Positions 1-64,000 of a DNA stretch of 64,000 nt are shown one piece after another. The notes beneath the pieces were generated by a model that did not search any database, was not told the origin of the DNA, and was given only the letters and a program-made list of their open reading frames with translations. Every line of letters begins with the position of its first letter. Positions within the stretch are counted from its first letter, which is position 1. Both the position numbers and the translations under genes were made by a program. The DNA is taken from positions 47,516,553 through 47,580,552 of the forward strand of contig NC_052157.1 of the NCBI RefSeq assembly GCF_902713615.1, in the 5' to 3' direction. Source of the stretch: Scyliorhinus canicula (lineage: Eukaryota).

Positions 1-923
1 GCCTGTGGTAGGCAGGGAGGGATGATTAGATCCAGAAACCCCATGCCCTCTTGACAGGGTCTCAGAAGGAAAGGCATCTCCACAGCCTTAACAATAACCT
101 CCTTCCCACCCCCTGGAACGCATTCTGCTCTGTTCCTTCCCTCCACTAAAAACGTTTGATTTATTTTACCTCACTAAGGGCACCTCCATTTTCAGGCATC
201 TTCTAGGTCACCTACCAGCATCAGTAGAGCTCACCTGTCTCTCTGTGGGGCTTTCGAGCTTCTAGAGCTACCAGTCCTCTGATTGGGCCGGCAGCATTGG
301 GAGCCCGCCCAGCAACCTTACTAGGACAGTGAGCGTGGAGGCGGCCAGCCTCTCCTGGGCGAGTTATTGCTCTGCCCTCCCGAGGGATTATGTTGTGCTC
401 CTGAAACCCGCTGGAAAATCCTGCCCCCTCATTCGCCCATCAGATAATCCACCCACAGTAAAATTTGAGTCTTTTTTTCTTTAAAAACCAATTCATAATT
501 CTGGGTGGACAATGCAATGAATGGTTATAATTTTATAGCAAGACTTTTCGTGTTAGTCTCCAAACTTACTGGGGGAAGAAACTGACTTCTTCAGCATTTT
601 AATGACTGTGATCCGCTATTTTTACCCAGGCCTGAGACTGTTTATGCTGTTAGATTGTTAGTGTCTGGGCAGATATATCAAATTCTGAAACAAAGCGTGT
701 TTGGGCAACGTGCTTTGCCAATGAGAAATGGGTGACGAATAAATGCTTTAATTGGAAACTGTTGCCCAGTGAAAGCAGTGCCATGTTTATCAAGGAAAAC
801 ACCATTTCAATTATTGAGTTCAATTCACCGCTTCATTGAATACCTGTAAACTGAACCTGGCATGAGTGATGAAAATGTTCAGCTATCGTTCGAAGGGTTT
901 AGATTCGCATCCTGAGCGATTAC

Positions 924-1045
924 CTGAATGTCGATTGGACTCTCACAGATTTTTCCAGGAAATGCAACTCTCAGGTCTGACAGCTTCTCCCAGTCCCCCG
1001 ATCCTCGCTCGTCGTCCCGATTAAACCAATCAGTCCACTCCACAT
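924..1045 (-). CDS. CEMIP: CEMIP exon, WxxW domain (DVEWTDWFNRDDERGSGDWEKLSDLRVAFPGKICESPIDIQ)
   Basis: The WxxW domain distinguishes CEMIP from CEMIP2. ctgcag|...|gtaatc, 122 nt, phase 1-0. Gene continues left of the window. Confidence 0.95.
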
Positions 1046-1492
1046 CTGCAGCCAAGTAACAATCAAAACATTGGCGGCAGTTACAGCCGGCTCGGCAGCG
1101 GAATGATACAGACTTTAATGGGTGAAACATTACGCCAAGTGTGCTGGACAGCAAGTTGTTGACACGGCTTCCGACTGTATGAATTTCTGCCCCTGATGTA
1201 AGGATTGTTAATCGATGTGTAATATTTACAGAGATTTTGTGTTGCTGCCATTGGTATAGAATCCTGTCGTACCATCAATTCTGGCTCAACTACCTGATAA
1301 TTCAGTGAAACCGAAGCAAAAGTGACATTGGTCTGAAGTGTCACCCTGTGTCACCATCGTGAAACAAACAGGATGTTGGAACATAGGATCAGGAGTAGGC
1401 CATTCAGCCCCTCAAGCCTGTCCCGCCATTTAATGAGGTCAGAGTTGAACTGTGGCCGAACTTCTATCCCAGCCTTTGGTCTCTATCCCTTA

Positions 1493-1795
1493 TAATAACA
1501 ATAATAATCTTTATTGTCACAAGTAGGCTTACATGAACACTGCAATGCAGTTATTGTGAAAAGCCCCGAGTCGCCACATTCTGGTGCCTGTTCGTGTACA
1601 CAGAGGCAGAATTCAGAATGTCCAATTCACCTAACAGCATGTTTTTCAGGACTCATGGGAGGAAACCGGAGCACCCGGAGGAAACCCACGCAGACACAGG
1701 GAGAACATGCAGACTCCGCACAGACAGTGACCCAAGCCGGGAATCGAACCTGGGACCTTGGCGCTGTGAAGCAACAGTGCTAACCACTGTGCTAT
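1493..1795 (-). mobile_element. tRNA-derived SINE with (TTA)n tail (other copies 36333-36576 + and, with a different head, 61586-61762 +)
   Basis: Shared tail gaatgtggcgact...cttttcaca...gcctacttgtgacaataa. Confidence 0.8.
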
Positions 1796-2345
1796 CATTC
1801 TTAATACCTTTGCTTAATAAAAATCTATCTCAGATTTAAAATCACCAGCTGCTGTTTGTGGAAGAGAGTTCTGTACCTCAACCATTCTTTGATGAAGAAC
1901 TGCTTCCTAACATCGCTCCTAGCCCTACTTTTTAGACACTGCCCTCTAATTTTAGGGCGCGACTCGCGTTGAATAAAGGGCCTGAATGGGGAACACGTGG
2001 CAGAGGCTGTACATAGCCCCGTTTTGTGCAGTGTGGAGCTCCACCCACCAGAACTCCGCATTGCAGTGAGAGATCGGGACGCCATTTGTAGATTCCGAGG
2101 CCCCAAAACAATCCCCAACCTCCCCCTCCAGCCTGAAAGCAAAATGGGTGGATCCCTGGCACCCACCGCACCCACCTCCAACACCCACGGCGAGCAACCC
2201 CAGCCTGATTGTTCACGCACAAAAAATGGCAGCTTGGCACCAGCAGGACCAGGGCACCAACCTGCCCAAAGGGCATGTAGCTGGGGGCCTCCAAACCCCT
2301 GGGAGACCTCCACAAGTGCCGTTCCGTCTGGTTGTGGGGACCAGT

Positions 2346-2929
2346 TTTTTTTTCAAAAAAGATACTTTATTCATAAAATCTCTAATAAACGTTACAGAAC
2401 ATTTCGAATTGTCTTGACTGTACATTTCCATCAAAGTTACACATTCACTTGTCTTTCTTCCATTCAATTGGGATGACATTACACACATATCCCTCTTTAC
2501 GTTACAATTCTTTCTTAAATATTTACATTGTCATGTTTCTTTTATACATTGGAGTATTGAAGACCCGGACCGAGGGGATTTACACTGTTACCCACCCCTT
2601 GGTGTACATTTGCTGGTAAGACCTTACACAGTGGTCTTTCCGCATTGCGCCTTGGCGGCAGCTGCCCCAAGCTTGAGTGCGTCCCTCAGCCCGTAGCCCT
2701 GGACCTTGGAATATGCCAGTCTGCAACACTCGGTCGAGGACAATTCTTTGCACTGGAAGATCAGCAAGTTACGGGCAGACCATAGAGCGTCTTTCACCGA
2801 GTTGATGACCTTCCAGCAGCAGTTGATGTTTGTCTCGGTGTGTGTCCCCGGAAACAGTCCGTAGAGTCCTGTGTCACAGAGCTGCTCGGGGTGAACCTTG
2901 ACAAATACCACTGCATCTCTCTCCAGACC
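2346..2929 (-). mobile_element. 5'-truncated Tx1/L1-clade LINE with 16-bp TSD
   Basis: ORF2 end (LYGLFPG...VKDALWSARN), poly(A). TSD ggttgtggggaccagt at 2330-2345 and 2930-2945. Confidence 0.88.
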
Positions 2930-3527
2930 GGTTGTGGGGACCAGTGCTGAACGGCGCTCACCCAAGATCTCCGAAGGTAAGGGGATGAATCCCAAAGCCT
3001 CAGGTACTCGGGAACCTGCACATCAGAGTGAGGCTAACTGTTTCAATCTTATATGCAGATTTGCTCGAGATTCATAAATTCATAAGATATAGGAACCGAA
3101 TTAGGCCATTCGGCCCATCTAGTCTGCTCTGCCATTCTATCATGGCTGATATGTTCCTCATCTGTGATCTATAATGCTACAGACCAAGAGCTGAATTGTG
3201 AAATCAGCCAGAGAAACTCCTCCCCAGAACACATGACCTAGGAGCAAGAGTAGGCAATTTAGACTCCCGAGCCTAACACCCACAACGTGTTCATGGCCGA
3301 TCCCATCCTGGCCTCAACTTCACTGTCCTGACCATTCTCCATAACCCTTCAACCATTACCAATTACAAATCTGTCTAATTCCTCCTTAGAATTACTCACT
3401 GTCCCTGCATCCACCGCTCTCTGGGGTAGCAAATTCCACAGATTCACAACCCTTTGGGGGAAATAGTTTTTCCTCAAATCTGTTTTAAATTTGCTACCTC
3501 TTAGTCTAAGATTATGACCTCTTGTTT

Positions 3528-3866
3528 TAGAATCATAGAATTTACAGTGCAGACGGAAGCCATTCGGCCCATCAAGTCTGCACCGGCCCTTGGAAAGAGC
3601 ACCCTACCCAAGCCAACACCTCCACCCTATGCCCGTAACCCAGCAACCCCACCTAACCTTTTTGGACACTAAGGGCAATTTAGCATGGCCAATCCACCTA
3701 ACCTGCGCATCTTTGGACTGTGGGAGGAAACCGGAGCAACCTGAGGAAACCCATGCAGACAGGGGGAGAATGTGCAGACTCCACACAGACAGTCACCCAA
3801 GCAGGGAATCGAACCTGGGACCCTGGAGCTGCAAAGCCATTGTGCTAACCACTGTGCTACTGTGCC
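3528..3866 (-). mobile_element. HE1-like V-SINE with CR1-type tail (other copies 15206-15500 +, 23425-23745 +, 26728-27073 -, 47688-48127 +, 60458-60781 -)
   Basis: Head tggttagcac...ggttcgattcc, body ggtttcctcccacagtccaaagatg, tail gggccgaatggc...ttctatgattct. Confidence 0.85.
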
Positions 3867-3919
3867 CCACAAGAGAAAGCATCTGCTCCACGTCTACTTT
3901 ATTGTAGACGTGGAGCAGA

Positions 3920-5525
3920 TGCTAATGGAGCTAAAGGTAGATAAATCTCCTGGCCCTGATGGAATGCTTCTCAGGGTCCTAAAAGAGATGGTTAGGGAAA
4001 TTGTAAATGTATTCGTGATAATTTACCAAAATCCACGAGACTCTGGGGTGGTCCCGGCGGATTGGTGTTTTGACACCATTGTTTAAAAAAGGAGGTAGGC
4101 AAAAAATCGGGAAATTATAGGCCAGTTAGCTGAACTTCGGTAGTAGGGAAGATCCTGGAATCTACCATCAAGGAAGAAATAGCGATCCCTCTGGATGGAC
4201 ATTGTCCCACTGGACAGATGCAGCATAGGTTCATAAAGGGCAGGTCGTGCCTAACTAATTTAGTGGAATTTTTTGAGGACATTACCAGTGCGGTAGACAA
4301 CTGGGAGCCAACGGATGTGGTATATCTTGATTTCCAGAAAGCTTTTGACAAGGTGCCACACAAAAGGCTGCTGCATAAGATAATGATGCATAGCATTAAG
4401 GGTAAAGTAGTAGCGTGGATAGAGGATTGATTAATTAATAGAAAGCAAAGAGTGGGGATTAATAGATGTTTCTCTGGTTGGCAATCAGTAGCTAGTGGTG
4501 TCCCTCAGGGATCAGTGTTGGGCCCACAATTGTTCACACTTTGCATAGATGATTTGGAGTTGGGGACCAAGGGCAATGTGTCCAAGTTTGCAGACGACAC
4601 TAAGATGAGTGTTAAAGCAAAAAGTGCAGAGGATACTGGAAGTCTGCAGAGGGATTAGGACAGGTTCAGTGAATGGGCTAGGGTCTGGAAGATGGAATAT
4701 AATGTTGACAAATGTGAGGTTATCCATTTTGGTAGGAATAACAGCAAAAGGGACTATTATTTAAACGATAAAATATTAACACATGCTGCTGTGCAGAGGG
4801 ACCTGGGTGTCCTCGTGCATGTGTCGCAAAAAGTTGGTTTACAGGTGCAACAGGTGATTAAGAAGGCAAATGGAGTTTTGTCCTTCATTGATGGAGGGAT
4901 GGAGTTTAAGACTAGGGAGGTTATGCTGCAACTGTATAAGGTGTTATTGAGGCCACACCTGGAGTATTGTGTTCAGTTTTGGTCTCCTTACCTGAGAAAG
5001 GACGTACTGGCGCTGGAGGGTGAGCAGAGGAGATTCACTAGGTTAATCCCAAAGTTGAGGGGGTTGGATTATGAGGAGAGGTTGAGTAGACTGGGACTGT
5101 ACTTGTTGGAATTTAGAAGGAAGTGGGGGGGGGGGGGGGGATCTTATAGAAACACGTAAAATTATGAAGGGAATAGATGGGATAGATGCAGGAAGGTTGT
5201 TTCTACTGGTGGGTGAAAGCAGAACTAGGGGGCATAGCCTCAAAATCAGGGGAAGTAGATTTAGGACTGAGTTTAGGAGGAACTTCTGAATCTATTGTGA
5301 ATCTATGGAATTCCCATCCAGTGAAGCAGTTGAGGCTCCTTCATCAAATGTTTTCAAGATAAGATAGATCGTTTTTTGAAAAATAAAGGAATAAAGGATT
5401 ATGGTGTTCGGGCGGGAAAGTGGAGCTGAGTCCATAAAAGATCAGCCATGATCTCATTGAATGGCGGAGCAGGCTCGAGGGGCCAGATGGCCTATTCCTG
5501 CTACTAGTTATTATGTTCTTATGAA
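3920..5525 (+). mobile_element. CR1 LINE 3' part
   Basis: KSPGPDG, YLDFQKAFDKV, GVPQGSVLGP, KFADD and RPHLEYCVQFWSP motifs; CR1-type tail. Confidence 0.93.
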
Positions 5526-6565
5526 CTTATTCATATCTTTTAGCATCTTGCGTACCTCGATTTGATCTCCTCTCATTTTTCTAAACTCTAGAGAGTATCG
5601 GCCTAAACTGTTCAATCTCTCCTCATACGACAAACCTTTCATCTCTGGAATCAATACAGTGAACCTCCTCTGATCTGCCTCCAATGCCACTACATCTTTC
5701 CTCTAATAATTCATTGCATTGAATCTCGCGACGCGTTGCGCTGGGTAGAGCCTGGGAGCGGGGTGTCCCGGCTTTCAATGGGCACGCTGCGCTGCGGCGA
5801 GCTGCTTTTTGGGTGCAGCGTGGCCATTGGATCGTGCCCCAAGAATCTCCAACCAGTGGAAATAGTTCGTCTTTATCTACCCCGTCTTTCTCTGTTCTTG
5901 AAGACTTTGATCAGATCACCCTTAACCTTCTAAATTCTAGTGAAAACAGGCTTCATCTGTGTAATTTCTCCTCGTAACTTAACCCCCATGGTGCAGGTAT
6001 CATTTTTATAAAGCTACGTTGCACTCCCTCCGTGGCCAATATATCCTTCCTAAGGTGACCCACCTCAACATTATTCTACACGGGCCACCTAACCACTGGG
6101 GCTGCAATCAGGCCTGCAGTTTCACAGTTTAGCGTGTGATTTCCTGGCAGTTAATTGCTTTAATCCCCTTTATATCAGCTGCAAAAGTTACTAATCAGGC
6201 CAAGGGCTGAATGCCAATCCAGTTGAAAACCAGAGCACATGAGCCTTCAAGTTGTTAAGCTCCCGCAGCCTCGAAACAGCAAGCACAGAATTTTGAGAGA
6301 AAATGGTGCCTCAGGATTTGCAATGCGTTTTGCGTTGTCGGATAACATGAAGCTGAGTGGCATTGAGTTGAATGTGCATCTGTGGAGTTTTAAGTTAATA
6401 ATTGTGTGCACAGTCAGCAGTTTCTTTTTAATCTCTGATTTTTTTTTAACTGAAGGAGTAGTCAAAGGCTGTATTTCCAAACATGACCAGCATTTAAGAT
6501 GAGCTATTTGCGAAGTCAATCTCCATATTCAACTGACACAATGTCCAGTGCTCTCTGATTATAAA

Positions 6566-6805
6566 TGTGGTGACCTGCGTGTAAGCAATATCATAGTTAG
6601 CTGGTGGTGCGACCTCCAACCAGCAGGTGGCGGTACAGACAACCCATGCGGTCTCAAGACAGTGGTCATGTGACAAGGCACTCCAATATAAGTGGGGGCC
6701 ACATCCGGCCATCAGCAGACGGTTATATGACAGTGGACAGTCGTGCCAGGGTAGTTCCAGAGGAATACACGAGACTCAATAAAGATCCTGGTGAGGACAA
6801 GTCAA
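6566..6805 (+). mobile_element. LTR-like fragment of a different family
   Basis: Starts TGTGG, contains AATATAAG and AATAAA, and is cut by a Penelope-like fragment. No similarity to the 10162 LTR. Confidence 0.45.
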
Positions 6806-6950
6806 ATAAGGAGTCTTACAACACCAGGTTAAAGTCCAACAGGTTTGTTTCAAACACTGCTCCTTCCTCAGCTGAATGAAGAGGTAGGTTCCAGAAACAT
6901 ATATACAGACAAAGTCAAAGATGCAAAGACAATGCTTTGAATGTGAGCAT
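6806..6950. mobile_element. Penelope-like element terminal fragment
   Basis: gagtcttacaacaccaggttaaagtccaacaggtttg, recognised from memory as a shark PLE-type repeat. Confidence 0.5.
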
Positions 6951-6959
6951 TCTATCATG

Positions 6960-9900
6960 GCTGATGCAGATGTCTGAGAACCGCACTGCTCATGTACAAT
7001 GACGCACGGAGCGTCAGGACACCGACGTCATGACGTGTTCGAACTGTGGCACCGGCCATTTAAAAAAATACTGCCCTGCAAGAGACTCACACGGTTTAAA
7101 CTGCGGGAACCGAGGCCCTGTGCAGATCTGCACCACAGTCAGGAGCCAGCGCTCCCAATTCCGACGATGGCGCATCTGGAGTGTGCAACAACGCCTACAG
7201 GATTCTGATCCCGGCAGTGCAACGGATCCAAGCACAGTTACGCTTTGAAATTGTTAAGCCAGACAGGGCATCCCTACTTGGTGCACACGCTTGCAAGCAG
7301 CTGAACCTCATTCAAAGGGTTTACATCGCAACATCCTCCCATGTGGATCTTCAGGCCAGCATCGACGACATCCTCGCCCAGTATCCAGATGTGTTCAACG
7401 GGATGGGCACGCTGTTGTATCGATACAAGATTCTGCTACGGCCTAATGCCAAGCCAGTGGCCCACACACCACGACAAATCCCTGCTCCACTGAGAGAGAG
7501 CCTGAAGGCACAGCTCAAGGATCTTCAGCAAAAAGGCATCATATCCAAAGTCACCGAACCGACTGTCTGGGTCAGCTCGATGGTGTGCGTAAAGAAGCCT
7601 TCGGGCGACTTGCGCATCTGCATTGATCCCAAGGATCTCAATAAGAATATCATGCGGGAACACTACCCCATCCCAAACTGGGAGGACCTCACGAGTGAGA
7701 TGGCACACGCGCGCTTCTTCACCAAATTGGATGCATCACAGGGATTTTGGCAAATCCACCTGGAAGAGTCCAGCTCTGCACCTTCATCACGCCTTTTGGC
7801 AGATTATGCTACAATCGCATGCCATTTGGCATCATCTCGGCATTGGAGATATTCCATTGCATCATGGAGCAGATGTTGGAAGGCATTGAAGGGGTTCATG
7901 TGTACATGGACGACATCATCATATGGTCCACGACCCCTGGAGAACATGTGTCCCGTCTCCAGTAGGTATTCCACCCTGTACATGCCAATGGCCTAAAGTT
8001 AAACAGGTCCAAATGTTGTTTTGGCACATCGACGCTCAAGTTCCTTGGCGACCAGATCTCACAGCATGGTGTGTGCCCGGACAGACAAAATCAAGGCCAT
8101 CGAGGCGATGATGGTCCCTGAGGACAAAAAGGCAGTGCTGCGCTTCTTAGGTATGGTCAATATTCTGGGCAAGTTCATTCCAAACATGGCCACACACACC
8201 ACGGCCCTACGCAACCTGGTGAAAAAGTCAACTGCCTTTGAGTGGAAGGTGGCACACCAGACAGAGTGGCTGGAGCTGAAAGCCAAGCTCACCACTGCAC
8301 CAGTCCTGGCATTCTTCGACCCGGACCGGGAGACAAAGATATCCACAGATGCGAGTCAGGATGGCATTGTTGTAGTGTTGCTTCAATGAGATGACACATC
8401 AGCCTGGGCACCAGTAGCCAACGCATCAAGGGCGATGATGCCCACTGAAACCAGATATGCTCAGATTGAGAAGGAGTGCTTGGGTCTTCTCACCGACATC
8501 CTCAAATTTCATGATTATGTCTACGGCCTGCCGACATTCACTGCTGAGACGGATCATAGATCTCTGGTCCATATCATCCACAAGGACCTGAACGACATGA
8601 CGCCTCAGTTGCAGAGAATCCTGCTTAAACTTAGGAGGTATGACTTTAACTTGGTGTACACACCTGGCAAGGAGCTCATCATCGCTGATGCACTGTCCCC
8701 CTCCGTCACCTCGCCCAGTGAGCCGCTGGAGATCATCCAGCACATCGAATCGCAGGTGCAGCTGTGTGCTAGCACTCTCCCGGTGACAGAGGAGAAGGTA
8801 GTTCTCATCCGTGATAAGACAGCCAAAGACCCCGTCTTGCAGCACGTCATCCACATCCTCACCAATGGCTGGCAGAAAGGGCACTGCCCACAATTTTACA
8901 ATGTGAAGGATGACCTGACGGTGATTGATGGTATCCTCCTCAAGCTGGACAGGATTGTCATTCCGCTCAGTCTCCAGAGCTTGGTGCTGCGCCAGATTCA
9001 TAAGAGACACCTGGGCATCGAGAAGTGCAGACGCAGAGCCCGGCAGGCTGTCTACTGGCCCGGCATCAGCCAGGACATCACGAACATGGTCCTGAACTGT
9101 GCTACCTGTCAGCAGTTCCAGCCAGTGCAGAGCAAGGAGATGCTCCAATAGCATGACATAGTGACCACTCTGTGGTCGAAAGTTGGCATCGACCTCTTTC
9201 ATGTGAATGGTCGCGACTACGTATTGATCATCGACTATTTCTCGAATTGCCCTGTTGTGCTGAAGCACCCGGACCTCACCTCTCGGACCGTCATCAAAGC
9301 CTGTAAGGAGACGTCCTCAAGGCATGGCATCCCAATCACTGTCATGAGCGGCAATGGCCCGTGCTTAACCAGTCGAGAATGCTCCACGTTTACCAGGTCA
9401 TACAATTTCCAGCATGTCACCTCCAGTCCGCACTCTCCGCAGTCCAGTGGAAAAGTCGAGAAAGGGGTGCACATTGTGAAACAGCTCATCTGCAAGGACT
9501 CTGCTTTCGACATGCACCTTGCATTGCTCGCATACAGGGCGACTCCATTGTCCACTGGCATGTCGCCGGCTCAACTCCTGATGAACAGGGACCTGCGGAC
9601 GACACATCCAGCCATACACCTGCCCAACCTGGATCACCTCCCGGTTCTGCAGAAGATGCAGCAGCTCAGAGACCGTCAAAAGCAGGGCTATGATGCCCAT
9701 GCCACCGATCTGGCCGTGCTATTCCCGGCAGACACTGTCAGGATCAAGATGCCGGATGGTGGGTGGTCTGCCCCAGTTGTCGTTGTTCGACAGGCTGCGC
9801 CCCGCTCTTATCTTGTACGTATGGCTGATGGCTCCATTTTGCGAAGGAATCGTCTGGCACTGCGCAAAGTTGCCTGCCCGCAACAACTTTCTCCTCCATT

Positions 9901-10533
9901 TCCATATGTTGAATTGCCGCCTCCTGATACCTCACACCACGAGGCCACCAGTCAGGCTTACATCCCGCCTGTCAAGACGCCGTCGTGCCCTCCGCCACCT
10001 CTCCGGCGGTCGACCAGGATCAGACACAAGCCTCAGAGACTGGACTTGTGAACGTTTGTTTTGTTTGCTCTGTTGTGTTGTACTCCGTCAGTCATGTTAG
10101 ACAGACTCATTCACATGTAAATACATTCACATATGCCAACAAAACATTAAAAAAGGGAAGATGTCATGATATGCAAACATGCAGCTAATGAACACATAGA
10201 ATAGGACACGACCAATGACCAGTCAGGATACTCAGGGGTGGTATCTCTCTATAAAAGGGATGAGGCACACACACCCCACCTCTTTCCACAGACCAACATG
10301 TACAGAGTCCGACAGGGTGTATCCTCAGCATCACACCCCAGCACGTGGCTTAGAGCAAGGCTGGTTCAGTTAGACTGAGTTACTACATTTAGATTAGCAG
10401 AGAGTCAGACTCATTGAGAACTGTGCTAATACTTCAATAAAACACATTGAACTCACTTCAAAGTCTGGAGCATCTTTTACTCAAAACTGCATCAAGTGGC
10501 AACTTGTGTTATTCCAAATTACATAACACAACA
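6960..10533 (+). mobile_element. 5'-truncated, decayed Ty3/Gypsy LTR retrotransposon (gag knuckle remnant, RT, RNase H, integrase, PPT, 3' LTR 10162-10533)
   Basis: LRICIDPKDLN, KLDASQGFWQ, YMDD, TDAS, YAQIEKE, TDHRSL, HHCC region, GIDLF and LRRSTR motifs with stops and frameshifts. PPT aaaaaagggaaga precedes a TG...CA LTR containing TATAAAA and AATAAA. Confidence 0.93.
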
Positions 10534-10689
10534 GTGCTGTTCTTGAAATTCACGTCCACACCAGCTGTGAATGACATTAGAATGTCTACCTACCTCAAAC
10601 TAATCTAGTGAAGGTGTTCTGTAAAATGGATGTCCTATGGCAATGGGCTTCCAGGTGATTCCAGGAGGAATTTAGAGAAAAATACGTGT

Positions 10690-11520
10690 TGGGCCTACAG
10701 ATACTGAACCAATCCACGTCCAAGTGCAGCAAGGCCCGGACAATATCCAGGTTTGACAAGTGCAAGACATTCATGCCACACACTGCCAGGCAACGATCAT
10801 CTCCAGAAAAGAGAGGATCTAACCACTGTCTCGTGACATTCAATGGCATTATCATCGCTGAATCCCACACAGTCAACATCCTGTAGTGGACTATCCATGT
10901 AAATACTGTGGCTACCAGAGCAGGTCAAAAAAATAAGAATCCTATGCTGAAAAGCTCACGTTCTGACTCCCCAAAGCCTGTCCACCATCTACAAAGCACA
11001 AGTCAGGAGTGTAAAGGAATACTCTCCACTTGCCTGGATGAGTGCAGCTCCAACAACACTCAAGAAGCTCGACACCATCCAGGACAAAGCAGCCCGCTTG
11101 ATTGCTACCTCTTTCATAAACATTCAATCCCTCCACCACCGATACACAGCGGCAGCCATGTGTACCATCTGCAAGATGCACTGCAGTAAGTCACCAAGGT
11201 TTCTTGGCAGCACCTTCCAAATCCACAGCCACTACCATCTAGAAGGACAAGAGCAGCAGATACCTGTGAACCCCACCACCTATAGGTTCCCCTCCAAGTC
11301 ACTCACCACCCTGACTTGGAAATACTTTGCCATTCCTTCACTATCGCTGGGTCAAAATCTTGAAACTCCCGCCCTAAAAGCACTGTGATTGCATCTACAC
11401 CTCAGGGACTGCAAAGGTTCAAGAAAGCAGCACACCACTGCCTTTTCAAGGGCAATTAGGGATGGGCAACAAATGCTAGCCTGACCACCATTGCCCACAT
11501 CCCATAAACAAATTTAAAAA
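10690..11520 (+). mobile_element. CR1-group LINE 3' fragment (third family; other copies ~23215-23425, 28660-30010 and 62630-64000, all minus)
   Basis: YSPLAWMSAAPTTLKKLDTIQDKAARLI motif shared by the longer copies. Tail gggcaattagggatgggcaa. Confidence 0.75.
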
Positions 11521-11524
11521 ACAT

Positions 11525-12173
11525 GGGCAGGATATTCCCAGCCCTGGGCCAGGCCGGAGAATCCCCGCGAACGGGCCACGCCATCCATGACGCCGGCAGA
11601 GCGGAGAATTGACGCCATTAGCGCCGGTGTGGTTGGCGCGGCACCGGTCGCGGGCCGCTCTACGTGGCCGGCCCACTGATTCTCCGCCCTGAATGGGCCG
11701 AGCAGCCGTAAGAAAAGAGCCAAGTCCCACCGGCACCGTTCTAACCTGCTCAGGGCCGGTGGGACCTCGGCGTGGAAGGGTCGGGTGGTGGCCTGTGGGA
11801 GGGCGAAGGGGGGTCCGACCCTGGGGGGGGGCCTCCGATGTGGCCTGGCCCGCGATCGGGGCCCACCGATCGGTGGGCCGGCCTCTGTGGCTCGGGGCCT
11901 CCTTTCCTACGCGCCGGCCCCTGTAGCCCTGCCCCATGTTGCGTCAGGGCCGGTGCATTGGAGGAGGCCACTGCGCATGTCCTCGTTGGCGCCGGCGCAA
12001 CTGCGCATGCGCAGATCCCGCGGCGCACAGTCCACGCCGGGATCGGCAGCTGGAGCGGTGGCTCCGGCGCCGTGCTGGCCCCCTGTAGGGGCCAGAATTA
12101 GTACTGGAAGCGACCCGTTCACGCCGTCGTAAACGCTGGCATGACTCTGCCGCGGGATTGGAGAATCCCGCCC
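11525..12173. mobile_element. Harbinger-type MITE, TSD CAT
   Basis: Ends GGGCAGGATATTCC / GGAGAATCCCGCCC with CAT on both sides. CpG-rich. Confidence 0.85.
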
Positions 12174-12532
12174 CATGTTCTTGCCTCCAGGTGATCACCC
12201 CGGAAGCAGGTCAACACCAGCAGAAGCTACACACCCGACAGATCACCATCTGTATGATTAACTGTCAGCTGACTGGGGACGGTACCACAGACGGCTCCCC
12301 ACAGAGGGCCAAGTTTGCAGACCACAGCTGATAAATAAGTACCTGATAAAGTTACATACTTGGCTTTCCAGCACTTCAACTGTTGGCTTCTGCCAGACAG
12401 GTAGGACGTATATCAGGAATTTGCATTTTCCTTCTGACCTTAGTGTAAAAAAATACTGGGCGGTCTTCACAAGTTAGTGGAATGAGAACTGACACCGAGT
12501 TGTGAGTAGACAGATCAGAAAGCAACGACGTG

Positions 12533-13410
12533 CGGATGATACTAAGATTGCAGGAGTTGCGGATAGTGATGAAGACTGTCAGAGAATACAGCAGGTTATA
12601 GATAGGCTGCAAAATTGGGCGGGGAAATGGCAGATGGAATTTAACCCGGACAAATGTGAGATGATCCATTCAGGTGGGAGCTGTAAAATAAATGGCAGAA
12701 CCATCAGGAGCATAAAGACACACAGAGAGACCTGGGCCTGCAGGTCCACAGATCCTTAAAAGTGGCAGCACAGGTGGAAATGGTGGTAAAGAAAGCATAT
12801 GGCATGCTTGCCTTCATAGGACGAGGTATCGAGTATGAAACTCGCAAATTATGCTACAATTATATAGAACGTTGGTTTGGCCACATTTGAAATACTGTGT
12901 CCAATTCTGGTCACCGCACTACCAGAAGGACGTAGAGACTTTTCAAGAGAGTAGGGAAAAGGTTTACCAGGATGTTGCCTGGTATGGAGAGTATTAGCTA
13001 TGAGGAGAGATTGAATAAACTGGGATTGTTCTCCCTCGACAGATGGAGGCTGAGGGGTGACCTGAGAGAAGTTTCTAAAATTATATGGGGCACAGATAGG
13101 GTGAACAGTTGGGAGGTTTTTTCCCAGGGCGGAAATGACAGTTATAAGGGGGCACAAGTTCAAGGTGAGGGGGGAAAGGTTCAGTGGAGATGTGCGGGGG
13201 AAGTTTTTTTACACAGAGGGTGGTGGTGGACTGGAATGCACTGCCAAGTGAGGTGGTTGAGGCAGATACGTTAGCGACCTTTAAGACTTATTTGGATAGA
13301 CACATGAACAGATGGGGTAGAGAAGGATATAGGCAGTTGGTCTAGATTGGATATAGGCTTGGAGGGCCGAAGGGCCTGTTCCTGTGCTGTGCTGTTCTTT
13401 GTTCTCTTTG
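12533..13410 (+). mobile_element. CR1 LINE 3' fragment (second family)
   Basis: ADDTKIAG, WQMEFNPDKC and LGLFSL...LRGDL motifs. Tail gggccgaagggcctgttcctgtgctg. Confidence 0.85.
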
Positions 13411-13504
13411 TGTGGCTTATTTAAAGAGATGGGTTTTGGAAAAAGATGCAGAAGGAGGGGAATCCAGAGATCAGTCAAAAGTAAGAGGGAAATCCAAGGT
13501 CAGT

Positions 13505-13742
13505 ACGGTTTGGGGTGTGAGGGGGATTTAGGGCAGTGAGGGTGTTTGGTAGGGGTGACCGGGTTTGGGGAGGTGAGAGGGTATGGTGGGGCAAGGAGGT
13601 TTAGGGGGATGAGGGGGTGAGGGGATTTAGGGCTGTGGTGAGGTGTAGGTGGGGTGGGTTAAGGGCAGTTGGGGGTTCAGGGTGGGAGGGGATTTCGAGT
13701 GATGGGGGTGTTTAGGGTGGGAGGGGTTTCGCGTGGTGGGGG
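13505..13742 (+). repeat. G-rich degenerate repeat with several TTTAGGG motifs
   Basis: Dense GGG runs in a loose ~20-bp unit. Confidence 0.6.
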
Positions 13743-14358
13743 AATATTCAATGCATCTCTAGTGGGACTTGAACCCATTCTGATTGAGAGGTGGGATTGC
13801 TCCCCACTGAACCAAGGATCTGATCCAGTGCTGCTGTTTCTCTTGTCTCTTGGACCCCTGTGTTAGCAATAATTACAGTTGAAGCTTGCGAATATCAGAC
13901 TTCTTTATCTGCAACTTGCCATGCTGTCATGTACAATAGAAGGACCAGTATGAAATGGTTTAGTTACACATCACATCAGTCTCCTGTGCAACCATCTAAT
14001 GTGTCCTCCCTGACCCACCGGAACACTTACACTTAACAATTAGTTCTCCACTCTTTACAGATGTTTACAGATAATAGAACAATGTACAACAAGTGTAGTC
14101 TGGAACATGATGCCCTGTCTCATAATCCCATTGTGCACTGGCTTCACCACAGTGGACAGAATGCTACCATGCAGGTAAAAGTTTTAAATCTGCAGCCTCA
14201 ACTTTCAAGTTTGCCCCAGAAATCCGTCTCATTTGGCTATTTGTCAGCTCAAACCAAAGTCTAGATCATTCTTGATATACTTCAATAATCAAGGACTTTG
14301 AAATATGAAGCTTTGTTTAGAAATATAAAATAAAGCTACATTGAAAGTGTTCTTGTTC

Positions 14359-14546
14359 CGGGGTGGCACGGTGATGCAGTGGTTAGCACTGCTGCCTCAC
14401 GGCGCCGAGGACCCGGGTTCGATCCTGGCCCCGGGTCACTTTCCGTGTGGAGTTTGCACATTCTCCCTGTGTCCCTACAACCCCAAAAGATGTGCAGGGT
14501 AGGTGTTGGCCATGTTGGAAAAAAGAATTGGGTACTCTAAATTTAT
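14359..14546 (+). mobile_element. tRNA-derived SINE, A-tailed subfamily, 14-bp TSD
   Basis: A/B boxes, tail gaattgggtactctaaattta. TSD aagt(g/a)ttcttgttc at 14345-14358 and 14547-14560. Confidence 0.85.
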
Positions 14547-14564
14547 AAGTATTCTTGTTCTTAC

Positions 14565-14660
14565 CTTGTACCCACTCACTTGTTGAACCAACAGTGAAAG
14601 GATTGCCGTCAGAGGAGCGGAAAAGTTTGAACACTTTTGCAGCAGCAGATCCTCTTGCTC
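14565..14660 (-). CDS. CEMIP: CEMIP exon (GARGSAAAKVFKLFRSSDGNPFTVGSTSEWVQ)
   Basis: Matches CEMIP RGSAAAxVFKLF...SEWVQ. cccacag|...|gtaag, 96 nt, phase 1-1. Confidence 0.94.
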
Positions 14661-16057
14661 CTGTGGGATTAGCAACAAGGTGAACTGGAGTTAGCTCTTC
14701 AATTCAACACTGAATTCTCCATTGCGAGTTCCAACATTCTCCATTGCGAGTTCTCCAAACAAAAGCTTCAATGTTTACATTTTTCCGAGAAATGTCTTTT
14801 GGAAACATTCTTTGGCAATCGGCCCTCAATGTCCATGGAGGTTCCCCAAAACTTCCACATTAACTTTACCATTTAGGCTGCTTCTTTGAGCGTTGTGTCA
14901 ATCTTCTGCCCAATTTGTGCGGGGAAGTTAAAAGGGCAACATTTTCTGATTACACCTTCCCCGTGTGGAGTCTCACCACTGGGGGGCACCCTTAGCCAGA
15001 TGTACATTTTAATGAGTAGAAAATGGAGCACTATTTCCATTGAGTTACATTGGACCTACAGCACAACCCCAATAGAGAAAAGAGCCCCAGGTTTCTCAGC
15101 CACTCCTGGCCAGTATTTCCTCTTAATTCGGACATTCTCCTTGTGAATCTTTTTTTTCACCTTCTCAATGCCCATATGTCCTTTTCCTAACATGGGGTAT
15201 CGCTTGGGGCAACGTGGTGGCACAGTGCTGCCTCACTGCGCCAAGATCCTGGGTTCAATTTTGGCCTGTGGAGTTTGCACTTTCTCCCCGTGTCTGTACG
15301 AGTTTCCTCTGGTACTACGGTTCCCTCCCACAGTCCAAAGATGTGCGGGTTAGGTGGATTGGCCATGCAAAATTGTCCCTTAGTATCCAAAAGATTAGGT
15401 GTGGTTACGGGGATAGGGTAGGGTGCTCTTTCTAAGGGTCATGCAGACTTGATAGGTCGAATGGCCTCCTTCTGCACTGTAGGAATTCTATGATTCTACG
15501 ATTCATGGGTGAATATCGACCAGTCTAACTGGTCTATACTGGTGGTTATGCTCCACATGAGCCTCCTCCTACCTTTCTTTTCTCTTGCCTTCTAAGCATA
15601 ATGTATAATTACTTTCTGCCTTATCTACGATATAGTTTCCCCTTGAACTCATCTGTGCTAGTCACCTCGGCTGTCTACTATGAGAGAGAGTTCCACTACC
15701 TGGGTAAAGAAGGCCCTCCTGAATTTCTATTGGGTTTATCAATGCCTATTTTATATCAATGGATCCTAGTTCTGGTGTCCCTTATTATTGAAAACATCTA
15801 CCAAACCTTTTTATTATTTTAAAGGCCTGGACTAGGTTGCACTTTAGCCTTCTTAAAAGTCCCAGTTTGTTAGAAGGGAGTAATAGCATGTCACTGGCTG
15901 GTGGAATTTAAATTCAATTAATGACTCCGGAATTGAAAGCTAGAGGTGACCATGACACCGTCAACAGTTGTTGTAAAATTTCATCTCGTTCACTGATGCC
16001 ATTGAGTGAAGGATATCTGTCACCTTTACCTGATCTGGCCTACATGTGTCTCTAGGC

Positions 16058-18618
16058 CAGCCTTGTCCAACCGGCAGTCCACGGGATGGACTGTGGCCCC
16101 TGAAGCCATTCAAGGTGACGCCCGAAGCCAGTTTTCAAAATGTTGGTCAGACAGGTTAGTCAAGTGGGAGATTCTGCAAGGAGCTGCTCCACCAATCACA
16201 GGCCTTTCCTCTCCCACATTTGCTGCTTATGCGCTCTATCTGCAGCAAATGTGGGAGAGGAACAGTCGGTGATTGGAGGAGCAGCAAACAGCTGTTGAGG
16301 TGAGTTTGATGGGAGAAGGAGGTTTTCTTTTGGTAGGCGGGAAACAGGCGGGTGCGTGTTTGGGAGTGTGTGCGTGTTTGGGAGTGTGTGTGTGTTTGGG
16401 AGTGCGTGCGTGTTTGGGAGTGCGTGCGTGTTTGGGAGTGTGTGCGTGTTTGGGAGTGTGTGTGTGTTTGGGAGTGCGTGCGTGTTTGGGAGTGCGTGCG
16501 TGTTTGGGAGTGCGTGCGTGTTTGGGAGTGTGTGCGTGTTTGGAAGTGTGTGCGTGTTTGGGAGTGTGTGTGTGTTTGGGAGTGTGTGTGTGTTTGGGAG
16601 TGTGTGCGTGTTTGGGAGTGTGTGCGTGTTTGGGAGTGTGTGCGTGTTTGGAAGTGTGTGTGTGTTTGGGAGTGTGTGCGTGTTTGGGAGTGTGTGCGTG
16701 TTTGGAAGTGTGTGCGTGTTTGGGAGTGTGTGCGTGTTTGGGAGTGTGTGCGTGTTTGGGAGTGTGTGTGTGTTTGGGAGTGTGTGCGTGTTTGGGAGTG
16801 TGTGTGTGTTTGGGAGTGTGTGTGTTTGGGAGTGTGTGTGTGTTTGGGAGTGTGTGTGTGTGTTTGGGTGTGTGTGTGTTTGGGAATTTGTGTTTGGGAG
16901 AGGGTGAGTGAGTGTGTGTTTGGGAGTGTGTGTGTGTTTGGGAGTGTGTGTGTTTGGGAGTGTGTGTGTGTTTGGGAGTGTGTGTGTGTGTTTGGGTGTG
17001 TGTGTGTTTGGGAATTTGTGTTTGGGAGAGGGTGAGTGAGTGAGTGTGTGTTTGGGAGTACATCAGTGAGTGTGTTTGGGAGTGAGTAAGTGTGTGTTTG
17101 GGGGTGTGTGAGTGCGTGTTTGGGAGTGAGTGAGTGAGTGTTTGGGAATGAATGAGTGCATGTCTGGGAGTGCGTGAGTGATTGCGTGTTTGGGAGTGAG
17201 TGAGTGTCTGGGAGTGAGTGAGTGAGTGCTTGTTTGACAGTGAGTGAGTGCGTGTTTGGGTGTGCATGAGTGAGTGCGTGTTTGAGAGTGAGTGTTTGGG
17301 AATGAATGAGTGGGTGTCTGGAAGTGCGTGAGTGAGTGCGTGTTTGGGAGTGAGTGTTTAGGATTGAATGAGTGCGTGTCTGGGAATGCGTGAGTGAGTG
17401 CGTGTTTGGGAGTGAGTGAGTGTCTGGGAGTGAGTGAGTGAGTGCTTGTTTGACAGTGAGTGAGTGCGTGTTTGGGTGTGCATGAGTGAGTGCGTGTTTG
17501 AGAGTGAGTGTTTGGGAATAAATGAGTGGGTGTCTGGAAGTGCGTGAGTGAGTGCGTGTTTGGGAGTGAGTGTTTAGGATTGAATGAGAGCGTGTCTGGG
17601 AATGCGTGAGTGAGTGCGTGTTTGGGAGTGAGTGAGTGAGCGCGTGTTTGGGATGCATGAGTGAGTGCGTGTTTAGGAGTGAGTGTTTGGGAATGAGTGG
17701 GTGTCTGGGAGTGCGTGAGTGAGTGCGTGTCAGGGAGTGAGTGGGTGTTTGGGAGTGAGTGAGTGCGTGTTTGCGAGTGAGTGATTGCGTGTTTGTGAGT
17801 GAGTGAGTGAGTGTGTGTTTGGGAGTGAGCGAGCGAGTGGTTGGGAGTGAGTGAGTGAGTGTGTGTTTGGGAGTGAGTGAGTGAGTGTGTGTTTGGGAGT
17901 GAGTGAGTGAGTGCATGTTTGGGTGTGGGTGAGTGCATGTTTGGGAGTGAGTGAGTGTGTGTTTGGGAGTGAGTGAGTGTGTGTTTGGGAGTGAGTGAGT
18001 GAGTGTTTGGGAGTGAGTGAGTGAGTGTTTGGGAGTGAGTGAGTGAGTGTTTGGGAGTGAGTGAGTGTGTGTTTGGGAGTGAGTGAGTGAGTGTTTGGGA
18101 GTGAGTGAGTGAGTGTTTGGGAGTGAGTGAGTGTGTGTTTGGGAGTGAGTGAGTGAGTGTTTGGGAGTGAGTGAGTGTGTGTTTGGGAGTGAGTGAGTGA
18201 GTGTTTGGGAGTGAGTGAGTGTGTGTTTGGGAGTGAGTGAGTGCATGTTTGGGTGTGGGTGAGTAGGCATGTGTGTGTCTATCTTACTCCTAATTTTACA
18301 TATCTCACTCAGTCTCATCGACATTAACTCATACGCACTCACAGTGGGTGTGGATGTGTGAGTGAGCAGCCTGAGACTGAGCCTCGCACGTTAACCCTCT
18401 CACACTCATTTTCATTCATTCCTCTTTTTATTTCAACAGTTTATTGCTATGACATTGCTTTATTTTTGCTCAGCAATTGTTTCTTTCCTTAATAACTCAC
18501 ATTTTAAAAACATTGAGTTTAATTTTGTACCAATAGTCTGTCTGAAATTTCTCACAGGCCCCTTGAGAAAAGAAATGAAAATGCGGTCCCTCACAAATGA
18601 AAAGGTTGGACAAGCCTG
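16058..18618. mobile_element. Non-autonomous hAT (Charlie-like) element containing a minisatellite
   Basis: 15-bp TIRs cagccttgtccaacc / ggttggacaagcctg (1 mismatch). Degenerate 8-bp TSD. The host repeat resumes after 18618. Confidence 0.75.
16350..18268. repeat. Minisatellite, ~18-bp unit GTGTGYGTGTTTGGGAGT grading into (GAGT)n-GTGTTTGG units
   Basis: Directly visible; higher-order periods of 128 and 216 bp. Confidence 0.95.
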
Positions 18619-18771
18619 CTCTCAGTCCACAGCAATGTGCCCTCCAAAATAGCTCTGACTAGTCACCCATTTGAAGAATAATTCATGGGATACTGACAAT
18701 TGTCAGCAAGCCCATATCCTGTATAATTTTAAAAATGTGATTGGAGCCTGGCATTATCCTTCTGCATTCTT

Positions 18772-19586
18772 TTTTTTTAATAAACAATTTTATTGAGGTA
18801 GTTTTTGGCTTTGTAAACAGTTACAGACATCAACAGAAAGAAAGCAAAAAAAGGCAAAAATGTGCAAACATCCACGTACATTCAATACTTCAATCGTAAC
18901 ATACTGCACAAGCCCGCTCCTCTCCCACCGATACTACCCGTCAATTTATCCCTCCTACTCTACTCTAACGCCCCCCCACCACCCCCTGCTGACGTTCACT
19001 CTCCCGCAAAGTAAATAAATGGTTGCCACCTTCAGGCGAAACCCTGTACAGATCCCCTCAAGGCGAACTTAATTTTTTCCATACCCAGGAAACTCGACAT
19101 GTCCGCAAGCCACAACTCAGTCTTCGGGGGCTTTGAGTCCCTGCATGCCAATAATATTCGTCGGCGGGCTATCAGGGAAGCAAAGGCCAAAACATCGGCC
19201 TCTTTCTCCCCCTGGACTCCCGGGTCTTCCGAAACCCCAAAAATTGCCACCCCTGGACCCATCGCCACCCTTGTTTTTAGCACCCGGGACATGACACCCG
19301 CAAATCCCTCACAGTACCCCCTAAGCTTAGGGCATGCCGAAAACATGTGTACATGGTTCGCTGGTCCTCCTGCGCACCTAGCGCATTTGTCCTCTATCCC
19401 AAAGAATTTGCTCATCCGAGCCACCGTCATGTGGGCCCGGTGAACGACCTTAAATTGAATCAGGCCGAGCCTGGCACATGTTGCGGTCGAATTTACCCTA
19501 CTCAGGGCCTCTGCCCACAGCCCATCCTCCATTTCCCCGCCTAGCTCCTCCTCCCATTTAAGTTTCAGTTCCTCCGTCTGGGACCC
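18772..19586 (-). mobile_element. 5'-truncated L1 with perfect 18-bp TSD
   Basis: ORF2 C-terminus (QFKVVHRAH...HMFSACP), poly(A). TSD ttatccttctgcattctt at 18754-18771 and 19587-19604. Confidence 0.93.
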
Positions 19587-19855
19587 TTATCCTTCTGCAT
19601 TCTTAATGCACCTTTGACGTACATACTATCCAGACCCTTTTTGAAGACCAGAATCGTTCCTAATATTCCAAGTCTAGTTTAACCAAGGTTCTGTACAAGT
19701 TTGAATTTCCTGACACTCCGTCTCTGGGGGAAAGCAATTGGTAAATATAACCTCGGATTTATTTTTCAATCAAATACAAATCTTGCCAGTTTATAAAACC
19801 TTTCTCATTTTAAAGTTAGTTATAATAAGAATATAGAACGTGTCTCATCATTTAC

Positions 19856-19926
19856 CTTGATAAATAACATGATCTTCAGCAGAAGATTCGGGCGAACCTT
19901 TAATAGTGATAAAGCTCCAAGGGTGC
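19856..19926 (-). CDS. CEMIP: CEMIP exon (HPWSFITIKGSPESSAEDHVIYQ)
   Basis: Hand translation matches CEMIP HPWSFxTxKGxPxSSxEDH. 71 nt, phase 2-1. Confidence 0.93.
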
Positions 19927-19936
19927 CTTTGAATTT

Positions 19937-20352
19937 AAAAAGAAAGACTTGCATTTATATAGCACCTTTTGTAGAATGTCCCAAAGGGCTTTACAGCCAG
20001 TGAAGTATTTCTGAAGTGTTGTTCTGTTGTAATGTAGGAAACAGGGCAGCCAATTTTCACACAGTAAGCTCCAATAAGCAGGAATATGATAATATGATTG
20101 AGTTATGATTATTGGCCAGGACATCAGGAATAACTCTCCTGTTTGTCTACAAAATAGTGTCCTGGGATCAACCCCATCCACCTGAGAGCAGACAGGGCCT
20201 CAGTTCAACATTTCATCTGAAAGACAGTGTGGCACTCCCTCTGTGCTGCACTGGAGTGTTAGCCAAGATTGTGTGCGAAGTCTCCACAGTGGAGCATAAA
20301 CCCAGAACCTTCTGACTCCGAGTTGAAAGTGTCCCAGCTGGGCCACAGCTGA
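19937..20352 (-). mobile_element. DeuSINE (SacSINE1-like): tRNA head, Deu domain, tail
   Basis: Minus strand has cactattttg...tcctggccaata...aaattggctgcc...tttcctacattacaaca...ggctgtaaagc and the tail ataaatgcaagtctttctttt. Confidence 0.75.
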
Positions 20353-20372
20353 AACTTAAATTGAAAGATCTT

Positions 20373-21491
20373 GGGCATGATTGAAGGGGAAAATACAGAG
20401 TCCCATTTTAGGCAAGTTCAGCGGGATGTTTCTGAATGCCTGCAGCACTGAGAACGATTCTCACTCGAGCACGGTGCGGCCGGTGAATCTCAGGATAGGC
20501 TACTCGTGTGTTTCCCGGCAGTATTCACGCCTCGCAGGATACACCCCAAGACCCGCGTGGTGTCGGAGTCAGAATTACCCCCAAAAGGGGAAAGACTAAA
20601 CGGTGTGCACCGAACTTACCCAGGGTCTGCCGACCTCAACAGCAAAGCCACAGCTGGGCACTGTTCAGCACCGTTCAGGTCTGGTCCACACAAACGTGGA
20701 CCTGGAAGAACAGCACCAGGGGGGGTCTCCTGGGCTATCGGAGACCCCTGGGTGGCCACAGTCAGTGCAGGGTGGCCCCTGAGGGTGGCCCCAGGCCCTC
20801 CCCCTTAAACGCACTGCCAAGGTGACCAGGTGGTACTGCCAAGCTGGCAGAAGCACTGCTCGAGTGCCAAGGTGGCAGTGCAAGGGTGACTCAGTACCAG
20901 ATGGCACTGCCAAAGGTCAGCGGCCGAGGGGGGACATGCCCATGAAAGGAGGGCGGAGGGGGGTATGAGGGTGGCGGTGTGCATGGCAGGTAAGTACGGG
21001 CCTCTGGGAGGTTGGGGGAGTGATGGGTGGGGGTCCTGGAAGGGTGGGCCTGTAAGGGAGTGTGTGGGGGGGGGCTGAAGATGGGAGATCCCCAGAGACC
21101 CCACATCAGGATGTCCTCATTTGAGGGAGGGGGTGGCGTAATGCCCATGTGTGTGGGGGATGACATTACCAATGGGTGGGAGGTGCGGGCAACCCACAAG
21201 TTCACTTAGGACACAATCAAACGGTGCCCTAGCGAGCTGCATTTTGGGCTCAGCGTGGCTGATGAAAGCCAGGAGACCCTGCTCCCGGGATCTACCCGGC
21301 TCAACACGTCTCGCGAGATACAACAGGATCTTGGGAGACGCTGCGATGAAATCTGGATCTCGCACAGTGAGAGTGAGGTCCACATCGCGACATCTCGTGA
21401 GATCTCGTTGATTTCGGCAGACGTCCCAAGCATTGCGAGGACAGCCTTGTTGCGTCCAGGGTCGGGCGCGATGAGACCTTCGATCGGGTCC
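20373..21491. mobile_element. Non-autonomous Harbinger-type element, TSD CTT
   Basis: Imperfect TIRs GGGCATGATTGAAGG / CCTTCGATCGGGTCC flanked by CTT. Confidence 0.65.
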
Positions 21492-21865
21492 CTTGTCGTT
21501 AAGGCAGACTTTCGGTGGGGACAGGCAAAATCTTGCTTAAGAATACGTGATCAAAATAAACACTCAGAAACATCGGAAACCAAACTTCTCAAATAGGCCT
21601 TCAAAATAAAAACAAACTATATAGGGAATAGAACCAAATATTAACTTGAATTTTTATTCCAATTCTGATACAGCTTCTGACTCCAGAAACATAATCAACC
21701 AATAAAACGTAACTTTGCCCAATTAGTGAAAAGGTCTTTGGTCAGGGCAAGGTCTCGCTGATGGCTCTGTTTCCAGTCTGGTGCATTTAATCTCTGACCG
21801 CCCCATTGAATGGGGGCAATCGGTTTATGTTAATTAAATTATTAAACCTTACCGATCAAGACCCT

Positions 21866-22505
21866 GGACGACATTCTCCGACCCCCGCCGGGCTGGAGAA
21901 TCAGCGGGGGGTGGCGTGAATTCTCTGGCGCCGGTGTTTCGGTAGGGGCGGGAATCACGTCGCACCGGTCGGGGGCCATTGGCAGCTGCCCCCCAGCGAT
22001 TCTCCGGCCCGCGATGGGCTGAGAGGCCGCCCGTTGTCCGTGGGTCTCGCCGGCGTGAAATACATCAGGTCTGTACCGGCAGGACCTGATTCTGCGGGCG
22101 GCGCGGGGTTATCTAGCCCCGGGGGGTGCCCCCACGGTGGCCTGGCCCGCGATCAGGGCCGACCGATCCGCGGGCGGGTCTGTGCTGTGGGGGCACTCTT
22201 TCTCTCCACACCGGCCGCTGTAACGGTCCACCATGGCCGGTGCGGAGAAGATCCCCCTCTGCATGCGCTGGGATCACGCCAGCACACGCTGGCGCTCCCG
22301 CGCTTCCGCCAACTCGCGGCAACCGGCGGAGGCCCTTCGGCACCGGTTGGCGTGGTGCCAAGCCCTTCGGTGCCGGTTGGCACCGCGCTAACCCCTGTAG
22401 GTGTGGAGAATTCAGCACCTTCTGGGCAGCCCGATGCCGGAGTGGTTCACGCCACTCCTCGGCGCCGATACGGCCCGCCTCTCCGGTTAGGGGAGAATCC
22501 CGGCC
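21866..22505. mobile_element. Harbinger-type MITE, TSD CCT
   Basis: Ends GGACGACATTCTCC / GGAGAATCCCGGCC flanked by CCT. Confidence 0.8.
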
Positions 22506-24169
22506 CCTGTGTCACATCGCCTCCCGTCAACAGGTTACTTTAATTCTCTGATGATGGGATCATACAGAATTCGCTGTCCATTTGCACTGCATCTGCGCGT
22601 TGGTGAAACTGGGCAATGTGAAGTGACGCTGTACGTTATGCTCCACACTGCACACTGAGCAAGTTCCATTAACACCAACACAGAGGTACAGGCATTGACA
22701 TTGCACATTACACACCACCCTGACAACCACATGCAATCTCAAGTGTAACATGTAGTAATGACCGGGATACAAAACGCTTTTCCTCAGTTTTCACAGGAGT
22801 TGGGATATCGCGATGGGGGCTGAACAGAAATGCAGGTAGAACTGTTAACAGAACTTCACCTTTAAAGGGAAATTACACCAATGAGGTTACACAAATTTAA
22901 GGTCGACAGATCTTAACATTTCAGATGTCCCTAAGTGACCTGGGTTTGGGTTTGATCTGGGTTTTTATTCACGGATGATACAAACCTAGGTGGAAAATAA
23001 GAAATCAGAGTGGTACATAGAAGCCAAGTGAATTCAAAAGTACCTGAACAATATCTGAATGTGGTTAGAACTATTAGAAGATAAAATTCAATACAGATAT
23101 ATGTGAAATGAAGTCCAAGGCAGTTGGATAGGAGGATGTGGCGGATCTCAGGTTTCTATTGAAGGGTGAGCTAGATTGGCTAAATGGCCACTGGCTGCAA
23201 TCGATGTTTTCAAAATTTATTCTGTCACAGGATGTGGGCATCACTGGCTCAGCCAGCATTTTGTTGCCAATCCTTAATTACGCTTGAGAAGGTGGTGGTG
23301 AGCTCCCTTCTTGAAGTCCATGCAGCCCATGTGGTGTAGGTACACCCACAGTGCAGTTAGGGAGGGAGTTCCGGGTTTTGATCCAGTGACAGTGAAGGAA
23401 TAGTGACGTAGATCCAAGGCATGGGGCGAAGTAGTTATCAGTTCTGCCTCACAACGCTAGTGACTCGGGTTCCATTCCGAACCTGGTTGACAGCCTGTGT
23501 GGAGTGCGCACTTTCTCCCCGAGTCTGCGTGGGTTTCCTCCGGTTGCTCCAGTTTCCTCCCACAGTCCAAAGATGTGCAGGGTAGGTGGATTGCCCATTC
23601 TAAATTGCCCCTTAGTATCCAACATTTTAGATGGGGTTATGGGAATAAGGCGGGGGTGTGGGTCTGAGTAGGGTGCTCTTTCACAAGGTCGGGGTGCAGA
23701 CTCAATGGACAAAATGGCCTCCTTCTGCACTAAAGGGATTCTATGAGGTCAGAAATTATTACAGCTACCATATTATATCCCATTCCAAAGACTGTCCCAA
23801 ATAGCAAGAGAAGCCAGGCTTTTGTGAGAGGAAAATATACTAAATTAGATTGGATTGACTCCAATAAATAAACTCTATTTTTAATCCACTGCCCATTGAT
23901 GCTTCGCTGTTGAGGACTTCTTGCCAATTTTTCACGATAATTAAGGCAGGATTAAGATTATGAGCACTTGGAAAATGGGGGGAGTTGATGGCCTACAATG
24001 TGGATGTGGAGCAGTGATTGAGAAGCCAGAGCTCCCTGCTTGGCAGCAAGAAAGAGGCAGACTGTCAAATGTGATGAACTCAAGGGATTAAACTTCACCA
24101 AGTAGTCAATTTAATTTTATGGTTAGGATCCTTTCTTTTAAAAAAAAAGTACATTTTAAAAGGTTTTAC

Positions 24170-24349
24170 CTGAATCCAAGATGTCTGAAATACTTGCTCC
24201 CGAGCTTTGACAGTGCATTCTTGGCAAAGTCATCCAGCTTGGCTGACCCCTCGTCATTCACAGCCACTGAAATTATCAGGCCTTCCTTAACTCTGTCCAA
24301 GTACTCAGCAAGACGTTTACTTTCATCTTCGCTTTTATAGGTGTCAAAT
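24170..24349 (-). CDS. CEMIP: CEMIP exon, GG domain (FDTYKSEDESKRLAEYL...SVAVNDEGS...LGFR)
   Basis: Within ORF 24166-24423. 180 nt, cacag|...|gtaaa, phase 2-2. Confidence 0.96.
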
Positions 24350-24811
24350 CTGTGATTTTGTTTTAAACAATAGAGGTACTTAATTGAGGCATCAAAGTCA
24401 TCAATCACCCTGAAAGCCGTCAAGAACAGCAGATGCAGAACTCAAATCCAACAAGAAGCCCGTCAGAGTAGCGAGTGCAAGCATGACAAACAGATACACA
24501 TCAAAGCCGTGCATCATGGGAGCAGCAGCTGTTTCAGACTCTTTCCAACATTGCAGTGGATCATGTTGTATATTTTGTATCCCTTGGAGCTACGCAGAGA
24601 TGACACTAGTTTCTATGTGTGTATCTACTTCATGCTTCAGCTCTGGCTTCCAGCTCTGCTCCAATTTGTTTACTTTCTTCTGAGTCCACACCCAGACTTA
24701 ACTAATCAAGCACAGTGAGCATAAATAGTAAACAGACTCACGGAAGAATTGAACACGACAGATGAGATGGCCAATATGGACTAAAAATGGAAATGACTGG
24801 TCTAAACTCAC

Positions 24812-25048
24812 CTGTCTGAATGGACGACTTCTCCGATCAGGTTAATTACATGGACTATAATGCCTCGCTGGCCCCAGCTTCTTTCAAAGTAGTAGCCACC
24901 CTTGCTCATCCCACCAGGGTGCAGGGTGTTGTTCAGAAATGTCCAGGACAGTTTGTGAGCACCGTGAATTTCAAGTGTCCCTCCTCTACCAACTCCAATG
25001 AACTTCAACCCAAAATAGCTGTGAAGGTTTTCTGTTTCTTCATCAGAT
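24812..25048 (-). CDS. CEMIP: CEMIP exon, G8 end/GG domain start (SDEETENLHSYFGLKFIGVGRGGTLEIHG...SWTFLNNTLHPGG...HSDR)
   Basis: Overlaps ORF 24808-25008. 237 nt, donor AG|gtgagt, phase 2-2. Confidence 0.96.
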
Positions 25049-25296
25049 CTTCAAAAAAGACAACATAGAAGTGAAACTCGTAGAGGCAAAGCATTTCATC
25101 CAAGAATAAAAAGATATTTTAGTTTTCATAAACTATATTGGGGAGAAATATTATGAATTTGTGCTCCAGACGTTGGAACTAATTTTAACATCAAGTGGTA
25201 ATGTAAAACGGGAAGTAATTTATTCAACTGTCTCTTACACACCTCTCCCCATTTTGATTCCCACGGAAGTCAATACTAGTTAAAATTTGGAGTGAA

Positions 25297-37664: not shown

Positions 37665-38810
37665 CAACGACTTACATTTATATCGTGCCCTGACTTAACA
37701 AATTGCCCCAAGGCATCAACAGGATCTTAATAAAACAAGATCGGAGCCCAGTCCGCATGAATAATATATTAGGTCAGGTAACCAAACATTTGATCAAAGT
37801 GGTAAGCTTAAAGGAGTGTCTTTCGGCAGAAAGTGAGTTGGAGAGGTCTTGCAAGGAAATTTCTGGAACTGAGGCTTCGGCAACTGAAGGCACGGTCACT
37901 AAAGGTGGAACAATTAAAGATGGAGACAAGGCCAGAATTAGAGAAGTTCCAGGGTTTTGGGGATTTGGAGGTGATTTCAGAGGTGTGGAGGGATGAGTCC
38001 ATGGAAAGTTCGGGAAACAAGGATGAGAATTTCAAAATCAAGATGTTCCTGAATCAGGAACCATTGTAAGATAGCAGGCACAGGGATGATAGGTGAACGG
38101 AATTTTGTGTGATTTAAGACACGGGGAGCAGGGTTTTGGATGACCGGTTTACAGAGGGTAGGATATGGGACACCAGCCAGTGGTGCATTGGAATATTCAA
38201 CAAAGATATGAATGAGGGATGAAATGTGGTAGGGACGGAACCAGGTAATGTTACTGAGGTGAATGTAGGCGCTCTTGCGATGGTGTGAACACTATGGTTG
38301 GAAGTTCAGTTTAGGGTCACCCTAGCACCCAGATTTTGAACAGTCTGGTTTAAGTCTCAGGCTGGTGTCAGGGAAAGGGTTAAAGTTGAAGCGAAGGAAG
38401 AGATTTTGGAGCAGAGACCAACATGATTTCAGTCTTCTCAATATTTAGGACGAGGATATTTTTTTTTCACCGAGTACTAGATGTGCGGAAAGGAGTTTGA
38501 CAACTTAGCGACAGTGGGGGAGGTGGTGAAGAGGTAGAACTGGTTGTCTTCAGTGTATGTGTGAAAATGAATATTAAACTAAAATAGGACGATATCACAT
38601 GTCTATGAGTAATAGGAGGGGGCCAAGGCTAGATTGGGGGACAACAGAGGTCCTGGTGCAAGAACAGGAAGAGAAGCCATTGAAGATGATACTCTGGGTA
38701 CGAATAGGTTGATGAAAATGGAACGAGGTGAATGCAGTACCACAAATCTGGACAACAGTAGAGAGATATTATGGCTGAAGAGCACCCCCCAGAGTTGCAA
38801 TGCAGATTCT
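37665..38810 (-). mobile_element. Old L2 LINE fragment (continues at ~41060-41270)
   Basis: FHTYTEDNQFYL at ~38533-38568 resembles L2 FHxYADDTQLYL. YPISNLPFLSK at ~41150. Confidence 0.6.
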
Positions 38811-38818
38811 TCCCACTA

Positions 38819-40106
38819 AGGGGCACAACATGATCTTCACCGCCCGGCGACGACAAGGAACAGCACCAACCGTTGTGCATGACCTTCTCTGACCTCACAA
38901 AGGCCTTTGACACTGTCAATCGTGAGGGATTATGAGCATCCTCCTCCATTTTGGCTGTTCTTAAAGGCTTGTCACCATCCTCTGCTGACCTATAAACCAT
39001 GATCCTGACCATTGGATCCACCACAGACCCAATTCACGTTCGGACTGGCGTCAGCAAGGCTGTGTCATCGCACCAACGCTCTTCTTGATCTTCCTTGCTG
39101 CAATGCTCCATCTCACCCTCAACAAGCTCCCCGTTGCAGTGGAGCTAAACTACAGAACAGATAGGAATCTGTTCAACCTCCGCCTTCTGCAGGCCCGATC
39201 CAAGGTCGCCCCGTCCTTTGTCATTGAATTACAGTATGCATCTGACGATTGCATCTGGCGTAAACATCCTCTACCTACCTCCCCTGCTGCACGCAGCTGC
39301 GCCCCGGTTATCAAAATCCACAATGAGGCCTTGGACAACGTGGACCATTTTCCATACCTTGGGAGTGTCAACAAGGGCAGACATCAGGACGTGGTTAAAC
39401 ATCGGCCTCAGGGTGCCAGCGCAGCCTTCGGGCGCCTTAGGAAGAGAGTGTTTGAAGACCAGGACCTCAGACCTGGCATCACGCTCATGGTATACAGAGC
39501 ACACTCTGCTATATGGCTCGGAGACATGCACTATGTTCAGCAGACACCTCAAAACCCGAGAAAAGTACCACCAGCAATGCCTCCACAAGATCCTGCAAAT
39601 CCATTGGCAGGATAGGTGCACCAATGCCAGTGTTCTCACTCAGGCCAACATCACCAGCATCGAATCATTGACCATGCTCAATCAGCTTTACTGGGTGGGC
39701 TACATTGCCCACATGCCTGACACAAGACTCTGGAAATAAGCGCTGTACTCAGGGCTTCGACACGGCAAGTGAGCCCTAGGAATGCAGAGGAAACACTTCA
39801 ATGGCACCTTCAAAGCCTCCCCACAGAAACCTTGGAATTCCTGCCCTAAATGGACTGATGTGGAGGAAAAACATCTGGGAAGGGGCTGAGCACCTCGAGT
39901 TTCATCACCAAGAGCAAGCTGGAGGCAAGTGTTGACAGCAAAAAGAGTGCATGGCAACGCGGGCACCCCCACCCACCTGCTCCTCCAACCACTGTCAGCC
40001 CCACCTGTGACAGAGACTGTAGGTCGTGTGTTAAACTCCTCAGTCACCTGCAAACTCATTTTTAGTGCGGAAGCAAGTCAGCCCTGAGGGACTGGGTAAG
40101 AGAAGA
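38819..40106 (+). mobile_element. RTE-clade LINE fragment
   Basis: DLTKAFDTV, GCVIAP, YRTDRNLFNLRLLQA, VDHFPYLG and LLYGSET motifs. Confidence 0.85.
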
Positions 40107-40249
40107 CTGAGGGGGATGGTGTGGTAAACCTTGTCAAATACTGTAAACAGGTCGAGAAGATGAGGAAGGGTTGCTCAGCTTTGTCACAGTCACATCGGAT
40201 GTCACATGTGGCTTTTATAAGAGCCACTTCTTTCCTTGGCAGGGAAGTA

Positions 40250-41060
40250 TAAGAACACAAGAGCATAAGAGTTAGGAGCAGGAGGAGGCAATTCAGGAGT
40301 AGCCTGCTCTGCCATTCAATACGATCATGGCTGATCTCATCTCGGCCTCAACTCCACTTTCCTGCCCGGTCTCCATAAACCTTCAACCCATTACTAATTA
40401 ACAATCTGTCTAACTCCTCTTTAAATTTCTCAATACTCAATGTCCCAGCATTAACCGCACTCTGGGGTAATGAATTCCACAGATTCACGACATTTTGAGA
40501 GACGTAATTTCTCCTCATCTCTGTTTTAAATCTGTACTGATCACTCTAAAACTATGAACTCTCATTCCAGATTGCCCCACAAGAGGAAACATCTGTTCTA
40601 CGTTTACCCTGTCAATACCTTTTATCATCTTATATACCTCAATTAGATCTCCTCGCATTCTTCTAAACTTTAGAGAGTATAGGCCTAAACTGCTAAATAT
40701 CTCTTCATACGACAATCCCCTAATCTCTGCAATAAATCTAATGAATAATTCTCTGATTTATTCTAATGCATTTACATTGTTCCTCAAGTAAGGGGACCAA
40801 AATAGTGGTCAGTACTTCTGATGTGGTCTCACCAATGCCCTATACACTTCCCTACCTTTATACTCGATGCTTTAGCAATGAATGCCAAAATTCAGTTTAC
40901 TTTCCTTATTACCTGCTGCATCTGTATGCTAACTTTCTGTGATTTGTGCACGAGGACACCCAGATCCCTCTGCACCAAAGCATTTTGACGTTTCTCTCCA
41001 TTTAGATAATAAGTTGCTTTTCTGATCAAAATACATAGCCTCACACTTATCCTTGTTAAA
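40250..41060 (-). mobile_element. CR1 LINE 3' fragment
   Basis: QRDLGVLVH and LGLYSLKFRRMRGDLIEVYK motifs; CR1 tail. Confidence 0.8.
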
Positions 41061-42192
41061 TCTGACAGGAGGAATTCAAATTTAGTGTCAGAAAGATGGA
41101 CACTGATTTGACTGGCAGCAGCATGTTGAAATTCTTTGGAGAGGAAAGGAAGATTGGAGATTGGATAGCAGTTTGTACGGACTATGGGATTAAGGGTTGG
41201 CTCAGGAGAATGCGATGACGCAAGATTTAAAGGTGAGCAGACAGCTGACAAAATCATCTCGATAATAGTCACAAAGAATCCGGTGAGTTCCTTGTTCACT
41301 CTGACTGCCCCTGCAGCCATTTCACACTGGAATGAGTGTCAATTAGCTGCTGGCTGGACTTCCACCTCTCACACTGGAGGAAGTCCCACTTTAGAGAGCT
41401 GCTGGTCAATCCGATTGGTCAGCAGCTCTCGAGCCCCTGCAGCAGAGACAGGTGGTGCACTGGACAGAAGAGGAAGAGCTTCAACATGCCAGAGCCTAAC
41501 TTCCGGGACTGGACGGCAGGGTAAGTTCTGGGATGCTAGTGAAGGCCTGGGGGGGGGGTGGAAAGGCAGCATTTGTGATATCAGGGGAGAGGCCGGAGTG
41601 GGGGGGGGGGGGGGGGTGGCGTGTAGATCCAGAGGTCACCAGACCTTAAGGGGGGAATTCCCAAAGTCAAAAGGGGGCTCCTGATGGTGGCACTCCACCC
41701 CCGCCCCACCCACCTCCGCCCTGACAGCCCCTCCTTTCCTGCCTTTTCATCATCTGGCTTCCCCTACACCAGACAGATCCTCCCACCTGCCTAATCATTG
41801 ATGCCGGGCAGAAAGCAACCCTTAACTGGCCAATAATTGGCACTCTAGGGTCGAATTGGGGAAGGGCAGATGGCCAGTCCAGGGCCTTGCCTGCCCCTGT
41901 GTAAAATTGCTGCGAGTTTCAGGCAGGTGGGAACCCAGATGGGATCCTGTTCCTTCGGTTCACATTGCCCCCCAGACCACCTAAATCCTCACCGACAGAG
42001 GAAAGTAAGATTCAGGCCATGTGCTTTAGCCAAGAAAATAAATTATCTACTCTACCTTTTTGATTGACTATAATTCTGTGAATCTTATGTGGTGACAATG
42101 TTTATCTTATCTCCAGACTTACTACATATAAACATATATTTGAACAAAAAATCAATCCACTGTAAGCTTTTAAATAATTCATTAAAATGTAC

Positions 42193-42330
42193 CTCCATCA
42201 TAAATGTGAATAGAATGGACTGTGGCGGAAGACGACAGCAGCAGTTTCCGATTACGGCCAACGTTCAGTCGATGTTCCTTATCGTGGCCAGGATTCCAGT
42301 GGTGGAGATCTGGATCCTTGTCAGGACAAG
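42193..42330 (-). CDS. CEMIP: CEMIP exon, start of G8 domain (ACPDKDPDLHHWNPGHDKEHRLNVGRNRKLLLSSSATVHSIHIYDG)
   Basis: Matches CEMIP CPDxxPxLxxWNPGHD...LLLxSSATVxSIHI. AG/GT boundaries, 138 nt, phase 1-1. Confidence 0.95.
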
Positions 42331-45120
42331 CTTGTAACACAAAAGATATCACCATCAATCCATAATCCGTGATCCTGAATCCATATTCAATAATCATCTT
42401 GAACCTCGATAAAACAGCCTTCACCTCTCACACCTCCTCATACTCCCCTATGTCCCATCCATGACAACCCATGCGACCTCATGCCCCACATATCTCTCTA
42501 TGGTCCCTCCTACCATCCATGCCAATCTATGCCCCTCTGCCCTCCTCCATATCCCTTCATAGCCCCTATGCCACTTAGTCAACTGATGGCAATCCATGCT
42601 CCCCACACACCACTCTTTGCTTACCCATGGTGAGATTGAATAAAATAATGTTTTCCATTTCTATTCCAGACTTTATTATGTTTCAAATAATCTATTTCAT
42701 ATAAAAACATTCACAACATTTACAGTCCTCCAACACATTATCCCGATAACAATAAACATTTAATTTAATTACATAATCCCTTATTAAAAAGCAAGCATTG
42801 GAATTCATAGTCCCACTTCAAAGAGTCCATGACCACTTGGAGCTGTCAATAAACTGTAAAATGGCAGGCATCCTAATGCGATAATGGATGGTCATGTAAT
42901 CAGTCACACAGCACTAATCCAGTAATGGTATCCCTAAGGCTTATATCAACAGACAGAGTGACAGAGCAAGCAATCATTTCTTTCAACATTCTCGATAGTT
43001 TATTTCAAAGAGTTAAAGGGCAGGACTTTGACAAGTTCCTCTTGACACTTTTGACACTTATTTTTGATAGTTCCAATGGGTTTCACAGTACCAATGAGTT
43101 TGTGTACTTCTTATGCACATTCATGCCTTCTTTCAGCAATCTCAAAGGGCCCCTTCGTTCTCCCAAAAAGTGCCCAACCTCCCCCAAATCTGTCCTGGGA
43201 CCATATCCGATGGGGGATACCTTACCTCTTCAAAGGTATATACCCTGGTCATCCAAACAAACTCACAAATTTCAGACTTGGACCTTACCCGGTCTAATCA
43301 GTGTACATTGGATCTCAAACACCTCTCACATCAAAGTCACATGAGTGAAGGCAGCTACTCTCCACAAAACAAGCACACGTAAATCCCGACCCGGGCCCTT
43401 TCCCGTGAAAATGACAGGGTGCTGGGGGCCGGTGGGGGGGAGGGAGTGCTTCCAAATTTGGATTTCTTCCTCCATTTTAGACACATAGGACAGACTCTCC
43501 TTCGCGCTGAAAATTCAGGCCTCGGTGCTGATCGCCTGGGTAAGAAATAAATAGATGGAATGTATTTTATTTGGTGCCAAACCTTCATCCTACTTTGTAC
43601 TTCGGCCTGCGGTGTGGTTTAATCACCGTTTCTGAGTCTGTAATGTCAGAATGTAACTGACTAAACATTCTCCCATGTTGGATGCACAATGCATTCAGAA
43701 TGGAGCCTGGACCGTTGAGCAGAGATGTGAAGAGTAAACTGAATTGCTGAGCTGTGAGCTAATCCCTCATATCATTGTAGCTTCTTGAGCTCTTTTCTTA
43801 CCTTCTGTCCCCCCCCCCCCCCCTCCCCCCCCCCCCCCCCCCCCCCCCCACCTCCCATTCTTCATCCGGCCCGTTGTTGCTACTCTTCCATCTCCAAGTC
43901 TTGCTCCATCCAGGATAGTGGAGCAAAGAAAATGGTACCTCCAGAAAGTCAACAAATCTGATAAAAGGGTTGTGAGAGTGGAGCGATCTGGAATCTGAGT
44001 TCAGCGAGCAGCAATTGAGAGCCATTTTTGTACAGCTTCAGGAGCTCTCAGATACCAATCCCAGCAGGCTTTGCAGGCAGGCCTGGGACAGGATGAAAGT
44101 TTCCATGAGTTTGAGTTAAAATTGAGATGTTGAGCTTGTAATGGGAATTCCCCCCCCCCCACTCCCCATCACCCCCGTTTGCCTGGGTGGGTACCTGTGC
44201 TGAATGTAAAAAGTCCAGTGAGTTGAAATGGCAGTGGGCAAGGTCTGTGTGAGGAATTGTCTGCAGTCAGTGCATTAACTGCTCATTCACCTTGTTCCTG
44301 CCAGATGGACGGAGTTAAAGTCACCGGCCTGTCTCTTCTTGACTTCCTTGCTATGCCCAGGAAAGTTGTGTGGATGGTGGAATGTATGCATGCATGCTGA
44401 AGCTGGTAATCATGTATTGATACCGTGCTTACAGCGCATGGGCTCCTTGGTATAATGGAGCATTTATTCCTTGGAAATTGTCCTCACTCGAGTGAGGTAA
44501 GTAAATCTTCATGAGCAAATGTGTTGGCTTGAACAAAAGATCGTTCCTCCTTGCAGTTAAAATGGCCACCAGTCCCGTTCAAATGATTACGACATAGTTC
44601 TAATCCAAAGACTGATGGTGATTTTAATGTTAGCAAGTTGTTTCATATTTTAGCATTCAGAAACTGAGTGAATAATTGCTAATACTGTAGTGAATTAACA
44701 ATTGGACAAAGAACTTGTGTATGAGGTGAAATGCTAAACTGGTACCCAGACTCCCCTCCCCCCCAAATGGCAAAACCGGTGCACAATTTTCATGGATTTA
44801 TATGAAAACAGAATAGCTCCTTTCACAATTTTCTGGAGTTCAGATATGAGCCCCAGTGTTTCAGACACAAACAAAGGATGATTCTACTTGTGAAACGTCT
44901 GATTTCATCACTGTTAGATCATTGCAAACAATTCCGGACAGTCAAGTTCTCTCATCGCTAATCTGAGAGAAGGGATGCAGATGTGTGTAAGACGTTGCCG
45001 AATGCTGGGGGTTAGTGGCAACTGCTGAATTGTGAATGTTCAGTAATATTCTGAGCTTCCCTCCAAAAAGGTTTAAAAGAAGCAAGTGAAAAGTGAGAAT
45101 AAGGACCAATTTAATTTATT

Positions 45121-47196
45121 ATAAGAACATAAGAACTAGGAGCAGAAGTAGGCCACCTGGCCCCTCATGCCTGCTCCACCATTCAATGAGATCTTGGCTG
45201 ATCTTTTGTGGACTCAGCTCCACTTTCTGTCCCGAACACCATAACCCTTAATCCCTTTATTCTTCAAAAAACTATCTATCTTTATCTTAAAAACATTTAA
45301 TGAAGGAGCCTCAACTGCTTCACTGGGCAAGGAATTCCATAAATTTACAACCCTTTGGGTGAAGAAGTTCCTCCTAAACTCAGTCCTAAATCTACTTCCC
45401 CTTATTTTGAGGCTATGCCCCCTAGTTCTGCTTTCACCCACCAGTGGAAACAACCTGCCCGCATCTATCCTATCTATTCCCTTCATAATTTTAGATTTTT
45501 CTATAAGATACCCTCCTCATCCTTCTAAATTCCAATAAGTACAGTCCCAGTCTACGCCACCTCTCCTCATGATTCAATCCCTTCAGTTCTGGAATTAACC
45601 TAGTGAATCTCCTCTGCACACCCTCCAGCGCCAGTACGTCCTTCCTCAGGTAAGGAGACCAAAACTGAACACAATACTCCAGGTGTGGCCCCATTAACAC
45701 CATATACAATTGCAGTATAACCTCCGTAGTCTTAAACTCCATCCCTCTAGTAATGAAGGACAGAACTCCATTTGCCTTCTTAATCACCTGTTGCACCTGT
45801 AAACAAACTTTTTGCGACTCATGCACTAGCACACCCAGGTCTTTCTGCACAACAGCATATTTTAATATTTTATCATTTCAATAATAATCCCTTTTGCTGT
45901 TCTTCCTTCCAAAATGGATGACCTCACATTTGTCAACATCGTATTCCATCTGCCAGACCCTAGCCCATTCACTTAACCTATCCAAATCGCTCTGCAGACT
46001 TCCGGTATCCTCTGCAGTTTTTGCTTTACCACTCATCTTAGTGTCGTCTGCAAACTTGGACACATTGCACTTGGTCCCCAACTCCAAATCATCTATGTAA
46101 ATTGTGAACATTTGTGGGCCCAACACTGATCCCTGAGGGACACCACTAGCTACTGATTGTCAACCAGAGAAACACCCATTAATACCCACTCTTTGCTTTC
46201 TATTAATTAACCAATCCTCTATCAATGCTACTACTTTACCCTTAATGCCATGCAACTTTATCTTGTACACCTTTTGTGTGGCAGCTTGTCAAAAGCTTTC
46301 TGGAAATCCAAATATACCACATCCATTGACTCACCATTATCTACCGCACTGGTAATGTCCTCAAAAAATTCTACTAAATTAGTTAGGCACGACCTGCCCT
46401 TTATGAACCCATGCTGCGTCTGCCCAATGGGACAATTTCCATCCAGATGCCTCGCTATTTCTTCCTTGATGATAGATTCCAGCATCATCCCTACTACCGA
46501 AGCTAACTGGCCTATAATTACCCGCTTTCTGCCTACCTCCTTTTTTAAACAGTGGTGTCACGTTTGCTAATTTCCAATATGCCGGGACCACCCCAGAGTC
46601 TAGTGAATGTTGGTAAATTATCACGAGTGCATTTGCAATTTCCCTAGCCATCTCTATTAGCACTCTGGGATGCATTCCATCAGGGCCAGGAGACTTGTCT
46701 ACCTTTAGCCCCATTAGCTTGCCCATCACTACTTCCTTTGTGATAACAATCCTCTCAAGGTTCTCACCTGTCATAGCCTCATTTCCATCAGTCACTGGCA
46801 TGTTATTTTTGTCTTCCACTGTGAAGACCGACCCAAAAAACCTGTTCAGTTCCTCAGCCATTTCCTCATCTCCCATTATTAAATCTCCTGTCTCATCCTC
46901 TAATCTAAAGGACCAATATTTACCTTAGCCACTCTTTTTTGTTTTAAATATTTGTAGAAACTTTTACTATCTGTGTTTATATTGTGAGCAAGTTTACTCT
47001 CATAATCTATGTTACTTTTCTTTATAGCTTTTTTAGCAGCTTTCTGTTGCCCCCTAAAGATTTCCCAGTCCTCTAGTCTCCCGCTAATCTTCGCCACTTT
47101 GTATGCTTTTTCCTTCAATTTGATACTCTCCCTTATTTCCTTAGATATCCACGGTCGATTTTCCCTCTTTCTACCGTCCTTCTTTTTGTTGGTATA
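45121..47196 (-). mobile_element. CR1 LINE 3' part, same family as 3920-5525
   Basis: Same RT motifs; (gttcttat)n tail. Confidence 0.93.
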
Positions 47197-49217
47197 AGGG
47201 TGTTAATAAATTATGAATGGGCCTTCTGAGCAGAGTCAGTTCAAGAAAAGGAAATATTCTACTCCAAGTCCTGCAATTCATGTGCTACATAAAGGGGAGG
47301 GACCTAGCTATCACTTTCAGTTATCATCTATTGCATGTTTGTAACACAGCTCCAAATGATGGGGTTACACCTCCTCCATGTATTGGTCATAAGAGTGTTG
47401 AGTGAAACCAATTTGTAAATTCGGAGTCTAATTCCTAGTGGGCAGTAACCTACAGGGGCATCATTGAATCAGGGAATTACTTTTCGGCCCATTGTTTTTG
47501 CGCTGCCTCTTTTCAGGAATTGAGCAGGTCCCATTCCCCTACCTTTTCTCCATTGTCCAGGATCTTTTCCTTTCAGTTAATGATCCAATTCCCTTTTGAA
47601 AGCCTTGTCCACCAAACTCTCAAGCAGCGCACTCCAGAGCTTAACCATTCGTGCACCAAGGTTGCCGCTGCATCTTCTAATATTTGAGGGGTGGCACAGT
47701 GGTTAGCACTTCTGCCTCACAGCATTATGGACCTGGGATCAATTCCGGCCTTGGGTGACTGTGCAGAGTTTGCACGTTTTCTCCGTGTCTGTGTAGGTTT
47801 CCACAAGGTGCTCCAGTTTACTTCCACAGTCCAAAGATGTGCAGGTTAGGTGGATTGGCCATGCTAAATTGTCCCTTAGTGTCCAAAAGGTTAGGTTAGG
47901 TTATGGGGATCGGTTGGGGGTGAGGGCATAGGTAGGTTGCTCTTTCAGAGTGTGGATTGGCCATGCTAAATTGCTCCTTAAGTGTCCAAAGGTTTAGGTG
48001 GGGTTCCTGTGTTTCGGAGGTGGGTTGGAGACGTGGGTCTGGGTAGGGTGCTCTTTCAGTGGGTCAGTACAGGCTCGATGGGCCGAATGGCCTCCTTCTG
48101 CACTGTAGGAATTCCATGATTCTATGATATGATTCACTTCTATCAGTGTTCCCCAATACGGGAACAGATTATCCATATCCACTTTGTCCCGACCCTTACA
48201 ATTTTGAACACGATCGAATCTTCTCCCAATCTTAACACAAGTGCAAAATTCATCAGGTGCTGGAAATCGGAAATAAAAACAGAAAATGCTGGAAATATTC
48301 AACAGGTTGGGTAGCATCTGTGAAGAGAGAAAACAATTTTGGATCTATGCCCTTTGATCAGAGCGATGTAAGGTCACAGACCTTAAACACTGGGCTGAAT
48401 GTCATGCCCCCCCCCCGGCCCGGCATGTTATCAGCAGGGCGGGGAGGGGGTAACATAAAATATGACAGGTGGACAGGCCGCAGTCTTTCCCCCAAACTGT
48501 TTGGGTGGGCAGGTACCAAAATAAACAGCTTGCGCATGATTTTTGAAAAATCATTAACAAGCTATTGGCTTGTTAACAAGCCAAGAATATTATGCTGTCC
48601 ACGCCCAAAATACGGTTGCTGTGGACATGCCTGCAGGAGTGGGGAGGCCATTTTTTCACCCAACTTGTTAAAAGCCTAGAAGGATGGAGGGTGGGGAGGT
48701 GGGGGGTTGCCTCTGCTCATCAGGGCACCTCCCCCCATTCCCAAAGATGTTACTCCACCCCTTTAGTTGCTTCCTGCCTGGACATCAAAACTTGCCCCAC
48801 ACACCCTTCACAACCCACGGCGCTCCAATCCCTCCCTGTCCAATTCCGCTGGCCTTCCTCTCTCCAGGATCCAGGTTGTCTCCATCTGCACTGTTGTTCT
48901 GTACTGTAAATTCTACGATCCCTGGGTCTGCTTGCAGTCCCCGTAGTGTCCACTACTAAACTCTGGCACTGCTGGGACTGCTAGAGCTGTTAGGCAATCA
49001 GAATCCCTTTCATCTCAGAGGACAATTAGGCCTACAGCTTCATGTCTCAGCTGAAGGATGACACCTCTGACAGTGCAACCCTCTCGGTACCGTACTGATG
49101 CATCAGCCAATAGGGTCTCCATGATGTGGTGGGAAGCCCTGAATCAAATTTATAAGATCTTCATTGGCCACAAATAAAGCAGCGCCGCTTAACTGATCAT
49201 TCCAATTCTACACGTAC

Positions 49218-49287
49218 CTGCAAATAACGCAGGCAGATTTAGGGCTAGAAGCCACCCTATGTTGTAGAGTAAGTGCATCATCATCAT
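49218..49287 (-). CDS. CEMIP: CEMIP first coding exon (signal peptide MMMMHLLYNIGWLLALNLPALFA); exon including 5'UTR spans 49218-49373
   Basis: (ATG)4 start preceded by an in-frame stop. Hydrophobic signal-like peptide. Donor GCAG|gtacgt is phase 1 and joins the next exon as G|CT = Ala. Acceptor is ttttattgttttcatccag. Confidence 0.82.
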
Positions 49288-49344
49288 CTCCTTCTTTGTG
49301 CTTCTCCTGGTTCCACAGGTTATGAAGTGCAGAGTCACTTTCTG

Positions 49345-49359
49345 TTATTGGCCGATCAT
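49345..49359 (-). promoter_or_regulatory. Short uORF (MIGQ*) in the CEMIP 5'UTR
   Basis: ATG ATC GGC CAA TAA begins 72 nt upstream of, and in frame with, the main ATG. Confidence 0.5.
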
Positions 49360-52300
49360 TCGCGTCCAAACTTCTGGATGAAAACAATAAAAAATGATGA
49401 GTTACAAAATCAGAAATTTGGCTTTTAATGTTGCAATACATGGAGTAAGGTTAAACATGGCATTCTAATAAGTTTGGAAAAATACCGAGGCATCAATTGA
49501 AAATGATTCTCAGACCCCTTTTCAGATAATGTGTGTTCAACAGCAATGCACATTGTGAGTAACAATACAGGCATAAAATTAAATCTTCATTTCCAATTAA
49601 ACCAGAAGGCTTCAACTTGAAGACGCATGAGGGACCCGACAATCACACTTCACGTTGCCTCAATACTGGGACATTATACCAAACTTTAGATACAGCAGTA
49701 GCCCATGAGGCCTGTTATGTTGGATACTATACACACCAGTCATCTAGAGCAGGCTTTCAGCTTCCGGCCCTGTTAATCATCCTCTCCTTCCTCAAACAAC
49801 AGGCTTAGTTGGCTCCCAATACCACTAAGAAATAGGTTGTCATTATCGCACACTTGTTTAATGCCTTCAAATAAGCTCATCTTTTCCTTCTCAATTACAA
49901 TCAGAGGGCACCAAATTAACTAAGATGTTAACCTCCCAAATAGTTCATCCTCAAATCATCCAGGCTGAGAGAACATCTCTCCAGGGGGAAAGCTCACACA
50001 AATATTACAAGGACCAAAGTAAAGGCAGAAATGGGTGTCAAGTTAGTTTGAAAGAAGTAATAGAAGAGTCTAATTAAGTGTGTTCAATATATGCAAGGTG
50101 ACCAATTATGAAATAAAATAAGGGACACTTTTATGGTAGGGAGTAGGGGGTAGAGGTGGGTGTTGACCATAAGAACGGGAGGGGGAGGGCATTTCTGGTC
50201 ACCTTGTCTCCCCCCCCCCCCTGGTGCCGGCACCAGAGTGCAGATGCTCTCAAAGAAAAACAAGGTAAAGCTAAGAAGTGACTCCCAGGCTCAGTCTCCC
50301 ACAGGCTTTAGAAATAAGGCACCAGAGGCACCCCTTAGGGACACAGGATAAACCGGTAAAATAAAGGACAATCTCTTAAAATATGGGAGAGTTCGCCAGC
50401 CTGAATGTAAGGGCTCTGGCTCCCAGTCTAGCCAGTTGAGGCCCAGTTGCCTGCATTCTTTATATTGTGGGTTTACAGCTTTGGAAGGGGCTGCTTTTAA
50501 CTCTGATGTCTCTTCGTCAAAACACCGAGACCTATCAGTTTCAGCAACTCATGACGTATGGAGAAAAACAATAACATGGAATGAAGGACCATAAATCTCT
50601 GGTACAGCCTCACGTGACCCATGAGGACGGTTATTTGGCCACCCCTGAAATGCCAGACTAATGCTATTATACACAATCCTGCAAAAACATATGAAACTGA
50701 AGTTTGTACGCTTTTATATTGCCATTTATATAGTAGTTTTGGAGTTACTGTGGCTAGTTTTGTTGGTGCGATTTGTCCAAAATCAGTCAAACCAGGGGAG
50801 AAGACGACACTTTTGAGGGCAGCTTACATTCACCTTGACTTGAATCTCTGCCATCTTCTGCGCTAATTTAAAATGGTTATGCTGGAAGCCTGCCTGCCCA
50901 CATAACTGGCCACATCCCCCAGGTCAAATTTATCACCAATTACACATTTCCACTTGTTTATCAAATGGCTCCATAATGAAGCGTTCCTTTTAAGCTCCAA
51001 GGACACAAATCATTTTAAAGCTTCTGGTGAAATATTTTTCTAATTACCAAGAAACTGACTCCTAGACACCAGCATAACTAACAAATCATTCTGTTTGGGT
51101 TCTTTAAATCATTTTCCGTTATTTAAACTCATGTGCAGCTCACAGGCGTGGGCCAGACACTGATGAAAATGCTTGTTTTATGCAATAAACCCATTTTCAG
51201 CCAAATGAATGAAACTTCCCCAATTAAACTCTCTGAAATACATCAAGGAATATTTTAAAAAGAAAACCATAGATGGAAAAAAATATTCTAAAATGCTGTC
51301 CATTTGCATTAGTTCACTTAGCGTCTGGCGATATGCAAAAGCAGTTAGAATTTTGTGTGCAGTGGGTTCCCAGATCGCTGAGTGCACCTAAAGTGGGAAC
51401 TTTATTCTAGTATCTTCAATGTCATTTATTATCGCAAAGACAGATTTAATAAGAATGAACAGAAAACCAAAGATCGATATAAAAAGAAGAGTGACCAAAA
51501 CCTTTGTCTGAGAGGTAAGTAATCTGAGAGAGAGAGGGAGAAGTGTAGAGAAGAAGGAGGTTATGGAGCCTAGGTAGCTACAGACAAGGCTGCCATTTGT
51601 GGAGCAAAGGGAAGGGAGGACGCACAACAGACCTGAGGAAGAGAGAGGTCGAGATGGATTAGACTGGAGGAGGTTACATAGACAGAGAAGGGAGATAAAC
51701 ACAAAAATATTGGGGAAGTTCTGTTTATCTTAAAGAACATTTTAAACATTGTTTGCGTCAATAGACTGGAAAGCATCAATCATTTTGCTTAGAAATTTGA
51801 ACTCTAATTCAGACGACTCGGCATAATATACTTTAGAAAACATTTTAATCAGCATTGGAGATATACACATGGCTGCGGATATCACAAGATAAAAGCAGCT
51901 GACTTTGTATCTTTCAGCAATGGCTGTAAAAAATTAAACTTGACATCAATGAATAAAAGTAATGAACTTGAGAGCCAGTTCCAAGAAAATACAGAAGATT
52001 CCTGCTGACCTATGAATTGGCATTAATAGATTCCCACTTGACTTCGAACAGACTGAAGACTGCACTTCAGCTGCACCCATTCAGGTGAACTTTATCCTTG
52101 ACTATTTACTGAACTTCCTCTGTTGATTGGGTTTCCAGAGAATTGACTATTTCATTCTTCCCACGCTCAAGGTTAAATGCCGTTACAAATTTTGAATTTT
52201 AAAACGTGCCAAAATAAAATGCCACAGATGCAAACATTGTCAGATTCAAATGCGTTAGGTATCCCCTCACGTTGGCCCTGAAAAACTGGGCCACTGTAAA

Positions 52301-52837
52301 GTAAATAAAGAAAACCTTTAGACCGAAGTCTTTTGATCTGCCCATTCCAACTGCTGTCACATGGTGCACATGTGTTTACAGAGCTGAATGGATTCCGTGC
52401 AAATTTTTTTTTGATAGAGGAAACTAAATTTTTTCCAGTTTTCAAGTCCAAGATTTCAGCAGGGTGCTCCTGCTTTCAAACAACAAGATGTCTCCAAAAC
52501 TCAAAGGTTGTTATTCCATGTGGGCTTCCAGCTGTGATCCCATGATCAGTTGGATCATGGGAATCTCACCAGTTCGGATGATCAGATTTCCAAAAGACAA
52601 AACTGGGACCCATTGAAAAGCCTTTGGAAGGTGGGACTCTGCGATGATTGACATTTTGGGCGACCAATGGCAGGAGTCTGAGAGAGGGGCAGCTGACTGT
52701 GGGAAGCCATGTGATGACATCTGTCGGAATATGTCCAGCCAGATTTGGCAGTCCTAGTCCATAGATTGTTTAGGTTTCATTAGCAATGGAGCTGTCGGTG
52801 TTAAAAACCGTAGTGCCACCTCCCTCGGAGACACCAT

Positions 52838-53539
52838 GGGCGCGATTCTCCGCAACGGCCGACGCCGGCGTGAAACCTGGAGTGTTTCACGACAGCGTCG
52901 GAGGCCGCTCCTCGCCCCCTTTTCTCCCCCCCCCCAACCGGGGGGCTAGGAGCAGCGTTGCGGGAAACTCGGCCGCCAGGCCTTGACGCTTCCGTCAAGG
53001 CGGCGCGCCGAGAATGACGTGGCGGACGGCGCCTAAGTGACGTCAGCCGCGCATGCGGAGGTTGGCCGGCGCCAACCCGCGCATGCACGGTTGCCGTCTT
53101 CCCCTCCGCTGCCCCGCAAAATGTGGCAGCTTGATCTTGCGGGGCGGCGGAGGGGAAAGAGTGCGTCTCTTAGAGATGCCGGCCCTACGATCGATGGGCA
53201 CCGATCGCGGGCCAGTCCCCTCACGAGCACGCCCGTGGTGCTCGATCTTCTCTCCGCCCCCCACAGGCCCCACACTTACCTGTTGCGCGCTGTTCACGCC
53301 GGCAGCGACCAGGTGTGGTTGACGCCGGCGTGAACAGGTCGGGATCGTCAGGCCACTCGGCCCATCCGGGCCGGAGAATCGGCAGTCGCCGTGAAAAACG
53401 GCGACCGCCGATTCTTTGAGCGACGTGTCACAAAACGCGACACGCCATTTTGGGGGGGTGGGAGAATCGCGGGGGGGGGGTGCCAGAGCGGCCCTCCCGC
53501 GATTCTCCCACCCGGCCTGGGGAGTGGAGAATCACGCCC
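52838..53539. mobile_element. Harbinger-type MITE, TSD CAT
   Basis: Ends GGGCGCGATTCTCC / GGAGAATCACGCCC flanked by CAT. Very CpG-rich. Confidence 0.88.
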
Positions 53540-54733
53540 CATGGGGGTGATGGGGTGAGGGGACAGGTCTGCTGCATGCAATGCAGTGCAATGTGATGTT
53601 TATAGGAAGAAGGATGACATTTTCCTTCCCAGGCGGCAAGGCCGTTGAATCGCAGGAGAGGCCAGAATCGAGAACCTCGCCAGGCGCTAATCTGTTTGCG
53701 ATCAAACCCGCCCGATCCCGTTGGCAAAATCAGGATCTGGCCTCAGTGTGGTGAGAAACCAATAATCACCACTTAAGCCCAATCTCCATTCAATTAACAG
53801 GAGAGACCCTGTATCTAACAGCCTCCCATGATCTAATGCCCTCCGCAGCAAGTGGTCACATGGGCGCCGGTTAATACACCTTTTTAACAAGGAGAAGCTG
53901 GCAGAAAAGCGGCTGTGGGGACTCGAGGAAGTGAGTACTATCTTCTCTCACGGGCAAAGAGCCCGTGGGCACTGGGTTTGCTGCCCCGGTGCTTAGAGGG
54001 GGTGTAGGAGACACCGAGGGGCCAGCCTCGTTCACGGTGGGTTGCCATTGTTGCGGGGTTGCGGATCAGTGGGAGTGGCCGCCCATGGCTGGGCTAGGCT
54101 GGGGGGGGGGGGGGGGATATGGGTTTTTTAGTGCCAGCGGGTCCAGCATGTCACCCCCCTGGACCATGTGGTCCAATTCCTGGAGCAACCACAGCCCCTG
54201 CCCGCCTGCCCCACCCACCACCCATAACTCCCACTGACCGCGGAGGCCTCTGACCACGCGACTGGATGCTATTGCCAATTGGCAGTTATAGTTAAGTGAG
54301 CATTTCACACATCCCAAGTAGATTCCCATGGGTAAGCGTGCCATGAAGCATGTGGGAGTTATTGCTTAGCATCCCAATCGGACTGCGCTGCCTGGATACT
54401 GTGCCTAAACGCTGCGGAGGGATCATCTGGAATACAGTGGCCAAAATCCGGACATCCAGGGTCTGGGCCCCAGCACCGGGGACATATGCACAACCCGAGG
54501 GTGGGTGAATGCACTGGGAAAGGGACCAGCACCCGGTCCAGGTAACATTACGTGCTGGTGTCTGGGGTACAGGGTCTGGAGTCCAGTGGGCAGCGGCCCC
54601 TGTTGCGGCCAGGGGTACGTGGGCAGAGTGTGTCGTTAGAAGGGGTGGAAGAGCAATGGCCTGACTGGAGGGTCCCAGGATGGAAGACACCGCTGGCTGT
54701 CAGTCCCACACCCTCCCCAATTCCTTACGTGGG

Positions 54734-55938
54734 ATGGACGATATCTTGAACCCCGTGGAAGCTGCCCTCGTGCGGATGGCAGCCAGATGCCGGAGGAGAT
54801 GGCGGCAGCAGCATTGACAGAGGCTTGAGGCAGCGGCCCATGTACACAGCTGTGCCACACACCCTGAGGACCCAGCCGCCCATCAGACCAGGGAGGGACC
54901 CAGAGAGGGAGGCTGGCAACGGCTCAAGGTGCACAGGCATCGCTGGTCTTTCAAAACGATGATGGACAGCAAGTGCACAGGAGGCTCCATCTCAACAAAG
55001 AGACAGGCGGCACCTGTGCCATGTCTTTGTGGACTTGGTGCAATGTGGAAGCGGAGGACACTCGCAGCCAGTGGCTGTCAAGGTCACTCAGCCCTGAATG
55101 CCTATGCTTCAGGATCATTCCAAGGCTGAGGGGGGACTTGTGCGGCATCTCATTAGCTAACAGCCCACAAGTGCCCGAGCAGAAAACTATATAAACTTTG
55201 ACATGGACCAAGCCCAACAAGATACCCGAGCAGCAGGATTCTCTGCCATCGCCGGGTTGCCCCAGGCCCAGAGGCTAATAGATGGTATGCATGTTGTCTT
55301 GCGCTCACCGGGACCATCTGGGAGTGCCCTACATCAACAGGAAGGGTTCCACTCCTGAACATCTAGCTCATGTGCGACCACCTCATGACGATCATGTACA
55401 TGTGTACACGCTTCCCAGGGAGTGTGCACGACAGCTACATCTTGGAGCACTCAGACATCCCCAGCCTGTTCGAAGACCACCCTAGGTTGGCCAGTTGGCA
55501 CTTGGGGATAAGGGGTATCCACTGAGGACCTGGCTAATGACGCCAGTACGAAGGCTGGAGACCATATACAATGAGGCCCATGCGACCACCCGGTCTGCCA
55601 TTGAGCAGGGCATCGGAGTTTTCAAAATATGTTTCCAATGCCTCGACTGCTCTGGTGGTGCACTGCAGTGCACCCCCAGAGAATCGCCCGCTTTGTGGTA
55701 ATCAGCTATGCGCTCCACAACTTGACACACCAGCGGGGCAACGAGGTGGAGGACGAGGAATATGTGGCAACCTCAAAAGAGGAGAAGGATGAAGGAAAAG
55801 CTGGACTAGGAGGGGCTGGAGGACGAGCTTGGTGAGGACCCGCAGGACTAGCCGGAGGATGAAGGACAGGCAGGAGTAGCAAGGGTGCGATAACCCCGGA
55901 AGGCCAGGGAGGCCCTCATTCCCATCCACTTCACATAG
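54734..55938 (+). pseudogene. Harbinger (HARBI1-like, DDE_Tnp_4) transposase pseudogene
   Basis: Motifs [46 protein letters not shown] and [17 protein letters not shown] are spread over several frames, with in-frame stops. Confidence 0.88.
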
Positions 55939-56455
55939 GACATGGCCCTGTCCATCATTCCCCCTCTCCCCACCCTCCCTTCCCATGTCCCCCCGCCCTT
56001 CACCACCCTGCCCCCCCCCCCCCCCCCCACCCCATTCCACCCTCCTAGGGTCTGTGTAACGTCACTCTAGGGTGGGTTGTTGGTTGATGGTATGTATGTC
56101 GCCTTGTGCTCACCGCGCCATCTGGGAATGCCCTACATCAACAGAGCACTGTCAGCGGGTCACTGTTGAGGACAGGGGATGATGACAACCCATAGAGAGC
56201 TGAGTGCTGGACCTCCTCATTCAATGCCATAGCCTGACCCCTTCCTGCCTGCTGGGTGTTCGCTCACTCCAGGGCGGGGGAGTAGGAGGGGGGGAGGGAG
56301 CGGGGGAGCCCAGGGCACCCACAATCGGGTGGATGGGGCAGGGGATTGGTGCTCCTCCCACATTGTTCAACAACGTGTCCGAGGAGTCATGTTGATTGAG
56401 GCCAACAGACTTTAATGGTTTACAAAAGCGCCCCGCATTGCTCCACTCTCCCGAT

Positions 56456-56742
56456 CATAAGAACAACATAAGAACATAAGAACTAGGAGCAGGAGTAGGC
56501 CATCTGGCCCCTCGAGCCTGCTCCGCCATTCAATGAGATCATGGCTGATCTTTTGTGGACTCAGCTCCTCTTTCCGGCCCGAACACCATAACCCTTAATC
56601 CTTTTATTATTCAAAAAACTATCTATCTTTACCTTAAAAACATGTAATGAAGGAGCCTCAACTGCTTCACTAGCCAAGGAATTCCATAGATTCACAACCC
56701 TTTGGGTGAAGAAGTTCCTCCTAAACTCAGTCCTAAATCCCC
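56456..56742 (-). mobile_element. CR1 3' fragment inserted in the Harbinger element
   Basis: Near-identical to 45121-45390; ataagaac tail repeats. Confidence 0.88.
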
Positions 56743-56869
56743 TTTAGGACTGAGTTCTGCCTCACTCACCCCTCCCCTCCCAGACCATCCCCTGCCCACA
56801 CTCTTCCCCCCGAACCCTGCCAGGTGGGTGGTACTCGGGGGAGCTGGTGGCTGCCAGTGCAACTCTGTA

Positions 56870-58386
56870 GGATATTTCTGTCTTGGTCGGTGCTCACAGT
56901 CCTTGGGGTTTACCTCGAGATGGAGGGGCAGCTGGTTCGAGCCCCGGCTACCCCTGTATTGTCTGGCTCTGTGTTTCCCCAATGTATGCAGCATGGTGAT
57001 GCCCCTCAGTGACTGGAACATGCTCTGGAGCACCCCAGCAATGCCCACCTGTGACTAGGATGCATCACCCAGCGACCGGGAAATGCTCTGGAGGGCCTCG
57101 GCAATGCCCACCTGGGATTGGGACATGTCCCGCAGTGCTTCATCAAGGTCCACATGGTACTGGGTCACTTCCCCCAGCAACTGGGATATGCTGTCGAGGC
57201 ACTCAGCAATGGCCAGAACCAACTGAGCCAAGCCTTGGACACCTCCACTCATGCTGCTGGCATCATGTACCAGGCTCTCCACTGCGGTCTCCATCCTACC
57301 AGTGTTGGCCCTGGTGCCACTCATTGCCGGCACCATCTCCTGTGCCCATATCCTCTGGGACTCCTCCAATCAGCTATGGGCCTGCTGAAATGCCGTGACA
57401 TGCCCCGCTGAATCGCACAGCCACACCCTATTGGTTGTATCAGCTCCGGGTAAACCTGTTCCAGAAGCTCAGCATTAACTGGGACCCAGCTGGGTCCTGG
57501 GATCCAGCAAACCTCCGACTGCTGTCTCACCTGGGTGTTCCTGCCTCCACCTGATGTGCATCAGCAACTGTGTAGTGCTCACCAGAATGTGCCCCAGAAG
57601 CCTGTCCACTACTTTCACCCACCGAGGTTCGTGTCTCTGCGCTGGTGGAGGGTGGGGATGACAGCTGTGCCGCGACTATTATGGTGGCATCCTCGGAGCT
57701 CTCCTCCGAGGTGTTCTCTTGGATGGCAGAGAGGGGGGGGGGGGCACGGACCCCAGGACGGGCGGGTTGCAGGTCCTGCGGGAGAATGGAGATGTGGTCA
57801 GTGGGAGAGATGGGTCCGTCTATGTGGCATTAATAACTCACTTTGGTAGGCAATCTGGGTGAGGTCCAGTAGATCCTCACCTCTGCCCCATGCGATGACC
57901 TCTACGTAACTCACTGCTCTGTCTCTGGCCACCCCGCGACCTCCAGGACCCATGCCTCCTAGGGGTTGAGGACCCTGATGTATGGCACCCTGCCACCCGT
58001 TGTGCCCTTTCCCATTGGTTATGGCCAACTTCTCCTGTGGGCGCATAGAGGGGGCCACATGTGTGGTTGCTTGCAGGAGGGTGGGCTTGGGAGTTGGGGA
58101 GAGGGTTTGAGGAGATGGGCTGGATGGGTGGGGGGTAGGTGGCCGAAGGGGGGTCTGGTGCAAACTCGCCCAAGTGGTCAGGTGGAGGTCGTTGACCATT
58201 TTGCGACACTGGATGCCGCTCCTCCTGGTCATGCTCCCTGAGCTGACTGCCACTTCCTCCCAGAAAGCTGTGGCTGACCCTCCCTGAAACTCGGGGGAAT
58301 AGGGCAACCTGTCTGGCCTCCACCACGTTCAACAGTCTGGCCAGGTCGGCATCGCCGAATGGTGGGGCTGGCTGTCTCAGTGGCAT
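56870..58386 (-). pseudogene. Harbinger Myb/SANT-like (trihelix) accessory gene, spliced and frameshifted
   Basis: APPFGDADLARLLNVVEAR...LFP, WEEVA, QCRKMVNDL and EKLAHN motifs. Intron signals near 58037, 57879 and 57775. C-terminal coiled-coil repeats. The 3' end is approximate. Confidence 0.75.
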
Positions 58387-58589
58387 ATCTGCAAGCTGAG
58401 TGGGGTTGGCTGTGCAGGAGCGGTTTAACTGCTGCTTGGGGCCTTGTTAAATGGACCAATTAACATTTCATAGCAGTGACGGTCTTGACATGCCGAGCAT
58501 TGGGATGTTCGTGGCAGCTCCTGCTCGCTACCACACTTTGAAACGTTTTGGTTAAATCGCACCCTATATTTAACATAAAGGGAAAAAGT

Positions 58590-58694
58590 GAAAACCGGGA
58601 CATTTGGACTATTTCGAGGAATTTGTGGGGACACTGGGACATTTAATGAAAAACCGGCACTGTCCCAGCAAAACCAGGACGTCTGGTCATCCTA
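58590..58694. mobile_element. hAT-Blackjack-like MITE end
   Basis: Repeated gggac motifs ending ggacgtctggtcatccta (TAGGGTGACC-type TIR). Confidence 0.5.
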
Positions 58695-60038
58695 ACAATC
58701 CCCTCTATCCCAATACATACAACATGGCAAAGAAGGCTTGGAGTTTGGTACTTACGTAAACCTAAAATAAAGATTATTCAATGTTAACAAAACAATATTC
58801 ACAGGCTTAATTTTTTAAAAAGCCCCAAAACATTCAAAAATAAACATGATACATGCACTGAGGGAGTCATTTAGATAGTTTGGAACACATGTTCTTACAT
58901 AGCCTGAACAGCGGTAAATACCGACCGAGCCGAAATCACCAGTCTGCTTACTTAAACATTTGCTATAAATGATGCTACTTTTGCCATGAAATTGAAAGTG
59001 AATCAATGGACATCCAGTCAAGAGCGACAGTAAAAACTGAGCGAGCCTTTGTCTAGTTTGCACATAAATTATTAACAAGGTTTCTCTTTTGCAATTAAAT
59101 TTGGTGTGTAATGGATTTACATTGAAGAAGTTAACAATTTAAGTCAACACTTAAATTGATCTGTAGCTTTTTTGTGCAAATGTAAGGCAGAGTTCTTTAT
59201 TTCTCCTTTTAATTTTAACTTTTGAACACCCCAACCTTCGACATCTGAGAACAGCTGCAGAGAAAGTGATTGAAAAACTTTGAATTAAATTCCCCCGCGC
59301 ATGATAACACTTTGTGTAATGCTACATGGACTGAGGTTAAGTTGGTTCTGCATTACAGTTCTGTAAGCTACACCCAATCTTTATATGTCATGATCATAAT
59401 TTATGACCAGCTCTTTAAAACCAGCTAGTTTTTAAGTTTCTCTATTTTAAGAAGTGGGAATGTATGTCTACAGAGACCATAATTAAATCAGACCTAACAC
59501 GGTCTATACAATAAAGCAGCTGTACTTGAACCTCATTCATTACAGAACAGAAGTCAATGAATGACAGCATGATTTCAACGTTATTAACCCTCGGAGGACT
59601 GTGGTACTATTTCAGTGCCACTTGCAAGTATATAAAAGTTCTGTTTTCCTTAATTTCGAATATTCTCATGAACAAGATGAGACTTATTCCAACATAATCT
59701 GAATAAGTACAGCAGAACATTCTTTAGAAACCACAACAGTCTGTTTGCATTTTGAAAGACATATCGGCCATGTTTGCCCTCAAAGATTATCAGCCATTTG
59801 AACACTCTGCAATACCCGTTAGGGCTTGACAGATTGTGCTGGTTCATCTGATTTTATTGGACCTCTTCGTTCTCTAGAATTCCGACAGATGTTTAGTTAT
59901 TTTCGATCTGCAGATGCAAGGAACAACACAGGATTAGCAAAATGGTGCACACCCATCTCCACACTCCAAAATACCATCAAATCGAGTTCATCAACCATAA
60001 AATAAGACCATGTGCTCACTGCTCCTGTACATAATATA

Positions 60039-60044
60039 TTTATT
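60039..60044 (-). terminator. Candidate AATAAA poly(A) signal of the CEMIP2-like gene (alternatives at 59853-59858 and 59196-59201)
   Basis: TTTATT on the plus strand downstream of the stop codon. Usage is unknown. Confidence 0.3.
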
Positions 60045-60112
60045 TATGGCAATGATACAGAAGTGGCAGCAATTCAGCAGATTCTCTCTCCTCCTTGTGG
60101 TCACTTTATAGT

Positions 60113-60309
60113 CTAGTTTGAAGATGTTAGGTCTTGAAACAACTTTAAATCTCTCCGGTTTTCCTTGACTTTTCCAGGGCATCCATATTCACTCAGTTTC
60201 AATGGGACATAATGCTGCAAGGAGGCAGCTAGCTGTCCAACACTGTGACTTTGAATCTTAATCCATGCTGGTTTCAGCCGACCCTTGAATCCTAGCATAG
60301 CAAAACTTC
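60113..60309 (-). CDS. Terminal coding exon of a CEMIP2/TMEM2-like cell-surface hyaluronidase (GSFAMLGFKGRLKPAW...VPLKLSEYGCP...RRDLKLFQDLTSSN*)
   Basis: Acceptor tttttgattttag, TAG stop. The LGFxGxxKPxW plus PLxLxEYGCP...RRDL C-terminus is the CEMIP2-type ending, which CEMIP lacks. Orthology versus paralogy is unresolved. Confidence 0.85.
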
Positions 60310-62629
60310 CTAAAATCAAAAATGAACAATTCATTGTTAATTTCTGTCTTTCATGAATTTATTTACAGGCTGCACAATGGAATCTGTGGAATATTTCCTT
60401 ATCTGGCTTGTCCAAAAAAGTTTCTGTACAGAGAAATATTGAAAGCACACACTTACATAGAATTCCTACAGTGCAGTAAGGAGGCCATTCGGCCCACTGA
60501 ATCAGCAACAACCCTCTGAAAGAGCACCCAGCTAGGCTCACCCAATACCCATAACCGCATCTAACCTGCACACCTTTGGACAATAAGGGGCAATTTAGCA
60601 TGACCAATACACTTCGCCTGCACATCTTTGGACTGTGGATAGAAACCGGAGCACCCGGAGGAAACCCACGCAGATACGGGGAGATGGTGCAAACTCCACA
60701 CAGTCACCCAAGGCTGGATTTGAAACCGGGTCCCTGGCGCTGTGAGGCAGCAGTGCTAACCACTGTGCCATCGTGCTGCCCATATATATAAAGAAATGTC
60801 CATTGCATAACATGCTCACAAGTCAAGCAAGTGTTAACAATATAACGTTTAATGAGAAGCAACGTGCATATTGGATCAGATGAATAGTGTTTTCACCAAA
60901 GCAGTATAAAGGTGAGGCAGATCTGACCATTCATCATAAACTTTTCATTTCCCCATCATAGCATCCATCTGCCTCTTAAATACTTTCAGATTATCACACC
61001 CCAACCCAGAACCAGCAACAGGTATCAATCAATCCCAGATCTGCTTCTGCGGTACCAGCCATTCAGCCACTAAAACCTTTTCTCCAAAAGATGCATAAAG
61101 AACAATTAAAACCTGAAAAAAGGCAAATCATAGGCAGCAGAAAGCTTTTAAAACAGCAAAATCTGAGTTTGGATAAAGGACAAAGAAATAGAGGCAAGAT
61201 GGCCTATCGAGCCTGCTCAATATTGAGTACAATCATAGCTGATCTTATGTTTCTGTTCCACTTTCCCGTCCACTCCCGGTATCCCTTGATTCTCTGAGAG
61301 ACCAAAGATCTGTCTAACCCAGCCTTAAATATATTCAACGATGGAACATCCACCACCTCGAGGACAGAGAATACCAAAGATTCACAACCCTTTGAGTCGA
61401 GTGATTTCTCTTAATCTCAGTCCGAAAAGATCAGCTACTTATCCTAAGAAGGTGCCCCCCCCCCCCCCCCCCCCCCTCCAATATTCTAGATTCCCCAGCC
61501 CAGGAGAAACAACCTTTGAGAAATTACCTTACTGAGCTGAGCCCCTTTCGCATTACGAATGTTTCAATGAGATCATCATTTATTTAGGAGCTGGTTTAGC
61601 ACAGTTAGCTAGACAGCTGGCTTGTAATGCAGAACAAGGCCAGCAGCGTGGGTTCAATTCCCTTACTGGCCTCCCCGAAGATGCACCGGAATGTGGCAAC
61701 TAGGGGCTTTTCACAGTAACTTCATTAAAGCCTACTTGTGACAATAAGTGATTATTATTATTCACCTAACTCCCAGAGGTTCTTGATTAATAAGGGGATC
61801 AGGGGTTATGGGGAGAAGGCAGGAGAATGGGGATGAGAAAAATATCAGCCATGACTGAATGGCGGAGCAGACTCGATGGGCCAAGCGGCCTAATTCTGCT
61901 CCTATGCCTTATAAACCCAATTTACTCAGCCTCTCATCATCGGACTGACAATCTCCCCCCCGCCCACCCCCCCCCAATCCCTCATCCCAGAGGCCAATTA
62001 AGTGATTTTAACACATACCAAATATTGTATTAGTCTGGTAATGCTGGTAATACACTGGAATAATCCCATTAAACACCCGAGTGCTGCCTGGATGAGCGCG
62101 TAGAGGATTGCAGTCCCAGAGTGGTGTCTGCCTGATTTTCTGCACATTCTGTGTGAGGATTATTTATGGCCCAGGTGAATATATACATCCAGGGATGAAC
62201 GCTATCAGCCCCAAGGTGTTTATAACCCATAATGACTTCAGAACTGGCAAATAATGCATGCATCTGTAATTTAGCTAGACTAGGTTTTTAATGATATGCA
62301 ATTCACTAACTGAATTTGTGAGAATAATCATTTGTTTTATTGCCCATAAAATGCACAAAATAATCAGATCCTACTAATGCGTGGGACGGAATGTTCATCT
62401 GTTGACAGATGCTAGATTTTGTTGACTGATTTGAAACGTGCCAAAATTGCAGACACAAACACCGGGTTTGTGTGATTATAGTTTGAAATCTGTGTACTTC
62501 CTTTCTGCTGCATAATTCTAAACCTTACAGAAACAAAGGGTGTGACTTCCTTCATAGAAAATAGTTGTTCACGGCATTGAGAGCTTGTATTCCAGAATTA
62601 ATAACAATTCTCAGCACTGGGGCCTATGT

Positions 62630-64000
62630 ATTTTTCCATTCATTTAGGGGATGTCGGCATCACTGGCAAGGTCTACATTTTTTGCCCATGCCTAATTGCC
62701 CTTGAGAAGGTGGTGGCGAGATGTCTTCTTGAACCGCTGCAGTCCACGTGATGTAGGTACATCCACTGTGCTAGTAGGGAGGGATTTCCAGGATTTTGAC
62801 CCAGCGACAGAGCAGGAACGGTTGATATATTTCCAAGTTAGAGTAGCGTTCCCATGCACCTGCTGCCCTTGTTCTTCTAGACAGTGGAGGTCGTAGTTTG
62901 CAAGGTGGTTATAGGAAACTTGGTGATCTGCTGCAGTGCATCTTGTGGATGGTACACACGGCTGCCAACGTGCATCTGCAATGGAAGGGGTGAATGTTTA
63001 AGGTGGTGGATGAGGTGGACTGCTTTGTCCTGGATGGTTTTGAACTTCTTGAGTGTTATTGGAGCTGCTCTCATCCAGGCAAGTGGAGAATATTCCATCA
63101 CGTTCCTTACTTGTAGATGGTGGATAGGTTTTGGGGAGTCGGGAGGTGAATTACCTGCCGCAGATTTCCCAGCCCCTGCCCTGCTCTTGTAGTCACAGTA
63201 TTTATCTGGCTCGTCCTATTCACTTTCTGGTCAATGGTAACCCCCAAGATATCAATGGTGGAGGGTTCAGCGATTGAAATGACGTTGATTATGAGGGAGA
63301 GATGGCTGGATTCTCTCTTGTTGGAGACGGTCATCACCTGGCACTTGTTTGGTGGGATGTTACTGACCATTTGCCTGTCCAAGCCTGAATGTTGTCCAGG
63401 TCTTTCTGCATGCAGGCAAGGACTGCTTCATTTCTGAGAGGTTGTGATTGGAACTGAACTTTGCGCAACCAGTGAATTTCTCCATCTGAGAAAAGGGAAG
63501 GTCATTAATGAAGTAGCTGAAGATGGTTGAGCCTAGGACACTACCCTGAGGAACTCCTGCAGTGATGTCCTGGAACTGATTTGATTAGCTTCCATCAACC
63601 ACATCCATCTTCCTTTCAGCTCGGCATGGCTCCAATCAGTGGAGAGTTTTCCCACCCCAATTCCCAATTATGTCAATTTTGTCAGAGCTGTTGATGGTAC
63701 ACTGTCAAATGCTGCCTTGTCGCCTCGGGCAGTCACTCTCACCTCACCTCCTGAATTCTGCTCTGTTGTCCATTATTGGACTTTAGCTGCCATGAGGTCT
63801 AAATCTGTGTCAGGCCAGAGCAACCCAAACAGGATCAGTGAGCAGGTTGTTTCAGGTAAGTTCATCGCAGCGTCAATGACATCTTCCATTACTTTGTTGA
63901 TGATTGAGAATAGACTGATGTGCCTGTAATTGACTGGGTTGGATTTGTCCTGATTTTTGTTGACAGGACTTACATATGCAATTTTCCACATTATCAGATA
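62630..64000 (-). mobile_element. CR1-group LINE fragment (third family), runs off the window
   Basis: WKIAYVSPV...NYRHISL and MEYSPLAWM motifs. Confidence 0.78.

Follow-up and report, generated by a model that had tools for sequence, protein, structure and literature searches.

In hyaluronan biology, CEMIP and CEMIP2/TMEM2 are taken to make up their entire family, and the debate over which of the two is the true enzyme rests on mouse and human data. In human, the two genes lie on different chromosomes, with CEMIP2 at 9q21 adjoining ABHD17B and CEMIP at 15q25 beside ABHD17C. Substitution of R265, D273, and D286 in the lectin domain of TMEM2 abolishes TMEM2-dependent hyaluronan breakdown, and the catalytic activity of TMEM2 itself is under dispute (PMC10206443). 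For the hyaluronidase clusters HYAL2-HYAL1-HYAL3 and HYAL4-HYAL6P-SPAM1, the accepted history is that a tandem cluster formed first and was then duplicated as a whole (PMC11275217). The locus described here holds CEMIP together with a CEMIP2-like gene (CEMIP2L). No paper was found in the literature on CEMIP2L, on CEMIP2-like/TMEM2-like genes, on the family phylogeny, or on ABHD17 synteny, and "TMEM2L" is used in papers only as an alias of CEMIP. Automatic pipelines have already annotated and named the gene ("CEMIP2-like") in many genomes, and it does not represent a new kind of system.

Organization and expression of the locus

The window (the whole 64,000-nt stretch analyzed) is the junction of two head-to-tail genes, CEMIP2L and then CEMIP, both on the minus strand of contig C12 of Scyliorhinus canicula. 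The local order is ABHD17, CEMIP2L (178 kb, 22 coding exons), a 10.8-kb spacer, and CEMIP (171 kb). A preliminary description had placed a CEMIP2-type last exon about 10.8 kb before the CEMIP start on the same strand, and both features were recovered where it had put them, on the minus strand, with 10,825 bases from the stop of the former to the ATG of the latter. Position 60309 is the first base of the CEMIP2-type last exon, and position 49218 is the last base of the CEMIP first coding exon. The window and the 200 kb retrieved upstream of it (264 kb in total) contained no N runs. The features of the window are as follows.

60310..64000, minus strand: CEMIP2L last intron, 3' part (tblastn exon map)
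60113..60309, minus strand: CEMIP2L last coding exon including the stop (homology and RNA-derived contigs)
60023..60112, minus strand: CEMIP2L 3' UTR (RNA contig pieces and depth table)
49288..60022, no strand: intergenic spacer between CEMIP2L and CEMIP; transposon remains abundant, GC-rich block at 52-58 kb
55495..55701, plus strand: Harbinger-type DDE transposase fragment in the spacer (Pfam DDE_Tnp_4, E=4.8e-9)
49218..49287, minus strand: CEMIP first coding exon; ATG 49287-49285, signal peptide MMMMHLLYNIGWLLALNLPALFA, donor GT 49217-49216
42193..42330, minus strand: CEMIP coding exon 2, ACPDKDPDLHHWNPG...IYDGG, G8 start; acceptor AG 42332-42331, donor GT 42192-42191
25705..25848, minus strand: CEMIP coding exon 3; bounds approximate (tblastn), 90% identity to Chiloscyllium CEMIP
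24811..25050, minus strand: CEMIP coding exon 4; bounds approximate, G8 end and start of the first GG/ILEI domain (Pfam G8, E=8.9e-7)
24169..24351, minus strand: CEMIP coding exon 5; bounds approximate, 93% identity
19854..19928, minus strand: CEMIP coding exon 6; bounds approximate, 92% identity
14566..14661, minus strand: CEMIP coding exon 7; bounds approximate, 88% identity
915..1046, minus strand: CEMIP coding exon 8, DVEWTDWF..., WxxW domain start

CEMIP2L is a complete, expressed, and spliced gene directly upstream of CEMIP. Its last exon follows an acceptor AG at 60311-60310, codes from 60309 to 60116, and ends with a stop at 60115-60113. The translation matched the C terminus of human TMEM2/CEMIP2 (PDB 8c6i, residues 1237-1297; E=5.6e-11) and was 97% identical to residues 1492-1556 of the CEMIP2-like protein of Scyliorhinus torazame. 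The penultimate exon was mapped outside the window (C12:47581674-47581787, tblastn exon map). Assembly of the upstream gene, as proposed in the preliminary description, gave 22 exons at C12:47576668-47755168, spanning residues 1-1556 of the S. torazame protein with 96.1% identity over 1545 residues; all 22 were present and open, and the last exon is not orphaned. RNA-derived contigs from three runs aligned over 60023/60104-60311 and broke at the last-exon acceptor. An oligo-dT run had a depth of ~6 over the last exon, on the expected strand, and of 0 in the neighboring unique intron, and no unique RNA depth was observed in the nonrepeat bins of the last intron (60858-61251 and 62040-62630). 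RNA coverage of the 3' UTR was good to ~60023 and thin on to ~59175.

The downstream gene is a CEMIP ortholog and is itself ordinary. Its first coding exon comprises 23 codons, MMMMHLLYNIGWLLALNLPALFA, plus one base, has 70% identity to residues 4-26 of Chiloscyllium CEMIP (tblastn), and joins exon 2 (ACPDKDPDLHHWNPG) in frame. The joined N terminus (MMMMHLLYNIGWLLALNLPALFA/ACPD) matches that of shark and ray CEMIP, e.g., Chiloscyllium MMMMMMSYLLYKVGWFLILNLSALFAACPDQDP. An ATG at 42397 in the open frame of exon 2 was considered as the CEMIP start and rejected; the start was set at 49287 because the exon there has a consensus donor and encodes the signal peptide of shark CEMIP. The exon at 915-1046 and further exons at C12:47515027 and 47511302 matched residues 314-470 of Chiloscyllium CEMIP (WxxW region), in which PF13330 (Mucin2_WxxW) occupies residues 318-401, following the first GG domain and preceding the beta-helix. 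CEMIP extends past the window to C12:47394853. Its nearest relative was Chiloscyllium CEMIP (87% identity), and it was placed inside the cartilaginous-fish CEMIP clade (100/99). In the spacer (49288..60022), tblastn detected no CEMIP-family homology, and the CEMIP promoter and any noncoding first exon were not located there.

Family membership and predicted properties of CEMIP2L

Three CEMIP-family loci were found in the S. canicula genome, two on C12 and one on C8. Exons of the C8 gene had 60-63% identity to Amia/mouse CEMIP2, versus 55% to CEMIP2L and 44% to CEMIP, and the gene (267 residues in the tree) fell in the CEMIP2 clade; by sequence it is assigned as a separate, true CEMIP2. The trees had the topology (CEMIP,(CEMIP2,CEMIP2L)), with a support of 100/100 for joining CEMIP2 to CEMIP2L. 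The CEMIP, CEMIP2, and CEMIP2L clades were each supported at 100/100 and, from chimaera to birds, each agreed with the species tree, with CEMIP2L outside the CEMIP2 clade as a distinct sister clade (100/100) and hagfish CEMIP inside the CEMIP clade. The AU test rejected the groupings CEMIP+CEMIP2L (p=1.8e-4) and CEMIP+CEMIP2 (p=1.4e-4). The CEMIP2L paralog was present in sharks, rays, chimaera, gar, sturgeon, eel, coelacanth, frogs, reptiles, and birds; among the named representatives of cyclostomes, no membrane-type CEMIP-family protein was found. Mammals were absent among the 120 best matches of a bird CEMIP2L and have probably lost the gene.

The layout is shared with other species. Podargus (bird) and Hypanus (stingray) have an ABHD17-like gene, CEMIP2L, and CEMIP in the same order and on the same strand, with gaps of 7.2 and 7.7 kb and of 7.3 and 4.6 kb, respectively, and in Elgaria (lizard) CEMIP2L lies 12.8 kb ahead of CEMIP. 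CEMIP2L and CEMIP are on contigs of equal length, and so apparently on one chromosome, in Discoglossus, Mixophyes, Hyperolius, and axolotl, and CEMIP2 is on a different contig from the pair in Discoglossus and Mixophyes. The S. canicula genome has three ABHD17 last exons, of which one is 23 kb upstream of CEMIP2L on the same strand (C12:47778170) and another is upstream of CEMIP2 on the same strand (C8:7446709). This comparison was made on last exons only (84-87% identity to a bird ABHD17C exon), and a motif scan of the 264 kb gave no ABHD17 N-terminal signatures. Judged by position and the human map rather than by a tree, the ABHD17 gene near CEMIP2L would be of the C type and that near CEMIP2 of the B type. 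In goose, the CEMIP2 flanks had no called neighbor within 10 kb and no ABHD17 exon.

CEMIP2L is assigned from these comparisons as a third CEMIP-family member, conserved across jawed vertebrates. The preliminary description had given this as one of two probable readings, and its proposal is upheld by the complete gene, by its own gnathostome-wide clade, which is sister to CEMIP2 (100/100) and not a recent CEMIP duplicate, and by the separate CEMIP2 on C8. A layout of the kind it had looked to was also found, with an ABHD17 gene by CEMIP2L-CEMIP here and a separate, ABHD17-flanked CEMIP2 on C8.

Domain profile searches were performed with the S. torazame CEMIP2L ortholog P0165 (96% identical to the S. 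canicula gene). They identified G8 (PF10162, E=2.4e-29) at residues 295-412, matching the exon at C12:47685569-47686141, PF15711 (GG/ILEI) twice (E=4.2e-36), PF24606 (E=2e-90), and PF24605 (E=2.5e-66). The resulting order was G8, GG/ILEI, CEMIP beta-helix, CEMIP domain X, and GG, and the WxxW domain of CEMIP was not found in this Pfam search. The Kyte-Doolittle peak of S. canicula CEMIP2L was 2.0 at residues 78-96; ray and chimaera had higher peaks (2.5-2.6), and the gene models of bird, gar, frog, and coelacanth had lower ones, of only 0.9-1.6. In the alignment, the equivalents of TMEM2 R265, D273, and D286 were kept in 15/15 CEMIP2L sequences, that of S. canicula included. In sharks, CEMIP2L may be a type II membrane protein that carries a CEMIP2/TMEM2-type ectodomain. 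From this putative membrane-type architecture and the three kept lectin-domain residues, a role of CEMIP2L in hyaluronan depolymerization at the cell surface would be expected.

Origin of the tandem pair

A tandem arrangement could in principle come from later juxtaposition, and an early origin of the pair relative to the first genome duplication would require extra losses. The history that we consider likely is that of an old pair of membrane-anchored and secreted genes, later duplicated as a block with ABHD17 and followed by loss of CEMIP from one copy. Before hagfish and jawed vertebrates parted, a tandem duplication in the vertebrate stem lineage would have produced the two adjacent genes, with an ABHD17 gene upstream of them. 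The whole block would then have been copied in a later duplication on a large scale, most probably the second of the vertebrate genome duplications; one copy would have kept ABHD17C-CEMIP2L-CEMIP, and the other would have kept ABHD17B-CEMIP2 and lost its CEMIP. With the subsequent loss of CEMIP2L in mammals, CEMIP and CEMIP2 would have come to lie on separate chromosomes and to seem simple ohnologs. The preliminary description had raised both an ancestral membrane-anchored and secreted pair and the view that CEMIP and CEMIP2 are not simple ohnologs. The former is supported by the conserved order and the tree, with the pair-before-duplication step and the mammalian loss as likely components, and the latter by the sister relationship of CEMIP2 and CEMIP2L (100/100) together with the position of CEMIP2L beside CEMIP.

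Two rival explanations were each judged to have next to no probability. A recent shark-specific tandem duplicate of CEMIP or CEMIP2 would fit the adjacency of the genes on one strand, but this was refuted by the trees, in which CEMIP2L orthologs extend from chimaera to birds and form a clade branching in accord with the species tree, and by the AU test against CEMIP+CEMIP2L; moreover, CEMIP2L and the neighboring CEMIP are only 33-65% identical per exon. No point was found in favor of an assembly misjoin or an orphaned pseudogene exon, a concern of the preliminary description that was excluded by 264 kb without gaps, 22/22 exons present and open, spliced RNA contigs over the last exon, and the same order in three independent assemblies of other species.

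A more serious rival, though still quite improbable, is that the first genome duplication (1R) separated CEMIP from the membrane type, the second (2R) separated CEMIP2 from CEMIP2L, and CEMIP2L then moved between ABHD17C and CEMIP before the diversification of jawed vertebrates. The topology (CEMIP,(CEMIP2,CEMIP2L)), with hagfish CEMIP in the CEMIP clade, fits 1R followed by 2R equally, and since this genome has been left with no more than three ABHD17 last exons and three genes of the family, many losses must have occurred anyway. However, this scenario demands a precise, same-orientation insertion between linked genes and the loss of the original ABHD17 neighbor of CEMIP2L. The order and strand from ABHD17 to the membrane-type gene are identical at both loci, and the tight spacing (4.6-12.8 kb) has been kept in shark, ray, lizard, and bird. 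Both observations are predicted by block duplication of a preexisting pair, in which case the pair would be older than the duplication, rather than formed by a later move of CEMIP2L beside CEMIP.

If the block history is true, the duplication twins are CEMIP2 and CEMIP2L, not CEMIP and CEMIP2. Mammals would be a reduced case of the family. The ABHD17-CEMIP2L-CEMIP block would offer a cleaner frame for the ancestral state of the anchor, the WxxW domain, and the activity, and knockout and expression work in chicken, Xenopus, and fish may be buffered by the unstudied CEMIP2L. It is conceivable, although rather unlikely, that CEMIP2L and CEMIP have remained head-to-tail and 5-13 kb apart for >400 million years because they work as a unit. 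This could involve shared regulatory elements or read-through transcription, with the membrane-anchored partner presenting or regulating hyaluronan for the secreted one and mammalian CEMIP2 taking over the partner role. Such a unit would fit reports of human TMEM2 without activity of its own yet modulating CEMIP-dependent hyaluronan breakdown.

Comparison with known hyaluronidase systems

CEMIP2L resembles CEMIP2/TMEM2 in its order of G8, GG/ILEI, CEMIP beta-helix, domain X, and GG without WxxW, in the hydrophobic stretch near residue 80 of the shark protein (a putative anchor), in the R265/D273/D286 equivalents, in the ABHD17 gene upstream on the same strand, and in the sister relationship of the clades. 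It differs in forming a clade of its own, with about 55-58% identity to CEMIP2, in having ~280 residues before G8 compared with ~120, and in adjoining CEMIP away from the CEMIP2 chromosome; it also appears to be absent from mammals. The RxWGxR motif is kept in CEMIP2L and CEMIP, whereas CEMIP2 has a one-residue deletion there in the alignment. The downstream gene matches CEMIP/KIAA1199/HYBID in its signal peptide, its G8 and GG exons, and its place in the shark CEMIP clade, but, unlike on the human map, a second family gene lies between CEMIP and the putative ABHD17C in S. canicula. The HYAL clusters belong to an unrelated hyaluronidase family with a different fold and mechanism (GH56), and their accepted course, tandem formation followed by block duplication, resembles the one proposed here. 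Both HYAL clusters were kept in humans, in contrast to the CEMIP-family pair, of which mammals would have kept a single gene on each chromosome.

The upstream gene and its junction with CEMIP

The window corresponds to C12:47516553-47580552. All relevant features of the window are on the minus strand, and its exons are 88 to 97% identical to Scyliorhinus torazame proteins. The open frame at 60116-60334(-) was found to match the C terminus of human TMEM2/CEMIP2 (8c6i residues 1237-1297, E=5.6e-11) and was assigned to the last exon of the CEMIP2-like gene (CEMIP2L), with the following boundaries.

Boundaries of the last CEMIP2L exon (window positions)
60311-60310 (-), acceptor AG with polypyrimidine tract, read in the sequence
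60309 (-), start of the last exon, directly after the acceptor AG
60115-60113 (-), stop codon, read in the sequence

The CEMIP start on the same strand reads ATG ATG ATG ATG CAC ... GCA G, with the first ATG at 49287; this first coding exon ends at 49218, followed by a consensus donor (GTACGT). Its peptide, MMMMHLLYNIGWLLALNLPALFA, continues in frame into exon 42330-42193, whose peptide begins ACPDKDPDLHHWNPG, with an Ala codon divided between the two exons, and the joined N terminus corresponds to those of shark and ray CEMIP (Chiloscyllium, MMMMMMSYLLYKVGWFLILNLSALFAACPDQDP; Hypanus, ...MMMIMHLFWNIGWLLTPNLSVLFAACPDQDP). Six more CEMIP exons were placed within the window, the lowest at 915. 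The CEMIP2-type last exon and CEMIP start of the preliminary description proved exact, 60309 being an exon start and 49218 an exon end. The CEMIP2L stop and the CEMIP start are separated by 10,825 bases containing transposon remains, e.g., a Harbinger-type DDE fragment, and no family-related sequence was found in this spacer.

A genome search with P0165 (S. torazame "cell surface hyaluronidase CEMIP2-like," 1556 amino acids) returned exons spanning C12:47755168 to 47576668 that together account for residues 1 to 1556. In the window plus 200 kb upstream, 22 exons were mapped; projected onto P0165, they fill 1545 positions at 96.1% identity, and apart from a 10-residue gap where two exons meet, no stretch of 2 or more residues is unfilled. 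The upstream gene could thus be assembled whole, which excludes an orphan exon. Assembled contigs from three S. canicula runs align over 60023/60104-60311 and then extend 120 to 775 letters further without matching the intron, and they therefore break at the CEMIP2L acceptor. That these three runs are RNA is a guess, for which the splice-like break argues. An oligo-dT RNA run covers the last exon to a depth of ~6, with nearly all mates oriented for a minus-strand gene, and the depth is 0 in nearby unique intron bins. CEMIP2L is a whole, expressed gene.

Thin RNA-contig coverage was also observed at 59175-60022(-), ~850 bases past the main CEMIP2L 3' end near 60023, which suggests a longer minor 3' untranslated region or low-level read-through toward CEMIP. 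Within the CEMIP introns, the 744-codon stop-free frame at 16159-18390(-) was rejected as a gene; it is a long tandem repeat of degenerate THSLTP/THTHSQ units in a block of strong GC skew (0.71). Intron 2 (at 31366-35437(-)) and intron 1 (at 45217-47202(-)) contain extended open frames of the kind found in LINE reverse transcriptase and endonuclease.

Family loci and phylogeny

Whole-genome searches (4.22 Gb, 646 contigs) with exon and full-length queries gave exactly three gene-sized CEMIP-family loci.

CEMIP-family loci in S. canicula
C12:47394853-47565839 (-), CEMIP
C12:47576668-47755168 (-), CEMIP2L
C8:7304826-7358886, third family gene

Two exons of the C8 gene are 60 to 63% and 49 to 55% identical to Amia/mouse CEMIP2, compared with 55% and 40% for CEMIP2L and 44% and 33% for CEMIP; they are consistently nearer to CEMIP2. 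A second, inverted copy of the C8 exon 7323202-7323390(-) (Amia CEMIP2 residues 866 to 928) lies 132 kb away at C8:7455030-7455218(+), just past an ABHD17 exon, the two copies scoring 83.7 and 83.4 bits. Outside the window, C10:189256052-189256573(+) holds a 417-amino-acid stop-free frame matching the family's beta-helix region at 41 to 46% identity (CEMIP2L residues 695 to 899, CEMIP residues 540 to 638). It is uninterrupted where the three real family genes have several exons; possible identities are a fourth relative lacking introns, a retrocopy, and a beta-helix gene outside the family.

The tree set comprised 13 CEMIP, 10 CEMIP2, and 14 CEMIP2L sequences, 3 outgroups (amphioxus, Lingula, and Pinctada), and 3 S. 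canicula rows. A quick tree (1314 columns, LG+C20 PMSF) gave three clades at 100 and CEMIP2+CEMIP2L at 100; in the careful tree, from which two very long outgroups were removed, each clade and CEMIP2+CEMIP2L received 100/100. CEMIP2L is therefore a separate clade, sister to CEMIP2. The upstream gene was placed with S. torazame CEMIP2L, the downstream gene with shark CEMIP, and the C8 fragment in CEMIP2. The alternative groupings CEMIP+CEMIP2L (delta lnL 43.1, p=1.8e-4) and CEMIP+CEMIP2 (delta lnL 43.8, p=1.4e-4) were rejected by the AU test. The former rejection, together with a clade of its own that follows the species tree, excludes a recent duplicate. Since the branching in every clade agrees with the species tree and separates cartilaginous fishes from bony vertebrates, the two duplications are deduced to be older than crown jawed vertebrates. 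The hagfish CEMIP branches as sister (100/100) to the CEMIP sequences of jawed vertebrates, which, with the amphioxus root, dates the separation of CEMIP from the membrane type to before cyclostomes split off; this timing is less secure because of the length and unusual composition of the hagfish branch.

Gene order and origin of the tandem pair

In the frogmouth Podargus, a 311-amino-acid alpha/beta-hydrolase gene, CEMIP2L, and CEMIP follow one another on one strand, separated by 7.2 and 7.7 kb. The last exon of the hydrolase gene, recognised by its sequence, is presumably that of ABHD17C, and as a query it found four places in the S. canicula genome.

ABHD17 last exons in S. canicula (Podargus exon query)
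C12:47778170-47778352 (-), nearer copy, 23 kb upstream of the first CEMIP2L coding exon
C12:47787136-47787318 (-), second copy
C8:7446709 (-), upstream of CEMIP2
C18:130642499, further last exon

The two C12 copies have the same score (87% identity, E=2.6e-32) and lie 9 kb from each other, which points to a tandem duplication at this locus or to a duplication in the assembly. An ABHD17 gene thus lies upstream of CEMIP2L on C12, and a separate CEMIP2 on C8 has its own, the arrangement anticipated for a third paralog. The order is hydrolase, 7.3 kb, CEMIP2L, 4.6 kb, CEMIP in the stingray Hypanus. In Elgaria, a lizard, the two family genes share a strand, and 12.8 kb separate CEMIP2L from the start of the downstream CEMIP. 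Recurrence of the CEMIP2L-CEMIP order in Podargus, Hypanus, and Elgaria excludes an assembly misjoin. Contigs of equal length carry CEMIP2L and CEMIP in Discoglossus, Mixophyes, Hyperolius, and axolotl, which places the two genes on a single chromosome there; CEMIP2 is on a different one in Discoglossus and Mixophyes.

The tree, the duplicated order of ABHD17 then membrane-type gene, and the conservation of a closely spaced head-to-tail pair are most simply explained by a tandem pair older than the block duplication, and they support the original suggestion of a third family member or ancestral tandem pair. A membrane-type gene and CEMIP would already have been adjacent before the ABHD17-containing block was duplicated; the second block would then have lost its CEMIP-type copy, and CEMIP2L would have been lost in mammals. 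In human, CEMIP has ABHD17C as its immediate upstream neighbour and CEMIP2 has ABHD17B, the layout that CEMIP2L loss would leave. The same map could result if the genes were ordinary ohnologs and CEMIP2L had been relocated, early and precisely, to a position between ABHD17C and CEMIP; this requires more events than a pre-existing tandem pair and is considered improbable.

Distribution and predicted role of CEMIP2L

The bird CEMIP2L P0017 and 119 further matches (the best 120 listed) are named "CEMIP2-like," "TMEM2-like," or "cell surface hyaluronidase-like"; the third paralog is already in databases under automatic names. Listed sources are birds, crocodilians, turtles, lizards, frogs, salamanders, and coelacanth, and, among other fishes, gar, bowfin, sturgeon, bichir, eel, sharks, rays, and chimaera; eel is the sole teleost among them. 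These best 120, which reach down to 61% identity, include no mammal. Many of these species also have separate CEMIP2 and CEMIP. The Latimeria CEMIP2-like model P0143 (1970 amino acids) has extra PF27073 and PF05699 (hAT-type) domains and is probably fused with a transposon.

Substitution of three lectin-domain residues abolishes TMEM2-dependent hyaluronan degradation (PMC10206443), and these residues are invariant in the CEMIP2L alignment. One of the three is D273, and D273N was reported to abolish TMEM2 activity; this column is N in cartilaginous-fish CEMIP (including that of the window) and guinea-pig CEMIP and E in Astyanax CEMIP, and D is kept in every CEMIP2 and CEMIP2L row and in the rest of CEMIP.

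CEMIP2L has its domain set in common with CEMIP2 and, unlike CEMIP, does not have the WxxW domain. In sharks and rays, a hydrophobic stretch at about residues 78 to 100 resembles the CEMIP2 anchor, and the stalk between it and G8 is longer. From the domain set, the anchor-like stretch, and the invariant lectin residues, CEMIP2L is expected to be located at the cell surface and to belong to the hyaluronan-degrading machinery, a role predicted by homology since even TMEM2 has no established catalytic site. Literature searches found no paper on CEMIP2L or on CEMIP-family history. CEMIP2L is an unstudied member of a known family, whose history is revised accordingly, and not a new kind of system.
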